Assembly: GCA_965197585.1 (NCBI GenBank)
Contig: OZ240215.1
Location: forward strand, 1,920,001-1,984,000
Length of the DNA: 64,000 nt
DNA from: Dehalococcoidia bacterium
Lineage (GTDB): Bacteria; Chloroflexota; Dehalococcoidia; Plut-88900
Direction: 5' to 3'
Part shown: piece after piece, positions 1-64,000 of the stretch
Numbering within the stretch: the stretch's first letter is position 1
Layout: each line of letters opens with the position of its first letter
Notes under the pieces: model-generated
Seen by the model: the letters and a program-made list of their open reading frames with translations, nothing else
What the model was told of the DNA's origin: nothing
The model's database searches: none
Program-made: the position numbers and the translations under genes

Positions 1-1
1 C

Positions 2-247
2 GATACCGAGTACATAGACGACAGCGCATCCCTTGTCGTCGAGTATATGATCGATGTCGCCTATGATCAGGACACCGACTGTATCGTGATGGGGCTCCAG
101 GGAGCCCCCGCCACTAGCCTTCGCGCCCTTAACGTCCTGAAACGCGTCCCCTCTGAACGCTATGTCGAAAACCTGGACGGCGCGCGGGAAACCGCAAAAC
201 AAATCCTTCGTGAGAGAGAAAGCCGGACCATAGTCGACCAAGCGTAA
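2..247 (+). CDS. C-terminal part (STAS domain) of a probable SulP-family anion transporter, 5'-truncated by the window
   Basis: Frame is open from the window start: DTEYIDDSASLVVEYMIDVA...VMGLQG...LRALNVL resembles a STAS domain. Confidence 0.55.
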   Translation, partial: DTEYIDDSASLVVEYMIDVAYDQDTDCIVMGLQGAPATSLRALNVLKRVPSERYVENLDGARETAKQILRERESRTIVDQA

Positions 248-251
248 ACGT

Positions 252-347
252 GTTCAACTGGGCTGCATGGCCATCACCGCAGGGCTGGTCCTCGCCTTCC
301 CGCAGATAGCCCTCTGGCTCCCCAATTTAATCTACGGGGCCAGATGA
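252..347 (+). pseudogene. Orphan C-terminal fragment of a TRAP transporter large permease (DctM-like)
   Basis: Translates VQLGCMAITAGLVLAFPQIALWLPNLIYGAR*; LVLAFPQIALWLP is the typical DctM C-terminus; the rest of the gene is absent. Confidence 0.6.
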
Positions 348-386
348 CCCTTCTTCTCTGTATGACGTGTGTATCCTGGGGTGGGG

Positions 387-419
387 CCGCTCGTGCTGAG
401 CCCGTCGAATTATGAGCGG
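387..419. repeat. REP-like palindrome family A (ccgctcgtgctgag...cgaa.tatgagcgg), uninterrupted
   Basis: Imperfect inverted repeat; near-identical copy at 30027-30059, interrupted copies at 4973-5048 and 15723-15777. Confidence 0.8.
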
Positions 420-440
420 TTGGGGCAGGGGTAACTCCCC

Positions 441-1319
441 CTAACCAAAGCCGGGTATCGACTCCATCCGCACCTCAACCTCCAGCCTTGTATCCCCACC
501 TCCGTGGAATATCCCCCGAGTCGGTGCCACGTCGTGATAGTCCCGGCCCACCGCAACCCGCACGTGTTGTTGGCCGACAATCCAGTTGTTCGTCGGGTCG
601 AATCCCACCCACCCCAGCCCCGGGAGCCGGCATTCCACCCAGGCATGTCCTGCAGCCGCCGAAATCGGCTGTCCCGCATCATCCTCCACGTACAGATAGC
701 CCGATACGTAACGGGACGGCACACCCCATGAGCGCGCAATCGATATCATCACGTGTGCATAGTCCTGGCAGACACCCCTCCCAGACTCGAGGATGTGCTC
801 AATTGGAGACACCGCCGATGTGTTGCCCGGCACGTACTGAAAAGCCTCATACAATGTCTCGGAAAGACATACCAACGCACTGAGCGGGTCCCCCTCAGGC
901 TTGTCCATCCCGCGCCCCGACACAAAATCATCGAGCGCGGTTGAGGGCCGGGCAAACCGGCTTGGATGCATGAAGCCCCAATGCTCCACAGAGTCCCTCC
1001 ACGTTTCAATCTCGGCCCACGCTTCATGCGCCAGGGATTCCGGCACTGGCGCTTTAGGGCTTTGCTCCACCGTGGATAACGCCGTGATCTCCAACAACTC
1101 ATGAGGCTGGTGGATGATCAGGAAGTGCTTTGTATTTCCGAAATAGTCGCTTTCGGAGGTTAGGAATATGGCGGGAATGGTCTCTATCTCGAAGCTCAGC
1201 AGCGATTGACCATCTTCTTCCCGAGGCCTGAAACAGAGCGTCAACGCCGACTTGCTCACCGGCGAAGAGTATACGTAGCGGGAGGTGTGTTTGATGCAGT
1301 AGCAGACTGGACCTGTCAT
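441..1319 (-). CDS. Transglutaminase-family protein (bacterial N-terminal domain plus core)
   Basis: GVCQDYAH, SRYVSGYL, HAWVE, WVGFDPTN, VGRDYHDV motifs; start placed at MTGPV (1319) rather than 1490. Confidence 0.9.
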   Translation of the reverse strand: MTGPVCYCIKHTSRYVYSSPVSKSALTLCFRPREEDGQSLLSFEIETIPAIFLTSESDYFGNTKHFLIIHQPHELLEITALSTVEQSPKAPVPESLAHEAWAEIETWRDSVEHWGFMHPSRFARPSTALDDFVSGRGMDKPEGDPLSALVCLSETLYEAFQYVPGNTSAVSPIEHILESGRGVCQDYAHVMISIARSWGVPSRYVSGYLYVEDDAGQPISAAAGHAWVECRLPGLGWVGFDPTNNWIVGQQHVRVAVGRDYHDVAPTRGIFHGGGDTRLEVEVRMESIPGFG

Positions 1320-1345
1320 ACAGCGGGTGCTCCGCCCGGTCTCCC

Positions 1346-2410
1346 CTAACCCGAAAACGCCGGCAGCACTTCCTTGACCATCAGGTCTGCCGCCAACTTC
1401 TTCTCTCCTTCGACTTCGTCCACAGTCGGGCCATACACTACTAGCCTGTCGAATCCCATATCCACCACTTGGCGAATCCGCCTTATGCACTCCTCCGGAG
1501 GCCCGACTATCGCGTACCGGTCCACGAACTCCGCAGGCAACACAGCCGACGAGCTATGGTCACGTACATCGTAGTTCCTGTGGACTGCCTTAAGCACCTC
1601 TTGGTCCTGCTCCGTAACGGGTCCGTTTGTCTTCCCGTGCATGTTGGAAAAGCGGACAGCCGCGGCCAACTCAGGTGTAAACCCCCTCGCCACTTCGACG
1701 TCGGGATGGCAGGCTACACTGAGATAGACACCGATGCGGATTCCCTCCGGGTCCAGTCCCGCCTCCCTTCGCGCGTTCCGGACCAGTTCCGACCCCCAGT
1801 GCAGCCTCCTCAGGTCCGCCCCCACCGCCAACATCACGATATCGGCGTATCGAGCCGCCGCTCCGATCACCCTCGGCCCCGAGGCCGAAACCGCTACCGG
1901 CACCTTCTTGTCTTCGGGTCCAAGCCACGTGAGCCGGCTGTCCTCCGGTGCTTCCGCCAGCTTGAGCGTATCCACGTGCGGCGCCATCCCCCGGCCAAAG
2001 GTGAGCTCGTCGAAGGGTACGCCGTCTCCGCTGAGGTAAGCCTGTAAAGCCTTAAGATAGCTCTCGAAAAGCTTCGTGTAGACCGGCGCATGACCAACAT
2101 GCGCCAATGCCGAATCACCCCTCCCGATCCCCAGGACCGCCCGACCATCCGACACTTGCTGCACGCTCGCGATAGCCCCTGCGGTGACCACGGGGTGTCG
2201 AGTCAGGGGGTTCGTCACGTCCGAGCCGATCTTGATTCGCTCTGTCGCCATCGCCGCGAGCGTCATCGCCACGTACATGTCACCTGATACACTTTGAACG
2301 TCGCCAACGGATATGCCGTCCCAACCAGCCTCCTCGGCCCTCCGGGCATATTCCCCTATCTGGCGTACATCCGGATAGGCGAACGTCCACATTTCTACTT
2401 TGTTATTCAC
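1346..2410 (-). CDS. LLM-class flavin/F420-dependent oxidoreductase (Mer-like), tandem copy
   Basis: AEEAGWDG, VTNPLTRHP, GRAVLGIGRGDS, ASGPR motifs. Confidence 0.9.
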   Translation of the reverse strand: MNNKVEMWTFAYPDVRQIGEYARRAEEAGWDGISVGDVQSVSGDMYVAMTLAAMATERIKIGSDVTNPLTRHPVVTAGAIASVQQVSDGRAVLGIGRGDSALAHVGHAPVYTKLFESYLKALQAYLSGDGVPFDELTFGRGMAPHVDTLKLAEAPEDSRLTWLGPEDKKVPVAVSASGPRVIGAAARYADIVMLAVGADLRRLHWGSELVRNARREAGLDPEGIRIGVYLSVACHPDVEVARGFTPELAAAVRFSNMHGKTNGPVTEQDQEVLKAVHRNYDVRDHSSSAVLPAEFVDRYAIVGPPEECIRRIRQVVDMGFDRLVVYGPTVDEVEGEKKLAADLMVKEVLPAFSG

Positions 2411-2479
2411 AACTCACCCATATCAGTCCGAAATGTCCAACCAACGTTTTGCACGCACTATCATCTCGGCGCCTTCTTT

Positions 2480-2572
2480 CCCGTCCTCCCGAGGCTTGAA
2501 GCAAAGCATCATCACCAAACTGCTCACCGGCGTTGAATAGGGATAACGGTAAGTGTGCTGAATCCGGTAGAG
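2480..2572 (-). pseudogene. Decayed 5' fragment of the transglutaminase gene (duplication remnant)
   Basis: Minus strand reads YRIQHTYRYPYSTPVSSLVMMLCFKPREDG versus intact YCIKHTSRYVYSSPVSKSALTLCFRPREEDG. Confidence 0.8.
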
Positions 2573-2612
2573 CCCTCGGCCTGGCATTCCGCCCAGATTC
2601 CGCCCTACACGC

Positions 2613-3677
2613 CTAACCGGAAAATGCCGGAAGAACTTCCTGTACCATCAGGTCCGCGCAACGCTTCTTCTCTCCCTCGACCTCGTCCACCGTCGGCCCG
2701 AGCACAACAATCCTGTCTATGCCCAGGTCGACAACCTCTTGGATCCGCCTGATACATGTCTCCGGAGGCCCGACTATCGCAAATCGGTCCACAAACTCCG
2801 CGGGGGGAGCATCCGGAGTGGTGTGGTCCCGCATGTTGAAAGACTTATGCATCCCCGTCAGGACTTCCTGCTCCATCTGGGTAACCGGCCCGTACGTCTT
2901 CCCGTGCATTACCGAAAATCGGGCAAACGTGTCCAAAAACGTTATCAACTCCCTCGCCACTTCCACTTCCGGATGACAGACAATATTTAGATAAGCTCCG
3001 TATCGGATTCCGTCCGGGTCCAGCCCCGCCTCCCGCCGCGCCGCTCGGGCCTGTTCCAGTCCCCACTTTAGCCTTCCTATGTCTGCCCCCAGGGCAAACG
3101 TAACGATGTCGGCATGTCTCGCCGCCGCCCTTATCACCTTCGGCCCGGAAGCTGCAACGGCCACGGGCACCTTCTTGTCTTTGGAGTCGAGCCACCTGAG
3201 GCTGCTGTCATCCGGGGCATCCGCCAGCCTCAGCGTATCAACATGTGGTGCCATTCCCCGCCAGTGCGTCAGTTCCTCGAAGGCCACGCTTCCCCCACTG
3301 AGGTAGGCTTGCAGCGCCTTCAGGTAATTCTCGAAGAAGTTGGAGTACACGGGCGCATGCCCAACGAACGCCAGTGCCGAGTCACCCCGCCCGATACCCA
3401 GCACCGCCCGACCCTCCGACGCCTCCTGAACGCTCGCAATCGCCCCTGCAGTCACCGCCGGATGTCGGGTCAGGGGATTGGTAACATCCGTGCTCAGCTC
3501 TACCCGCTCAGTCACCGCCGCCGCCAGCGCCATCGAGACGTATGTGTCCCCTCCCAGGTTCTGGGAGTCGAAGAACCCGATACCGTGCCAGCCTGCCTCC
3601 TCCACGCGTTTGGCATAGTCCGCAGCTCGCCGGGTATTTGGGCTAACGGCCGTCAATATTTCTACTTTGTTTTTCAT
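2613..3677 (-). CDS. LLM-class flavin/F420-dependent oxidoreductase, tandem copy
   Basis: Same motifs; clearly alignable with both neighbours. Confidence 0.9.
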   Translation of the reverse strand: MKNKVEILTAVSPNTRRAADYAKRVEEAGWHGIGFFDSQNLGGDTYVSMALAAAVTERVELSTDVTNPLTRHPAVTAGAIASVQEASEGRAVLGIGRGDSALAFVGHAPVYSNFFENYLKALQAYLSGGSVAFEELTHWRGMAPHVDTLRLADAPDDSSLRWLDSKDKKVPVAVAASGPKVIRAAARHADIVTFALGADIGRLKWGLEQARAARREAGLDPDGIRYGAYLNIVCHPEVEVARELITFLDTFARFSVMHGKTYGPVTQMEQEVLTGMHKSFNMRDHTTPDAPPAEFVDRFAIVGPPETCIRRIQEVVDLGIDRIVVLGPTVDEVEGEKKRCADLMVQEVLPAFSG

Positions 3678-3711
3678 AACATCCCGATTCTACTCCATCC
3701 TGTCCACCGCC

Positions 3712-3812
3712 CTCCCGAGACTTGAAGCAAGGGGCATCGCCGAACCGCTTACCGGAGAGGAATAGGAGTAACGGGAAATGTGTTGAATCCGATATCAGGC
3801 AGGCCCTGTCAT
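3712..3812 (-). pseudogene. Decayed 5' fragment of the transglutaminase gene (duplication remnant)
   Basis: Minus strand reads MTGPA*YRIQHISRYSYSSPVSGSAMP, then a frameshift to CFKSRE; retains the ATG and upstream spacer seen at 1317-1345. Confidence 0.85.
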
Positions 3813-3839
3813 ACAGCCGGGCCCTGCGCCCGGTCTGTC

Positions 3840-4913
3840 CTAACCCGAAAACGCCGGAAGCACTTCCTTAACCATCAGGTCTGCCGCTATCTTCGCCTCA
3901 TCCTCCACCACGTCAACCGTCGGCCCATTAACTACGATCCTGTCGATACCCAGGTCGATAACCTCCCGGATTCGCCTGATGCATTCCTCCGGTGGCCCGA
4001 CTATCGCGAAACGGTCCACGAACCCCGCAGGCCGCGCGATGCTCGAACTGTGTTCGCTCATATTGAACATCTTGAAGCCCTTGTGCAGACCCTTAAGTAC
4101 TTCTTGGTCCTGCTTGGTCACGGGTCCATAAGTCTTGCCATGCATTACCGAAAAGCGGGCAGTCCCGTCCAGGTGGGGATATAACTTCCTCCCCACTTCC
4201 ACGTCAGGATGACAGACAACAACTAGGTAAGCTCCATATCGGATGCCGTCAGGGTCTAGTCCCGCTTCCTCTCGGGCATCACGAGCCTGTTTCATCCCCC
4301 ACTTGAACCTGTCAGGTTCGGCTCCCAGCGCTAACATCACTATGTCGGCGTGGCGGGCCGCAGTTGCGATCACCTTAGGCCCGCTGGCCGCAACGGCTAC
4401 GGGCGCCTTTTTGTTCTCCGGTTCCAACCATATCATGCGGCTGTCTTGCGGAGTCTCCGCCAGGTTTAGGGTGTCCACGTGCGGCGCCATCCCCTTGCCG
4501 AAGGTTAGATCGTCAAATGGCACTCCTCCTCCCTTTAGGTAGGCCTGCAGAGCTTCGAGGTACCTCTCGAAGAAGCTGGTGTACACCGGTGCATGGCCCA
4601 CGTACGCCAGTGCCGAGTCCCCACGCCCGATCCCCAGCACCGCCCGCCCTCCCGACACCTGTTGCACGCTCGCGATGGCGCCCGCAGTAACCGCCGGGTG
4701 TCGAGTCAAAGGATTGGTGACATCCAGACTGATCTCTATTCTCTCCGTTGCCATCGCGGCGATGGTCATCCCCACATAGCTGTCGGCGGTGAGGTTCTGA
4801 GAATCATAAAGGGATATGCCGTCCCAACCGGCCTCCTCGACCTTGCGGGCATACTCGGCAATGGGCCCCACTTCCGGCCCGACCGCCGTCAACATTTCAA
4901 CTTTGCTACCCAT
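3840..4913 (-). CDS. LLM-class flavin/F420-dependent oxidoreductase, first copy of the tandem array
   Basis: Same motifs as the two downstream copies. Confidence 0.9.
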   Translation of the reverse strand: MGSKVEMLTAVGPEVGPIAEYARKVEEAGWDGISLYDSQNLTADSYVGMTIAAMATERIEISLDVTNPLTRHPAVTAGAIASVQQVSGGRAVLGIGRGDSALAYVGHAPVYTSFFERYLEALQAYLKGGGVPFDDLTFGKGMAPHVDTLNLAETPQDSRMIWLEPENKKAPVAVAASGPKVIATAARHADIVMLALGAEPDRFKWGMKQARDAREEAGLDPDGIRYGAYLVVVCHPDVEVGRKLYPHLDGTARFSVMHGKTYGPVTKQDQEVLKGLHKGFKMFNMSEHSSSIARPAGFVDRFAIVGPPEECIRRIREVIDLGIDRIVVNGPTVDVVEDEAKIAADLMVKEVLPAFSG

Positions 4914-4972
4914 CTCACCTTTGATTATACCCTAACATGTTCACCCCGAACCGGGTCCTGGGGCGGGAGGGA

Positions 4973-5048
4973 CCACTCGTGCTGTCGTAGATAGAACATC
5001 CGCCTGTGGGGGATCCGCCAAGGCGGAAGGCTCTCGAAGCATGCGCGG
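4973..5048. repeat. REP-like family A copy interrupted by a 43-nt insert (4985-5027)
   Basis: ccactcgtgctg[insert containing tccgccaaggcgga]aggctctcgaagcatgcgcgg versus uninterrupted 30027-30059. Confidence 0.7.
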
Positions 5049-5182
5049 GGGGAGCACATCTTCACACTAGCCACGTCGTTAATAACTTCTCACCCCCGTC
5101 CACCCCGGCTTGCGCCTCTCGGCCTTTGGTGGGAGACTTTAAGTGCTGCTAGGGCCCTGGGCTCTGGCAGATTTCGGACTGG

Positions 5183-5267
5183 GCGGAAGTGTCGGAATCG
5201 GTAGACGAGCATGATTTAGGATCATGTGCCTTCGGGCGTGTGGGTTCGAGTCCCACCTTCCGCACCA
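5183..5267 (+). tRNA. tRNA-Leu(TAG)
   Basis: Acceptor stem GCGGAAG/CTTCCGC, anticodon arm CATGA-TTTAGGA-TCATG, long variable arm, GGTTCGAGTCC T-arm, encoded CCA. Confidence 0.97.
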
Positions 5268-5350
5268 CCCTATCCCATTCCGTGCCTACGAGTTGACAAT
5301 AGCTAGGTATAATGACTATTTTGCCGACAGTTTTTTGAAGGGAGAACAAA

Positions 5351-5575
5351 ATGGAAGACACCCCAGATACCACAATAGTAAAGAACATCGGGCCTTTGCA
5401 TAAACCGACCTCGACACGTTGCGAATTATGCTCCGAGGACTTGGAAACATGGTTGGCCCTTAGAGGCCACATGGTTTTCGCGCATGGCCTGATCAAATTG
5501 GAGGAGCACTTCGTTGACGAGGAGGTTGTGGGGGTAAGTAGAGGGTGGCACCAGATTGTCGACCTTGATGGATAA
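5351..5575 (+). CDS. Small protein with a classical C2H2 zinc-finger motif
   Basis: RBS gggaga upstream; CELCSEDLETWLALRGHMVFAH = C-x2-C-x12-H-x4-H. Confidence 0.65.
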   Translation: MEDTPDTTIVKNIGPLHKPTSTRCELCSEDLETWLALRGHMVFAHGLIKLEEHFVDEEVVGVSRGWHQIVDLDG

Positions 5576-5726
5576 TGAAATGGAAGACAGCAAGGACTCG
5601 GCGAAAGGGCAGGCCCCTGCGAATAGGGAGCCGAAGCAGCGGGCCGACAGCAATGAGGATGACTTAATCACCCGCCGCGACGGACCCTTTAGGAAACTCG
5701 GAGCGGAAGGGGTGGAGTGCCTTTAA
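5568..5726 (+). CDS. Putative 52-aa hydrophilic peptide overlapping the zinc-finger gene stop
   Basis: MDNEMEDSKDSAKGQAPANREPKQRADSNEDDLITRRDGPFRKLGAEGVECL*; below the ORF-track cut-off. Confidence 0.4.
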   Translation: MDNEMEDSKDSAKGQAPANREPKQRADSNEDDLITRRDGPFRKLGAEGVECL

Positions 5727-5883
5727 AGAATCAGCCCGTCCCTCCCCCGACCTTCCACGACCTCAGACGGCCTTTTCAGGCACGAACCACATCCCTCTAC
5801 GACCCTCAGCGACCCCTACAGTCGGAGTCCCACCTTCCGCACCACCCTATCGCTCCTCAGGCCACCGCAGGTCTGGAGCCAAA

Positions 5884-6363
5884 ATGACCCCTAGACGGAA
5901 GACGACCGCTTGGGAGCTGGACCTCCACGGCCAAACTTGGCCCGAGGCCCGCAGACTGTTCGTAGATTTCTACAACCAAGCCCTCTCTTCAGGCAAGGGC
6001 CGGGTCGAACTCACGATAATTCACGGCTGGGGAGCATCCGGCCAGGGTGGAACCCTACGCAGCCGACTGAGACATTTCCTATCCGGCTATCGGGACAGCC
6101 TCGAGTTCACACCTGGAGAGGACGTCGATGGAAACCGGGGCTGCACATACGTCACACCCCTGGAACACCTCCCCGAAGCCAATAACCCCCTCGCCGAGGC
6201 GATCTGGGACTACTGCCAACGCCCCCGCGCAACAAGTAAGGTGATGGGCAGGTTCCGCCGCCACGGCAACCCCCAAGTCTTGGAGGCCGTTCGCCACCTC
6301 AAAAAACAGGCCCGCCTCACCGAGACCCACAATGGCAAAACACCGATCTTAGAGTCGCGCTAA
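5884..6363 (+). CDS. Smr/MutS2-domain protein
   Basis: ELDLHG, IIHGWG..G.GG.LR and GNRGCT motifs. Confidence 0.85.
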   Translation: MTPRRKTTAWELDLHGQTWPEARRLFVDFYNQALSSGKGRVELTIIHGWGASGQGGTLRSRLRHFLSGYRDSLEFTPGEDVDGNRGCTYVTPLEHLPEANNPLAEAIWDYCQRPRATSKVMGRFRRHGNPQVLEAVRHLKKQARLTETHNGKTPILESR

Positions 6364-6370
6364 GCCACCC

Positions 6371-6784
6371 TTAAAGCTGCCTCAGGCTGTGCACGGCATC
6401 CTGAGGACTGATCGCCGGAATCGGGGACTTTTTATAGTCTTTGAGGTTCCTGGTCACTATCCGGGTCGCCCCACACCCTCGCGCCGCAGCCACTTGCATC
6501 GCATCCTCAAAGTCTTCCATCGGCAGTGAGGCCGCATAACGCACCCCCTCCGCATCTGTGGCCGCGACTTCCACGATACGGGTCAGCTGCACTATGAAGT
6601 CACGGGTACTAATTCCACCATGCCGCGGCGACACCAGGTAGTAAAGGTTAGAGACGCTGTGCCAGGCTATGCATGCCTTTTCATAGCCCAGTTCCACAAG
6701 GTCCAGCACCTGGGCGGCAGCTTCGGAGAAAGGCTCCCTATCCAGGGCCACGTCAATGAGCACGTCGGTGTCGATGAGGATCAT
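6371..6784 (-). CDS. PIN-domain (VapC-like) toxin
   Basis: ILIDTDVLID, DFEDAMQ, IVTRNLKDY. Confidence 0.9.
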   Translation of the reverse strand: MILIDTDVLIDVALDREPFSEAAAQVLDLVELGYEKACIAWHSVSNLYYLVSPRHGGISTRDFIVQLTRIVEVAATDAEGVRYAASLPMEDFEDAMQVAAARGCGATRIVTRNLKDYKKSPIPAISPQDAVHSLRQL

Positions 6785-7005
6785 CTAAGGTATTTGCGGG
6801 CAAGCGCTTCGTACCTGGAATCCTCGCCCTCGGCCTGTCGGAACCGTCCCCTCCACCGGGAGGAGAATGTCGGCTCATATTTGACAGCGGCCTCCCTCAG
6901 TGACCTCTCTACAAGGGAAGATAGGGACTCCCCCCGGGAGTAGGCGTACTTCTTGGCCTTCGGTATTAGTTCCTCATCGACGGTTATGGTGAGTTTCTTT
7001 TTCAT
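6781..7005 (-). CDS. Ribbon-helix-helix antitoxin (DUF6364-like)
   Basis: KKKLTITVDEELIPKAKKYA..G.SLSSLVE; 4-bp overlap with the PIN gene. Confidence 0.85.
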   Translation of the reverse strand: MKKKLTITVDEELIPKAKKYAYSRGESLSSLVERSLREAAVKYEPTFSSRWRGRFRQAEGEDSRYEALARKYLR

Positions 7006-7024
7006 TTCCTTTTCTCCAGCCTAC

Positions 7025-7063
7025 CGTATACGTATATTGTACACACGTATACCACTTTATCAA
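7025..7063 (-). promoter_or_regulatory. Promoter/operator of the PIN TA operon
   Basis: TTGATA-16-TACAAT on the minus strand, overlapped by repeated cGTATAC palindromes (7025-7031, 7046-7052). Confidence 0.55.
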
Positions 7064-7111
7064 CCCCAGCACTGAATTGGTGCGTGGGGCAGGGCAGGCC
7101 ACCCCCGAGCC

Positions 7112-7957
7112 CTACTCCTCCTTCTTCACCCTGATCCCACCGTACGTCTCCGCACGCCACTCCAGCGCCAGCCTCAGGCCTTTTTCCTCCACCATGTCGT
7201 AGAACTGCCGAACTTGGGGAGCCAGGTGTGTGAACGCAGAGTTCTCGACTGCCAGCCTCTGGGACGCGGCGAATCCCATGTTGTCCAGTACCTTGTTCAC
7301 CAACGACTTGTTCGGCTCCAGCAGGTCCAGTGGCAGCAGCGCAATTTTCTGCGCCAGCTTGTCCACCTCCGCATCCAATTCCTCCGCCGGCACCGACTTG
7401 AACGTCAGCCCGATCCGTTCCGCCGTCTTCCCGTCTATGTTGTCGCCCGTCAGCAGGACATACTTCGCCCATTGCGGTCCGACAAGGTACGTCCACGCAT
7501 GCCTGAGTACGCTCTGCATCCCTTTCACGTCCGGGCATCCTATCTGCGCATCCTCAGCAGCTAAGATGAAATCGCACAGAAGGAAAAGGTCCGTGGCCCC
7601 TGCCAGGAAATAGCCGTGCACCTGCACTATTGTAGGCTTGCTTATCCCGCGGATCATGTCAGCGGCCTCTGTCCAAACTCTCGTTACCTTCTTGTAATCG
7701 TAAGCGGTCGTCACATCGGAGGTTCGGTTGGGCTGGTCTGGCGCCAGGTCCGCCCCTGCCGTGAAAGCCCTGCCATTACCCTTGATCACTATCACCCTCA
7801 CCTCTCGGTCATCATCCATGCCCTTCAGCGCATCGACAATCTCGCCCACGAATGCCTTGTTTAGCGCATTCAGCTTTTTTGGCCGGTTGAGTATCACGTA
7901 CCCGATCCTGCCCTTTTTCTCCGTTAGAACGTACTCGTAGTCCACGTTTTCCTCCAT
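7112..7957 (-). CDS. Enoyl-CoA hydratase/isomerase (crotonase) family protein
   Basis: LNRPKKLNAL, AFTAGADL, KPTIVQVHG motifs. Confidence 0.9.
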   Translation of the reverse strand: MEENVDYEYVLTEKKGRIGYVILNRPKKLNALNKAFVGEIVDALKGMDDDREVRVIVIKGNGRAFTAGADLAPDQPNRTSDVTTAYDYKKVTRVWTEAADMIRGISKPTIVQVHGYFLAGATDLFLLCDFILAAEDAQIGCPDVKGMQSVLRHAWTYLVGPQWAKYVLLTGDNIDGKTAERIGLTFKSVPAEELDAEVDKLAQKIALLPLDLLEPNKSLVNKVLDNMGFAASQRLAVENSAFTHLAPQVRQFYDMVEEKGLRLALEWRAETYGGIRVKKEE

Positions 7958-7996
7958 TGCCTTATTCGGACTCTGAATCGTATTGGTTAGTTTCCT

Positions 7997-9148
7997 CTAG
8001 TTGCCATTCTTGTCCTGGAACCTCGGCACGACCTCCGTGCCAAACAACTCGATACTCTCCATGTACTGCTCGAAACTGATGAACGGTATGCTCGGGAATA
8101 TCTGGAAGTGCTGGAAGTTTATCTCCCTGTTCAGCCTGTCCAGCTGCTCCGCAATATGGTCGGGCGTTCCCACCATTATTACGTTGTGCTTCCACAGGAA
8201 GTCGAACCAGTCGCAGTTCAGGTCGTCGTTGTGCAGCGTCTCGCTCGACCCCAACAGACCCTGCCGCACCCGACCCATGTGCGCCTCGATATTTCCGTAC
8301 AGGTCGTTAATTCCCGGCCTGGCAATGCTGATGGCTTCCTCCATCGTCTTGGCGCAGAACGACATGAACTGGATTGATGTCTTCTCTCCCAGCGGCAGAC
8401 CATTCCCCGCACTCTCCGTGCCCTTCTTGTATGCCTCGAACCCGTCCCTGATCCCTTCCAATGACCTCGCCGACCCCATCCCAAACAGCCCCCGAGCCCC
8501 GGCCACTTCCCATGACCGGTTGCTCGTCACCATCTGGGTGATTGGTGGATGTGGTTTCTGGTACGGCTTAGGCAGAACCGACACCTTAACCAACTCCCCG
8601 TCAGGCGAGTAGTGCGGAGGAGTAAGAGGAACACCGGGATCGGTCTCCATCCAGCCCGGTAGAGGGATCGTGTAGAAACGCCCCTTGTGGCTGAATGCCT
8701 CTTCAGTCCAAGCCTTGATGATTATGTCCAGAGATTCGGTGAACAGGGCGTAGTTCTTTTCGTTGTTCCGCCGGTCGGCCTCCGGGTTTAACTGCGCCCC
8801 CCACCGACTGTTGAATCCCCTCCCAATCCCGAACTCAGCTCTCCCCAGTGTCATATGGTCCAGGGTTGCTATGTCCTCGGCAACACGGATCGGATGCCAG
8901 TCGCAGATCGAGGTTGGGCTTTGTCCTACTTTCAGCGTCTTGGTGTGTAGGGCTATGTCCAGTCCCGTCATTATCGGGTTCGTGGCCGTCGAGAAGAAGC
9001 CGTCGTGCCAAAGGTGGTGCTCCGCCACCCACGCCGTCGTGAACCCCAGCGCCTCCAGAGCCCGGCCATACTCCCTGTACTCATCAACCTGGATGTGCCA
9101 GGGGATTACCTTTTTCGTATGCCAGAATATCGAGCTATCAAATCGCAT
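7997..9148 (-). CDS. Luciferase-like (LLM) flavin-dependent monooxygenase
   Basis: WVAEHH, HPIRVAEDIATLDH, GRAEFGIGRG, PKPYQKPHPP. Confidence 0.9.
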   Translation of the reverse strand: MRFDSSIFWHTKKVIPWHIQVDEYREYGRALEALGFTTAWVAEHHLWHDGFFSTATNPIMTGLDIALHTKTLKVGQSPTSICDWHPIRVAEDIATLDHMTLGRAEFGIGRGFNSRWGAQLNPEADRRNNEKNYALFTESLDIIIKAWTEEAFSHKGRFYTIPLPGWMETDPGVPLTPPHYSPDGELVKVSVLPKPYQKPHPPITQMVTSNRSWEVAGARGLFGMGSARSLEGIRDGFEAYKKGTESAGNGLPLGEKTSIQFMSFCAKTMEEAISIARPGINDLYGNIEAHMGRVRQGLLGSSETLHNDDLNCDWFDFLWKHNVIMVGTPDHIAEQLDRLNREINFQHFQIFPSIPFISFEQYMESIELFGTEVVPRFQDKNGN

Positions 9149-9217
9149 CTATGACCTCTCCTTTGAGTTTCTGGAAACGGATCGCCGTCCTCGGAGATCC
9201 CTGAAAGGCCTCTAATC

Positions 9218-10282
9218 CTACAGCGGTTCTACGAAGGTCAAAGCCCGCCTCGGATTATCAATAAGTATCCGCCGGATCTCCTCTTCCCCGAAGCCCTTGA
9301 GCCGCATCCTGGGAACCATGTATTCGAGGAAGTAGCAGTAACCTTGACCCCCGTTCTTAACCAGTTGCTTCTTCTGAGCTATGTCATGCGACACCAGTAG
9401 TTGGCCCCCGTGCCCCTCGCTTATCAGCCATGCCATTATATTTAGCCGCTGCGCGTCATTGAGGATGTCTATGTGAGGCGCAGCCGGGAAAAACGAGGTC
9501 TCCTCCCCAAAAAAGTCGTACTCGAGAAAGCACCCGGTCTCCGCCAGTTCCTTCAGCAGCTTCTTGTCGAATATCGTACGCTCCAGGTGCCCGACAATCA
9601 CCCGCCTGGGATCGGCCCCCGATTCCAGCAGGATTTCCATGATCTCCCCTGGGCTCGATTGGTCCCTGCCCGGGTGTATCAGGATTGGCGCTCCAGTCAG
9701 CCTATGCGCCCGAGCCGTGGCCCTTAGCACCTTCCGCTCGTTTGGGTGCAGCGGCCACGAACACCCCACCTCCCCTATTATCCCCGATCGTATACCCGTG
9801 TTCCCAACGCCCTTCAGCACATCCCCAGCTATTTGCTCGGTTAGCGACTCCTCACTCCTCTTATCCATGTCGGCCGGATGCGTCACGCCGACATAGAAGG
9901 AAGACCCCATGATCACGTGCACCCCCGTGGCCCGGGAGATGCGCGTCAATCCCACGGGGTCCCGTCCGATGCCTATGTTCGTTGCATCCACCAGCGCCGA
10001 GCCACCGAACTCCTTATACAACCCCACTTCAGCGATGATGGTCGGGATGTCATCCAGCTTGGAATTATCCTTGTTTACCCCCTGCCCGTGATGAATCCAT
10101 CCCAGGATCTCGATGCTGAATGGAGCTTCGTATTTCCCCCTCTGGCTCGCCTCCTCCGGAACTTCCGCCAACCCGTCGAACGACGATAGCAGGTGCTCGT
10201 GCGTCATCGTAACGCCCAGGTCCTCCGGCGCTATTGGCCCTAGTACCGTCTGCACCTTACCCCCCAGGCTCACACCGCTCAC
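9218..10282 (-). CDS. Phosphotriesterase-family (PTER/Php-like) metallohydrolase, tandem copy 3
   Basis: GKVQTVLG, THEH, GIIGEVGCSWP, IHPGR, GHLERT, SHD; GTG start overlaps the upstream stop. Confidence 0.92.
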   Translation of the reverse strand: MSGVSLGGKVQTVLGPIAPEDLGVTMTHEHLLSSFDGLAEVPEEASQRGKYEAPFSIEILGWIHHGQGVNKDNSKLDDIPTIIAEVGLYKEFGGSALVDATNIGIGRDPVGLTRISRATGVHVIMGSSFYVGVTHPADMDKRSEESLTEQIAGDVLKGVGNTGIRSGIIGEVGCSWPLHPNERKVLRATARAHRLTGAPILIHPGRDQSSPGEIMEILLESGADPRRVIVGHLERTIFDKKLLKELAETGCFLEYDFFGEETSFFPAAPHIDILNDAQRLNIMAWLISEGHGGQLLVSHDIAQKKQLVKNGGQGYCYFLEYMVPRMRLKGFGEEEIRRILIDNPRRALTFVEPL

Positions 10283-11343
10283 TGAGGCTCCACGAATGTC
10301 AGTGCCCGCCTGGGGTTGTCTACCAGAATCCGGCGAATGTCTTCTTCCTTGAAGCCCTTGATCTGCATCCTCGGCACCATGTATTCCAGGAAGTAGCAGT
10401 ACCCTTGGCCCCCATACTTCACCAAATGGGCCTTCTGAGCTATGTCATGCGACACCACTAGTTGGTCCCCGTACCCCTCGCTTATCAGCCACTCCATCAT
10501 GCTCAAACGCTGCGCGTCATTCATGATGTCTATGTGAGGTGCTGGCGGGTAATACGAGACCTCCTGCCCGAAGATATCGTACTCCAGAAAGCACCCCGTC
10601 TCAGCCAACTCCTTCAACACATTCTTGTCGAAGATAGTCCTGTCCAGGTGCCCGACGATCACCCGCTCGGGATCGGCGCCCGCCTCCATCAGAATCTCCA
10701 TGATCTCCGCTGGGCACGACTGATCCCTGCCGGGATGTATCAGGATAGGAGCCCCCGTCAGCCTTTGCGCCCGAGCCGTGGCCCGTAGCACCTTCCTTTC
10801 GTTAGGATGCAGAGGCCAAGTGCACCCCACCTCCCCCAATACCCCCGCCCGAATGCCCGTGTTCCCCACCCCCCTCAACACGTCCCCTGCTATCTGCTCA
10901 GTCAGCGACTCCTCGCTCCGTTCGCCCATGTCCGCCGGATGCCTTGATGCCACGTAAAACGACGCCCCCATGATGATATGCACACCCGTGGCCCGAGATA
11001 TGCGCGACAAACCCACCGGGTCCCGACCAATACCTAGGCTCGTAGCATCCACCAACGCCGAGCCGCCGAACTGCTCGTACAACCCCACTTCTTCAATGAT
11101 GGTAGGAATGTCGCCCAGCCTGGAATTGTCCTTGTTTACGCCTCGCCCATGGTGAATCCAGCCTAGAACCTCCAAATTGAACGGGGTTTCGTACTTTCCA
11201 TTCTGGCTTGCCCCCTCCGGCACCCCGAACACCCCATCAAACCACCCTAATACGTGCTCGTGCGTCATCGTAACGCCCAGGTCTTCCGGCTCTATTGGCC
11301 CAAGCACCGTCTGCACCTTCCCAGCCATGTTCACACCATTCAC
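10279..11343 (-). CDS. Phosphotriesterase-family (PTER/Php-like) metallohydrolase, tandem copy 2
   Basis: Same motifs; 4-bp GTGA overlaps at both ends. Confidence 0.92.
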   Translation of the reverse strand: MNGVNMAGKVQTVLGPIEPEDLGVTMTHEHVLGWFDGVFGVPEGASQNGKYETPFNLEVLGWIHHGRGVNKDNSRLGDIPTIIEEVGLYEQFGGSALVDATSLGIGRDPVGLSRISRATGVHIIMGASFYVASRHPADMGERSEESLTEQIAGDVLRGVGNTGIRAGVLGEVGCTWPLHPNERKVLRATARAQRLTGAPILIHPGRDQSCPAEIMEILMEAGADPERVIVGHLDRTIFDKNVLKELAETGCFLEYDIFGQEVSYYPPAPHIDIMNDAQRLSMMEWLISEGYGDQLVVSHDIAQKAHLVKYGGQGYCYFLEYMVPRMQIKGFKEEDIRRILVDNPRRALTFVEPQ

Positions 11344-12404
11344 TGAGGCTCCACGAATGTAAGCGCCCGCTTGGGATTGTCTACCAGGATCCGACGGATA
11401 TCCTCCTCCTCGAAGCCCTTGATCCGCATCCTCGGCACCATGTACTCCAGGAAATAGCAGTACCCGTGCCCTCCGTACTGCACAAGCCGGTTCTTCCGAG
11501 CGATGTCATGCGAGACAAGAAGCTGTCCCCCGTGCCCCTCGCTTATCAACCATGCAAGCATGTTCAGCCGTTGCGCATCGTTGGGCATGTCTATGTGGGG
11601 TGCCGCCGGATACAGAGAAGTCTCCTGACCGAACACGTCGTACTCCAGGAAACACCCCGTCTCGGCAAGGTCCTTCAGTAGCTTTTTGTCAAAAATGGTC
11701 CTGTCCAGATGCCCGACAATCACCCGCTTGGGGTCCGCCCCCGTCTCCAATAGGATCCCCATTATCTCCGCCGGGCTCGTCTGGTCCCGCCCCGGATGTA
11801 TCAGGATCGGCGCCCCCGTCAGCCTCTGCGCCCGAGCCGTGGCCCGTAGCACTTTCCGCTCAGTGGGTCGCAGGGGCCATGTGCACCCCACCTCCCCCAT
11901 TATCCCCGCCTTTATCCCCGTGCTCCCCACACCCCTCATCACATCCCCGGCTATCTGCTCGGTCAGTGATTCCTCGCTTCTCTCGTCCATGTCCGCAGGA
12001 TGCGTAACACCCACATAGAACGAAGAACCCATGATCACGTGTACTCCCGTGGCCCGTGATATGCGCGTCAACCCCACCGGGTCCCGACCCAGCCCTAGGC
12101 TCGTCGCATCCACCAGCGCCGAGCCCCCAAACTCCTTATATAGCCCCACTTCCTTAACGATGGTGGGGATGTGGTCCAGCTTGGAATTATCCTTGTTGAT
12201 TCCCCTTCCGTGGAGCAGCCAGCCGAGAATCTCTATGCTAAAGGGAGCTTCAAACTTCGCCTTGAGACTCGCCTCCGTCGGTTCCTTGTACACCCCCACC
12301 GTCGACACAAGCAGATGCTCATGCGTCATCGTTACACCCAGATCATCCGGGTCTATAGGCCCAAGAACCGTCTGCACTTTCCCTGCAAGGCTAACGCTGC
12401 TCAT
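11340..12404 (-). CDS. Phosphotriesterase-family (PTER/Php-like) metallohydrolase, tandem copy 1
   Basis: Same motifs; start placed at MSSVSLAGK by alignment with paralogs. Confidence 0.92.
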   Translation of the reverse strand: MSSVSLAGKVQTVLGPIDPDDLGVTMTHEHLLVSTVGVYKEPTEASLKAKFEAPFSIEILGWLLHGRGINKDNSKLDHIPTIVKEVGLYKEFGGSALVDATSLGLGRDPVGLTRISRATGVHVIMGSSFYVGVTHPADMDERSEESLTEQIAGDVMRGVGSTGIKAGIMGEVGCTWPLRPTERKVLRATARAQRLTGAPILIHPGRDQTSPAEIMGILLETGADPKRVIVGHLDRTIFDKKLLKDLAETGCFLEYDVFGQETSLYPAAPHIDMPNDAQRLNMLAWLISEGHGGQLLVSHDIARKNRLVQYGGHGYCYFLEYMVPRMRIKGFEEEDIRRILVDNPKRALTFVEPQ

Positions 12405-12489
12405 ATTCTGCCCTTCATGCTTTTTGTCATGCACCCTTGTATAAGACCTTCCGCACCTCTCTTGGAAGGGCTTGTGGAGGTGTCCTGTC

Positions 12490-12527
12490 CCCTCTCCCTT
12501 GATGGGAGAGGGCTAGGGTGAGGGTGA
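12490..12527. repeat. REP-like family B (ccctctccc...gggagagggctagggtgagggtga)
   Basis: Hairpin; copies at 33594-33631 and 32665-32702, interrupted copies at 29814-29894 and 33532-33574. Confidence 0.85.
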
Positions 12528-12580
12528 TATGGCTTCCCCCACCCGCAATTGCGCAGGAACCTCATTTTGCCCCCACCCCC

Positions 12581-13294
12581 CTAGTCCCTAATGTTGAAAC
12601 CCCGATACACCTCCGCATATTTCACGCCCCTCGGCTTTCCATTCTCACTCCGCCACATCCGCATGTACTTCTCGGCGTCCTCCGGCCTGACCTGGCTTCT
12701 GTGCTGTTTCAAAGCCTCGATAGCCGTTTCTATAGTGTCTGTCACGTCTATGACCGTGTTTGCATCTTCGCTCCGGTCCATAATCAGCAGTTGTGCAACC
12801 TTGTGAGGCTCGAAACCCTCGTCCAGAAGCCCGGGAAACGTGAGCCTATCCCGGGCCGCCGGGTAGACCGCCGACATCGTTGCTTCTCCCACAGCAATGT
12901 GGTCCGGGTGCCCGATATAGTCTCCGTGATCGAAGCTGCGGATCGGGCAGGGAGAGATGAGTATGTCCGGTTTGTGCCTTCTTATCTCTCTGGAAATGTC
13001 CTTGCGCAGCTCCAGTGATGGGGTCAGCATGGCATCTTCGTAGTCCAGGAAAATCACATCCCTCACGCCCAACACGTCGGCAGCATCGCGTTGCTCCTGC
13101 CTCCTCATCTCGGCCAGCTGCTGGTTGTCTATCTCCGGGACGTCCGTCCCTTTGTTCCCGTTGGTGCAAATAATGTACACGACGTCCATTCCATCTTTGC
13201 ACCACTTCGCCACCGTCCCCGAGCATCCCCACTCCGCATCGTCGGGATGTGCCACAATCACCATCCCCCGCTGAGGCTTGATATCGTCTTCCAT
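12581..13294 (-). CDS. PIG-L/LmbE (MshB-like) N-deacetylase
   Basis: VAHPDDAE, TNGNKG, R.QEQ..AA..LG, HPDH, H.SQ motifs. Confidence 0.92.
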   Translation of the reverse strand: MEDDIKPQRGMVIVAHPDDAEWGCSGTVAKWCKDGMDVVYIICTNGNKGTDVPEIDNQQLAEMRRQEQRDAADVLGVRDVIFLDYEDAMLTPSLELRKDISREIRRHKPDILISPCPIRSFDHGDYIGHPDHIAVGEATMSAVYPAARDRLTFPGLLDEGFEPHKVAQLLIMDRSEDANTVIDVTDTIETAIEALKQHRSQVRPEDAEKYMRMWRSENGKPRGVKYAEVYRGFNIRD

Positions 13295-13359
13295 GCTCCT
13301 CCTACCTTGTTATTCTTATCATCGAATTTTGTGCCGAATTGAGGGCCGAAACCCGGCCT

Positions 13360-14109
13360 TCAACTGTATCGTTCTACCAGTTCCCTTATCAACAGCGTCA
13401 GGCCGGAAATGATTATGACTGCAACCACCGCAAACCTCAACATCGATTCCTTCATTCTCCCAACCAACCGAGATGCAACCCAGAATCCGGCCAGGGTTGC
13501 GGGCAGAAGCATCAGATTTAGCAGCCATCTTTCCCTGGTGTATATACCGAATATTACGTAAAGGACAATTGCAAAGACTGCAACCGTAGAGTAGTAGACC
13601 GCTATCGTCACCCTGATCTTCCTCGCCCCCAAGCCCTGGTTGAACAAGTGCCAGGCCACAATCGGAATCCCGACACCCAACCCCGTCACCAGTGCTGCCC
13701 CACTGAACCCGAACGCCGCGTCCACTAACTTGGATTTAGGTATCGGAACCCTTCTCCGCGAAAGGCTCAGCGCTGCCAATACGACTATCACGACGCCAAT
13801 GAGTATCTTCAGTGACTCTGGAGCCAGGTTTTCCAGTACCAGGAGTCCTACAGGTACTCCAGCCAGTCCTGCTATTACTAGCGGCTTGGCCGATCCGACG
13901 TCTACCTCCCCCCTCCCCTTCACCCCGATCATCGCCAGCCCCACGAAGGATAGCGTGTTGACAGCCAGCACCACGGGTGGGGGATCTAAGACCAGCAGGA
14001 GCATCGGAGACAGCATCATCCCCATCCCAAACCCCACCAGTCCCGCCACGGCGGAGCTCAGAAACACCGCCCCCATCGCAAATGCCAGCTCGGGACCCGA
14101 GAGGAGCAT
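13360..14109 (-). CDS. Sulfite exporter TauE/SafE-family membrane protein
   Basis: About 250 aa, ~8 TM helices, N-terminal G..GFG.GM...P motif and internal G.G.P repeat. Confidence 0.8.
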   Translation of the reverse strand: MLLSGPELAFAMGAVFLSSAVAGLVGFGMGMMLSPMLLLVLDPPPVVLAVNTLSFVGLAMIGVKGRGEVDVGSAKPLVIAGLAGVPVGLLVLENLAPESLKILIGVVIVVLAALSLSRRRVPIPKSKLVDAAFGFSGAALVTGLGVGIPIVAWHLFNQGLGARKIRVTIAVYYSTVAVFAIVLYVIFGIYTRERWLLNLMLLPATLAGFWVASRLVGRMKESMLRFAVVAVIIISGLTLLIRELVERYS

Positions 14110-14187
14110 CAGCAGACCCGCCCTCTAGAGGAAAGGCCTCTGTTGCAGGTTTCCACTTTCACCTCTCTCAGGTAGAATCCAAGCACC

Positions 14188-15558
14188 ATGTCCACGGTCT
14201 TAGCCAATGCCACTATAGTCACCTCGAACCCCAACAGGGACATTCTGTACGATGCAGCCCTTGCTGTGGACGATGGGCGCATCGCCGCCCTCGGCCCGAC
14301 GCCTGACCTCCTGTCCCAGTTCCCCAACGCCGAGCTCGTTGACTGCCGAGGCAAGACCGTCTTCCCGGGTCTCATCAACGCTCACACCCACCTCATGCGC
14401 ACCGTGGGGCGCGGCATCCTCGAAGATACGGGTTACCCCAACACTCTGCAACATCCCCAGGATGTCCGTGAGATGCTTAGCCCCGACGAGACCCGCGTGA
14501 TGATCATGCTCGGCGCCTTGGAATCTATACGGAGCGGGAGCACCGGTCTCATCGAAATTAGCCGGAACACGGAGACATTTGCCCCCGCCTTGGAAACAAC
14601 GGGACTCCGGCTTGTACTGGCCGAAGTAATGGAAGACCTCGACCCTGAGCCCGCAAAACTTGGCATCTATGCGTACTCTGACGACCGCAGAGAAGCGAGC
14701 ATCCAAAGAGGCTCCGGCTTAGTCGAAAAGTGGAACGGATCCGCTGGAGGCCGCATAACCTGCTTCTTCGCTCCCGGTGCCCCCGAGTCCTGCTCTCCCC
14801 AACTCCTGCGTTCCGTCAGAGAAATGGCCGAAAGCTATGATATCGGCTACACCATCCACCTCTGCCAGAGCATGGTCGAGATGAATGCCATCCGCCGCAT
14901 CTACGGTGTCCGACCCACCCACTACCTCTTCGCCAACGAGTTTCTCGGCCCCCGACTCCTCACCGCCCACAATCGCTACGTCGATGATTCGGAAATAGCG
15001 ATGCTCGGCGGCGCGGGGGTGAGCATATCCAACAACCCAGCCATCGCCGCCCGACGAGCTACAGCCGCCCCCGTCCTGGAACTCGAAGCCGCCGGATGCA
15101 ACGTCGCAATGGGCTCCGACAACATGACCCACGATATGGTTGAGGTCCTGCGCTCCGGTGTCTTCTACGAAAGGGTGCGCCGCAACTCCCAGATGCATCC
15201 CATGCCCGAGGACGTCCTCGAGTGGGCCACTATGGGTTCCGCCCGTGCCCTTCGCCTCGACCAAAAGGTCGGCTCCCTTGAACCGGGCAAACAAGCCGAC
15301 CTCTTCATCATCAACTCTTCCCGCGCCCATCTAGTACCCAACCTCAGAATCGTATCCGCATTCGTGCACAACGGTCAGGCTGGCGACATAGAGTCCGTCA
15401 TGGTCGACGGCCAGTGGCTAATGCGAGACTGCAAGGTCCTCACCATCGACGAAGCCTCCGTAGTCGAAGCTGCCCAGGAAGTCGGCGCCCGAGCCTGGCA
15501 ACGCCTCCTAGAGCTCTACCCAAACGTCCCATTCCCCTTCACCCTCGCCCCAAACTAA
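14188..15558 (+). CDS. Amidohydrolase (MTA/SAH deaminase / AtzA-like family)
   Basis: FPGLINAHTH, IHLCQ, GSDN, GSLEPGKQAD, VMVDG. Confidence 0.9.
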   Translation: MSTVLANATIVTSNPNRDILYDAALAVDDGRIAALGPTPDLLSQFPNAELVDCRGKTVFPGLINAHTHLMRTVGRGILEDTGYPNTLQHPQDVREMLSPDETRVMIMLGALESIRSGSTGLIEISRNTETFAPALETTGLRLVLAEVMEDLDPEPAKLGIYAYSDDRREASIQRGSGLVEKWNGSAGGRITCFFAPGAPESCSPQLLRSVREMAESYDIGYTIHLCQSMVEMNAIRRIYGVRPTHYLFANEFLGPRLLTAHNRYVDDSEIAMLGGAGVSISNNPAIAARRATAAPVLELEAAGCNVAMGSDNMTHDMVEVLRSGVFYERVRRNSQMHPMPEDVLEWATMGSARALRLDQKVGSLEPGKQADLFIINSSRAHLVPNLRIVSAFVHNGQAGDIESVMVDGQWLMRDCKVLTIDEASVVEAAQEVGARAWQRLLELYPNVPFPFTLAPN

Positions 15559-15592
15559 ATCCCTGCATGACCTTCCCCCCTCGAGGGTGGCG

Positions 15593-15639
15593 CATTCCGC
15601 TCGCCCTGAGCAGAGTCGAAGGGTCTCAAGAGCGGAATG
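15593..15639. repeat. REP-like palindrome related to family A (cattccgctc...gagcggaatg)
   Basis: 10-bp stem; right half is repeated at 38257-38286. Confidence 0.7.
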
Positions 15640-15722
15640 GGCGGGGCGTCCCCCTCCCATATGATGAGTCGCAGATACGCCGAGGCGTGACATTTGCAGA
15701 ATCTGTGTTGGAGGGGCCGGGG

Positions 15723-15777
15723 CCGCTCGTGCTGAGCCCGCTGAAAGTCCGCCTGAGGAGGATCGAAGTATGAGCGG
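15723..15777. repeat. REP-like family A copy with a 22-nt insert (15741-15762)
   Basis: Matches 387-419 apart from the insert ctgaaagtccgcctgaggagga and one substitution. Confidence 0.8.
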
Positions 15778-15953
15778 GGGGAGGAAATGTGGTTGTCAGA
15801 GCGGCAGATTTTGGTGTACCCCAAACGACGAAAATATTTGGAGGAAAGTTGTACATTGTTCACCCTCGCCCCAACTCCGAACTAACCCCACCTTCTCGCG
15901 GACGCTATAATGGCCCTGCCGTGAGCCCTCTATCAGAATTCTAGGAGGCCAAT

Positions 15954-17483
15954 ATGCGTGTAAAGCCCCCATCCCTCGACGCCCTCTCCGAAATCGCAGA
16001 GTCCTATGGATTCGACCTTTCCGAAGAAGACTTGGAGTCCTTCCAGGGCCTCATCTCCCCAATAATGGCCTCCTACGAAAGGCTCGACCAGCTTCCTGAG
16101 CCTGCTCTGCCCGTCAAATACGCCAGAACTCCCGGACACCGCCCCTCCCCCGAGAACAACCCCCTCAACGCCTGGTACTGGCGCAGTGAGATCAAGGGTG
16201 CAGATTCCGGCCCACTGGAAGGCAAAACCGTAGCCATCAAGGACAATGTTTCCGTCGCAGGCGTTCCCATGATGAACGGCACCGCTGTGCTGGAAGGCTA
16301 CGTACCCAACTCCGACGCCACCGTCGTCACCCGCATCCTTGACGCCGGAGGCACCATCCTAGGTAAGGCCGTCTGCGAAAGCATGTGCATCTCCGGCGGC
16401 AGCCACACCTCCGACACGGGCCCTGTCCGAAATCCTTATGACCAGACCCGCAGCGCAGGGGGTTCCTCCAGCGGCAGTGCAGCCCTCGTCGGCGCGGGCG
16501 CAGTCGACATGGCCATTGGCGGTGATCAGGGTGGCTCCATCCGTATACCAGGATGCTGGTGTGGCATCTACGGCCTAAAGCCCACCCACGGCCTCGTCCC
16601 CTACACCGGAATCTTCCCCATTGAGATCACCCTCGACCACACCGGCCCCATGGCCCGTTCCGCCGCAGACTGCGCCCTCCTTCTGGAGGCCATCGCAGGC
16701 CCCGACGGCCTGGACCCGAGGCAGAACGCCAACCTTCAAGCGCAAGCCTATACCCAACTCCTCACTGGAGACGTCTCCAGCCTCCGTATCGGCGTCCTGG
16801 AGGAAGGATTCGGACTAGACGGCCTTTCGGAAGAAGATGTCGACGAAATGAATCGTCAGGCGGCGGTAGGCTTCGAAACCCTTGGCGCAAGCGTAACCAG
16901 CGTTTCAGTCCCTTGGCACAAGGACGGCGTCCACGTTTGGAACGGCATCGGAATCGAGGGGCTCACCCTGCTAATGATCGCCGACAATGGCATGGGCACC
17001 AACTGGAAGGGCCACTATTCCACCGGTCTCCTCGACGCATTCGCCCGAGGCCGCAGAACCCGCGCCAACGACTTCTCCGAGACTGTCAAAATGATCGTCC
17101 TCCTCGGCCAATACCTCCACGACGACTACCACGGCAGGTACTACGCCAAGGCACAGAACCTAGGCCGCAGCCTCAAGGCCGCCTACGACCGGGCTTTCCA
17201 AGACGTCGACCTCCTCCTGATGCCGACCCTCCCCCTCAAGGCGACCAAGATTCCCAGCCCCGACGCTTCCCGGGAAGACTACGTCGCCCGAGCCCTCGAA
17301 ATGATCCCCAACACCGCGCCCTTCGATGTCACGGGCCATCCCGCCATTACCGTGCCCTGCGGCATGTCGGAGGGCCTGCCCGTGGGCATGATGCTGGTCG
17401 GCCGCACCGGCGAGGATGCCACCGTCCTCCGCGCCGCCGACGCCTTCCAACGCAACGTCTACTCCCCCGATTACCCATCCTGA
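15954..17483 (+). CDS. Amidase-signature family amidase
   Basis: IKDN, GGSSSGS, GGDQGGSIRIP (Lys-Ser-Ser triad); RBS aggagg. Confidence 0.95.
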   Translation: MRVKPPSLDALSEIAESYGFDLSEEDLESFQGLISPIMASYERLDQLPEPALPVKYARTPGHRPSPENNPLNAWYWRSEIKGADSGPLEGKTVAIKDNVSVAGVPMMNGTAVLEGYVPNSDATVVTRILDAGGTILGKAVCESMCISGGSHTSDTGPVRNPYDQTRSAGGSSSGSAALVGAGAVDMAIGGDQGGSIRIPGCWCGIYGLKPTHGLVPYTGIFPIEITLDHTGPMARSAADCALLLEAIAGPDGLDPRQNANLQAQAYTQLLTGDVSSLRIGVLEEGFGLDGLSEEDVDEMNRQAAVGFETLGASVTSVSVPWHKDGVHVWNGIGIEGLTLLMIADNGMGTNWKGHYSTGLLDAFARGRRTRANDFSETVKMIVLLGQYLHDDYHGRYYAKAQNLGRSLKAAYDRAFQDVDLLLMPTLPLKATKIPSPDASREDYVARALEMIPNTAPFDVTGHPAITVPCGMSEGLPVGMMLVGRTGEDATVLRAADAFQRNVYSPDYPS

Positions 17484-17527
17484 CTACCGCTTCCTTTGTT
17501 CAAAGCCCAGTCCCGGCCAGGTGAATA

Positions 17528-18163
17528 ATGGAGATGAACGAAAGCCAACGTAGGCTCGCTGACGCCTACGCCATCAAGAACGAGCGCCAGCTCGTGGAGC
17601 AGTACGACTCCTGGGCCACCGACTACGATGCCGACCTCGCCGCCTGCGGCTATCGCATGCCTCCGGTCATCAGCGGCTTGGTGGTAAGGCATTTCCCCGA
17701 CACAACAGCCCCAATCCTGGACGCCGGGTCGGGCACGGGGATCCTCGGCGAGGCCCTTCACGTGCTCGGCTACTCCGACATCATCGCCATCGACCTCTCC
17801 GCCGGAATGCTGCAAGTCGCTGCGGGCAAGGGAATCTACCGTGCCACCCGACAAATGACCCTCGGAGAACCCCTGGATTTCCCTAACGGTTACTTTTCCG
17901 GTGTCGTGGCGATGGGTGTCCTCACCGTAGGTCACGCTCCGCCATCGTCTTTGGATGAGTTGGTAAGGATAACCAAGCCTGGCGGCACCATCGTATTCAG
18001 TATGCTCCACCAGGAACCCGTAGAGACCGAGTTCAGGGTTAAGCAGGACGACTTGGAACGCCGAGGCTTATGGCGCCTGATCGAGGAAATCCCACCCTTC
18101 CAGAGTCTCCCCTACGGCGAACCCGACGTCTCACACAAAGCCTACGTGTACAGAGTCCTCTAA
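17528..18163 (+). CDS. Class I SAM-dependent methyltransferase
   Basis: YDSWATDYD, ILDAGSGTG, IDLSAGML, KPGG. Confidence 0.9.
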   Translation: MEMNESQRRLADAYAIKNERQLVEQYDSWATDYDADLAACGYRMPPVISGLVVRHFPDTTAPILDAGSGTGILGEALHVLGYSDIIAIDLSAGMLQVAAGKGIYRATRQMTLGEPLDFPNGYFSGVVAMGVLTVGHAPPSSLDELVRITKPGGTIVFSMLHQEPVETEFRVKQDDLERRGLWRLIEEIPPFQSLPYGEPDVSHKAYVYRVL

Positions 18164-18174
18164 GGTCCCTAGCA

Positions 18175-19167
18175 TCAGCCCCCTAAAACCGCCCCCGCAA
18201 AGCTCCTCATAATCTCCTCGATAGTGGGATATGGCCCCCCGGCCCCTGGCAGTGTGATCACCACCTCCCCAATCTCCGGCATCTCTGCAAGCGCTACGAC
18301 CTTCTCCCTAACCTCCTGAGCATCCCCCGCCACGGTAAACCTGTCTATGAACGGATCGAGCCCCGGAATCAGCTCAGCATCTCCTCCGCTCAGGCTTGCA
18401 AGGTTGTAGTCCCTCTTGAACACCTCGATAGCCTGGCGGTCTTCTTCGCTGTATCGGCTCGTGTCCACCATTTTCAACATCGTCAGCACCCGACCCTGCA
18501 CGTGCGCCCGAGCCACGGCCCGGTCCTCCGCCAGCGATGTGATAACCCACGCCACCTTCTCCATTTCTCCCGGATTTCTCCCCGCCTCAGACTCCCCCTC
18601 TTTAACTAGCTCCAATCCCTGCCTGACCTGAGACGGCACGGCCCCGTAATGGAGCAGCACCCCGTCCGCCACCCGACCCGCTGACCTGGTAATCCTAGGA
18701 CCCGACACCGCGAAATAGATCGGTATCCCCGTGGGTTCCTCTAGGTACGCAATCCCTCCCCTCACCCCCCGCCCGAACTCCACATCCTCCCCCGACAGCA
18801 GGCCCCTGACTTTCTCTACGTATCCCTCCAATGACGCGATCGTAGACCTCTTCGCCCCGATACTATTCACCAATGTGTTCCCAACACTCATCCCTAGTAT
18901 CAACCGGCCCGGAGCAATGTCGTGCAGCGTGGCAAATGCCCCCGCCGTCACGCTCGCATGCCTTGTCCGCGGTGCCGTAACCCCTGCCGCCAGCTTGATC
19001 CGGGACGTGGCCAGGGCACATGCCGTCAACGTCACATACAGCTCCCGGCAGTTCAGCTGCGAGTCGATCATCCACACGCTCTCGTAGCCCAAATCCTCGG
19101 CCAGCTTCACCTGCTCCACCACCCGAGGCAGTGGCTGGTTGCTCACAATCCCGACGCCGTATTTCAT
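18175..19167 (-). CDS. LLM-class flavin/F420-dependent oxidoreductase (Mer-like)
   Basis: AEDLGYESVW.IDSQ, VTAPRTRH, PGRLILG, VSGPR. Confidence 0.88.
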   Translation of the reverse strand: MKYGVGIVSNQPLPRVVEQVKLAEDLGYESVWMIDSQLNCRELYVTLTACALATSRIKLAAGVTAPRTRHASVTAGAFATLHDIAPGRLILGMSVGNTLVNSIGAKRSTIASLEGYVEKVRGLLSGEDVEFGRGVRGGIAYLEEPTGIPIYFAVSGPRITRSAGRVADGVLLHYGAVPSQVRQGLELVKEGESEAGRNPGEMEKVAWVITSLAEDRAVARAHVQGRVLTMLKMVDTSRYSEEDRQAIEVFKRDYNLASLSGGDAELIPGLDPFIDRFTVAGDAQEVREKVVALAEMPEIGEVVITLPGAGGPYPTIEEIMRSFAGAVLGG

Positions 19168-19281
19168 GAATTTCCTCTACCTAATAGATGGGGTTTCGAA
19201 CGTCGTCCTCGCGGACATATACGGCATGATTATAGAGGTTAGGAAAAAGAAAGGAGCGAGACTTGGTGGCCTGCCCCGGCC

Positions 19282-20394
19282 CTACATGTCCCGGTAGACG
19301 GCTAACCCTTCGGCCAGCTTGTCGGAGCGCTCCAACCCGACATACCTTGCGTTCTGCAGGTACGTCCTCACAAAATCACCTAGAAGACTTCCGACTCTCT
19401 TCATCCCTGTCCGCACGCCTTCCACCCCGTGGCCCATGATTACGCCCAGAGACTCGGGCAGCACCGGGTCTTTCAGGTCCCTCACCATCTGCGCCTCCGC
19501 GATGTCGAGCACCCGCTGGAACACCCTCTCCTTGCCGGGCTGCTGGGAGTAGGAGTATTTGATATGCGCAAGGCCGTAAGTCAGGTGTCTCGCATTGTCC
19601 TGTAGGCACCGGGCAAAGATAGCCTTCTCCGCCGGGTTGTGGGCATACATCTCACCGTACCGGTATAGAGTCTGAGTGAACGACCCCCTAAGCACGTGCA
19701 GGAACAAGCTCGCCGAAGTCCAGTCATTGTTGCTCTGCAGTATGACCCTGTCGACTTCCCCCCGGCTCTCGAGACCCAGGCCCCCGCTGTTGCTCAAGGC
19801 CCTCTTCCGGAATACGTCAAAGTGCCGTGCCGCGTCGAACACCTCAGAGGCCAGGAAGACTTTGACTTCGTGGTAGCCATACGACATTTGCTGGATCCAC
19901 CCTGCCACAACCTCGTACTCCACGTTGGCCTGTTGACACAGCTCCGTACAGAGCTGGCACATAGCCCTTTCCACATCGTCAGGTAGCGGCTCGATGGTGT
20001 TCCACGGGATGTCGGTCGCCGGGACCCAGCGCTTCTGGATCGCCTCCTCGTACAGGTCGGCAGCGTTGTCGGCCCACAGTTCGCGCTTATGCCGCAGGGT
20101 GATGTTTGCTACGAAAGGGCGTTCCACCCCGGGGTGCGCACCGCGAAGGGCCCGCGTCCTGTCCTCGTGGTACTCAGGGATTTGGCCGTAGATCCCAACA
20201 TTCAGGGACCCGAGAGTCAGCCCCTTCTTACCCGGCTTGACCCTGATCCCCCACTCGAGATTCTCCTGCATCCAGTCCAGCGACAGGTCAGGGGCAGCAG
20301 TTTCTTCCTCTTCGACTATCTCCTGGAGGATGCGTCGGTGCTTCCTGACACCCTCCGGCTGCTGGGGCTCGGATTTCTCGTCATTTGTTGGCAT
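19282..20394 (-). CDS. Ferritin-like fold protein lacking the diiron glutamates (putative structural/beta subunit)
   Basis: Alignable throughout with 20485-21579; DAARH and DNARH replace DExRH; start placed at MPTND. Confidence 0.75.
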   Translation of the reverse strand: MPTNDEKSEPQQPEGVRKHRRILQEIVEEEETAAPDLSLDWMQENLEWGIRVKPGKKGLTLGSLNVGIYGQIPEYHEDRTRALRGAHPGVERPFVANITLRHKRELWADNAADLYEEAIQKRWVPATDIPWNTIEPLPDDVERAMCQLCTELCQQANVEYEVVAGWIQQMSYGYHEVKVFLASEVFDAARHFDVFRKRALSNSGGLGLESRGEVDRVILQSNNDWTSASLFLHVLRGSFTQTLYRYGEMYAHNPAEKAIFARCLQDNARHLTYGLAHIKYSYSQQPGKERVFQRVLDIAEAQMVRDLKDPVLPESLGVIMGHGVEGVRTGMKRVGSLLGDFVRTYLQNARYVGLERSDKLAEGLAVYRDM

Positions 20395-20484
20395 ATATGC
20401 CTTCTCTGGGCTGGGCTGCAGACCCGGATACATCGGCCAACTGCCGACTTGCGAACGCAATTGCGGCCTTAGGGCCGAGGGCTA

Positions 20485-21579
20485 TCAGTTGCGAAGCAGC
20501 TTCAGGACCTCGGGGTGCGCTCGACCGTTGGTGAAACGCTCCTCGAACCCCGCCGATTTCACCCTTTGCACCCACTCCCGCATCTGCCGACGGTTGATCG
20601 CCATCAACAGCCGCCATCCCTCGTCCACCTTGTCCTTGCCACCGCCAAGCAGTACCGCCATTGACGCCGTGCTTGCTCGGTCCGTTCCAGCAGACCCAAC
20701 CGCAGAACCCTCGAACAGGTACTCTTCACCCTCGTCCAGGTAAGTCTGCATCTCTTCTCGGCGTTCCGGCTCCGTCTGGCCTATGTAGCGCATGTGCATG
20801 ATGCCGAAGGCCACGTGCCGAGACTCGTCCTGTGCTGCGAGCCGGTACATCCGCTTCTCGGCTTCGTTCTTCGCCAGCAACTCTCCAGTGCGGAAAATCG
20901 TCAACACCGGGGACTCCCCGATTACGTGCACACGGGCCGACATCTCCGAGAAGTCCCTCGCCATGTCGATGCTGACCACGCCGCCGCCCATCGTGTCGTC
21001 CGAGGCTCGCATTAGGCCCCCGCCGTTTACCAGGGCTCGCTTGCGGAACACGTCCAGGTGCCGTGCCTCATCCATCATCTGCGTCATCAGGAACATCCGG
21101 GTCTCCAGGTAGTCGGGGCTGATGCTCGCAACCCACCGACCAGGAATATCCGCAGCAACAAACTCAATCTCGCTCAGGAAGGTCGTGAACTGACACGCTG
21201 CCCGTTCGATATCGTCAGGCAGGGGCTCAATCGTCTCCCAGGGTATATCCGTCGCCGAACTCCACTGCCGCTGAAGCGCCTCCTCGTACAGGCCACCGGC
21301 GTTCTTCAGCCAAACGTCCTGCTTGGAGTTCACGTAGTAAGCGCCGCTTCTGTAGTTCCAGTCCCTCGCCGCCGACCCCCTCTGCCGCCCGGACCGGATG
21401 GAGCTGCTCTCCGGGGCGTCTCCGTAGGACTCCATTTGGATGTCTTCCAGGGTCAACCCGCGCTTGCCGGGTGTGGCTGTCATACCCCACTGACCCTTGG
21501 ATTCCATCCAGCCCAATTGGGGTTCGTAGTTCTCGTCGTAAATTACGCCCGGACCCGCGGAAATGGTGGTGTTCGGCAT
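20485..21579 (-). CDS. Ferritin-like diiron-carboxylate protein (putative catalytic/alpha subunit)
   Basis: LYEEA...QW....DIPW; ligand set EIE...DEARH...GE...DESRH. Confidence 0.8.
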   Translation of the reverse strand: MPNTTISAGPGVIYDENYEPQLGWMESKGQWGMTATPGKRGLTLEDIQMESYGDAPESSSIRSGRQRGSAARDWNYRSGAYYVNSKQDVWLKNAGGLYEEALQRQWSSATDIPWETIEPLPDDIERAACQFTTFLSEIEFVAADIPGRWVASISPDYLETRMFLMTQMMDEARHLDVFRKRALVNGGGLMRASDDTMGGGVVSIDMARDFSEMSARVHVIGESPVLTIFRTGELLAKNEAEKRMYRLAAQDESRHVAFGIMHMRYIGQTEPERREEMQTYLDEGEEYLFEGSAVGSAGTDRASTASMAVLLGGGKDKVDEGWRLLMAINRRQMREWVQRVKSAGFEERFTNGRAHPEVLKLLRN

Positions 21580-21775
21580 GTCGATTCCCCCTGAGAGCCG
21601 CTATTCTATCCGAGACCTATATACCACGCTCAATATAATTCCCCATCCGAGCCCGTGTCAAACCGGATCGACTTTGCAGTAAGCGCAATACCTTGCACAT
21701 GGTACAATCCAGCCCTTCACACCGACACCCGTAGCCCATTCGAGACTCGGATAAGCTAGCAGAGGAATTTGCGAC

Positions 21776-24601
21776 ATGACTACCACAGCTCCCATTTCTC
21801 TCAACGTCAACGGTGCAACCCACACCGTTGAAGCATCGCCTGACAGCACCCTTTTGGATGTCCTGAGAAATGACCTTGACTTAATCGGGGCAAAGCAGGC
21901 CTGTGACGTTGGTGAATGTGGTAGTTGCATAGTCATGTTCGGCGGCAAGGGCGTCATGTCATGCCTCCTCCCCGCCAGGCGGGCTCAGAACAAGCCAATT
22001 GTCACTATAGAAGGATTAGCTGACTGGCACTCTGAATCAGAGGACTCCCCAGCATCTGAAACCACTGACCTCCACCCCCTCCAACAGGCCTTCATAGACC
22101 TGGGCGCCTCCCAGTGTGGCTACTGCATACCGGGAATCATCATGGAAGCCTCGGTCCTCCTGGCCAAAAATTCCAACCCTACCCGAGACGACGTAGTCAA
22201 ACGGCTATCCCGTAACATCTGCCGCTGCACCGGCTACGTCAAGGTGGTCGAGGCAGTCCTTGGTGCGGCAGACGCCATTCGTAGCGGCACGCTGACCATG
22301 AAGGAAGCATCCAATGGTGGACCGACGGTCGGGGCCAGCATGACCCGGGTCGACGATAGGGAAAAAGTGACCGGAGAGGCCCGTTATGCCGCCGACCTCA
22401 AGATGACTGGCGTCCTTCACGCCAAGGTCCTTCGCAGCAAGGTCCACCACGCCCGTATAATCTCTATCGACACCACTGCCGCCGAGGCCGTTGCAGGTGT
22501 TGAAGCCGTCGTCACTGCAAAGGACATTCCCGGCGCCCCGGAGATGCCCAACGCTAAACCGCAGCGCTTCCTATTTCCCTCGGACAAAATCAGGTTCATG
22601 GGCGAGGCCCTAGCCGCTGTAGCCGCTGACACAGAGGAAGCCGCAGAGGAGGCTCTATCCAAGATAGTGGTTGACTTTGAAGAGCTCCCTCCGGTCCTCG
22701 ACTTCCGAAAAGCAGATGACCCCCAAGCTCCTCTGATCAATCCCCCCGAGCCGAATACCGTTATTTCCAGAAGAGTCATCTCAGGCGATGCCAAGGCAGC
22801 TATGGAAAAAGCCGACGTTGTGGTCCGGAACACCTTCTCCACCCCCCGCTGGGAACACTTCTACATGGAACCCGAGGCGGGTCTTGGTTATATCGACGAT
22901 GACGATCGTATATTCCTGAACTTCCCTTCTCACGAACCCTTCGAGGGTCACGACTTCGTAGCGAGTATGCTTAACCTGGACCGCGACCGCATCAGAATAT
23001 TCTGCCCGACAATGGGTGGAAATTTCGGCGGTCGGGAAGACTACATGCTGGTCGGGGTATTGGCCTTGCTGGTACACAAGACCCGAAAGCCTGTGAGGCT
23101 GGTCTTCACCAGGGAGGAATCCCTGCTGGGCTCCTCCAAGTGGTTCGGCTTTTATGTTGACTGCACCACCGGCGCAACCAAGGATGGAAAACTCGTCGCT
23201 ATTGACTCCCATGTGCTGGTAGACGGTGGAAATTGGAGCCACGAGCCGGGTCAGGAGATTAACGACTGTGTGGGCCGAAACGTCTACTTCCTCACCGGTC
23301 CTTACCTCGTCCCCGAAGTCCGCATCGAGACCAGCGAGGCATGCACCAATAGCGGCCGTGCTATACCCATCAGGGGTATAACCAGCATTAACGCCGCCCT
23401 CGTCCACGAAAGCCAGATGGACATCCTCGCCGAAAAGCTGGGCATGGACAAGCTGGACATCAGGATCAAGAACGCCCTCCAGGTCGGCGACACCCTCCAC
23501 ACTGGAATGTTACTTGAGGAGAGCGTGGAGGTTAAGGCGACCCTGGAACAGTCCAAAGGCCCCTATGCTGAGGCCCGCGCCCGAGCCCAGGCCTCCCCAC
23601 CCCCCGCTCCGTGGCAGAGAGGCGTGGGCATTGGGACCGGTTGGAGAGCTGTAGGCGTCGGCGGCACATATTCCGCCGCCGCCGATTTGTTGGAATCGGG
23701 GAAGGTGCAAGTGTTGGTGGGAGCAGTCGAGAAGGGCCAGGGGAGCAGGACCGCCATGGCGCAGATCGCCGCGCAAGAGCTCGGCTTGCCTCTCGACGCC
23801 ATTGAAGTGGTCATGGGCGACACCATTGCCGCTCCCTACCATCACATAACCGCTTCCCAGGGTACTATCACTCTCGTAGGCGGCGCAGTCCAACAGGCCT
23901 CGAAAGCACTGAAGAAGGCGCTTTTAGAAGTCGCTTCCGAGGTCCTTGAAGACACCCCCGAGAACATCAAGTGTTCCGGCGGACGTGTCTCCTCCACCCG
24001 GGCCCCGGGAGAGCAACTCTCCTTCCAGGAGCTCGCCCGACACCTCGAGACCAAAGGCCTCCCCACCAAGTACGAAGGCTCGTTCGCCTTTAAGTTTGCC
24101 AAGACCTACAGCGAAAAGTCCGGCCTGCAGGCCTTCGACCCGGTAAACGGCCAAGGGTCCAACTGCGACATCTTTGCATACGCCACCTGTCTCACCGAGC
24201 TGGACGTCAACACGGAAACCGGCCAGGTCAAGGTCAACCGCGTTACCTACGTCGCCGACTCCGGCAAGATCATCCATCCCCTCAGCTTCGAAGGACAGTG
24301 TCAGGGAGGCGTTGTCTACGGTCTGGGTCTGGCCTTGAGCGAAGAATACATCCCCGGAGAGACCCGTACCATCAAGGACTACGGCCTTACCTCCATCCGT
24401 GAGGCGCCCGTAGAAATTGATGTCATCACCGTCGAAGGAAGCTATTCCCAAGGGCCCTTCGGGGCCAAGGGTGGCGGCGAAATGAGCGACGTTCCCATCG
24501 TCGGGGCCATCATCAACGGCATCGCCGACGCCACCGGCGCCCGAGTCTACGATCTCCCCGCCACCCCCGAAAGAGTCCTGGAGGCCTTGGCCCGAGGCTA
24601 G
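21776..24601 (+). CDS. Xanthine dehydrogenase-family molybdoenzyme, fused 2x[2Fe-2S] plus Moco domains (aldehyde oxidoreductase architecture, no FAD domain)
   Basis: C-x4-CGSC, QCGYCIPG, CRCTGY, GGNFGGR, GQG, GAKGGGE. Confidence 0.92.
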   Translation: MTTTAPISLNVNGATHTVEASPDSTLLDVLRNDLDLIGAKQACDVGECGSCIVMFGGKGVMSCLLPARRAQNKPIVTIEGLADWHSESEDSPASETTDLHPLQQAFIDLGASQCGYCIPGIIMEASVLLAKNSNPTRDDVVKRLSRNICRCTGYVKVVEAVLGAADAIRSGTLTMKEASNGGPTVGASMTRVDDREKVTGEARYAADLKMTGVLHAKVLRSKVHHARIISIDTTAAEAVAGVEAVVTAKDIPGAPEMPNAKPQRFLFPSDKIRFMGEALAAVAADTEEAAEEALSKIVVDFEELPPVLDFRKADDPQAPLINPPEPNTVISRRVISGDAKAAMEKADVVVRNTFSTPRWEHFYMEPEAGLGYIDDDDRIFLNFPSHEPFEGHDFVASMLNLDRDRIRIFCPTMGGNFGGREDYMLVGVLALLVHKTRKPVRLVFTREESLLGSSKWFGFYVDCTTGATKDGKLVAIDSHVLVDGGNWSHEPGQEINDCVGRNVYFLTGPYLVPEVRIETSEACTNSGRAIPIRGITSINAALVHESQMDILAEKLGMDKLDIRIKNALQVGDTLHTGMLLEESVEVKATLEQSKGPYAEARARAQASPPPAPWQRGVGIGTGWRAVGVGGTYSAAADLLESGKVQVLVGAVEKGQGSRTAMAQIAAQELGLPLDAIEVVMGDTIAAPYHHITASQGTITLVGGAVQQASKALKKALLEVASEVLEDTPENIKCSGGRVSSTRAPGEQLSFQELARHLETKGLPTKYEGSFAFKFAKTYSEKSGLQAFDPVNGQGSNCDIFAYATCLTELDVNTETGQVKVNRVTYVADSGKIIHPLSFEGQCQGGVVYGLGLALSEEYIPGETRTIKDYGLTSIREAPVEIDVITVEGSYSQGPFGAKGGGEMSDVPIVGAIINGIADATGARVYDLPATPERVLEALARG

Positions 24602-24623
24602 GCCTCACCCTCTCGGTAAAATA

Positions 24624-25853
24624 GTGAGAACCCTTCTGGCGATCCGGGACAAGCGGGCCTATGGCTGGGCCGTCCTGGTCTCCTTCACTATCAACTACGC
24701 CTTAGTCGTAGTTGTCTTCATGACCCTGGGCCTGCTTCTCCCGGATATCAGAGAGGACCTCGGCATCGACGTTCGGGGAGCCGGCTGGCTCGCCTCGTCT
24801 CTCCTTATAGCCAACCTCTTCCTCGAAATACCTCTGAACTGGGTGTTGTCCAAGTTCCGGCCCTGGAGGGTGGCCACCATCGCCTTCCTTGGCACGCTGG
24901 CTATGGTCTTCCTTCATTCCTTCTCCCCTACCTTCACCATCTTGGTTATCGCCAGGGTGGGCCTGGGAGTCTTCTACCTCTCAACCCAGCCACCCAGGAC
25001 TCTTCTAATCCTCATGTGGCTCCCCAAGAAGAGCGTAGGGCTCGCCAACGGTATGCTTTTTGGCATAATGGCCCTCTTCGAGGGAGCCGGCTTCATCCTG
25101 ATCCCACAAATCAATGACTGGACGGGCGGCTGGCGAGAGACCCTCTTCGTGTGGGCCATCCTATGTGCCGCCGGGACCCTCGTCTGGACTATAGTTGGGG
25201 TCGATCGCAAGTCCTTGCAGCTTGAGCCCGGCCCCGATCCCCCTCCCCAGTACGTCAATCCTCTCCGCTCTCTCCTGAAGTACAAGGAACCTTGGTTCCT
25301 GGGCCTCGGTCTTTCCGCAGGCATCGCAGGCAGGTTGGCCTTCGACACTTGGTGGCCTACCTTCGCCGAAAACACCTATGGGATCGAAAAAACGGCAGCA
25401 GGTCAGGTTCTTGCTGTGATCTCAGTTTCCGGGTTTCCTTCTTCCCTGGGCCTGTCCGCAATACCCTATCTTGTACGCAAGCCTGCACTAGCCTTGATCG
25501 CCGCAGGTATGATGCTTGCAGGCAGTTACATAGCCATGCTCTTCACCGGGTCGCTTCTTTACCTGTTCCTCCTGGCCTTGATAAACGGCTTCGCTTTTGG
25601 ATTTTTTCCCCTGATGATGGCATCCTTCTACAACTTGCGCGGCATCCAACCGAGAGACCTGGCCGTTGTCGTGGCCCTCGTCTACACCATTATGTGGGGT
25701 GGCGCCGCCATCGGACCCGTCCTCTCAGGTTTCATTGCCGGCAACGACGAAAACCTGCGGCAGGGTATCTTGGTGTTATGCTTTGGACCGCTTGGCATCT
25801 CCCTCTCCGGCCTGTGGCTAATGCTTCGCCGCCCACCCGAGGCCCTGCCCTAA
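24624..25853 (+). CDS. MFS transporter
   Basis: About 410 aa, ~12 hydrophobic segments, GWR and GP.LSG motifs. Confidence 0.85.
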   Translation: MRTLLAIRDKRAYGWAVLVSFTINYALVVVVFMTLGLLLPDIREDLGIDVRGAGWLASSLLIANLFLEIPLNWVLSKFRPWRVATIAFLGTLAMVFLHSFSPTFTILVIARVGLGVFYLSTQPPRTLLILMWLPKKSVGLANGMLFGIMALFEGAGFILIPQINDWTGGWRETLFVWAILCAAGTLVWTIVGVDRKSLQLEPGPDPPPQYVNPLRSLLKYKEPWFLGLGLSAGIAGRLAFDTWWPTFAENTYGIEKTAAGQVLAVISVSGFPSSLGLSAIPYLVRKPALALIAAGMMLAGSYIAMLFTGSLLYLFLLALINGFAFGFFPLMMASFYNLRGIQPRDLAVVVALVYTIMWGGAAIGPVLSGFIAGNDENLRQGILVLCFGPLGISLSGLWLMLRRPPEALP

Positions 25854-25888
25854 CCTGATACTGATATGCTGGACACCACCTAAAGCTA

Positions 25889-27133
25889 ATGGCCACCCAG
25901 CCCGAATACATAGGCCCCTACCGATGGGTCATAGTAACCTCGGTAACCACACTTACCGGTGCCCACCTGGTAGTCATCTACATTATTGGCCTGCTCCTGC
26001 CGGACATGATCGAAGACTTGGACCTGTCCCCTACAGAGCAGGGGTGGGTCGGGTCATCCGTCCTGCTGGCAAACCTCGTCATGGCTATCCCTCTAAACAC
26101 GCTGCTGTCCAGATTCAGGCCCTGGAGGATAATCGCCATAATGTCCGTGGCTGTTGCCGGGTTCGCCTTCCTTCAGGGCTGGTCGCCTATTCTGGCTGCC
26201 CTGATCATAGGAAGAGTGGGCGTAGGGCTCGGCTTCGCTGCCACTATGGCGCCCCGTGCCATGATGCTTCAGCAGTGGTCCACCCAGCGCCGCATAGCTC
26301 TTACCAACGGCGCATGGGTTTCCGGTGTCGACGTTTTGATGGGCATCGGATTCCTGGTCACTCCTTTTGTGCTGGACTGGGTTGGTAGCTGGCAAGGCGT
26401 CTACTATTTCTGGGGTTTTGTCAGTCTCGGCCTGGCCGGCCTCTGGCTCGTTTTCGGCAAGGAGAGGCCCACCGGCGAATACCGAGACAGGATGGCTACC
26501 CAGCAGGGCAGCCCACTGACCGTCTTTCGCAAATATCCCGAGCTCTGGATTGTCGGCCTCGGAATGTTCGGCGGCATGACCGCCAACACCGGTTTTCAGA
26601 CGTTCTGGCCTCGCCTGGCGGAAGAGCAGCTCAGCATCGACCCGAAGATCGTAGCCCTCACTCTTGCTTTCCAGGCCTTTGCCACCGCACCCCTTGGATT
26701 CCTCGTCAACGCCGTGCCCCGTTTCGTCGGCAAGCAGCCCCTGATACTAGCCTTTGGCGGACTTGCCGTCACCGCTTCCTACATCAGCCTCCTGTACGCC
26801 ACAGACACGCGGGTTGTTCTCCTTCTGGGTATCGGGGAGGGAATATCCCGGGTCTATTTCCCCGTCCTGATGACCATGGTGTTCCAGCTCCCGGGAGTCA
26901 AGCCCCGAGAGGCTGGTGTCGGACTTACTTTCATAGAGACCTGCATCTGGGGAGGCGGTGCGCTCGGGCCCCTTGTTGTCGGCTTCGTGGAGGAAGCTAC
27001 CGGTGACCTGAGGACGGCTATTTTGGTCATCTGTTTCGCACCCCTGGTCCTGATACCCGTTGCGGGATTATTGGCGCTTCGCAGGTGGGACCCCTTCGCA
27101 AACCTTGCCCCGGGTCGTGCACCTGGCTCTTAG
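25889..27133 (+). CDS. MFS transporter (paralog of 24624 and 30258)
   Basis: YRWVI N-terminus, ~12 TM, shared KY.ELW and LPG.KPRE motifs. Confidence 0.88.
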   Translation: MATQPEYIGPYRWVIVTSVTTLTGAHLVVIYIIGLLLPDMIEDLDLSPTEQGWVGSSVLLANLVMAIPLNTLLSRFRPWRIIAIMSVAVAGFAFLQGWSPILAALIIGRVGVGLGFAATMAPRAMMLQQWSTQRRIALTNGAWVSGVDVLMGIGFLVTPFVLDWVGSWQGVYYFWGFVSLGLAGLWLVFGKERPTGEYRDRMATQQGSPLTVFRKYPELWIVGLGMFGGMTANTGFQTFWPRLAEEQLSIDPKIVALTLAFQAFATAPLGFLVNAVPRFVGKQPLILAFGGLAVTASYISLLYATDTRVVLLLGIGEGISRVYFPVLMTMVFQLPGVKPREAGVGLTFIETCIWGGGALGPLVVGFVEEATGDLRTAILVICFAPLVLIPVAGLLALRRWDPFANLAPGRAPGS

Positions 27134-28407
27134 CGCAGGAACCTCCAATCGAAGGGCGCCTGGGAAATAACCTCGGGTTCGTTCCTGGTGATTATCACCT
27201 GCTCTTCCAGCTTCACCTGTTCCAGCCCGTTCTCCCGACCCCAGCTGGACTCGACGGAAATCACCATGTTTTCCTCCAGCACACCGGGATAGTTCCCAAA
27301 TCCTGTGTCGCTTCCGTCCGGGAAGAAGATCGCCGGGTATTCGTCCGACATGCCGTCCCCGTGGGCCAGAATCGTATACCGGTTAGCCTTGTACTCCTCC
27401 GGCATCTTGGGAGTCCTCTCTGATATCTCCTGGAAGCTCACACCCGCCCGATATAGCGGTAAGCAGTCCCGGAGGAACTGGTAGGCCCGCTTGTAGGCAT
27501 CCGACTGCTCCTCATTCGGCTTCGCGTCTCCGCACAAATAAGTTCGCGATATGTCTGCGAAGTATCCCAACGGCCCGGCCATGTCCGTATCGATGGTCAC
27601 GAGGTTTCCAGGCAACACCAGCCGGTCCGAGGCCTCCCGTTTGAGCCACGGATTCGTGTTCCCTCCCGCGCAAAGGAGCTTGGAGTCCGTCCTTTCACCC
27701 CCAAACTTCAGATTCGTCGACGCCAGCACCGCGTACAGTTCGTTCTCGGTTACGCCCGGCTCGATCGCCTCCTGCACCTTCGCCAGCGCCACGTCCCCGA
27801 TGGCACATGCCTGCTTGATCAGGACTAGCTCGTCCTCTGTCTTGATCATCCTGGCCAGATTCATGGGCATTAGCCCATCCTCAAGAGACACTCCCTGTTC
27901 CTCAAGTGAGTGGATGGTCAGAATGTCCGACCTATCCATCCCGAGCGGCTCACCGGCGATGTTCAACTCGACCAACAAGTCCCGCATCTCTACCGCCCAC
28001 CTCTTCGTCGCTTCGACTACGTAGCTCCCCGTACGCCACGAGTCCATGTTCGACGCAGGCCGACCTATTACGTCCTCCCCCAATACCGGGGTCTCGGTGA
28101 CCGAGGGCATGAACAGAATCGGCTTCCCCTCTCGGGGAATCAGGGCGTGGCGGCCCTTCAGGTGCAACAGGAAAGTCTCGAAGTTCCGAGCCCCGATAGC
28201 GTAGCGCACGTTAATCGGGTCGAATAAGAGTAATCCGCCTAGGTTGGCCCGCGCCAGTTCCGCCTGAATACGCCGGATCCTCTCCCCCCGGAGCCTCCGC
28301 ACGTCAACCCGCTCCTCAAAGTCGACCACCTGAGTCCCGACAACATCTTTTTCATGGATTCGCTTGGCACACAATGCTCTATTCCTCGCTTCTTGTTTAT
28401 GGGCCAT
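27130..28407 (-). CDS. M24 (Xaa-Pro peptidase) family protein, DddP-like
   Basis: LLFDPINVRYA, TNPW, IDTDM.GP.GY.ADISRT, HGDGMSDEYP, VKLEEQV; start uncertain. Confidence 0.85.
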   Translation of the reverse strand: MAHKQEARNRALCAKRIHEKDVVGTQVVDFEERVDVRRLRGERIRRIQAELARANLGGLLLFDPINVRYAIGARNFETFLLHLKGRHALIPREGKPILFMPSVTETPVLGEDVIGRPASNMDSWRTGSYVVEATKRWAVEMRDLLVELNIAGEPLGMDRSDILTIHSLEEQGVSLEDGLMPMNLARMIKTEDELVLIKQACAIGDVALAKVQEAIEPGVTENELYAVLASTNLKFGGERTDSKLLCAGGNTNPWLKREASDRLVLPGNLVTIDTDMAGPLGYFADISRTYLCGDAKPNEEQSDAYKRAYQFLRDCLPLYRAGVSFQEISERTPKMPEEYKANRYTILAHGDGMSDEYPAIFFPDGSDTGFGNYPGVLEENMVISVESSWGRENGLEQVKLEEQVIITRNEPEVISQAPFDWRFLR

Positions 28408-28549
28408 TCCACACAGGGCTGATTCTAGGAGTGGGGAATGGCATGGTCAATGAACTGACCACGGCCATTGCCTTAGTCTAGGTTGGAATGTAGGATTGTC
28501 CAATCCGTGTTCGCAGACCCGAAATTACGATACTGAATAGGACTACAAA

Positions 28550-29713
28550 ATGAATCAGAAGGTAGTGTCCGCTGACTGTCACATAGACCTGAGCTGGTTG
28601 CCGGAAGACCTCTTCATCAACCGTGCCCCTGCTCACTTGCAGTCCGCAATGCCCAGGGTCGAAGAGACCGAAGACGGCCGTTGGTGGAAAATCGAAGACG
28701 CAGTCATATCCAGGGTAGCCGGTTCCGGTCTCAGTGGCACTGGCGAAAAGTATGTGCCCGGCTTTTCTCTCCACCTCGACAAGATGGAGGAAGAAGGTTT
28801 CTTCTCCGATGCTGCAGAGGGTCTCTACCACCCCACCACCCCCGAACTCCGGCTCCGCGACCAGGACATCGATGGCATTAGCGGAGAAGTAATCTACGGA
28901 ATCCTCGGCGTGGCCAGCGGGTTCGCCGCCGGCGGAGACGCCGTACGAAACTCCGAGGCGCTGGGTGCGATCTACGAAATCTACAATCAATGGGCCTCTG
29001 AATTCTGCGCCACAAACCCCGACCGATTCATAGGACTCGCATGCCTCACCAGCCACGATCCCAAGCTCGCTGCACAACAGCTGGCTACCGCAGCGGACCT
29101 TGACCTCCGCGGTGCCGAGTTCAACGTTTCCAGCGCCTCAACCCCTATCTATCAACCGGAATGGGACGAACTGTGGGCCGTCTCGGCAGAACGGCAAATG
29201 CCCATCTCATTCCACACTGTCGGTCTTCCGTACCGGAAGCCGGACGCCGGCACTCCCGACTACTGTCAATACGTTGCCATGGGCATAAACTTCACCCTCT
29301 TCCAGCTTTCCGGCGCCGAATATCTGGCAAGTATCATCCTTTCCGGCGCCTGCTCCAACAACCCCGACTTCAACTTCGTCCTCGGCGAATGCGGTGTCGG
29401 TTGGATCCCTTATGTTCTCCACCGATTGGACCAGGAGTACAAGGACCGGCTCTTCCACCTCAACCTCGAAATGGACCCCAGCGACTACTGGCGACGCCAG
29501 GGCCACTCCACCTTCCAGGACGAGGTGGTCACCCAGGAGCTAGTTGACCTCATCGGAGTTTCCAACATCCTGTGGGGCTCAGACTACCCCCACCCCGACG
29601 GCATCTGGCCCGAGTCTCAGCAGCTCCTCGAAACTAACCTGGCTGCCCTGGATGAGGAGACCCGGACAAACATCACCTACCGGAACGCCGCCGAGCTATA
29701 CCGTTTCAACTAA
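28550..29713 (+). CDS. Amidohydrolase_2 family protein
   Basis: SADCH, DQDIDG, YNQW, ISFH, GECGVGW, WGSDYPH. Confidence 0.92.
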   Translation: MNQKVVSADCHIDLSWLPEDLFINRAPAHLQSAMPRVEETEDGRWWKIEDAVISRVAGSGLSGTGEKYVPGFSLHLDKMEEEGFFSDAAEGLYHPTTPELRLRDQDIDGISGEVIYGILGVASGFAAGGDAVRNSEALGAIYEIYNQWASEFCATNPDRFIGLACLTSHDPKLAAQQLATAADLDLRGAEFNVSSASTPIYQPEWDELWAVSAERQMPISFHTVGLPYRKPDAGTPDYCQYVAMGINFTLFQLSGAEYLASIILSGACSNNPDFNFVLGECGVGWIPYVLHRLDQEYKDRLFHLNLEMDPSDYWRRQGHSTFQDEVVTQELVDLIGVSNILWGSDYPHPDGIWPESQQLLETNLAALDEETRTNITYRNAAELYRFN

Positions 29714-29768
29714 TAACCGGGCAACTCCGGATCTCCTCTTCCCACGGCAACGACCCCCCTGCCTAACC

Positions 29769-29795
29769 GTCATTCCGAGGCTCCGCGAGGAATCT
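29769..29795. repeat. REP-like element family C (gtcattccgag...gaggaatct)
   Basis: attcc...ggaat hairpin within an intergenic REP cluster. Confidence 0.55.
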
Positions 29796-29813
29796 GGGGC
29801 TGGGGGGCCAATC

Positions 29814-29894
29814 CCCTCTCCCTTGATGAGTCGCAGATGCGCCTCAGGCGTGAGAGGGCTAGGGTCGAAGACTCGCCGAGGAAAGTGAGAGTGA
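29814..29894. repeat. REP-like family B copy with two inserts (~29829-29851 and 29866-29886)
   Basis: Removing the inserts restores a near copy of 12490-12527. Confidence 0.7.
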
Positions 29895-30026
29895 TCCGGG
29901 TTCTGAAATTTAGCCTATCCATCTCCGGGCCCGAGGTCTTCCTCTCCTCCTGAGCCGAGTCGAAACATGTCGTGAGACCCTCGAAGTATGGGCGTGCGGC
30001 GGTTGATTCGAATTCCCCGGGCGGGG

Positions 30027-30059
30027 CCGCTCGTGCTGAGGCTCTCGAAGTATGAGCGG
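30027..30059. repeat. REP-like family A copy, uninterrupted
   Basis: ccgctcgtgctgaggctctcgaagtatgagcgg. Confidence 0.8.
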
Positions 30060-30257
30060 TGGGCGGGCGGGACAGGCTTGATCAAACGGCAAGCATTACT
30101 TGTCCAATTCTCGCCCCTCCAACTAACCACAGAGAGTAAGGGTGTTCCGACTCCCAAAAGAGCAGTCACGCAATAGTCTAGTACCGAGAGATATCCCCCG
30201 TTCATCACGCCCTGATGTTCCCAACAGCCCTGCGCTAGCTGTATCATTCCCGTCCGC

Positions 30258-31490
30258 ATGAGCGCACCCTACCATAGCCGCCCCACCGCGCCCCAATCGA
30301 CCAACTACCGCTTCGTCATCATCATAGCGATGATGTTACCCCACGTCTTCGGGTTCATTATCCTGGAGAGCCTGGGGCTGATGCTCCCCAGCATCAACAG
30401 GGAGTTTCACCTTAGCCCAACGGAAGAGGGAATCCTGGGGTCTGCCCCCCGGATAGGAATGATGATTCTGGCCCTTCCCGCGGGCTTGTGGTTCTCCAAA
30501 CTCAATGCTAAACACGTCACCACAATTACCTTCATTCTTGGGGCGCTGCTGGTGCTGCTCCAGGGTTGGTCGCCTATCTTCGCTGTGCTTCTGCTGGCTA
30601 GGGCGCTCTACGGCATCAGCATGGTCGTCCGAGAGCCCGTCAGGGCAATGCTCGTACGCCAATGGGCCCTTCCCAGAGAAGTAGTCACGATCAACGCCCT
30701 TTCTAACATGTTGTGGGGCGTCACCGCCGTCGGTTTCCTGCTGGTACCCCTTCTACTAAGGGCCCTGGATGACGACTGGCGGACAACTTTTTATATCTTC
30801 GCCGCGGGCATCCTTGGACTGACCCTGATATGGCACATACTTGGCAAGGAGCGGATATCCCCTCAATACCAGGCTGACATGCTTGCCCAGACCCGAAGCC
30901 CCATTTCTTCCATCTTCCGCTACAGGGAACTCTGGTTCCTCGCCTTCGGAGTCTTGGGCAACGCCGCCGCGTGGTCCGCCTTTGCTGTCTTCTGGCCCAG
31001 TTTGATGCTGGAGAAATTCGGCCTCTCCGAACTCACCTCCGGTTCCATCATTGCAATTGGTGGCGGAGTTTCGGCCTTTGCAGGCATTGGGGTGGGGCTT
31101 CTGACCAACAAGATCGGTAAGAAGCGCGTCATCCTTTGGTGGTGCGGCGTCGGAATGGCTGCGACCCAGGTTGCATTCCTCTGGACGGGGTCCTTTGGAT
31201 GGCTGGTCCTGATCACTGCGGTCAACGGGGTGGCCTGGTCCCACTTCCCAATTGTCCTGACCATCCCATTCCAGCTGCCCAACATCAAGCCCCGAGAGAT
31301 CGCTACCGCCATAGGGTTCCTGGAAACTGCCGTATGGGCCGGTGCTCTGGTCGGGCCCATACTCACCGGCGCCCTGGAAGACTTCGCTCTGGATCCCCGA
31401 CTTGCTCTTATGGTCACGGCAGCCATGCCGATAAGCCTGTCCATTGCCGCCATGCTCCTCCCGAGAAAGTGGGACGAGCTAACAGTCTAG
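30258..31490 (+). CDS. MFS transporter
   Basis: ~12 TM; alignable with 25889-27133. Confidence 0.88.
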   Translation: MSAPYHSRPTAPQSTNYRFVIIIAMMLPHVFGFIILESLGLMLPSINREFHLSPTEEGILGSAPRIGMMILALPAGLWFSKLNAKHVTTITFILGALLVLLQGWSPIFAVLLLARALYGISMVVREPVRAMLVRQWALPREVVTINALSNMLWGVTAVGFLLVPLLLRALDDDWRTTFYIFAAGILGLTLIWHILGKERISPQYQADMLAQTRSPISSIFRYRELWFLAFGVLGNAAAWSAFAVFWPSLMLEKFGLSELTSGSIIAIGGGVSAFAGIGVGLLTNKIGKKRVILWWCGVGMAATQVAFLWTGSFGWLVLITAVNGVAWSHFPIVLTIPFQLPNIKPREIATAIGFLETAVWAGALVGPILTGALEDFALDPRLALMVTAAMPISLSIAAMLLPRKWDELTV

Positions 31491-31505
31491 CCCCCGTGGC
31501 CCGCC

Positions 31506-32636
31506 CTAGTCCCCGTTCAGCCGTATGTTGAAGAGTCGCATTGCATTGTCACGAGTGATCTTCTTCTTGACCGCGTCGGAGATCCCCTCGAAATTCCTGG
31601 CAATGTACTCGTGCGACTTCGGCCAGGTGCTCTCCCAGTGAGGATAGTCATTGGCCCAAATGTAGTTGTCCTCCCCGATGATGTCCGTGTTCTTCACACC
31701 AACCGGGTCGTCCATGAAGCAGGCGTAGATGTTGCGCTTGAAGTAGTCGGTCGGGGCCATATCCGGCACCTCAACAAGTGAGTCCTGCCGCATCCGATAC
31801 TTGTCATCCGCCAACCACAGGTAGTGAGGAATCCAGCCGATGTCCATTTCGGCCAAAACCACCTTGAGCTCCGGGAACCGATCAAAAACACCCCAGTAGA
31901 TCAGGTGGGACAGGCTCCTCTGCCCCGGGTGGTGCAGGCAGGTCTGGCTGATCCGGGCCTGGCCGATCTCGTCCTCAGGCCCGAACCCCGTGAAAGCGTG
32001 CAGGCTGATGGGGATACCCACTTCCTGGGCTGCAGCCCACAAGGGGTCATACATTGGCTTCTCGTAGGTACGGTCTAGCTCGGGCCACGAGTTAATCAAG
32101 ACACCCCGCAGCCCCATCGCCGCGCAGCGTTCCAGCTCCGCAACCGCAAGATCAATGTCATACGTCGAGACCAGCCCGATCCCCAACAGCAGTTCCGGGG
32201 CATGAGAGCAGAACTCGGCCAGCCAGTCGTTGTAAACGGAGAACAGGGCCCGCTGGAGTGGGGGGTCTGTGAGGCGGTAGAGGGTCAGTGCATAGGAAGG
32301 ATAGAGCACCTCGGCCTCTGTCCCGTCGATCTTCATGTCTTCCAGCCGAGCCGCTGGGTCGTAACCCCCCGGACGTCCATCTCTATAGGAGACTTCCTCT
32401 ATGTGCGACTCGAACTCCGAGTAGCTATCCCGGCTCGCCCCTGCGAAAAAAGCCATGGATGCCGTTACGGTTGGCAGGTCTTCACAGACCCACCGGTCAC
32501 CCTTCTCGCCGGGCGGGTCCTTGACTATTCGCGGGGCACGGTCACGGAACTCGTTTGGTAATCTGGTGGTCCATAGGTCTGCAGGGTCGGTGACGTGTGA
32601 GTCCCCGGAGACGATCTTATAGTCGGCCATGGTCAT
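31506..32636 (-). CDS. Amidohydrolase_2 family protein
   Basis: SGDSH, YNDWL.EFC, ISLH, WANDYPH. Confidence 0.92.
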   Translation of the reverse strand: MTMADYKIVSGDSHVTDPADLWTTRLPNEFRDRAPRIVKDPPGEKGDRWVCEDLPTVTASMAFFAGASRDSYSEFESHIEEVSYRDGRPGGYDPAARLEDMKIDGTEAEVLYPSYALTLYRLTDPPLQRALFSVYNDWLAEFCSHAPELLLGIGLVSTYDIDLAVAELERCAAMGLRGVLINSWPELDRTYEKPMYDPLWAAAQEVGIPISLHAFTGFGPEDEIGQARISQTCLHHPGQRSLSHLIYWGVFDRFPELKVVLAEMDIGWIPHYLWLADDKYRMRQDSLVEVPDMAPTDYFKRNIYACFMDDPVGVKNTDIIGEDNYIWANDYPHWESTWPKSHEYIARNFEGISDAVKKKITRDNAMRLFNIRLNGD

Positions 32637-32664
32637 TCTCCTCGTGCCCGAGCCCCCTCATTTT

Positions 32665-32702
32665 CCCTCTCCCTCCATCGTAGAGGGCTAGGGTAAGGGT
32701 GA
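32665..32702. repeat. Degenerate REP-like family B copy
   Basis: ccctctccc...agagggctagggtaagggtga. Confidence 0.7.
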
Positions 32703-32757
32703 ATACGCTCGGGCTTTCATTGTTATCGATTATAGTACCGAGTCCCTGGTCGGGCTA

Positions 32758-33507
32758 CTACACGTTCACCCGACCCCCGTCTATCGGAAGCTCGATTCCT
32801 GTGACATAGGACGACTCGTCCGAGGCCAGGTACAGTGCCCCGAATGCTATCTCCTCCGGCGTCCCGATACGCCCCATCGGAATGTTAGCTACGGCATCGC
32901 CTTTCTCCGCTGCTTCCCTGGTCTGGGTATGGAGCATCGGCGTGTCGATGGGCCCCGGGTGGATGGAGTTGGCCCTTATGCCGTCCATTGCATACTGATG
33001 CGCAGTCGTCTTGGTCAGAATCTTCACGGCTCCTTTGGAAGGACCGTACGCCGTGCCATCCGCATTGCCCACTATCCCCGCCCCCGACGACATGTTCACG
33101 ATTGATCCCCCACCCGACTTCTTCATCTCCGGTATGGCGTGCTTGCTCCCCAAAAAGGCCCCTGTGGCATTCACCGCCATTATCCGATTCCAGGTTTCCA
33201 ACGGCGTATCCGCCACGAGTTCTGGACTGTAAGCCCCGGCGTTGTTAACCAGAACGTTCAGCCCACCGAACCGTTTTACCGTGGCGGCTACGGCTCGTAC
33301 CCAGTCCTCTTCCTTCGTAACGTCCAGCTCTACGTAGAATGCTTCTCCTCCAGCTTCGGCGACCTCTTCAACAACGCGTTCTCCCCGCCCCGAATCTATG
33401 TCAGCGACAGTAACCTTTGCCCCCTCCGACGCGAATAGACGGCATATAGCCGACCCTATTCCCCCCGCCCCTCCCGTTACCAAGGCGATCTTTCCTTCCA
33501 TTCTCAT
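32758..33507 (-). CDS. Short-chain dehydrogenase/reductase
   Basis: TGGAGGIG, NNAG, YGPSK, IRANSIHPG, DGG. Confidence 0.95.
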   Translation of the reverse strand: MRMEGKIALVTGGAGGIGSAICRLFASEGAKVTVADIDSGRGERVVEEVAEAGGEAFYVELDVTKEEDWVRAVAATVKRFGGLNVLVNNAGAYSPELVADTPLETWNRIMAVNATGAFLGSKHAIPEMKKSGGGSIVNMSSGAGIVGNADGTAYGPSKGAVKILTKTTAHQYAMDGIRANSIHPGPIDTPMLHTQTREAAEKGDAVANIPMGRIGTPEEIAFGALYLASDESSYVTGIELPIDGGRVNV

Positions 33508-33531
33508 GACATTGCCAGCACTTTTCCATCT

Positions 33532-33631
33532 CCTCTCCCTCGACGAGACCTTTGCATAACTCCAAGGGAGAGGGTTTGGGGCGGAGTCCTATACCCTCTC
33601 CCTCGATGGGAGAGGGCTAGGGTGAGGGTGA
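33532..33631. repeat. Two adjacent REP-like family B copies; the first contains an 18-nt insert resembling an IS5/IS1106-type end
   Basis: cctctccc..[gagacctttgcataactc]..gggagagg, then a full copy at 33594-33631. Confidence 0.7.
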
Positions 33632-33642
33632 TTGCCCTTTCT

Positions 33643-34725
33643 CTAGCCCTGCTCAGTTATCACTCTACGGCAGAAGGTTGCCGCATTAACCAAATCCGGG
33701 ATGATCACGAATTCTCTAACCGTGTGCATCTCGTTCGTCGCCATCCCGACCACTATGCACTCGATCCCGTGCTCCCTCATCACGTTGGCGTCGGTCCCCC
33801 CACCCGAGGGTTCCAGCCGCAGAGGCAGCCCCATGGCGTCGAGGTTCCGTTTTGCCAATTCCAGCATCTTCTCCCCGGGCCTGACGGTGTAGGTGTTGAA
33901 CTCTACGTTGAAACCATCCTCGATAATCGCCTCCTTGTACCGGTCCCGCACCTGATCGAAAATACCCCGAGCCTGGAGTTGTAGCAGGTCCAGGGTTTCC
34001 AGGTTGCGGCTGCGAAACTCGCCTGTGAAAGTAGCTTGCTCGGGCACCGCGTTCCTGACACTGCCGCCGGATATGGTCCCGACGTTGAAGGTCGTCTCTT
34101 CATCGAGCCTTCCCTGGGGAAGCTCGCTGATAATCTCCGCCGCGATCTTGATCGCCGATAGTCCCTTCTCCGGCTCGACACCCGCGTGCGCCGACCTGCC
34201 CGTGACATTAACCTCGAAGCTAACGTATGTCGGACTGGAGCCCGTGAGTTTGTTGACCGGCCCGTTCCCATCAAAGACCACCGCCTCATCAGCCGTGATC
34301 ATCGAAAAATCCATGTTACGGGCGCCCACCAGCCCGATCTCCTCGCCCCTGGTGAACGCCAGTTGAATGCTCCGCCGTGGCAATTCCTCCTCTACCACCG
34401 ACTCCAGTCCCTCTAGTATCGCCGCCACGCCAGCCTTGCAGTCTCCGCCTAGAATCGTAGTCCCATCGGAGACTATCCTGTCACCTTCTATCGTAGGTTT
34501 GATCCCCCGCCCCGGTTCCACCGTGTCCATGTGCGCCGACAATAGAAGCGGATTGTCTCCATCCTCGCGTGCGATCAAGTTGCCATGCGCATCCCTCAGA
34601 ATCTCGAAGCCCAGCGCCTCCAACCTCCTCGATAGGTCTTGTGCTACCTCCTCCTCTTCATCCGATGGGCTGTCGATTTGCACGAGATCGCAAAAGGTCT
34701 TCACCAAGCGGTCTTCATTGATCAT
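33643..34725 (-). CDS. M20 family metallopeptidase (peptidase T-like)
   Basis: AHMDTV, LGGDCKAG, EEIGLVG, GRSAHAG, GGGTDAN, EMHT. Confidence 0.92.
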   Translation of the reverse strand: MINEDRLVKTFCDLVQIDSPSDEEEEVAQDLSRRLEALGFEILRDAHGNLIAREDGDNPLLLSAHMDTVEPGRGIKPTIEGDRIVSDGTTILGGDCKAGVAAILEGLESVVEEELPRRSIQLAFTRGEEIGLVGARNMDFSMITADEAVVFDGNGPVNKLTGSSPTYVSFEVNVTGRSAHAGVEPEKGLSAIKIAAEIISELPQGRLDEETTFNVGTISGGSVRNAVPEQATFTGEFRSRNLETLDLLQLQARGIFDQVRDRYKEAIIEDGFNVEFNTYTVRPGEKMLELAKRNLDAMGLPLRLEPSGGGTDANVMREHGIECIVVGMATNEMHTVREFVIIPDLVNAATFCRRVITEQG

Positions 34726-34756
34726 TATTGCTTCCTCAAGTTTGTTGCCGCAGGGT

Positions 34757-35977
34757 CTATTTGCGGAATTCGTCGATTCTGGACATTCGCTCCCTGACTA
34801 TCTCCAGGGTCTCCAGCTTTTTGGGAAATGCGAACCGCACGAACTGTTTTCCCTGCTCGGCGAGGTGATAGAACGCCCGACCCGGGACCGGGGTCACCCC
34901 TATGGTCTCGGCCATAAACATGGCAAACGCAAGATCGTCATCATAACCACAGTCCGGATATTCGGTCATTACGTAGTAAGCCCCCTGGGGCGTCACGTAG
35001 TCAAATCCGGTATCCTTCAATATCGATAGTGTCGCGTCCCTGCGGGCTTGGTAGTCCGACGCCAGGCCTTCGTAATAGCTCATTGGAAATCCCATACCCT
35101 TGGCCGCGGCCATCTGCAAAGGGTGCGCCGCCCCGACAGTCAGGAAGTCGTGGGCCCGGCGTATAGCCGTGCACAACGTCGCATCCATCACTATCGCCCA
35201 GCCGATGCGCCACCCCGTCACGCTGTACGTCTTGGAGACGCTGTTTATGGTAACCGTACGTTCTGCCATTCCGGGCAGGGAAGCGATGCTGCGGTGGGTC
35301 AACCCGTCGAAAATGATGTGTTCATACGGCTCGTCTGAGAAGACCAGGGCATCGAATTCCTGGCAGAGTTCGGCAATGACACCGAGTTCTTCGTCGGAAT
35401 AGACCTTGCCCGAGGGATTGTGCGGAGTAGTGATAATTACAGCCTTGGTATTCTTCGAAAACGCCGCTCTCAGTTCATCCGGGTCGAATTTGAAGGAATC
35501 ACCGACACGCCGAAGCGGCACGTACACTGGCTTCCCCCCTGAGATCAAGGTGTCCGGCCCATAATTTTCGTAGAACGGCTCGAAGATAATGATCTCGTCC
35601 CCCGGGTCCACAAGCCCGAGCATCGTGGCCATCATCGCCTCGGTACCGCCACAGGTCACGGTGACGTGGGCGTCGGGTTCAGGACTCAGCCCGTTGTACC
35701 AGCTGAATTTCTCGGCTATCGCCTCCCGTAATGGCCCCGCGCCCCAAGTGTTGGCGTACTGGTGAAAATCACCGGAGAGGGCCTCTTCAGCCGCTTCTAT
35801 AAGGGCCGGGGGTGGGGTGAAATCGGGGAAGCCTTGGGCCATGTTCACACCGCCCAAGTTATTGTTAATCCGGGTCATATCCCGGATTATCGACTCAGTG
35901 AAATGGCGGACTCGCTCCGCCGTGTAGCGCTCACTGGACAAAATCGTGTGTGCCCCCGCCCCGTAGAGTTGGCCCAT
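34757..35977 (-). CDS. PLP-dependent aminotransferase class I/II
   Basis: AQGFPDF, PHNPSG, SDEPYE, SVSKTYSVTGWRIG. Confidence 0.93.
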   Translation of the reverse strand: MGQLYGAGAHTILSSERYTAERVRHFTESIIRDMTRINNNLGGVNMAQGFPDFTPPPALIEAAEEALSGDFHQYANTWGAGPLREAIAEKFSWYNGLSPEPDAHVTVTCGGTEAMMATMLGLVDPGDEIIIFEPFYENYGPDTLISGGKPVYVPLRRVGDSFKFDPDELRAAFSKNTKAVIITTPHNPSGKVYSDEELGVIAELCQEFDALVFSDEPYEHIIFDGLTHRSIASLPGMAERTVTINSVSKTYSVTGWRIGWAIVMDATLCTAIRRAHDFLTVGAAHPLQMAAAKGMGFPMSYYEGLASDYQARRDATLSILKDTGFDYVTPQGAYYVMTEYPDCGYDDDLAFAMFMAETIGVTPVPGRAFYHLAEQGKQFVRFAFPKKLETLEIVRERMSRIDEFRK

Positions 35978-36041
35978 TCTAACACGTAGCAGTCACCTCC
36001 CCCGCCACTCCAGAAGGCCAAATCCGAAAGCAGGCGTCGCG

Positions 36042-36650
36042 TTAGAGTTTCTGCGCATGGAAGAGGACCGCGCTCCAGCGCCCGGTCTCTTGAAGCTCCA
36101 CTCGGCTATGATCGTGTACCGGTGTTTCCACAATCTCGGCCCTGATAACGCTGAACCCGGTGAAGGCAGCCTTGAGTTCCTCGAGGGTTACGAGATCAAG
36201 CTCTGCAAAGAACCTGACTCTCTTCATCGTTGAGTCGAAGTCCTTCATGAGCACGGTGCCCCCCGGTGCCAGGGACTCCCGGACCGTCAGATAGAGCGGC
36301 TCTCGTCCCTTCTTCCTTCCCGGAAGTGCGAAGCTGCTAGTTATTAAGTCATAGTGGGTGAACGGCTTCCAGGTAGTGGCGTCAGCCACCTGTAACTCTG
36401 CTTCTATCCCTCGCGCCCGAGTGATTTCGCGCGCCGCCTTAATGGCTTTCGCCGCGATATCTATGCCCGTCACCCGCCATCCCCGCTGCGCGAGGGCGGC
36501 GACAAGGCCGCCCGCTCCACAGCCTACGTCCAGCGCTCGGCCCGGCCGCAGGCCGTCGATAATTTCCAGCATCCCGGCGTCGGGCGCCTCATAGTCCGTT
36601 GCGTCGCCCGAGTAGGATTTGTTCCAGTCGAAGAGGTCCCGGCCTTCCAT
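36042..36650 (-). CDS. Class I SAM-dependent methyltransferase
   Basis: PGRALDVGCGAG, GWRVTGID, LAPGG; start placed at MEGRD. Confidence 0.85.
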   Translation of the reverse strand: MEGRDLFDWNKSYSGDATDYEAPDAGMLEIIDGLRPGRALDVGCGAGGLVAALAQRGWRVTGIDIAAKAIKAAREITRARGIEAELQVADATTWKPFTHYDLITSSFALPGRKKGREPLYLTVRESLAPGGTVLMKDFDSTMKRVRFFAELDLVTLEELKAAFTGFSVIRAEIVETPVHDHSRVELQETGRWSAVLFHAQKL

Positions 36651-36780
36651 ACCTGCACCTGCCCGTGTCTCCGAGTCACGCCTAGGCGATACAGCGCCAA
36701 CCAGAGCCATATGAAGCCAATCGACATGCCTGCATGCTCGGTAGCTTCCCGAATACACCCCCGTCGCCGACCCCATGACC

Positions 36781-36796
36781 CCATCCTTCGGGATGG
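36781..36796. terminator. Stable hairpin downstream of the YciI-like gene
   Basis: ccatcc-ttcg-ggatgg; no U-tract. Confidence 0.4.
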
Positions 36797-36809
36797 AATC
36801 ACCGAGCCC

Positions 36810-37145
36810 TTACATGGGCAAGGGTATCGCTTCGTGGACTTCTATCGCACGACCTGGGTCCCACCCTACGTGCGGGTGACCCTCTAGCAGCGCCTTTGCC
36901 GCCTCCATACTCTCCGCCTCCAGGATTGAGTATCCCGTCACCTCGCTGTCGCTCTGCCCGGCCCCCGACGCGGTCATTCTCTGCCCACCCCCCAACGGCG
37001 ACCCCATGTCCACCAGGCTCTCTCCGCACTTCTCGGCCCACCCCATCCAAAGCGCCATGCCTTTCTGCATCTCCTCGGGTGTGCTCTCCGACATCGCGGC
37101 AACTGCCGACTTCGGAGCGTGATAAAGAACTATGTATCTTCCCAT
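36810..37145 (-). CDS. YciI/YCII-related protein
   Basis: W..W......LVD.G.PL, TGYSILEAES.E.A, HPH, IEVHE. Confidence 0.75.
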   Translation of the reverse strand: MGRYIVLYHAPKSAVAAMSESTPEEMQKGMALWMGWAEKCGESLVDMGSPLGGGQRMTASGAGQSDSEVTGYSILEAESMEAAKALLEGHPHVGWDPGRAIEVHEAIPLPM

Positions 37146-37320
37146 TGTTGTCTTCTCTTTACCGGCTCCCTTCCAACGCCCCATATGAACGCCTTCGGTT
37201 CACCTTTATACTATCGTTAACCCCTGACCAATTCTGCCCGCCTCGCTCTCTGTCTCCAATCTAACCCACAGGGTATATCGAATTATCGGGGAGGCAATCT
37301 TGCAGTGTCAATCAACGGTA

Positions 37321-37506
37321 CTAGTTCAGCGTATATGAGTCACCATCGGGCAAGTACATCAGGGGGTTAGCCCTGGGCTAGCTGCTCTTGGCTCCCACGG
37401 TGTGAAGAAGGAGGAGGGGCGCTCCCTCAAACCTTCCGCCAACCTTCCCACAGTTGTTCAGAAACTCCTCGATAACGCCTCTATTCCAATCGTTCTGCGT
37501 TGTCAC
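37321..37506 (-). pseudogene. Pseudogene of a deazaflavin (F420)-dependent nitroreductase (Ddn family)
   Basis: RBS aaggag plus GTG; NDWNRGVIEEFLNNCGKVGGRFEGAPLLLLHTVGAKSS*PRANPLMYLPDGDSY, internal TAG and 3' truncation. Confidence 0.85.
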
Positions 37507-37528
37507 TAGTCTCCTTTGGAAGGTGAGC

Positions 37529-37843
37529 TTATCGTTGGAGATTGATCTTGACACCTCCAACTCGGCTGGCCACCGAGTTATACAGCCAAGCTCCGAATGC
37601 TCCAGCCACGAACCCCACAGCTCCGCCGATAACCGGCATTGCAAGTAAAGCGCCAAAGGCAAGTGCCGTCCCAGAGCTTAGCCCAGGCGTTTCATCCGAA
37701 GTTACCCACCCTGCACTGACGAGTATGTCGATGATGGCGCCACCGAAGGAATAGATGATCCCAGCAAGCAACCCGAGAACTACGCCTCCAGCAACTGACA
37801 GCTTCGCTGCCGACCCCACTCCGATTCTGGTCAGAACTTCCAT
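37529..37843 (-). CDS. Small 2-TM membrane protein (DUF3566-like)
   Basis: RIGVGSAAK...A.LYN.VA..VGG pattern; RBS ggaggt. Confidence 0.65.
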   Translation of the reverse strand: MEVLTRIGVGSAAKLSVAGGVVLGLLAGIIYSFGGAIIDILVSAGWVTSDETPGLSSGTALAFGALLAMPVIGGAVGFVAGAFGAWLYNSVASRVGGVKINLQR

Positions 37844-38318
37844 CGCATCCCTACCTCCAGGCATGTTGACCGGGATTTCCCATATTGTGAGTCTTCAGGC
37901 TCAAAGAGCAGCCCCAACGAGATAATGGCATCATATTTGGCTCTGCAAGGCCAGTCAATCTCCGGTCTATCCGATAAGGGATGCGGCTCTTGCCGTGAAC
38001 CATGCTTCTTGTCCGTCTTTGTTGTCTTCAGGCTCCCCGCCAATGGCGTGAAAGCGCATGGAAGACAAGGCGGCTCCCTGGAGCGCTCTCCCTCTTGGCA
38101 AGATCGTGGTTGCATTCTCCCTCAGCTTGGCGCCGGCGATAACCGGCCGATACGATCCAACACTCCCTGAAACACCCGTCTAGGAACCGACGCCTCGGAT
38201 AACTGAAAGATCAACCGCCGAAAGTGGCGCACCAGCCGACCTCCCATGTGAATCCACAGAGTCGAAGGGTCTCAAGAACGGAATGGGGTGGTGCCCTCCC
38301 AAAAGTGACACGAACCCC

Positions 38319-38390
38319 TTGACTAAAGCAAAACACTTGTACTATATTCACCCTCGACTAGCTAGTCACACACCTAAACCCTAAGGAGGA
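38319..38390 (+). promoter_or_regulatory. Sigma70-like promoter with a possible LexA box and a strong RBS lacking a downstream start codon
   Basis: TTGACT at 38319, tactatatt at 38340, AAAC-actt-GTAC at 38331-38342, aaggagga at ~38383-38390. Confidence 0.4.
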
Positions 38391-39150
38391 ACCACAACCC
38401 GGGGGGAAGCCCAGCCCCGGCCCACACGAGGACTCAACGTCCCAGCCCATCCCAACGGGCGGCCCACGCGCCGCCCCTCGGCTCAAGCGAAAGCCGCCAT
38501 CTCCTCATTCCAAAGGCCCCGGCTCACCCTTCCCCCACCAACCACCAAGCGATGGAAGGTCCACAGACTATGCTCGGCAGGCCCCGTCCTACGACGCCCC
38601 TGCCGATTCAACGCCCCCCATCATCGGGTGCGTTTATCCCGGCCCTTTGCGCGCCGGTTTCCCGGGTAGGTCAACCGACCCCCGGTTTAACAAGGCCCTC
38701 GTGCCTTGTTTGTCCCGCCGTCCCCGCCATCCGTCTACCCGGCGGATGCACCAGGACGCCGGTTATGAAAGTCCGCCTCAGGCGGTATCTTCCCCGTCAG
38801 CGGTCCGGTCAAGTGCCGCTGCCGGTGGGATCTGCCCCACACAACCCTGACCACAGCCGACAACGTGTGGGGATAATCCAGCCCGGTGCCGACGGCTCGG
38901 CAGCAACCCACGGCCTGGTTTCTAGTCCCGGACCTTCCATCGCCTACCTCCCCTCAACAAACAAACCCGAAACACCCAAATCCCAATCGAAGATGGGACA
39001 TCCGCCTTGGGCGGGTCCCCCGCAGGAGGATTGAATAAACACCGCCCACCCCTCCCGCTTGACCAAAACTCCCAATAAGGTAACAATGACAACCGACCCA
39101 AAGCTCACAGGCCGGTCTTTACCCAACGAATAAATGCAGGGGGTAACCGT

Positions 39151-40251
39151 ATGGGATACCGGATTATTTCAGCAGACAGCCACCTCGACTTGATATGGGT
39201 GCCCCACGACGCCTTTACGTCCAGGGCTCCTGCCGAGTGGAAAGACAAGGTCCCCTACGTAGAATCGCGGCCCGAGGGCAACTACTGGATGGTCGAGGGA
39301 CGCACCATGACTCGGGCAGGCTGGTATGGTCCCGGTGTCAACGGTGGCCAGCGTGGCGAGATGCTGGACAGAGAGGGCTTCACCCTCGGCGACCTACGCT
39401 GCTCCGACTACAAGTTGAGAAAGGCCGACCAGGAGCGGGACGGCGTCGACGCCGAGGTAATCTACGGCATCCTCAGCACAGACCGCAGCTTTGACGACAA
39501 AGAGGCCCTGGCCGCCACTTACCGCGCCTACAACGACTACATCTCTGAGTGGCAGCAATACGATCCTGAGTGGCTTGTCCCATTGGGGGAGATACCCAAC
39601 CACAACGGTAAGGTCGCCGGTGCCGAGCTCTCCCGCCTCGCCGATATAGGAGTCCGAGGCGCCGAGTTCGCCCCCGCCACCATGACCCAACCCTTCTGGA
39701 GCGACGAATGGGAACCACTCTGGGCGGCGGGAGAGGACACCCAGCTGCCCATCTCCTTCCACGCCTTCAACATATCCACCACCTTCTCCGACAAGGACCA
39801 CCCCGCCGCCGCAGCCGTAAACCTTGTACTGGCTCCCTCCCGCGCCGACGAGGTGCTCTGCTCCCTGATCTTCTCCGGCATCCTGGAAAGGCACCCCAGG
39901 TTCAACGCCATCCTCGGCGAGAGCGGCATCGGCTGGCTCCCCTTCACGCTGGAGCGCATGGACTACTCCTATGAGCGCCGCCTCACCGACCTGGAGCTTC
40001 CCATCCCTCCCTCCGAGTACTTCAGGCGTCAGGTCTATGCCAGCTTCATCATCGACTATTGGGGCACGAAGGCCATGTGGGAGCTGGGCTACCTGAAGAA
40101 CATCATGTGGTCCACCGACTACCCTCACCGAGACGGCTCTTGGCCCGACTCACAAGAAGTCATTGAGCGGACCTTCAGCGGCTTGCCCGAGGAGGTCAAG
40201 AAGGCCTGTGTCCACGACAACGTCGTCAGCCTGTTCAACCTGAACGACTGA
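39151..40251 (+). CDS. Amidohydrolase_2 family protein
   Basis: SADSH, DQERDG, YNDY, ISFH, GESGIGW, WSTDYPH. Confidence 0.92.
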   Translation: MGYRIISADSHLDLIWVPHDAFTSRAPAEWKDKVPYVESRPEGNYWMVEGRTMTRAGWYGPGVNGGQRGEMLDREGFTLGDLRCSDYKLRKADQERDGVDAEVIYGILSTDRSFDDKEALAATYRAYNDYISEWQQYDPEWLVPLGEIPNHNGKVAGAELSRLADIGVRGAEFAPATMTQPFWSDEWEPLWAAGEDTQLPISFHAFNISTTFSDKDHPAAAAVNLVLAPSRADEVLCSLIFSGILERHPRFNAILGESGIGWLPFTLERMDYSYERRLTDLELPIPPSEYFRRQVYASFIIDYWGTKAMWELGYLKNIMWSTDYPHRDGSWPDSQEVIERTFSGLPEEVKKACVHDNVVSLFNLND

Positions 40252-40276
40252 CCGGTTCCTTACCCCTTTACACGTC

Positions 40277-40311
40277 AAATCGGCGGGCTCGCAATGCGAG
40301 CCCGCCGATTT
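40277..40311. terminator. Hairpin between convergent genes (probable bidirectional terminator)
   Basis: aaatcggcgggctcgca-a-tgcgagcccgccgattt. Confidence 0.75.
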
Positions 40312-40340
40312 AGTCATTCCTTTTCGGAAGCAGTATGTTC

Positions 40341-41255
40341 TTACCCCACTGCTGGCGCCGCCTCTCGACTCAGGACACCTAAGTCGCTCATCAGGACTTC
40401 CAGCCTGGACTCCTGCTCTGCAGTCAACGACCTGAACGGCGCCCGAGGCACCCCAATGTCAACTCCGGCCATCGCTGTCGCCACCTTGGCCGTTGCAGCA
40501 TAACCCTCGGTCTCGAAGAAGTGGTTCAAGCGATACAAGGGCCTCCAAAGCTCTCGGGCTGCGTGCCAGTCCTTCTTCTCCACAATCAGTTCGTACAACT
40601 GCACACAGAGGCCCGGAGTCGCATTAGCGACACCCCAGACACATCCTTTGGCCCCGTGAAGAAGTCCGGCCATGGAGCCCGTGTCCGAACCATTGAAGAT
40701 GATCAGGTCTTCGGACCTCTCTTCGAGCACCCGCTGGAATTGTACCAGGTCTCCGGTGGAGTCCTTGATCATCTGGACGTTGGGGATTTCCACCAGTCGA
40801 GCCAGGACTTCGGGGGTCAGGTTAACCTTGGAATGTGCGGGAATGTTGTAGACCATGATCGGCAGGGGTACTGCGTCGTTGATTGCCTGGTAGTGATCTA
40901 CAAGCTCCTCGGTGCTGGGCACTTCGTAGAAGGGAGGCACGACCATTAACGCCTCGCACCCGACCGCCTCTGCGTGCTTGCTCAACTCGATCACTTCCCA
41001 GGTGCTGCAAGCCCCCGTGTGGGCCATAACCGGGACCCGGCCCGCCACCTGCTCGACGGTCAACTCGGTAACCCGTTTGCGCTCCTCGAAGCTGAGGCTT
41101 GCAAACTCTCCTGTGCCGCCACACGGAATGATGCCGTGTACGCCGTTCTCCAACTGGAAATCGATGAGCCGCCTCAGGCTGCTTTCATCAATGCTCTGGT
41201 CTACGCGAGAGAAGGGGGTACAGATAGGTGTGAAGATTCCTTTAAATTTGCTCAC
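40341..41255 (-). CDS. Dihydrodipicolinate synthase (DapA/NAL) family protein
   Basis: TPF, CGGTGE, VYNIP, IKDS; RBS aaggagg plus GTG. Confidence 0.92.
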   Translation of the reverse strand: MSKFKGIFTPICTPFSRVDQSIDESSLRRLIDFQLENGVHGIIPCGGTGEFASLSFEERKRVTELTVEQVAGRVPVMAHTGACSTWEVIELSKHAEAVGCEALMVVPPFYEVPSTEELVDHYQAINDAVPLPIMVYNIPAHSKVNLTPEVLARLVEIPNVQMIKDSTGDLVQFQRVLEERSEDLIIFNGSDTGSMAGLLHGAKGCVWGVANATPGLCVQLYELIVEKKDWHAARELWRPLYRLNHFFETEGYAATAKVATAMAGVDIGVPRAPFRSLTAEQESRLEVLMSDLGVLSREAAPAVG

Positions 41256-41412
41256 GGGCGCTCCTCCTTGGTTCAGGCGGTCGACTAGCGACCTCTTGGG
41301 TTAATTGATGGGGTAATGCTAACAAAGGCCCCGTCCCCTGACAACTCCAATGTTCGCCATGCTAGAATCAGTCGCCAAGATCGAAGCAATACCCACTTAT
41401 TGGAGGTCAGAA

Positions 41413-41883
41413 ATGAGAGTTGAGCAGAGACTAAACGAGTTAGGCATTACCCTGCCCGAAGTGAGAACTCCGGTCGGCAACTACGTTCCGAGCGTGAGGA
41501 CAGGTAACCTTCTCTACGTTTCAGGCCACATCGGCGACCTTAAAGATGCTCTGGGCCAGCTGGGAACCGACGTAACGGTGCAAGAGGGCTACCAGGCAGC
41601 TCGAAAGACGGGCATCGCTCTCCTGGGCACAGTGAAGGGCGCCATCGGGGACTTGGACAAGGTGAAACAGGTGGTTAAGCTGCTGTGCATGGTTAACGGC
41701 GCCGTTGGGTTCGCTAAGCACCCGGCGGTGGCTAATGGGTGCTCCGACCTTCTGGTCGAGGTGTTCGGGGAAAAGGGCCGGCATGCCAGGTCGGCCGTGG
41801 GTTTCTCCGGGCTCCCAGGTAACGGCTGCATCGAGATCGAGATGATCCTCGAACTCGAAGATGAGGATTCCATCACATACTAA
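41413..41883 (+). CDS. RidA/YjgF family protein
   Basis: GNYVP, LYVSG, ANGCSDLL.EVFG..G.HARSAVG; start at MRVEQ with RBS ggagg. Confidence 0.92.
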   Translation: MRVEQRLNELGITLPEVRTPVGNYVPSVRTGNLLYVSGHIGDLKDALGQLGTDVTVQEGYQAARKTGIALLGTVKGAIGDLDKVKQVVKLLCMVNGAVGFAKHPAVANGCSDLLVEVFGEKGRHARSAVGFSGLPGNGCIEIEMILELEDEDSITY

Positions 41884-41918
41884 AGTCTCGGCCCTCTCCC
41901 CCTGGAAACGACTCTTAA

Positions 41919-41950
41919 ATCGGCCGGTGGCCCTAGGGCCACCGGCCGAT
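41919..41950. repeat. Perfect 32-bp palindrome (terminator or REP)
   Basis: atcggccggtggccct|agggccaccggccgat. Confidence 0.75.
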
Positions 41951-42034
41951 CTAGCCAGGTGGCAGAGATACTATGAGTTATGCCCAGAGTGGTAAGAATG
42001 GTTGAACATTTAACCCTCAACGTTAAGAACGTAA

Positions 42035-42145
42035 AGGGTTATCCGGCATGGCCAACATAGCATCCGAATAAACCTGCAATGGCGGCTCTGCTTCCGATGG
42101 ACGGAAAGTGGAGCAATGGAAATCGAGATAGTTGACTATCACTGA
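42035..42145 (+). pseudogene. higB: HigB (RelE-superfamily) toxin remnant, C-terminal third only
   Basis: RHGQHSIRINLQWRLCFRWTESGAMEIEIVDYH*; in-frame stop upstream and no N-terminal part. Confidence 0.85.
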
Positions 42146-42155
42146 GGAGCGCTCC

Positions 42156-42440
42156 ATGGATATCAGTTCGCCAATACATCCGGGGGAGCACCTCGCAGAA
42201 ATCATCGACGAACTTGGTATTAGTCAGTATCGTCTCGCCGTGACCATCGGCGTCCCACCACGCCGGATTAACGAGATTGTCCACGGCCGACGCTCCATCA
42301 CCGCAGACACCGCACTGCGCCTGGGTAAGGCCCTTCGCATGACTCCCGAGTTTTGGCTCAATCTCCAGCGAATGTTTGACCTGGACGTAGCAAACGCAAC
42401 CACGGATACGTCCGACATAAGGCCTCTCATACTGGGCTGA
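42156..42440 (+). CDS. higA: HigA-family antitoxin (HTH)
   Basis: PIHPGE.L, RINEIVHGRRSITADTALRL, FWLNLQ. Confidence 0.92.
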   Translation: MDISSPIHPGEHLAEIIDELGISQYRLAVTIGVPPRRINEIVHGRRSITADTALRLGKALRMTPEFWLNLQRMFDLDVANATTDTSDIRPLILG

Positions 42441-42477
42441 GAGACTTGGCCTGAAGGGAGTCGGGCAATACTGCCGC

Positions 42478-45162
42478 CTAGCTCCCGATACCCATTAGCT
42501 GCCGTAACACGTACTGGAGCACGCCCCCGTGCCTGTAGTATTCCAACTCTATCGGCACGTCAATTCGTGTGATAACGGAAAACGACTTCACGGTGCGGTC
42601 CTCCGCCGTCGCAGTCACCGTCAACTCCTTGCCCACCGAGAGCCCGTCGGCTATCCCCTCTATGTCGTACGTCTCTTCGCCCGTGAGCCCGAGGCTTTCA
42701 GCGCTGTGCCCGGACTTGTATTGAAGCGGCAGCACACCCATTCCTACCAAATTGCTGCGATGAATCCTCTCGTAGCTTTCCGCGAGCGTTGCTTTTATGC
42801 CCAGCAGGTAGGGCCCTTTCGCCGCCCAGTCTCGAGAGCTACCCGACCCGTATTCCTTACCAGCCAGTACAAGAGTCGGCACCCCTTCCCGCTTGTACTC
42901 CTCCGACGCCTCGTAGATGTTCATGTCCATCCCGTCAGGCAGATGCCGCGTCCACCCACCCTCCGTGCCCGGGGCCATCTGGTTCCGAAGTCGCACGTTG
43001 GCAAAAGTGCCCCGCATCATCACCTCGTGATTTCCCCGCCGAGCCCCGTATGCGTTGAACTGTGCAACCGGGACGTTCTTATCGGTAAGGTAGTAGCCGG
43101 CCGGGCTCTTGGCCTGGATGCCTCCTGCCGGCGAGATGTGGTCAGTCGTGATAGAGTCGCCAACCTTTACCAGCACCCTGGCCCTTGCTATGTCTTGAGT
43201 CTCTGATGGGGCATCAGCCAGGTTGCGGAATATCGGGAGTTCCTTCACGTAGGTCGAGTCCCGGTCCCATTGATATACAGCCCCTTCTGGTACGGGCAAT
43301 TCCCGCCACCTCTGGTCCCCTTCGAAAACTTTGCCGTATCTGTCTCCAAAAATCTCGGGATTCAGGGCCGCTGCCAGAGTTTCCCTCACTTCCTGCTGGC
43401 TGGGCCAAAGGTCTTTCAAATATACGGGTTGGCCGTTAGAGCCTGTGCCAAGGGGTTCCGTGGTCAGATCGATGTCCACCCGACCCGCCAGCGCAAACGC
43501 TACTACAAGCATAGGCGAGGCCAGATAGTTAGCCTTGACCGCGGGATGCACCCGACCCTCAAAGTTCCGATTCCCGCTCAGCACCGAGGCCGCTATCAGA
43601 TCACCTTGCGCAATGTCTGCAGAGACCGACTCCGATAAAGGCCCGCTGTTTCCTATGCAGGTGGTACACCCATACCCAACTATGTGAAACCGCAGATCTT
43701 CCAGATATTTCAGCACCCCCGACGCCGAGAGGTAATCTTCAACGACCCGGGACCCGGGAGCCATGCTAGTCTTCACCCAGGGCTTAGTCTCCAACCCTCG
43801 CTCGACCGCCTTTTTCGCCAGCAGCCCCGCACCCACCATCACCGAGGGGTTGGATGTGTTCGTACAACTGGTTATCGCAGCAATAACTACCGACCCATGG
43901 TCTAGTCCATCTTGCGATGCCCCTCCGTTTGAGGCAGCACCCTCCTTACCGTACACCTTGCCCAAGTTGTCTACGAACGCCTCTTTCATATCCCGTAGTC
44001 TCACCTTGTCCTGGGGCCTCTTAGGCCCGGCCAGGCTCGGCTCAACATAGGAGAGGTCTAATTCCAATAGGTCGGTGAAAAGAGGTTCAGGTGAATCGTC
44101 GGTCCTGAATACACCTTGGGCCTTGGAATACTCCTCCACTAGGCTGACCTGATCTTTCTCCCGCCCGGTCCCCGACAGATAGGCCAAGGTCTCGGAGTCT
44201 ACTGGGAAGAACCCGACGGTCGCGCCGTACTCGGGGGCCATGTTCGCAATGGTCGCTCTATCCGGCAGGGACAAGTTGGAGAGACCGGTGCCGCAGAACT
44301 CTACGAACTTCCCGACCACGCCCCTCTTCCGCAGCATCTGCACTACCGTCAGTACGAGGTCCGTGGCAGTTGCCCCTTCCGGCAAGGCTCCCGTCAGGCG
44401 GAACCCAACCACATCCGGCAAGAGCATGTAATAGGGCTGCCCGAGCAATACAGCCTCGGCTTCAATTCCACCCACCCCCCACCCCAAAACCCCGAGTCCG
44501 TTGATCATCGTCGTGTGCGAATCGGTGCCGATGAGCGTATCGGGGAAGGCCGTTCTCTCACCGTCTGAGCCCCGAGAGGCCACTACAGTTGCTAGATATT
44601 CCAAGTTGACCTGGTGGACTATGCCCGCCCCAGGTGGCACGACGCGCAGGTTGTCAAATGCCGACTGCGCCCAACGCAGAAGTCCGTACCTCTCCCCGTT
44701 GCGTCCGTACTCTCGGTCGACGTTTCGAGCCAATGCCGTGGACGTACCCGCAAAGTCAACTTGGACTGAGTGGTCAATAACGAGATCCACCGGGACTATG
44801 GGATTGATCTGTTGGGGGTCACCGCCCCGCCTCGCCACCTCGGCCCGCATCGCCGTAAGGTCCACGACTGCAGGCACTCCGGTGAAGTCCTGCATCAAAA
44901 CCCGAGACGGCATGAATGGGATGTCCCCCCGAACTGCATTTTTGGGAGACCATCTCCCAACCGTCTCCACATCCTCCCAGGTGACCGTGCCGTTCCCTGA
45001 ATGTCTGAGAACATTTTCCAGCAACACCCGTATGGTAAACGGCAGCGATGCAAGGTCTATATTGAGTTCTTTAGCCGCCGCATTAAGGTCGTAATAGGTG
45101 AAGGGCCCGTTTGGGATATCGAGGGTCTTATTGGCCTGAAATAAGTCGCGATTATCTGTCAT
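42478..45162 (-). CDS. acnA: Aconitate hydratase A
   Basis: QDFTGVP, IDHSVQ, GTDSHT, AITSCTNTSNP, GYGCTTCIGNSG, GSGSSRDWAAKG. Confidence 0.98.
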   Translation of the reverse strand: MTDNRDLFQANKTLDIPNGPFTYYDLNAAAKELNIDLASLPFTIRVLLENVLRHSGNGTVTWEDVETVGRWSPKNAVRGDIPFMPSRVLMQDFTGVPAVVDLTAMRAEVARRGGDPQQINPIVPVDLVIDHSVQVDFAGTSTALARNVDREYGRNGERYGLLRWAQSAFDNLRVVPPGAGIVHQVNLEYLATVVASRGSDGERTAFPDTLIGTDSHTTMINGLGVLGWGVGGIEAEAVLLGQPYYMLLPDVVGFRLTGALPEGATATDLVLTVVQMLRKRGVVGKFVEFCGTGLSNLSLPDRATIANMAPEYGATVGFFPVDSETLAYLSGTGREKDQVSLVEEYSKAQGVFRTDDSPEPLFTDLLELDLSYVEPSLAGPKRPQDKVRLRDMKEAFVDNLGKVYGKEGAASNGGASQDGLDHGSVVIAAITSCTNTSNPSVMVGAGLLAKKAVERGLETKPWVKTSMAPGSRVVEDYLSASGVLKYLEDLRFHIVGYGCTTCIGNSGPLSESVSADIAQGDLIAASVLSGNRNFEGRVHPAVKANYLASPMLVVAFALAGRVDIDLTTEPLGTGSNGQPVYLKDLWPSQQEVRETLAAALNPEIFGDRYGKVFEGDQRWRELPVPEGAVYQWDRDSTYVKELPIFRNLADAPSETQDIARARVLVKVGDSITTDHISPAGGIQAKSPAGYYLTDKNVPVAQFNAYGARRGNHEVMMRGTFANVRLRNQMAPGTEGGWTRHLPDGMDMNIYEASEEYKREGVPTLVLAGKEYGSGSSRDWAAKGPYLLGIKATLAESYERIHRSNLVGMGVLPLQYKSGHSAESLGLTGEETYDIEGIADGLSVGKELTVTATAEDRTVKSFSVITRIDVPIELEYYRHGGVLQYVLRQLMGIGS

Positions 45163-45244
45163 GTCAGTCTCGTTTAAGAAGATTTTGGCCAGGTTCCCGG
45201 GCCTGATGCCAGCGACGGTGAGTATATCACGGCTACCGATACGG

Positions 45245-46621
45245 TTATGTTAATTCACGCTCCACGTCAGTAAGCACCCTGTCCACCCGCTCCACCACAA
45301 AGTCAATCTCCTCACGCGTAACGATCAGGGGAGGAATCAGGAAGATTATGTCCCCTCTCTGGCGGGCCAAGAGCCCGTGCCGTAGGAAAGCCGCCGTGAT
45401 CCTTCGCCCCAGGCCCGAATCGGCAGGAAACCGCTCTCTCGTATTCCGGTCCTTCACCAGCTCGATGCCGCAGAGCAACCCTAGCCCTCCACGCACGTCT
45501 CCCACTATTGGGTGTTCGCACAGCGTTTGGAGTTGATCGTACATGTACGACCCCATCGTCGCGGCATTCTCTACCAAGCCTTCTCTTTCCAGGATGTCCA
45601 GGTTGGCCAACGCAGCGGCGCAGGCCGCCGGATGTCCGCCGAAGGTAAAGATGTGCCGGAACATCTCGCGGTTCCCGCCTACGAACGTATCCGCAACACG
45701 CCTGGAGGCTATCGCCGCGCCGATGGGCTGGTACCCGCTCGAAAGCCCCTTGGCCCCGACAAGAATGTCCGGTACAAGACCCCAGTGGTCCGATGCGAAC
45801 ATCTTCCCAGTTCTGCCAAACCCCGTTACCACTTCGTCGGCAATGATCAGGACCCCATAGCGGTCGCATATCGATCTGACTGTGGGCCAGTAGTCTGCAT
45901 GAGGAATAGTGCAAGTTGCCGCCGAAAGAGGTTCGGCCACGAACGCAGCCACCAGCTCCGGACCCTCTTCAAGGATCGCCCTCTCGACGTCCTGCCCACA
46001 TTCCAGCGTACACTGACCTCGCTGACTGCAATACAAACACCGGTACGGATTGGGCATGGATATGTGGACGTTGCCCGGTATCAGAGGCCCGAAGTCCTTG
46101 TCCCCCGCCCCCACCCCGCCTCCCAGGCTGATAGTCGCCAGGGTGCCTCCGTGGTAGGAGCCTGTCCGGCTAATAACTTTGTACCGGCCTGGCTCACCCC
46201 TCAACTTGTGGTACTTCTTGGCCATCTTCAAGGCCGTTTCGATACCTTCCGAACCACCGCTCACCAGAAATACCCGAGAGTCTTTATCCGGGGCCAGGGC
46301 TGCAAGCCTATCGCTGAGGCGAATGGCCGGCTCGCTAGTCGTGTGCTCGGGGGCGTAGCTTAACTTCAGCAGCTGCTCGTATACGGCTTCCGCTATCTCC
46401 TTCCGGCCATACCCAACGTTCTGTAGCTGCATCCCGGATATAAGGTCGAAATAGCGGTTGCCTTGAATGTCCTCCACCCAGCACCCCTCTCCCTTCTCGA
46501 CAACGTGAAGGCCGCCGGGCTGCGATAGCTCGGCCACCTGCTGGGAGTGGGGCCAGAAATGCTCGACGGCCATTTGCTGCAGCCTGTCGAATTGCTCGGA
46601 TGGGCTTGAGGAATAGGCCAT
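45245..46621 (-). CDS. PLP-dependent aminotransferase class III (omega-amino acid/taurine/BioA-like)
   Basis: SGGSE, SYHG, IADEVVTGFGRTG, AKGLSSGY, TFGGHP. Confidence 0.92.
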   Translation of the reverse strand: MAYSSSPSEQFDRLQQMAVEHFWPHSQQVAELSQPGGLHVVEKGEGCWVEDIQGNRYFDLISGMQLQNVGYGRKEIAEAVYEQLLKLSYAPEHTTSEPAIRLSDRLAALAPDKDSRVFLVSGGSEGIETALKMAKKYHKLRGEPGRYKVISRTGSYHGGTLATISLGGGVGAGDKDFGPLIPGNVHISMPNPYRCLYCSQRGQCTLECGQDVERAILEEGPELVAAFVAEPLSAATCTIPHADYWPTVRSICDRYGVLIIADEVVTGFGRTGKMFASDHWGLVPDILVGAKGLSSGYQPIGAAIASRRVADTFVGGNREMFRHIFTFGGHPAACAAALANLDILEREGLVENAATMGSYMYDQLQTLCEHPIVGDVRGGLGLLCGIELVKDRNTRERFPADSGLGRRITAAFLRHGLLARQRGDIIFLIPPLIVTREEIDFVVERVDRVLTDVERELT

Positions 46622-46718
46622 AATGATGCTCCTTGAGCGGCGGCGACCAAAGCTATACGCGGCAAAGGACGCAGTTTAACCAATGAGGGAACAAGGGTGT
46701 GACCAAACGAATAAGGCA

Positions 46719-46835
46719 CCCGGCAGCGTCCTATTTTCCACGGAGGGTCGCCCCTCTAGTATCGTCGGCGCAGAGGTGTTTCACTTCCGTGTTCGGAATG
46801 AGAACGGGTGGGCCCACCTCGCTATAGCCACCGCA
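46719..46835 (-). rRNA. rrf: 5S rRNA, stand-alone
   Basis: Minus strand GGTGGCTATAGCG...CACCCGTTCTCATTCCGAACACGGAAGTGAAAC...GCCGACGATACT...GAAAATAGGACGCTGCC. Confidence 0.95.
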
Positions 46836-46855
46836 GTGCCTTCATTCAGCGTGGA

Positions 46856-46884
46856 ATGCTAGCATGATCAACTATTCTGGTCAA
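46856..46884 (-). promoter_or_regulatory. Sigma70 promoter of the 5S rRNA gene
   Basis: TTGACC-17-TAGCAT with a TGn extension, ~20 nt upstream of the 5S 5' end. Confidence 0.65.
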
Positions 46885-46959
46885 GTTGATGCAGTCTTTG
46901 GGGTTGTTCCGCTTTGGCCATATTTTTCCTAGGACTCGGCATCATAAAGACTGTCACGG

Positions 46960-47754
46960 CTAGTAGTAATCTGCTAGGCAGATGCGAAGGTCCTCATAGG
47001 CAGTCTCAAAGCCCGTTACATCAAAAATAGCCTCAGTTTTCTCGCCTTCGCCATCATCTACATTGAGGCCGAAATATTGGCCATTCCGTTCAGCTTGTTT
47101 GATCAACTCGATCAATTCATCGAATTCCGGATTCAGATCGAATGCGTCAAACCAACCAGGTCGCTCGCATAGCGCACAAACCGCGATTATGCCCGAATGC
47201 CTCCCCTCGGCCAGAAACGATGCCATATGCGTTACGACCCCGTTGTGGTCGGACAGATAGGCCTTAAGCGTAACCTGATCATGCCTGTAGTCATCGTACT
47301 GAGGCCAGGGACCACTTCTATCCAGTTCAACAAACTCCGAAAGCGAGTTGCGGACCGCTGGGTTCCGCCAGACATCTACCGAGAGCGTGGGGCGCCCAAG
47401 GGTTTCCGAGGTTATGGCTGTCTCATGGACGTAGTCCTGAGCATCGAGGGTTATGAATGGAAGAGAATGGCTCTCGTCCAGAGTCCACTGACCTGCTACG
47501 TTCTTCGTCCGCACCCGACAAGATATCGGCGTAGGTGTAATGGTCGGCAGCGGCGAGGGTATCGGCGTGATGGTCGGCAACGGCGTGAGAGTCGGCATAG
47601 GCTCAGGTGTCATGGTGGCGACCGCAGTGGGCTTGGGCGTGTCCGTCGGAGACAGCGTAGGAGTTACCGGCATAGCACAGGTCAGCATCAGGCCCAGCAG
47701 GGATAGGAATGCACCAACGCGCAACAGCTCACACCCGCTCGGAGGCTTTGTCAT
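46960..47754 (-). CDS. Hypothetical exported protein/lipoprotein with Pro/Thr-rich linker
   Basis: Hydrophobic N-terminus ending MLTC, TPxPT repeats, globular C-terminal domain. Confidence 0.6.
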   Translation of the reverse strand: MTKPPSGCELLRVGAFLSLLGLMLTCAMPVTPTLSPTDTPKPTAVATMTPEPMPTLTPLPTITPIPSPLPTITPTPISCRVRTKNVAGQWTLDESHSLPFITLDAQDYVHETAITSETLGRPTLSVDVWRNPAVRNSLSEFVELDRSGPWPQYDDYRHDQVTLKAYLSDHNGVVTHMASFLAEGRHSGIIAVCALCERPGWFDAFDLNPEFDELIELIKQAERNGQYFGLNVDDGEGEKTEAIFDVTGFETAYEDLRICLADYY

Positions 47755-48065
47755 AAAGACGTTCAGATTGCTCTAACCTTTCTTATGCACGCCCCTTAGT
47801 GAAACCTTAGTACCTTAGTCCACACGAAATTCACGTGGAGGATATGGTGGGAAGAATTGCCATTGCCTACATATCGCAAGCGCATCTTATAGAGAGTCCC
47901 TAGCTCTAGCAAACAGTCTATCTAATTCAGTCAGATCTGCTGGCCAGCCGTTAAAGTTGAATGAGACCACCCAACGGTGATTTGTTGTACCAATACCACA
48001 TAGCTCCTTCTCAGGCCCAGGTGCATTCAAAGAATTCCTTTGCGTGAACGTGATCTAAGAGTCGC

Positions 48066-48359
48066 TCACTCCATCTGATCGATCAACTCCACAGCCCGAG
48101 CCTTGGGAAATGCCTTGAGCGTCGTGAAGCGGATATTCCCCTCCCTACCCGTGCCCATGGAGAACTTCAGCATAGTCTCGTCATCAGGAAACTCAAATAT
48201 GCCCACGAAGTCGTACATACCGAGGGTGAAGTGGATGGATTCAATCTTGCCACCCATCGCCTCCACCCTGGCAGCGGCGCCCGCCATCCTGTCAGGGGCT
48301 GCCTTGACAGCCTGAACGCCCTTGTCAGTGTAGTTCCCTAATACAACGTAGTTCGGCAT
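48066..48359 (-). CDS. GYD-domain protein
   Basis: MPNYVVL..YT..G, GGK, TLGMYD, TLKAF. Confidence 0.88.
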   Translation of the reverse strand: MPNYVVLGNYTDKGVQAVKAAPDRMAGAAARVEAMGGKIESIHFTLGMYDFVGIFEFPDDETMLKFSMGTGREGNIRFTTLKAFPKARAVELIDQME

Positions 48360-48407
48360 GTGGTGCTCCTTGTAAACGGTCAGTAGACGATTATTCTCTC
48401 GGTTTCC

Positions 48408-49469
48408 TTATCCCGGGCTCGCAAAGGCCAGGGCCCGTGCCGGGTTACCGACCAGTATCTGATCGATCTCCTCTGCCAGAAAACCCTTGCGTCGCATGAT
48501 GGGCTTCACGTTTTCCAGGATATGCGCGTATCCGTGGCCCCCATATTTGGTGAGACGGTGCTTGTTGCAAATATCCTGGGCCATCAGGACCTGACCCAGC
48601 CGACCTTCGTCCCGAAGATGCATGAAAAAATCCAGCCTCTTGCCATCGTTGGGCATGTCGATGGGTGAGAACGGGTAGAAGGTGGTCTCTGAACCGAAGA
48701 GGTCGAACTCGATGAAGCAACCGGTCTCGGCGAGCTTGTCCAAGGTGTCGTTGTCGAAGATTGTGCGATCTACGTGGCTCATTATCGTACGGGTAGGATC
48801 GCCACCCGTCTCCCGGACTATCTCCATTATCTCCAACGGCGCCTGAGGGTTACGCCCTGGATGAATCAACAGAGGAGCCCCTGTTAACCGTTGGGCCCGA
48901 GCCGCGGCCCGAAGGCTCTTCCGCTCATTCTCCTCCAAGGGCCACGAGCACCCTACCTCTCCTATCACCCCCGACCTGATACCCGTGTCCCCAACACCCT
49001 CTGTAATGTCGGAGACAATCTCCTCCACAATCTCATCTTCCGATTTGTCTACGATATTGCTGGGGTGATAATCATGGACGTAGTAGCCGGAGCCCATTAT
49101 CACGTTCAACCCCGTGGCCCGCGCTATTCGTGCCAAGCCCAGTGGGTCCCGCTTTATGCCAACGCTTGTCGCATCGACGATTGTCTGGCCCCCTGACTTC
49201 TTGAACCGGGCCGCCTCAGCTATGGCCGTATCCTCATCCAGGAGCTCCATGTTGTCCTTGTTGCCGCCGTAGTTGTAGCGGACCCACCACAAGTTATCTG
49301 TGGAGACCGGCTGGTAGGCGAAGGAGTAGCTGGTTGCGTCATCCGGGGCACTAAAGGTAGACCCGAGATCGATTAGCAGGTGCTCGTGGGTGAGGGCTAT
49401 CCCAAGCTCTTCTGCGGGCACGGGGCCCAGAACGGTTTGAGCTTTTCCCATCAAGTTGGATTCAGACAT
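48408..49469 (-). CDS. Phosphotriesterase-family (PTER/Php-like) metallohydrolase, fourth paralog
   Basis: QTVLG, THEH, GVIGEVGCSWP, IHPGR, MSHVDRT, QD, KYGGHGYAHIL; start placed at MSESN. Confidence 0.92.
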   Translation of the reverse strand: MSESNLMGKAQTVLGPVPAEELGIALTHEHLLIDLGSTFSAPDDATSYSFAYQPVSTDNLWWVRYNYGGNKDNMELLDEDTAIAEAARFKKSGGQTIVDATSVGIKRDPLGLARIARATGLNVIMGSGYYVHDYHPSNIVDKSEDEIVEEIVSDITEGVGDTGIRSGVIGEVGCSWPLEENERKSLRAAARAQRLTGAPLLIHPGRNPQAPLEIMEIVRETGGDPTRTIMSHVDRTIFDNDTLDKLAETGCFIEFDLFGSETTFYPFSPIDMPNDGKRLDFFMHLRDEGRLGQVLMAQDICNKHRLTKYGGHGYAHILENVKPIMRRKGFLAEEIDQILVGNPARALAFASPG

Positions 49470-49574
49470 AGGTATCCTCGGTTTCTGCAGGGTACCCAAT
49501 GCCGGAGCCGTGCCCTGCGACACACCTGGGACTTTCGCAACGGTAAACCGTGCGGTTCAGGCGGAAGGCGGCAG

Positions 49575-50873
49575 TTAACCGCGGGCCTGGTCCAGGGAGT
49601 AGTCCATCGCCTCGATAGTCTTCGCCACGTCCTCGTCGGAGTGGGCGCTGGCTATGTAGTACTTGGAGTCTCCCTTGAGCACTCCCGACTCCAGCATGGC
49701 GTGGTTGAACCGGGACATCATGGCTTTGTCCGCTTTAAGAGTGTCACGATAGTTGTTCACCTCGTCCACCCCGAAGTACACGTCGAAGCAAGGCGCTTCC
49801 CCTACAACCGTGCCCTGGATCTCCTTCTCCTTCAGCATACGGTCAAGCTCGGCCATCAGCTTGTTGCCCGTCTCCCAAATCCGGTCTACCCCACCCTCCC
49901 CCTTCAATATCTTAAGCGTCGCCATGCCGGCTGTTGCCGCTATGGGGTTGCCGCTCAGCGTGCCGACCCCAGGTACGAAGGTGCCTTCTTCTTTGGACAC
50001 GGGGTCAAAGACCCGCATGATCTCTTCTCGGCCCGCTACCGCGGACAGCGGATACCCGCCTCCCACTGCTTTACCGAAGGTGGCCATGTCGGGCGTAACG
50101 CCGTAGTACTCCTGTGCGCCGCCGTAAGACCACCGAAATCCGGTTACAACTTCATCGAAAATCAAGGGAATCTGGTAGTGGCTAGTTATCTCTCGCAATC
50201 CTTGCAGGAAGCCGGGCTTGGGAGGAATGATGCGCTGGCAGCACTCCGTGATAACTGCGCCCAGCTCATCGTGGTGCTTTTCTATCACTGCCTGCGTGGT
50301 CTCGAGGTCGTTGAATGGGCAGACCAGGACCTCGTTCTCAAGGACGGCGGGGATGCCGGCGGAGTTTCGGCTGGGTCGCGGGAACTCCCTCATCTCCGTC
50401 GGAGTTACGCTCATCAGGGCGTAGTCGTTGGTACCGTGGTATCCACCCTCGAACTTCAGGATCTTGTCACGGCCCCGGAAAGCCCGAGCCGCTTTCATTG
50501 CGAAATAGGTTGCCTCGGAGCCGCTGGAGAGGAACCGCACCTGCTCTGCGCACGGGATGGCGTTGACCATCTCCTCCGCCAGCTCTACCGCGGCGCCGTT
50601 AGTCGAAAAGTAGGTGCTCCCCTTGCCTATGACCTCCATTACTGCCGCTACCACGTCCGGGTGCGAGTGTCCTACCAGCATCGGCCCTGAGCCCAACAGG
50701 AAGTCGATGTACTCGTTTCCGCTGTAGTCCCAGACCTTGGAACCCAATGCCTCCTTGATGATCATGGCGTCATCGGGCTTGAAGAATATGTTGCCCGTCG
50801 AACCTCCAGGGAGGTACTTCGCGGCTTTTGCCAGAATAGCTTCCTCTTCGGCTGTCCTCTTCTGTCTCGACAT
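49575..50873 (-). CDS. Class III aminotransferase, glutamate-1-semialdehyde aminomutase (HemL)-like
   Basis: LPGGS, SSGSEA, KFEGGYHG, IFDEVVTGFR, FGKAVGGG, GTLSGNP. Confidence 0.88.
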   Translation of the reverse strand: MSRQKRTAEEEAILAKAAKYLPGGSTGNIFFKPDDAMIIKEALGSKVWDYSGNEYIDFLLGSGPMLVGHSHPDVVAAVMEVIGKGSTYFSTNGAAVELAEEMVNAIPCAEQVRFLSSGSEATYFAMKAARAFRGRDKILKFEGGYHGTNDYALMSVTPTEMREFPRPSRNSAGIPAVLENEVLVCPFNDLETTQAVIEKHHDELGAVITECCQRIIPPKPGFLQGLREITSHYQIPLIFDEVVTGFRWSYGGAQEYYGVTPDMATFGKAVGGGYPLSAVAGREEIMRVFDPVSKEEGTFVPGVGTLSGNPIAATAGMATLKILKGEGGVDRIWETGNKLMAELDRMLKEKEIQGTVVGEAPCFDVYFGVDEVNNYRDTLKADKAMMSRFNHAMLESGVLKGDSKYYIASAHSDEDVAKTIEAMDYSLDQARG

Positions 50874-50976
50874 CGTTCCCCCCTCAGGGTTGAATTTGCC
50901 CATAGAATATCACGAGGGGCAGCCATTGATAAACTGGTCTTTACTAGCTATGACAGCGCAGGACAGGTCCCAGGTC

Positions 50977-51005
50977 TTGACACCCTCCTACCCCTTACCT
51001 ATGTT
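50977..51005 (+). promoter_or_regulatory. Sigma70 promoter for bcp
   Basis: TTGACA-17-TATGTT. Confidence 0.55.
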
Positions 51006-51041
51006 TAACCCTGCCCGCACGCAACAAGGAGGAAGTACATC

Positions 51042-51494
51042 ATGCTTAAAGCCGGAGACCCGGCCCCCGATTTCGAGGCCGTACTAGACAGTGGAGATAA
51101 AGTCTCGCTTAACCAGTTCAAGGGCAAAAACGTGGTCCTCTATTTCTATCCGAAAGACAACACCCCCGGTTGCACGAGGGAAGCATGCGACTTCCGGGAC
51201 AACATCTCGTCCCTGGAAGAGAAGAACACGGTGATCCTCGGCGTGAGCCCCGACAGCGTGAAGTCCCACCAGAAATTCAAGGACAAGTTCGACCTTCCCT
51301 TCCCACTCATCAGCGACGAAGCCAAAGACGTTGCACAGGCCTTCGGTGTTTGGCGGGAAAAGAAGATGTACGGCAAGACCCGTATGGGAATCGTACGTTC
51401 CACCTTCATAATTGGCCCGGATGGGTTGATTGCCAAAGCCTACGACTCCGTCAAAGTCGCCGGCCACGTCGAGGATGTAATCGCCAGTTTGTAA
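51042..51494 (+). CDS. bcp: Thioredoxin-dependent peroxiredoxin Bcp
   Basis: YFYPKDNTPGCTREAC. Confidence 0.95.
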   Translation: MLKAGDPAPDFEAVLDSGDKVSLNQFKGKNVVLYFYPKDNTPGCTREACDFRDNISSLEEKNTVILGVSPDSVKSHQKFKDKFDLPFPLISDEAKDVAQAFGVWREKKMYGKTRMGIVRSTFIIGPDGLIAKAYDSVKVAGHVEDVIASL

Positions 51495-51527
51495 TGGCGC
51501 TGCCTACCCTTTTAATCGGAGGACAAC

Positions 51528-52319
51528 ATGAGACCAAACAAAATTAAACAGTTATGGCGTGAGGGTAAACCCGCTGCAATAGCCTGGGTCGGCAGTGCAG
51601 ACACGTACATGGCTGAGGTCCTGGCCAACGTGGGCCTCGACGCCCTGGTCCTCGACATGCAGCACGGCATGGGCATCGGGCCCGACAGAGCTGCCCAGTG
51701 GTTCCAGGCAGTGAGCACCACCGGCACCGTGCCCTTAGCCCGCGTGCCTTGGAACGACCCGGTGTGGTTCCAGTGGGTGTTGGATGCGGGCGCCTACGGG
51801 ATTATCGTTCCCCTGGTGAACAATGGTGAAGAGGCCGCTAAAGCCGGAATGTCCTGCCGTTACCCGCCAATAGGGTTTCGCAGCATCGGCCCCAATCGGG
51901 CTCCCCTATACGCCGGTTCCGACTATCTTGCCCATGCCAACGAAGAAATCATTTGCCTAGTAATGGTCGAGAACATCAACACCATCCCCAACCTGGAGGA
52001 AATGGCCAAGGCCCCCGGTATCGACGGTTTCTACATCGGCCCCGCCGACCTTGCCATATCCATGGGCGTCGACCCCCGGAAATACCAGGGAAGCAAGGAG
52101 CACGCCGAGGCCTCCCAGAAGGTGTTGGACGTGGCCCGGGCCAACGGGCTGGTTGCTGGGACCCACTGTGGGAGTCCGGAGGAAGCCAAAGAGCGCTTCA
52201 AGCAGGGCTTCGTAATGTGCCCCGCACTTTCTGACGCAAGTCTCATGGCGTCAGCGGCGAGGGACGCCCTGGAAAGAGCAAAGACTCCGGAGGCCGAGGG
52301 AACGAAACCCGTCTACTAG
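51528..52319 (+). CDS. HpcH/HpaI-family aldolase
   Basis: LDMQHG, ARVPWN, LDAGA.GIIVP, RYPP.G.R, IGPADL. Confidence 0.92.
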   Translation: MRPNKIKQLWREGKPAAIAWVGSADTYMAEVLANVGLDALVLDMQHGMGIGPDRAAQWFQAVSTTGTVPLARVPWNDPVWFQWVLDAGAYGIIVPLVNNGEEAAKAGMSCRYPPIGFRSIGPNRAPLYAGSDYLAHANEEIICLVMVENINTIPNLEEMAKAPGIDGFYIGPADLAISMGVDPRKYQGSKEHAEASQKVLDVARANGLVAGTHCGSPEEAKERFKQGFVMCPALSDASLMASAARDALERAKTPEAEGTKPVY

Positions 52320-52332
52320 TTCAGAGTGAAAC

Positions 52333-53589
52333 CTAGTTCTTATTGCCTCTGAAGTACCTCTTCCCCGAAGCCAGGGCCACGGGTCCCGCGGCTATGGTAG
52401 CCACTCCGAATGCAGCGAATACCCATGTGTATTCGCCCATACTGTCGAAAGCTACACCTGCCAAGTAGGGGCCCAATATCGCCCCGACGGCATAGGGTGC
52501 TGAAATCATTCCCTGGATAGCCCCGATATGTCCGTGTCCGAACTCGTCAGCCAAGAGTGGATATAGTACCGACCCGAAGGACTGGGCCGATAGTCCATAT
52601 ACAGCGATAAAGAGGCCCAGCGTCCAGGCGCTTTCAACGTTTGCCAGGGCGAGGATGCCGAGCCCCTGCAGAATGTACGATCCCGCCAAAACTATCCGCT
52701 TGTCCAAAACGTCCCCGAGCCAGCCGAACCCCAACTTGGGGATTAGGCCCAGCACCGAGACAACGGCAACTATCTGTCCACCCGTAGTCCTCGAAAGGCC
52801 TTCGGCTTCCAGGTGGGGCAGTATGTGCACCGACACGGAGACTAGCCCAAATATGGCCAATACCTGCCCAAACCCAAGTGCCCAGAATGTCCAAGTGGAC
52901 AGGGCCTGTCGAAGGGTAAAGTCCAAGCCACCATTCCGACTCTGGAGCGGCGTACTAGGTGGCGGTGTATCCAATCCATCGGGGTATAGGCCGTACTGCT
53001 CAGGCTTGTGGCGCAGGGCCATAGAGGTAGGGATACCGACAATTGCGAGGCCGATAGCCGCGGCAATGGAAGCAACACGCCAGTCATAGGTGTCGATACC
53101 CCAGACCAACAGAGGCGCTAACACTCCCCCCACGTTGGAGCCGCCCAGTAGCACTCCATTGGCCTTACCCCGATGTTTACGGAACCAGACCGCAGCAAGA
53201 GCCGGGCCGATGCCCGCAAAGAATATCGTCCATCCTACCGAGAGAACTGCAAAATCCAGGTAGAAGCTCCATGCCGACCGGCTGACAGACAGCAGCAGCA
53301 TCCCCGCCACCCCCAGCCCCGTGGCCAGGAACATAAGCGCCCGTCCGCCAAAACGGTCGAACAGCATCCCAACAAAGACCGAGCCGACCCCCGCCATTCC
53401 CTGCTGCATGGAGAACGCCAGAGAAGTTGATGCGCTCGAAAGCCCGAAGCTCTCCTTCCAGGGGTTGAAGAACGCCGTAAACCCCGATCCCATCACCCCC
53501 GACCAGTAGAAGTTGATGAAGAAGAAGGATATTGCTATCCACCACCCGTAATAGATCCTTGGGCGGCGGGCCGACTGCGCGGTCGACAT
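52333..53589 (-). CDS. MFS transporter (OFA-like)
   Basis: IYYGWW, G.LFDRFGGR, WF.KHRG.A.G, PE.YGL.PDG. Confidence 0.9.
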   Translation of the reverse strand: MSTAQSARRPRIYYGWWIAISFFFINFYWSGVMGSGFTAFFNPWKESFGLSSASTSLAFSMQQGMAGVGSVFVGMLFDRFGGRALMFLATGLGVAGMLLLSVSRSAWSFYLDFAVLSVGWTIFFAGIGPALAAVWFRKHRGKANGVLLGGSNVGGVLAPLLVWGIDTYDWRVASIAAAIGLAIVGIPTSMALRHKPEQYGLYPDGLDTPPPSTPLQSRNGGLDFTLRQALSTWTFWALGFGQVLAIFGLVSVSVHILPHLEAEGLSRTTGGQIVAVVSVLGLIPKLGFGWLGDVLDKRIVLAGSYILQGLGILALANVESAWTLGLFIAVYGLSAQSFGSVLYPLLADEFGHGHIGAIQGMISAPYAVGAILGPYLAGVAFDSMGEYTWVFAAFGVATIAAGPVALASGKRYFRGNKN

Positions 53590-53698
53590 TCGGGATGCCT
53601 CTCCTGGGAGCCTGTCAGTGCCAGGGAAAGTTATCGCGCATCATAGACAGATGCCACGCTGCTCACAAGTGAGGGTAAGGAAAGAGCCGGGGGGTGAT

Positions 53699-54973
53699 TT
53701 AGGTAGGGGCCGGAACGGGATTGCCTGTCCAATATATACGCCGCATGGTTGGGCCTATGCCACTGAACAGTGTCACTGCAAGGAACGCAACGCCTCCGAT
53801 GCTCAGGAGCCAGAACGGGTCGGCGAGTTCCGCCAAAGCGCCATTGCCCAGATTGGCGAAGGACATTATTCCTCCGGCGTGGATTATGTATATGCTCGAT
53901 ATCCGGCCCCTTACCGCGTCCGGGACCATCGATTGCATCATGGTCAAGGTTATAACCATATAGGCCGTCTGCGTCGCTCCCATCACACTGGCTGCGAGCA
54001 TGCCTATCGCCATGTTGGGAGCGACCGCAAGGGCCAACGGGGCTAATGCGCTGAGCACTCCCGCAATTAAGAGCAATCTGCCCCGATACCTCTCCGATCG
54101 AATCCCCGCGAGATAAATGGAAGACACCATTGCCCCCGCCCCTACTGCCATCATCAGGTATCCCACCCCGCTGCCACCCCACCCAAATCTCTCGTCAGAC
54201 AAAACGGGGAGCAATGCTTCGAAGGACATGGTCAGGCCACAGTGGAAGGTTATCAGCAGGACGATCATCGTCAGTGCAGGCCTTCTGTAGACATAGCTGA
54301 ACCCTGCGATCAAGTTTGAAATAAAGCCCTTGCTCGCCTCCATTGCCCCGGTCGAAACCGTGCTGATGCCCAGCACGAGTACTAGGCTCAGTATGAAGGG
54401 TACGTTGCATGCGGCGAAAACCCAGCCAGGTTCAACTGTGGCCAGCAGTGGGGCAATCAGGCCAGGGCCCACGAGCCTCGACGCGTGGAAGGTTGCCGAA
54501 TTGAGGGCGTAGGCGTTGATCATCAGGTCACGGGGGACTAGATTCGCAACTAAGGAGAAGGCTGTCGGGGTCTGCACTGCCCTCGCCGACCCGTTTATGA
54601 ATGACAATGCGACCAGGTGCCACAACTCCAAAGCCCCTGTGAATGCCAGGACGGTCAATGCTACGCATTGAGCCCAGGCCAGCATGAAGGTGAACGCCAG
54701 GACGTGCTTTCTAACGAAGCGATCGGCAAGATAGCCGGCGATAGGCGGAACAATGATGAACGGGATCATGCCCGCGAAGACTACAATCCCGACCCACAGG
54801 TCGCCGTGCTCGTCCGCAATGTCCCGGGCCATCACCGCCCGCACGGTTATCAGCGCCCAAGTTCCCGAGTCCGACAGCAGTATCGCCGTCCAGAGAAACC
54901 GGAAGTCCCGATGACCCAACGCGGGGAAGTATCGCCCGCCAACATTGCGGCTGATGTTGTCTAGAGAAGTCAA
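53699..54973 (-). CDS. MFS transporter (MFS_3/EntS-like)
   Basis: AL.HRDFR.LW, AG.LADRF, VPD..RGR. Confidence 0.9.
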   Translation of the reverse strand: MTSLDNISRNVGGRYFPALGHRDFRFLWTAILLSDSGTWALITVRAVMARDIADEHGDLWVGIVVFAGMIPFIIVPPIAGYLADRFVRKHVLAFTFMLAWAQCVALTVLAFTGALELWHLVALSFINGSARAVQTPTAFSLVANLVPRDLMINAYALNSATFHASRLVGPGLIAPLLATVEPGWVFAACNVPFILSLVLVLGISTVSTGAMEASKGFISNLIAGFSYVYRRPALTMIVLLITFHCGLTMSFEALLPVLSDERFGWGGSGVGYLMMAVGAGAMVSSIYLAGIRSERYRGRLLLIAGVLSALAPLALAVAPNMAIGMLAASVMGATQTAYMVITLTMMQSMVPDAVRGRISSIYIIHAGGIMSFANLGNGALAELADPFWLLSIGGVAFLAVTLFSGIGPTMRRIYWTGNPVPAPT

Positions 54974-55010
54974 ATGCCCCGGACTCGCTGCGGGCCTAAA
55001 TCACTAATGT

Positions 55011-55511
55011 CTATTGTCTTCCCCAGCCGGGATTATTGCCGCGCATGCGGGCCAGCCAGTCGTCCCGCTTCTCGGGAGTGAATATCTCTGCGGAGGCCTC
55101 ACTCATCACTCCCTCGGTTAAATCTATCCGCTTGTCAGCCCCGGCCAGAGTCAGCATACCCGACACTGAATACTTACCGTATGTCCGGTGCTCTCCCTCG
55201 AACCTTCCACCGACAATCAGAGTCTCTAACCCCGAGTTCATGATCGCCCCGCAGCACATGGGGCAGCACTCGAAGGTCACGTACATCGTGCATCCGGCCA
55301 GGTACGGGCTCCCGATATTGGCCGCGGCGTTCCGTATGGCCAAGAGCTCGGCGTGGGCCGTGGGGTCGCAGTCGACCATGACCCGCGGCTCGCTCTGCCC
55401 GATGATCTCACCGTCCTTCAAAATAATCGCCGCTACCGGCACGTCCCCGTGGGACTCGGCTGTCCGGGCCAACTCCAGGGCCTGTTCCATCACTCTTTCG
55501 TCTATCTCCAC
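55011..55511 (-). CDS. Nucleoside/tRNA deaminase (TadA/guanine deaminase-like)
   Basis: DPTAHAE, ECCPMC zinc-binding motifs. Confidence 0.88.
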   Translation of the reverse strand: MEIDERVMEQALELARTAESHGDVPVAAIILKDGEIIGQSEPRVMVDCDPTAHAELLAIRNAAANIGSPYLAGCTMYVTFECCPMCCGAIMNSGLETLIVGGRFEGEHRTYGKYSVSGMLTLAGADKRIDLTEGVMSEASAEIFTPEKRDDWLARMRGNNPGWGRQ

Positions 55512-55520
55512 ATTCGCCTC

Positions 55521-56042
55521 CTATGACCAGAAACGGTCGCAGTACTCTTCCAGGGAATCCCTGGTGCTGGGGAAGGCCAAATCATCCCACGGGATTTCGT
55601 CTCGATCGAAAAAGCCGATGCTTATGGATTCGTCCAAGGCTCGGGGCTCTCCCTCAACTATCGTCCCCGCGTATACGATTATCACCACCGGCGAGCCTTC
55701 GTAGGAATAAGCTCCAATAAGCCCGTCTATCGAGACCTTGATCCCAGCCTCTTCCATGGACTCACGTGCGGCCGCGCCTTCCAGAGTCTCGCCGGCGTCC
55801 ACAAAACCGCCGGGGAACACCCACTTCCCGTAAGCGGGCTCGATTCCCCGCCTAAGCAACACCAGCTTCCCATCAGACCTCACAATCGCCCCCGACGCAA
55901 CTCTCGGGTTCAAATACTGGATATATCCGCAGGCTTCACAGACCAGTCTCTCGGGCTCCCCCTCCTTGACCAGCTTCAACCCAAGCCGACCCCCGCAACG
56001 AATGCAGAACTTGTATCCTGAGTGTTTGTGGTCGTGCGGCAT
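55521..56042 (-). CDS. NUDIX hydrolase with N-terminal zinc ribbon
   Basis: FCIRCG, CEACG..Y.NP, PGGFVDAGETLE.AA.RES.EEAG; start may be 56093. Confidence 0.9.
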   Translation of the reverse strand: MPHDHKHSGYKFCIRCGGRLGLKLVKEGEPERLVCEACGYIQYLNPRVASGAIVRSDGKLVLLRRGIEPAYGKWVFPGGFVDAGETLEGAAARESMEEAGIKVSIDGLIGAYSYEGSPVVIIVYAGTIVEGEPRALDESISIGFFDRDEIPWDDLAFPSTRDSLEEYCDRFWS

Positions 56043-56194
56043 GGAGTCTTTAATCAGTGTGTCCAGTCCGGCTAAGGAGGACAGAAATGACACTTGGGGA
56101 CGCTGAATTGGCTAGAGTTCCGCCGATTATAGCAAACACCCATGTCGGGGATTCGAGGGAGGGTCAAGGAAGCGAGGGTTCCTTACGCCGATGA

Positions 56195-56584
56195 TCACCC
56201 AAGACCCGGCAAGCGCTTAACATGCTCTTCAAGCCACACGTTCAATTCCGCGAACCGGAATGAATGTGACTCGAACAGATGCATGAAGAAGGCATACACT
56301 TCTTCGTTGCCACAGTCGATGAAGTGTCTGTTAAGGCGTAGAAAAGCATCCGTAACAGCGAACGCTACCCGCTTGTTGCCGTCTATGAAGGGATGGTTCA
56401 TAGCCAAACTCTCCATCATCGCGGCTCCTTCCTGGATGAGGCCATCGTAATAACCGATCTGAGGCCGCATCAGCGCCGAGGCCAATGCCCCCTCGTCACG
56501 TAGCCCCTGTGCGCCTCCATGCTCGCGGATCAAGAGATCATGTGTAGCTATGACGTCCTCAATGGAAGGATAACTATGGGTCAT
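56195..56584 (-). CDS. Death-on-curing (Doc/Fic) family toxin
   Basis: NHPFIDGNKR; GLRD.G.L.SAL.RP. Confidence 0.92.
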   Translation of the reverse strand: MTHSYPSIEDVIATHDLLIREHGGAQGLRDEGALASALMRPQIGYYDGLIQEGAAMMESLAMNHPFIDGNKRVAFAVTDAFLRLNRHFIDCGNEEVYAFFMHLFESHSFRFAELNVWLEEHVKRLPGLG

Positions 56585-56808
56585 TGGGCGAGCAATTCAA
56601 GAAGACGGCGATTTCGCTCCATGCTCGCCCTGGCGTGGGCCATGAACACCGGGTTGGGTTTCTGCCGATCCCTGTTGGTGATATATTCCCGCAAAGCGTC
56701 CTCCAGTACTACTTGGAACTGACGCCCTTCCTTGCGAGCGATCTCACGCATAGCATTCAACAACTCTGGAGAGGCCTGACTTGAGAATTTCTCTCGAGAC
56801 GCAACCAT
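56581..56808 (-). CDS. Probable antitoxin of the Doc toxin (RHH-like)
   Basis: KFSSQA.PELL..MREIA..EGRQ.Q..LE.AL; 4-bp overlap; RBS gaggag. Confidence 0.75.
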   Translation of the reverse strand: MVASREKFSSQASPELLNAMREIARKEGRQFQVVLEDALREYITNRDRQKPNPVFMAHARASMERNRRLLELLAQ

Positions 56809-56850
56809 TTCACATTTCTCCTCTGTATGGTCCCCCCATTTTGTCGCCAT

Positions 56851-56892
56851 GCATCAATCATTGTCAAGAAACATCTTGATGTAAATTGATGC
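56851..56892. promoter_or_regulatory. Nested inverted repeats upstream of the Doc TA operon (probable operator)
   Basis: gcatcaat...attgatgc enclosing tcaaga-aaca-tcttga; overlaps a minus-strand TTGACA. Confidence 0.55.
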
Positions 56893-56903
56893 CAGCCACT
56901 TCC

Positions 56904-58427
56904 TTACCCCAGCCCCCGAGGCCGGTACTGTACTGCCTCAGCGACATGTGCAATCTCTATGCCCTCTGATCCAGACAGGTCCGCTATTGTCCTCGACAGC
57001 TTCAATATCCGGTGAAATCCCCGCGCCGATAGCTGAAGCTGCTGCGTCGCCTGTTGAAGCAAGCCGCGAGCCCCATCTTCCAAAGTGCAGACGTCCTTCA
57101 CCTGCGCGGCTCCCATGTCCGCGTTGCAGGCCAGGCCACTCCCTTCGAACCGGGCAATCTGGCGGCCTCGAGCCTCTTCCACCCTACGTCTCGCCTGTTG
57201 TGACGCCTCCGCGTCATCCGTATTCATCAACTTTTCGTAGTCGACTCTCGGCACTTCCACAAACATGTCGATACGGTCCAAAAGCGGTCCACTGATCCGT
57301 TTCTGATATCGGGACACGAGCCCCGGCGCGCAGGTGCACTCCCTGATCGTGTCTCCGTAGAATCCGCAGGGACATGGATTCATGGCAGCGACCATCATAA
57401 AATTTGCCGGAAAAGTGACCGTTCCCTGGGCACGGCTGATGGTTACCACCTTGTCTTCAATAGGCTGGCGAAGCACTTCCAACGTATTCCGTCCGAATTC
57501 GGGCAGCTCGTCAAGGAACAGCACTCCCCGATGGCTCAGGCTTATCTCCCCAGGCCCGGGTCTCCGACCTCCTCCCACCAGACCCGCATGAGAGATGGTG
57601 TAGTGAGGCGATCGGAAGGGCCTCTGTCTCATGAGTGCCGTGTCCGATTGAAGCATCCCGCTCACGCTGTATATCTTCGTCACTTCCAGCGCCTCGTCGG
57701 AAGACATCTTGGGCAAGAGGGAGGGTAGTGACCGGGCTAACATTGTCTTGCCGCTTCCCGGCGGGCCTGTCATCAGGATGTTGTGGCCTCCTGCCGCTGC
57801 AATCTCCAAAGCCCGCTTGGCATGCTCCTGCCCCTTGATGTGGGCAAAGTCCGATTCGAAGAATTGCGGCTCCTCGTCGCCGGAATCGGCCTCATCTTCA
57901 TGATGGGCAGCCATGGGTACGTCACCTCTAAGGTGGTTTACGAGGGCTGGCAGCGTTGTCACGGGGAAAATGTCTATGCCGTCCACAACAGCCGCTTCCG
58001 CCTTGTCGTGGTCGGGCACGTAAACTCCGCGGAAACCCTTGTCCTTGGCGATGCCCACCATTGGCAGGACTCCGTGGGTGTGCCTGACCGACCCCTCCAG
58101 CGAGAGTTCACCAAGGAAGATAACGTCGGAGGCATCAGTCTCTACCTGCCCGGAGCTCATCAGAATCCCGACGGCAATGGGCAGGTCGTAGGCAGGGCCT
58201 TCTTTTCGCAGATCGGCAGGGGCCAGGTTGACGGTAATCCGCTTCATCGGGAACTGGTACCCCGAGTTTCGGATCGCCGCCCTTACTCTCTCACGAGACT
58301 CCTGTACTGCCGTGTCCGGCAGCCCGACTATCGTGAATGTCGGCAGCCCCGGAGAGATGTCTATCTCTACTTCAATTATGGCCCCTTCCAGGCCAACAAC
58401 CGCGCAGCTTCTAACCCTTGCCAGCAT
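56904..58427 (-). CDS. comM: YifB/ComM Mg-chelatase-like AAA+ ATPase
   Basis: VGLPD.AV.ES.ERV, NLAPAD, GPPGSGKT, PFRSPH, FLDELPEF, NPCPCG. Confidence 0.93.
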   Translation of the reverse strand: MLARVRSCAVVGLEGAIIEVEIDISPGLPTFTIVGLPDTAVQESRERVRAAIRNSGYQFPMKRITVNLAPADLRKEGPAYDLPIAVGILMSSGQVETDASDVIFLGELSLEGSVRHTHGVLPMVGIAKDKGFRGVYVPDHDKAEAAVVDGIDIFPVTTLPALVNHLRGDVPMAAHHEDEADSGDEEPQFFESDFAHIKGQEHAKRALEIAAAGGHNILMTGPPGSGKTMLARSLPSLLPKMSSDEALEVTKIYSVSGMLQSDTALMRQRPFRSPHYTISHAGLVGGGRRPGPGEISLSHRGVLFLDELPEFGRNTLEVLRQPIEDKVVTISRAQGTVTFPANFMMVAAMNPCPCGFYGDTIRECTCAPGLVSRYQKRISGPLLDRIDMFVEVPRVDYEKLMNTDDAEASQQARRRVEEARGRQIARFEGSGLACNADMGAAQVKDVCTLEDGARGLLQQATQQLQLSARGFHRILKLSRTIADLSGSEGIEIAHVAEAVQYRPRGLG

Positions 58428-58443
58428 TAGTGCAGGGGACTCT

Positions 58444-59349
58444 TTAATCCGAGTCCGTGCTCTGCGCCCTCACTTGGACCCCCGCCCTCTCCTCTATGAT
58501 CAGGTCTGTTGAAGTGAAATTCCTGTTGCCCCAGCCCCGATCCATAGCCTCCAGCTGGATCTGTTCCGCTATGCTGGACAAAGGCATCGGGGCCCGCACC
58601 TCGCGTGCCAGCTGTATCGCCAAAGAAGTATCCTTCTGCGACAGCTTAAGTGCAAAGCTCGCAGGATCGAACTTGCCCGCCAGCAGATCGCCCTCCAAAC
58701 CACCGACAGGAGATCGGGCATACATACCCCCGCCTACTGCCTTCAGAAGGGTCTCGGCGTCCACGCCGGCCTTGACGCCCATGGTCATCCCTTCCAGCAC
58801 TACCATCCGGGTCGCCGCACCCATGACGTTGTGGACCAGTTTACATACCGAGCCGTTCCCTATACCGCCCGTGTACAGGATGTTGGCGCCCAGGTGGTCA
58901 AGCAGGGGCTTCACTCTATCGAAGATCTCCTTGTCTCCGCCGATCATTATTATCATCGTCCGGTTTGTTGCCCCGACCTCGCCACCGCTAACCGGGGCAT
59001 CCAAGACGTGAGCGCCCTTCTCCCTGAACGCCGGGTACATCCTCCGGGCGAGGGACGGGGAGATGCTGGACAAGTCCACGTATACGGAGTCCTTGGAGAT
59101 CCCATCCAGGATGCTGTCGGGGCCGAAAGCCACAGCTTCTACCTCTACGGGGCCGGGAAGGGAACTCAGGATAATTTCGCTGCCCTCCGCAGCCTCCCGA
59201 GGCGTGGCTGCCCAGTCGGCCCCCATCTCCTCCAGTGGCCGTACCGCCTCCCGATTGACGTCGTTGACCTTAAGCTTGTAGCCGTCTTCCAAAAGATTGC
59301 GCGCCATCGGCCCACCCATAGTCCCTACACCAATAAAGCCCAAGTTCAT
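58444..59349 (-). CDS. Beta-hydroxyacid dehydrogenase (3-hydroxyisobutyrate DH / tartronate semialdehyde reductase family)
   Basis: GFIGVGTMG, DAPVSGG, K.VHN, F.L.L..KD. Confidence 0.92.
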   Translation of the reverse strand: MNLGFIGVGTMGGPMARNLLEDGYKLKVNDVNREAVRPLEEMGADWAATPREAAEGSEIILSSLPGPVEVEAVAFGPDSILDGISKDSVYVDLSSISPSLARRMYPAFREKGAHVLDAPVSGGEVGATNRTMIIMIGGDKEIFDRVKPLLDHLGANILYTGGIGNGSVCKLVHNVMGAATRMVVLEGMTMGVKAGVDAETLLKAVGGGMYARSPVGGLEGDLLAGKFDPASFALKLSQKDTSLAIQLAREVRAPMPLSSIAEQIQLEAMDRGWGNRNFTSTDLIIEERAGVQVRAQSTDSD

Positions 59350-59401
59350 ATCAAGCACTCCTACTAGGAATAATCGGCCGTCCACCCGACTCTACGAGCC
59401 G

Positions 59402-59455
59402 CCATTATAGCAATGACACATCCGCTTGACACCTTGTGAACCACGGTCTAGCCTC
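59402..59455. promoter_or_regulatory. Divergent promoter region
   Basis: Plus strand TTGACA-17-TAGCCT; minus strand TGcTATAAT. Confidence 0.5.
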
Positions 59456-59503
59456 CCCATTAGTCGGGCCAATGGTTATTGCAGATGGAGATTGGGGGCA
59501 GTC

Positions 59504-60622
59504 ATGACCAGAAGTGGATTCAAAGTAATGGACTCCGACATGCACGTGATCGAGCCCATAGACCTGTGGCAGACATACATGGATCCCGCCTTTCGGGACC
59601 GGGCGCCGAAGGGCGTCACCCGATTCCAGGGCGACATGATGATGGAGGTGAGCGGGAAGAACGTACCATACTGGATGCCCAGCAAGCGCTACTTTGATTG
59701 GCAAAAGCAGACGGCAGAAGACCAGGACGCCGCCTACAAATACTCTTACGAGCGGAATTGGAACTCGGCTACCCAGGTACGGGCCATGGACATAGAGGGA
59801 TTGGACGTCGCTTTTCTCTACCCCAGCCGCGGACTCTACACCCTAGCCGTAGACGGCATGGACCCCGATCTCGGGGCGGCTATTGCCACAGCCTACAACC
59901 GATGGATGCACGAATTCTGCTCCATTGCACCCGACCGCATGTACGGCGCTTCTATGGTGTCCGCATTTGATGCGGAAACAGCCGTCGCCGAGGCCCGTGC
60001 CAGCGTCAGGGACCAGGGCCTCAAGGCGATTTTCATGAGGCCCAACATCGTGAATGGACGCAACTGGCATGATTCCTACTACGACCCTCTTTGGGCCGAG
60101 ATAGAGTCTCTGGGCGTTCCATTAGGTTTTCACGAAGGGGCTAGTGCGCGCTTGCCGCAAATTGGCGACAGGTTCGAGACCTATATGATGCATCACACCG
60201 TCTGCCACCCCATGAACATGATGCTGGCTGTTGTCAGTTTCATAGGAGGTGGTGTGCTGGAGCGGTTCCCGAAGCTGAACGTCGGTTTCCTCGAGGCGAA
60301 TTGCGGTTGGGCGCCCTGGCTTGTCTGGAGGCTCGATGAACACTACGAGCTCGTCGGCCGCTTCGAGTCTCCGGAACTCAAGCGCGAGCCCAAAGACTAT
60401 TTCTTGAGCCAGTGTTTCGTATCGGTGGAGGCCGACGAAACCCCGGCTACCTTCGTGGAGACTTCGGGCCTTAGCAGCACGGTCGTGTTCTCCACCGATT
60501 ACCCCCATAACGACTCAAAGTTCCCGAAGGCGACCGATATGTTCCTGGAAATGCCCCTGTCCGAGGAATTCAAGCGCATGATCCTGTGGGACAACTGCGC
60601 CCGAATGTACAACTTCAACTGA
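59504..60622 (+). CDS. Amidohydrolase_2 family protein
   Basis: MDSDMHVIEP, MD.EG.D, YN.W, GFHE, FLEAN.GW, STDYPH. Confidence 0.92.
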   Translation: MTRSGFKVMDSDMHVIEPIDLWQTYMDPAFRDRAPKGVTRFQGDMMMEVSGKNVPYWMPSKRYFDWQKQTAEDQDAAYKYSYERNWNSATQVRAMDIEGLDVAFLYPSRGLYTLAVDGMDPDLGAAIATAYNRWMHEFCSIAPDRMYGASMVSAFDAETAVAEARASVRDQGLKAIFMRPNIVNGRNWHDSYYDPLWAEIESLGVPLGFHEGASARLPQIGDRFETYMMHHTVCHPMNMMLAVVSFIGGGVLERFPKLNVGFLEANCGWAPWLVWRLDEHYELVGRFESPELKREPKDYFLSQCFVSVEADETPATFVETSGLSSTVVFSTDYPHNDSKFPKATDMFLEMPLSEEFKRMILWDNCARMYNFN

Positions 60623-60737
60623 GCACGCCAAGCAACTCCGATTCGTAGTATGCTATGCGGCAACGTCGGCTCAACTCCGAGTTAGAGCAGGCAATACGGA
60701 GACCACATTACCGAGACGAGAGGAGGTCGGACAGCAA

Positions 60738-61985
60738 ATGAAAGACGGAATGAGGTTCGTGGATTGTGACATGCACATTATGGAGCCCCAGGACCTGTTC
60801 GACCGGTACCTGGACACCAAGTTCAAGGACCGAGTCTCTTCCATGGTCGGCGCGGACGGCGCCTCCCGGGCCAACTGGTACATCGACGGCATACACCCGT
60901 CCGAGGACACCGAGCTTTCCCAGTACCGCAAACCCATACGCCCCAACACCGCTGACACCTCCATCCTCGGCCCCTCTCTCGGCAACCTCACCAGCTCTCG
61001 CCTCATCGCGACGGGCCGCATGGATTTCGCCCTGGACCGCAAGTACAACGAGGAAGCCCAGGTCATGGCGATGGAGATGGAGGGGATCGATATCGCCGTC
61101 CTCTTCCCCACCTCGGGCCTCAACCTGCTGGCTCGAGACAACATGGACCCCCTACTCTCCTACGCCCTCTGCCGGGCCTATAACGACTGGCTTCACGAGT
61201 TCTGCCAGGCCAGCCCCGACCAACTGAAGTTCGCCGCCATGCTCCCGGTCCACGACGTAAACCTGGCTTGCCGTGAGCTGCTCAGGGCCGTCAACGAGCT
61301 CGGGGCGGTGGGATCATTCATACGGCCTAACCTGATCAACGGCCACTACTGGCACTCCAACTACTGGGACCCTCTCTACTCCCTCCATGAAGATCTGGAT
61401 GTCACCTGGGGATTCCACGAAGGCACCGGGCCCTGGTATTCCAACATGAACCGCCTCTACGGCGAGAACCGTTTCTACCGTCACGTGGCCAGCCACTGGA
61501 TTGAGATGCAGCAAGCCATGATCGCCCAACTCATCGGTGGTGTCTTCGAGTTCCACCCCAAGCTCCGGGTCGGTTATCTGGAAGCTCAGAACTCCTGGGT
61601 TCCCGGCATTTTGACCAGAATTGAATGGGACTACCCCAACTACAAAGAGACCCATGCCCCCTACCTGACCATGACTCCCAAGGAGTACTTTCTACGCAAC
61701 TGCTGGGCAGCAGTGGAGGGCTCGGAACCCGAGATTGAGCCAACGGCCAGCCTCATCGGGTCGGAGCACATGTGCATGTCCACCGACTACCCGCACTTCG
61801 ACTCCAACTTCCCCAATGTCTCCAACAATCTGCTCAACACCGTGTCCCGGGAGACGGCCAGGAACATCTTGTACGGCGGCGCTCTCCTCTACAACTTCTC
61901 CGAGGCAGACTTCGCCAAGGCCGGCACTGCCATGTCCAAATTCCAGGCACAACACGAGAAGGAGAGGGCTCCCGCTGTCGGGTAA
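60738..61985 (+). CDS. Amidohydrolase_2 family protein
   Basis: VDCDMHIMEP, YNDWL, GFHE, STDYPH; RBS aggagg. Confidence 0.92.
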   Translation: MKDGMRFVDCDMHIMEPQDLFDRYLDTKFKDRVSSMVGADGASRANWYIDGIHPSEDTELSQYRKPIRPNTADTSILGPSLGNLTSSRLIATGRMDFALDRKYNEEAQVMAMEMEGIDIAVLFPTSGLNLLARDNMDPLLSYALCRAYNDWLHEFCQASPDQLKFAAMLPVHDVNLACRELLRAVNELGAVGSFIRPNLINGHYWHSNYWDPLYSLHEDLDVTWGFHEGTGPWYSNMNRLYGENRFYRHVASHWIEMQQAMIAQLIGGVFEFHPKLRVGYLEAQNSWVPGILTRIEWDYPNYKETHAPYLTMTPKEYFLRNCWAAVEGSEPEIEPTASLIGSEHMCMSTDYPHFDSNFPNVSNNLLNTVSRETARNILYGGALLYNFSEADFAKAGTAMSKFQAQHEKERAPAVG

Positions 61986-62011
61986 CCTCCCCCTTTCCTC
62001 CGGAAGTAAAG

Positions 62012-62045
62012 AAAGACCCGCCTCGCCGAGCGAGGCGGGTCTTTT
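62012..62045. terminator. Rho-independent terminator (probably bidirectional)
   Basis: aaagacccgcctcgc-cga-gcgaggcgggtctttt. Confidence 0.85.
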
Positions 62046-62072
62046 GCAACTCTTTCTATAAGAGATCGCTTG

Positions 62073-62438
62073 CTACAAGTAGGTTGTGTGCTTATCGGTA
62101 AACGCCTCGGTCACGGGGAAGAAGATCAGCAGCTTCGCGGGGCTCGTTCCTACCACCGTGAACCCGTGGTGCGCGTCCTTCGGGATGGCAATGGTCTGCA
62201 TCGGGAGAGCGCGGTGCGTTTCTCCGCTCAGTACGGCCTCAACCTCTCCCTCCAGTACGACTATCAGTTCATCAATATCATGGTGGTGGGGTGGGGCTCC
62301 CGCACCCGGGTCCACAATGTGATAATCGAAGGTCAGCTCGAACCCATCGTCGTATCCGGCCAGCCTTCTGCGCCGGTAGCCGGGTCTACGGGTCTCTTCG
62401 GCTGCACTCTCGTGGTCGATTATCGACATTCCAATCAC
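62073..62438 (-). CDS. Cupin-domain protein
   Basis: PGAGAPPHHH..DE...VLEG, IP....HG. Confidence 0.88.
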   Translation of the reverse strand: MIGMSIIDHESAAEETRRPGYRRRRLAGYDDGFELTFDYHIVDPGAGAPPHHHDIDELIVVLEGEVEAVLSGETHRALPMQTIAIPKDAHHGFTVVGTSPAKLLIFFPVTEAFTDKHTTYL

Positions 62439-62451
62439 CTTTCGTCGAGAA

Positions 62452-62958
62452 TTAGCCGCCGTAGAAGACTTTGTCTCCCAGGTCCTTCATCCAAAGCGTG
62501 GCGTCGTCGACCCGACCTTCTCCCAGGTCTCCCGGCGTACCGGCTTCGATCACTTCTCCGATGAAAATGGAGTGGTCGCCCTTCTCTATAGTGTCGGTCA
62601 GCTTGCATTCGACCCACGCGGGCGCGCTGTCGAGAATCGGTGCTCCCGAGCTTCCAGCCTGGAAGGACTCGCCGCCTATGGAGTTGCCGTCCCTTTCGTG
62701 GGACTTGAAGAAGTTGAAAGCCAGGCCCTGCTGGCCCTTCCCCAGTACGTTCAGGACGAAACTGCCGCTGTCTTTAACTATGGCGTGGGCGCCGGAGTCG
62801 GCCTTCACCCCAACTGCCACCAGTGGCGGCGCGAATGAGGCCTGAGTCACCCAGTTCACCGTAGCCGCGGCCACCGACCCATCCTTGCCCTCAGCCGTCA
62901 TTACATAGATCCCGTACGGGATCATTCTGAGCGCCTTTTTCTTTGCATCCTGGTCCAT
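62452..62958 (-). CDS. Flavin reductase-family protein
   Basis: IPYGIYV, VTQASF.PP, GAPIL, GDHS.FIGEV. Confidence 0.92.
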   Translation of the reverse strand: MDQDAKKKALRMIPYGIYVMTAEGKDGSVAAATVNWVTQASFAPPLVAVGVKADSGAHAIVKDSGSFVLNVLGKGQQGLAFNFFKSHERDGNSIGGESFQAGSSGAPILDSAPAWVECKLTDTIEKGDHSIFIGEVIEAGTPGDLGEGRVDDATLWMKDLGDKVFYGG

Positions 62959-63067
62959 TGATTTCCTCCCAGTTGGTTACTTCAGTCGGTACCCGGCTGA
63001 GCCATTATATCAGTACGTTTGACACCCGTTTTCAGCGATGGGATACTCGCTCGAAGGGGGCACAACT

Positions 63068-64000
63068 ATGAAATACACCACTATTTCGGCGGACACGCAT
63101 ATCGACATCCCGTGGCTTCCGGCGGATTTGTTCACGTCCAACGCCCCAGATGAGTACACGTCCCACATGCCCCAGGTCGAGGAGACCGACCAAGGCTTGA
63201 TGTGGATGGTGGACGGGCAAGTGTTGGGGTCCGTTGCGGGGGCCGGCCTCAAAGACGCATGGGAGCCCTACGTTCCAGGACTGTCAAAGCACCTCGACGA
63301 AATGGCTGGCACGGAGTTCTTCACCGATGGGGAAAAGGGGCAATTCCACCCCACCACGCCCCACCTCCGCCTTCAAGACCAGGACTTGGACGGCGTACAG
63401 GCAGAGGTAATTTACGGCATCCTGGGCTTGGGCGGCGGGTTACCGGTCGGGGGCAATGATTACGGCATCACCGACGCCGACCGCACGGTTTTGATGTATG
63501 ACATCTACAACGAGTGGCTGGCCGGTTTTTGCAGCAGCAATCCCGACAGATTCGCCGGACTCGCCTGCCTCACCAGCCACGACCCGAAGGTAGCCGCAGA
63601 TCAACTGCGGAAAGCCGCCGAGATGGGACTTCGGGGCGCCGAACTGAACGTCAGTCAAGCCGTCAAACCCATCTACCACGAGGCTTGGGACCCCCTATGG
63701 GCCGTCTCAGAAGAGTGTCAAATGCCCGTTTCCTTCCACACTCTCGGCATACCCTACCGCAAGCCCGACCCCGAAGACCGGAAGAGGCTGGAGTGGGTAG
63801 ACTTTGGACTCACCTTGGTGATGTTTCAACTTTCCGGGGCAGAGTTCCTGGCAAGTATGACCTTCGGAGGCGCATGTGACCGGTACCCGGGGCTCAAGTA
63901 TGTTCTCGGAGAGTGCGGCATCGGGTGGATCCCCTACGTCCTCTACCGTATGGACGAGGAATACAAAGAGACTCTGTTCCACCTGAACCTGAGCATGGAG
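63068..64000 (+). CDS. Amidohydrolase_2 family protein, 3'-truncated by the window; close paralog of 28550-29713
   Basis: MKYTTISADTHIDIPWLP, HPTTP.LRL.DQD.DG, LACLTSHDP, FQLSGAE; absent from the ORF track because no stop lies in the window. Confidence 0.9.
   Translation, partial: MKYTTISADTHIDIPWLPADLFTSNAPDEYTSHMPQVEETDQGLMWMVDGQVLGSVAGAGLKDAWEPYVPGLSKHLDEMAGTEFFTDGEKGQFHPTTPHLRLQDQDLDGVQAEVIYGILGLGGGLPVGGNDYGITDADRTVLMYDIYNEWLAGFCSSNPDRFAGLACLTSHDPKVAADQLRKAAEMGLRGAELNVSQAVKPIYHEAWDPLWAVSEECQMPVSFHTLGIPYRKPDPEDRKRLEWVDFGLTLVMFQLSGAEFLASMTFGGACDRYPGLKYVLGECGIGWIPYVLYRMDEEYKETLFHLNLSME

Follow-up and report, generated by a model that had tools for sequence, protein, structure and literature searches.

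The locus analysed here lies in a window of 64,000 nucleotides from a marine-type Dehalococcoidia genome that is 91.9% complete. Seven genes form a run on the minus strand, and open reading frames and Pfam matches agree with the order and coordinates given in an earlier note on this DNA. They encode a TauE/TSUP-family membrane transporter (13360-14109; PF01925, 7e-27), a PIG-L/LmbE deacetylase (12581-13294; PF02585, 1.1e-33), three PTER-like hydrolases of the PTE family, numbered copy 3 (P0003, 11340-12434; PF02126, 2.5e-80), copy 2 (P0002, 10279-11343; PF02126, 3.3e-77) and copy 1 (P0001, 9218-10282; PF02126, 4.8e-78), a luciferase-like flavin monooxygenase (LLM) of luciferase/diketocamphane type (7997-9148; PF00296, 4e-38) and, at the end of the run, an enoyl-CoA hydratase or crotonase (7112-7957; PF00378, 1.9e-35). 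The nearest solved chains are diacetylchitobiose deacetylase for the PIG-L protein (3.4e-33) and 3-hydroxypropionyl-CoA dehydratase for the crotonase (5zai, 7.4e-39). The genes are tightly spaced: copy 2 shares 4 nt at each end with the adjoining PTE copy, 69 nt precede the LLM gene, and another 39 nt separate it from the crotonase gene. The true start of copy 3 is likely to be the ATG at 12404 (residue 11), since its relatives align only from residues 6-11 onwards. A REP-like GC-rich hairpin (12490-12512, minus strand; fold -38.2 kcal/mol, z -4.72) occupies the spacer between the PIG-L gene and the first PTE gene. On the plus strand, a divergent pair (14188-17483) consists of an Amidohydro_1 gene (14188-15558) and an amidase-signature enzyme (15954-17483) that scores above the cut-off for the NCBIfam PRK07235 amidase (780.7 bits). 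A fourth PTER-like paralog (48408-49523, minus strand; PF02126, 1.1e-77) sits between two class III aminotransferase (Aminotran_3) genes (45245-46621 and 49575-50903), its closeness to which had been pointed out earlier.

The kinship with PTER that was previously claimed for the three copies and the fourth paralog is upheld by PDB scores and by the tree; these proteins are neither Php-like nor lactonase-like. The best-scoring structure is PTER (9efa, 292.8 bits). We infer that PDB 9efa/9efb is the sponge PTER structure of PMC12873775, because 13 of 13 checked residues (all those named in that paper except Phe131) fall at the chain index plus 2. The alignment to 9efa is full length with two small gaps (copy 3, E 3.6e-86), and the run proteins are 38-42% identical to the named eukaryotic members, and for P0003 and an echinoderm ‘N-acetyltaurine hydrolase-like’ protein the figure is 40% over 349 residues. 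Next among solved structures, far below PTER, come Rsp3690 of Rhodobacter sphaeroides (3k2g, 207.3 bits) and Pmi1525 of Proteus mirabilis (3rhg, 136.8 bits), two PTE-family proteins from bacteria that are similar in length and also have a Glu bridge, and for which esterase and organophosphonate activities have been reported. The run proteins share PF02126 and the binuclear TIM-barrel fold with Php of E. coli and with PTE/PLL lactonases, but the scores are lower still, 112.2 bits for Php and at most 108.2 bits for PTE/PLL chains. Php is 29% identical over 278 residues, aligning only from residue 80, and lacks a region after strand 1 that the run proteins have in common with PTER. The tree has a PTER-like clade of 72 rows (SH-aLRT 98) that leaves out Php and the host's own non-PTER-like PTE-family genes, one of which is Lys-bridged; the PLL/PTE-like members of the host are a Lys-bridged pair (1488579 and 1489631) and a gene at 1783617. 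The three run copies form a single clade (SH-aLRT 99) and fall outside the eukaryotic PTER clade, both lying within a 49-row polytomy with many bacterial lineages.

In the active site, the metal ligands (HxH, a bridging Glu, two His and an Asp) match, and the claim of a bridging Glu instead of a carboxy-Lys holds, E181 of P0003 aligning with Glu174 of the sponge protein. Also kept are Tyr131 and the sulfonate site of Arg209, Arg238 and Tyr268 (sponge PTER numbering), with Phe at the Tyr268 position in copy 1. The Arg pair is missing from the aligned Rsp3690 and Pmi1525, which have Phe at the His305 position. Most of the motifs quoted earlier for the PTE copies are present in the translations, but several are exact in some copies only. 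GKVQTVLG, THEH, ERKVLRATARA, IHPGR and LEYD.FG are common to all three. GIIGEVGCSWPL is exact in copy 1 only, the other two having GVLGEVGCTWPL and GIMGEVGCTWPL; HLDRTI occurs in two of the three and is HLERTI in copy 1; YGGHGY is confined to copy 3, with YGGQGY and NGGQGY in the others.

The departures from eukaryotic PTER, as judged by sequence comparison, concern the leaving-group and gate residues. His305, which is proposed to protonate the departing taurine (PMC12873775), is Ala in the three run copies and Cys in the fourth paralog. His occupies this position in 11 of the 179 alignment rows, ten of them PTER-like; nine of these lie inside the clade that holds all four named eukaryotic members and one (P0219) outside it, whilst the eleventh row is the host genome's own Lys-bridged paralog. 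In other amidohydrolases a strand-8 Asp serves as proton shuttle, and since the role of His305 is itself a proposal, its loss is compatible with amidase activity. The gate residue Phe270 is replaced by Ala, Pro and Ala in the three copies, and the Phe34 position is Thr in one. The three copies probably differ in which members of a single substrate class they accept, because their divergence lies mainly at the substrate-channel mouth: residues 41-62, a region picked post hoc that includes the Phe34 gate, vary at 15 of 22 positions, against 28% overall.

The run is retained in four same-genus genomes, with 72-100% protein identity, but its two ends behave differently elsewhere. At a sister-genus locus (L005) a PTE gene and a 71%-identical LLM gene are found and the rest of the run is missing, including the crotonase, which is kept within the genus only. 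The PIG-L ortholog in genome G154 (66% identical) is grouped with genes for an M24 peptidase and for an amidase, with no PTE gene nearby. In a sister genus (G187) the TauE ortholog has an M24 gene next to it and is divergent from an ortholog of the amidase, again with no PTE gene. The TauE query used found no TauE in G154 or G083. The hairpin has 92 matches in the genome, with very high contig depth and loose ends on both sides. Its position between the PIG-L and first PTE genes, together with the association of the TauE and PIG-L orthologs with M24 and amidase genes in the absence of PTE, is the basis for splitting the run in two. The hairpin marks the boundary between these modules, and both the PIG-L gene and the TauE gene probably belong to the neighbouring amide-hydrolase module. 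Thus, in the reading that we tentatively prefer, the seven-gene run would be a composite. Module A would comprise TauE, PIG-L and the divergent amidohydrolase/amidase pair, a separate amide-hydrolase unit that abuts module B in one genus. Module B would be a real unit, in which three PTER-clade binuclear-metal hydrolases that arose by recent duplication are succeeded by the LLM and then by the genus-only enoyl-CoA hydratase.

The recurrent partner of the PTER-like genes is an LLM of the luciferase/diketocamphane type. Outside the genus, de-duplication left 36 groups of Dehalococcoidia loci, whose genomes are related and which therefore do not count as independent. A gene of this type lies directly beside the PTER-like gene in seven of these groups and within two genes of it in eight. 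No neighbour cluster is larger than that of the LLMs, with 13 proteins from 12 loci (the next has 8), and the PTEs that adjoin them are spread over at least three separate subclades of the tree. About 17 of the 99 PF00296 matches in the host genome are of this LLM subfamily, so that chance adjacency is expected to be low. The adjoining LLMs of other lineages are 32-36% identical to the run LLM, whereas host paralogs are closer (40-45%), which indicates that PTE pairs with a subfamily and not with one ortholog. On metagenome contigs, an LLM of any type adjoins a PTER-like gene in just 3 of 43 groups; RidA (7 loci), MR_MLE (5 loci: L041, L096, L112, L121 and L127) and TPP enzymes are among the other partners that recur there.

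These variable partnerships raise the possibility that there is no functional coupling, adjacency being a by-product of paralog-rich catabolic islands in which each enzyme has its own substrates. The genome does hold 8 PF02126 matches alongside its many LLMs, the window alone has 6 LLM, 6 Amidohydro_2 and 5 MFS genes, the partners of PTER-like genes vary widely from lineage to lineage, and outside the genus only PTE plus LLM persists. However, several families of the class show that pairing, in at least three PTE subclades and always with one LLM subfamily, and the tight spacing, the 4-nt overlaps and the retention of the arrangement within the genus also argue for a unit. Independence of the enzymes is therefore considered unlikely.

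The earlier note took the run for a candidate N-acyl-taurine system, in which N-acyl-taurines would be deacylated, the product desulfonated by the LLM or another enzyme, and sulfite or sulfoacetate exported by TauE. The enzyme side of that proposal survives in the PTER-like family and the conserved Arg209/Arg238/Tyr268, which contact the sulfonate in sponge PTER; the taurine-pathway context does not. The hint of LLM desulfonation fails: the LLM profile (A2) matches luciferase- and diketocamphane-type chains at 126-83 bits (7bip 125.9, LuxA 108.6, PuwE 91.6 and, over its full length, 3,6-diketocamphane monooxygenase 83.0) against 47-22 bits for the desulfonating types (SfnG 47.0; SsuD 37.3, 25.8 and 21.9; MsuD 33.1). 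The linkage with TauE, whose lack of conservation the earlier note itself named as refuting the proposal, is present in the run at four same-genus loci and is confined to that genus: TauE lies within four genes in none of the 36 other Dehalococcoidia groups, and on metagenome contigs 2 of the 43 groups (L075 and L081) have it within two genes. Moreover, PF01925 is present in 13 of 14 control genomes, and so is no marker of taurine metabolism. Searches of the genome, at its level of completeness, found no xsc over the cut-off (best 295.9 against 676.4 bits), no tauA and no true tauD, the sole TauD-family protein scoring 141.7 against the taurine dioxygenase cut-off of 313. Two sulfite-oxidase-type molybdoenzymes are encoded, and the available text of PMC9870897 infers that N-acetyltaurine is among the exometabolites of phytoplankton and that marine bacteria use it, both of which would suit a taurine route. 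Yet the known bacterial pathway for the proposed reaction, naaS/naaT/naaR/naaABB'CC' of Cupriavidus necator and Ruegeria pomeroyi, has, as far as the available text of PMC4334477 and PMC9870897 describes it, a dedicated ABC transporter, a LysR regulator, a metallochaperone and linkage to tpa, xsc and pta, and the run has none of these features. With His305 also missing, support for a taurine pathway is lacking, and this reading seems the least probable of those considered.

A broader alternative is that the PTER-like copies are amidohydrolases for small anionic N-acyl amines, such as N-acetyl-beta-alanine, N-acyl amino acids or other N-acylated omega-amino acids, taurine not being specifically involved, with the amine product passing to transaminases or being oxidised by the LLM. 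The PTERs are the nearest characterised relatives, the anion-binding residues and Tyr131 are retained, and the available text of a 2026 paper ties PTER to N-acetyl-beta-alanine (PMC13311154). The place of the fourth paralog between two aminotransferase genes favours an amine product for that protein over an ester or lactone reading, and its G154 ortholog (71% identical) also adjoins an Aminotran_3 gene. The PTE-RidA and MR_MLE-PTE arrangements seen on metagenome contigs suit N-acyl amino acid chemistry, and amide hydrolases are neighbours within the genus, although these sit in the separable module. Set against this are the Ala or Cys at the His305 position and the LLM partner, whose type oxygenates ketones or aldehydes and which has no obvious role if the product is an amine. 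On balance this alternative is somewhat unlikely, though it is the strongest of the three.

The best explanation, held tentatively and at rather less than even chances, is that module B is a monooxygenase-plus-hydrolase unit acting on small anionic ketone-derived esters. The LLM would act on a small ketone bearing an anionic head group and insert oxygen into it in a Baeyer-Villiger-type reaction. The product, an ester or lactone, would match N-acyl-taurine or N-acyl-beta-alanine in shape, O standing where these have NH, and would be cut by the PTER-like hydrolases, whose conserved Arg/Arg/Tyr site would grip the anion. The acid products may then enter CoA-level metabolism via the hydratase. 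The family placement, the residue pattern, the LLM type and its recurrent adjacency to PTE are observed; the order of steps, the bond cleaved and the substrate are our inference. Loss of the proposed amine leaving-group proton donor in the three copies favours an ester or lactone, and the similarity of the crotonase to 3-hydroxypropionyl-CoA dehydratase favours a downstream CoA step. Against the ester are the amidase activity of the closest characterised relatives and an anion-binding triad that equally fits an N-acyl amine. Against the mechanism is that the seven-gene run contains no CoA ligase, CoA transferase or flavin reductase and that its crotonase is restricted to the genus, and the rarity of LLM adjacency on metagenome contigs, where other partners recur, also counts against module B.

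An ester- or lactone-cleaving role would connect with a hypothesis of Landry et al. (2017) for SAR202, in which FMN monooxygenases are proposed to form lactones, with an esterase or lactonase then opening the ring (PMC5395668). The host shares with that proposal a Dehalococcoidia lineage and a very large LLM expansion, and the run LLM, in its resemblance to diketocamphane monooxygenase, fits the type II Baeyer-Villiger chemistry envisaged. The available text of that paper names no hydrolase family for lactone opening, and a full-text literature search that paired SAR202 with phosphotriesterase turned up a single, unrelated paper. The PTER-like partner of the LLM is a new, putative candidate for the lactone-opening step of the SAR202 hypothesis.

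The run encodes hydrolases of the PTER clade that carry an anion-binding pocket; they result from a recent triplication and have as their recurrent partner a luciferase-like flavin monooxygenase (LLM) of the ketone/aldehyde type. The ORF listing and Pfam confirm the minus-strand gene order that the earlier note had read from the sequence: a TauE gene (13360-14109), a PIG-L gene (12581-13294), three tandem genes of the phosphotriesterase (PTE) family (copy 3 or P0003, 11340-12434; copy 2 or P0002, 10279-11343; copy 1 or P0001, 9218-10282), the LLM gene (7997-9148) and a crotonase gene (7112-7957). The run is tight and co-directional: successive PTE genes share 4 nt, and gaps of 69 nt and 39 nt precede the LLM and crotonase genes, respectively. 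The PTE motifs named in that note are found in the translations, though the copies differ slightly, and the fourth PTE-family gene (48408-49523) does lie between two class III aminotransferase genes. Divergent from the run, starting at 14188, are an Amidohydro_1 gene, an amidase gene and a methyltransferase gene (Pfam).

The host genome is a single contig of 3.43 Mb with an estimated completeness of 91.9%. Its 8 matches to PF02126 and 99 to PF00296 fit the pattern of paralog-rich genomes described for SAR202 (PMC5395668). Convergent genes for Smr-domain and PIN-domain proteins (5884-6784) lie just downstream of the run and are kept in the same-genus loci. Elsewhere in the window there is a tandem array of three LLMs of 354-357 aa (1346-4913, within the region 441-4913), with 66-72% identity to one another's orthologs. 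Two paralogous neighbours without a Pfam family, 19282-20460 (392 aa) and 20485-21579 (364 aa), have about 33-35% identity to each other's orthologs, and one of them has a weak NCBIfam match to an R2-like ligand-binding oxidase (E 5e-10, far under the cut-off). A scan for promoter-like sites (7, with 3.6 expected) and terminator-like sites (6, with 5.3 expected) was uninformative. A metatranscriptome run holding 5% of the sampled words gave a contig, about 92% identical, that spans the LLM gene into PTE copy 1; we give it no weight, since a contig need not reflect one transcript and may derive from carried-over DNA, and the uncovered parts of the stretch carry no meaning.

The protein family is already known and widely annotated as 'phosphotriesterase-related protein'; its animal member PTER, an N-acetyltaurine hydrolase that regulates feeding, was given this function only in 2024. 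All four window copies match PF02126 over its full length (260-270 bits; profile positions 1-297 or 3-297 of 298). Amongst solved structures the best match to P0003 is 9efa, a 'Phosphotriesterase-related protein' (292.8 bits, E 3.6e-86), followed by Rsp3690 (3k2g, 207.3 bits), Pmi1525 (3rhg, 136.8 bits), Escherichia coli Php (112.2 bits) and the PTE and PLL chains (108.2 bits or less). We infer that 9efa corresponds to the sponge PTER described in PMC12873775, as all 13 paper-numbered residues that we checked fall at chain index +2; the PDB code itself is absent from the paper's text. The region after strand 1, an extra helical segment (sponge PTER residues 35-75) commonly absent from bacterial PTEs, appears by alignment to be present in P0003. 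Residues 13-361 of P0003 align with chain positions 4-356 of 9efa with no long gap, and the alignment of P0003 to the database relative P0145 has four gaps; the alignment of Php to P0003 begins only at residue 80.

A search of 1.84 billion representatives gave 5835 relatives at E <=0.001 and 895 at E <=1e-30. Four of those named by cluster look-ups are eukaryotic (an Amphiura 'N-acetyltaurine hydrolase-like' protein, a Tigriopus PTER and two EukProt entries), and these surfaced in a look-up aimed at the clade with His305, two prior look-ups having returned bacterial or unnamed members only. The remaining named relatives are bacterial (Chloroflexota, Acidimicrobiia, Roseovarius, Acidoferrum). 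P0003 is 40% identical to the Amphiura protein over 349 residues and 29% identical to Php over 278 residues. Amongst the 50% representatives P0124 is nearest to the window copies; its 90% cluster includes Chloroflexota MAG proteins and a 107-aa fragment filed under the sponge Geodia barretti, which probably stems from bacterial DNA that entered the sponge assembly.

In a quick IQ-TREE search of 75 rows, with SH-aLRT as the only support and without mammalian PTER, Rsp3690, Pmi1525 or named PLL sequences, a clade of 72 rows (support 98) unites the window copies with the eukaryotic PTERs. Php and two other PTE-family proteins of the window genome, own_1783617 and the Lys-bridged own_1488579, lie outside this clade, and the branching with PTER rather than with Php or the lactonases, on which the earlier note had staked its reading, is thus upheld. 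The eukaryotic PTER core (seven rows, support 91) and the window clades form separate branches of a 49-row polytomy, so that the 75-row tree does not place the window copies within the eukaryotic PTER clade.

The active site can be compared residue by residue with that of sponge PTER, where the binuclear-metal ligands are H27, H29, E174, H206, H235 and D303, Y131 is the oxyanion residue, and H206, R209, R238 and Y268 contact the sulfonate (PMC12873775). In the alignment the six ligands, including a bridging Glu rather than a carboxy-Lys, are invariant across the four window copies and own_1291975, a further PTE-family protein of the genome. Y131, R209 and R238 are conserved in all four window copies, and position 268 is Tyr in three of them and Phe in copy 1 (9218). 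In all, five PTER-like copies in the genome keep the anion-binding site. Three further PTE-family genes of the genome are not PTER-like: a tandem pair (C1:1488579-1490593) has Lys at the bridging position and is thus of the carboxy-Lys type, and a 319-aa protein (1783617-1784531) aligns with neither Glu nor Lys at this position.

What the window copies lack is H305 (mouse H300), which in sponge PTER is proposed to protonate the departing taurine (PMC12873775); in the alignment all three tandem copies have Ala at this position and the fourth paralog has Cys. The Arg/Arg/Tyr-or-Phe triad is common to 74 of 179 aligned family rows. His at 305 occurs in just 11: nine in a clade with the four named eukaryotes, the unnamed database relative P0219 outside that clade, and the genome's own Lys-bridged paralog. 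The anion-binding site therefore belongs to the clade as a whole, whilst the residue proposed to act as the acid when an amine departs is almost confined to the eukaryotic clade. The narrow gate described for sponge PTER (R209, F270, F34 and Y131; PMC12873775) is also incomplete: Arg209 and Tyr131 are retained, and positions 270 (Ala, Pro, Ala, Phe) and 34 (Phe, Phe, Thr, Leu; fourth paralog last in each case) vary.

In the tree the three tandem copies group most closely with one another (support 99), and their clade is sister to the single copy of a sister genus (support 100), which makes the triplication recent. They vary at 99 of 354 positions, and 15 of these fall in the 22-residue stretch that follows the HxH motif, a region picked after seeing the data that includes the F34 gate position. 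In one same-genus genome (G102:C1:1429658-1430718) the third copy is split into two overlapping frames, so genomes of the genus carry two or three copies, which occasionally decay. Tandem PTER-like genes are also seen elsewhere, with four in a row on metagenome contig L110 (5776-10142) and two each in L109 and L044.

The full run is retained only in four same-genus loci (L001-L004), which have two or three PTE copies; at the sister-genus locus L005, a PTE gene and a 71%-identical LLM gene are all that remains. Matches at E <=1e-40 occur in 42 of 301 sampled Dehalococcoidia genomes, or 25 of 192 genera. We fetched 40 loci from Dehalococcoidia genomes and 80 from metagenomes, leaving out of the neighbour counts L001-L005, L008 and L048, 31 loci shorter than 5 kb, and L019 and L047, in which no PTE gene was called. 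The 88 loci left were merged at 90% PTE identity into 36 Dehalococcoidia groups and 43 metagenome groups. A gene of the window LLM type directly adjoins the PTER-like gene in 7/36 and 1/43 of these groups, respectively, and lies within two genes in 8/36 and 1/43; any LLM gene is directly adjacent in 7/36 and 3/43. When the 327 neighbours within two genes were clustered, the largest cluster was the LLM (13 proteins from 12 loci), ahead of RidA (8 proteins, 7 loci), an unnamed 274-aa protein (6), MR_MLE (5), and SDR, TPP enzyme and MFS proteins (4 each). These counts come from related genomes and are not independent; the LLMs next to PTER-like genes share only 32-36% identity with the window LLM, and the window genome holds about 17 paralogs of that subfamily. 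That the genes of the run have no functional coupling at all is unlikely in our estimate. A single full-text query on the pairing, combining SAR202 and phosphotriesterase, yielded one unrelated paper and no description of it.

Two other arrangements were seen. A same-strand RidA/YjgF gene follows the PTER-like gene in a Dehalococcoidia genome (L034) and on six metagenome contigs (L056, L058, L062, L064, L067, L084), with the order MFS, PTE, glyoxalase-fold gene, RidA in three of the seven. In L041, L112, L121 and L127, and also in L040 and L016, the arrangement is MR_MLE enolase-superfamily gene, beta-propeller gene, PTER-like gene and the gene for the 274-aa protein, which has no Pfam match.

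The conserved linkage of hydrolase and TauE that the earlier note had envisaged does not hold beyond the genus. Apart from L001-L004, TauE lies within four genes of a PTER-like gene in none of the 36 Dehalococcoidia groups, and within two genes in 2/43 metagenome groups. PIG-L within four genes (2/36 Dehalococcoidia and 1/43 metagenome groups) is likewise ruled out as a conserved partner; its nearest solved chain is diacetylchitobiose deacetylase, and the second PIG-L locus of the window genome is a glycosyltransferase/GNAT/CpsB cluster. TauE and PIG-L look instead like part of the neighbouring amide-hydrolase unit, for three reasons. First, PIG-L and the first PTE gene are separated by a spacer that contains a REP-like hairpin (12490-12512; GC-rich stem of 9 bp, loop of 5 nt). 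Second, in the sister-genus genome G187 a 3.2-kb contig that lacks a PTE gene carries the TauE ortholog next to an M24 creatinase-like gene and divergent from the amidase ortholog, which is 77% identical. Third, a relative's genome, G154, has a 66%-identical PIG-L with an M24 gene and an amidase gene, far from its PTE-LLM pair; its amidase ortholog is at yet another location. A query with the single TauE protein found no TauE in G154 or in a further relative, G083. The hairpin recurs at 33594-33616 and has 92 matches in the window genome (blastn-short); in two sequencing runs it shows extreme summed contig depth and loose ends on both sides, and is present in very many copies. With no U-run after it, it is not a classical terminator.

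The LLM does not appear to be the desulfonating enzyme that the earlier note had hinted at. A profile built from the window LLM and eight PTE-adjacent LLMs scores 125.9 bits against 7bip, 108.6 against LuxA, 91.6 against PuwE and 83.0 (full length) against 3,6-diketocamphane monooxygenase, compared with 47.0 for SfnG, 37.3, 25.8 and 21.9 for SsuD chains, and 33.1 for MsuD. The alignment to the diketocamphane enzyme (4uwm) covers profile positions 29-374 of 378 (E 1.8e-22); 7bip, LuxA and PuwE outscore it, but over the N-terminal half. TIGR03565 is not among the NCBIfam matches of the window LLM. Every one of these falls under its cut-off, so the likeness to luciferases and type II Baeyer-Villiger enzymes is one of similarity rather than of subfamily membership. 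By Pfam, no partner flavin reductase is evident within the run. The nearest solved chain to the crotonase is 3-hydroxypropionyl-CoA dehydratase.

Nor does the rest of the genome favour a taurine pathway. Searches for xsc and tauA, by which the earlier note would have had its N-acyl-taurine system checked, found neither: the best protein on the xsc model (TIGR03457) reaches 295.9 bits where the cut-off is 676.4 (each of the 14 control genomes also has sub-threshold matches), and tauA (TIGR01729) has no match at E <=0.001. At 91.9% completeness, this does not prove that taurine genes are absent. The sole PF02668 protein (208.8 bits) scores 141.7 on the tauD model NF007104, with a cut-off of 313. 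The window's two Aminotran_3 proteins match generic, hemL-like or GntE-like models, all sub-cut-off, in a comparison with NCBIfam models of which none was specific to Tpa. TauE-family proteins, of which the genome has three, are present in 13 of the 14 control genomes. A specific N-acyl-taurine pathway therefore seems improbable to us, and N-acetyltaurine hydrolysis by the window copies would, on the evidence so far, be the less likely outcome. The N-acetyltaurine genes described in bacteria are naaS, naaT, naaR and naaABB'CC' (PMC4334477, PMC9870897). Should the window copies hydrolyse N-acetyltaurine, they would add a second route by which bacteria reach a sulfonate common in the sea.

We tentatively favour a route of monooxygenase followed by hydrolase, in which the LLM would make an anionic ester or lactone and the PTER-like proteins would cleave the product. 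This reading draws on the type of the LLM, on the missing His305 and on the tendency of the wider PTE family towards esterase and lactonase activity. It also draws on the SAR202 hypothesis of Landry et al. Its strong rival, possible if rather doubtful, is that the PTER-like copies are amidases acting on N-acyl anionic amines; the case for this is strongest for the fourth paralog, located between the aminotransferases. More specifically, and more speculatively than the general monooxygenase-hydrolase route, the two enzymes might constitute a two-step module of SAR202-type Dehalococcoidia that turns anionic ketones, such as 4-oxo acids and oxo-sulfonates, into esters and then splits them.

Were such a module real, it would fill in the hydrolase that is missing from the Baeyer-Villiger route by which SAR202 is proposed to deal with refractory dissolved organic matter, and animal PTER would be a His305-bearing amidase offshoot of a bacterial esterase radiation. 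Bacterial relatives of animal PTER are numerous, and the recurrent monooxygenase partner offers a concrete and testable hypothesis on the function of their clade. This hypothesis bears on amidase activity as a possible eukaryotic innovation and on the hydrolase that may complete the proposed SAR202-type flavin-monooxygenase route for persistent marine organic matter.
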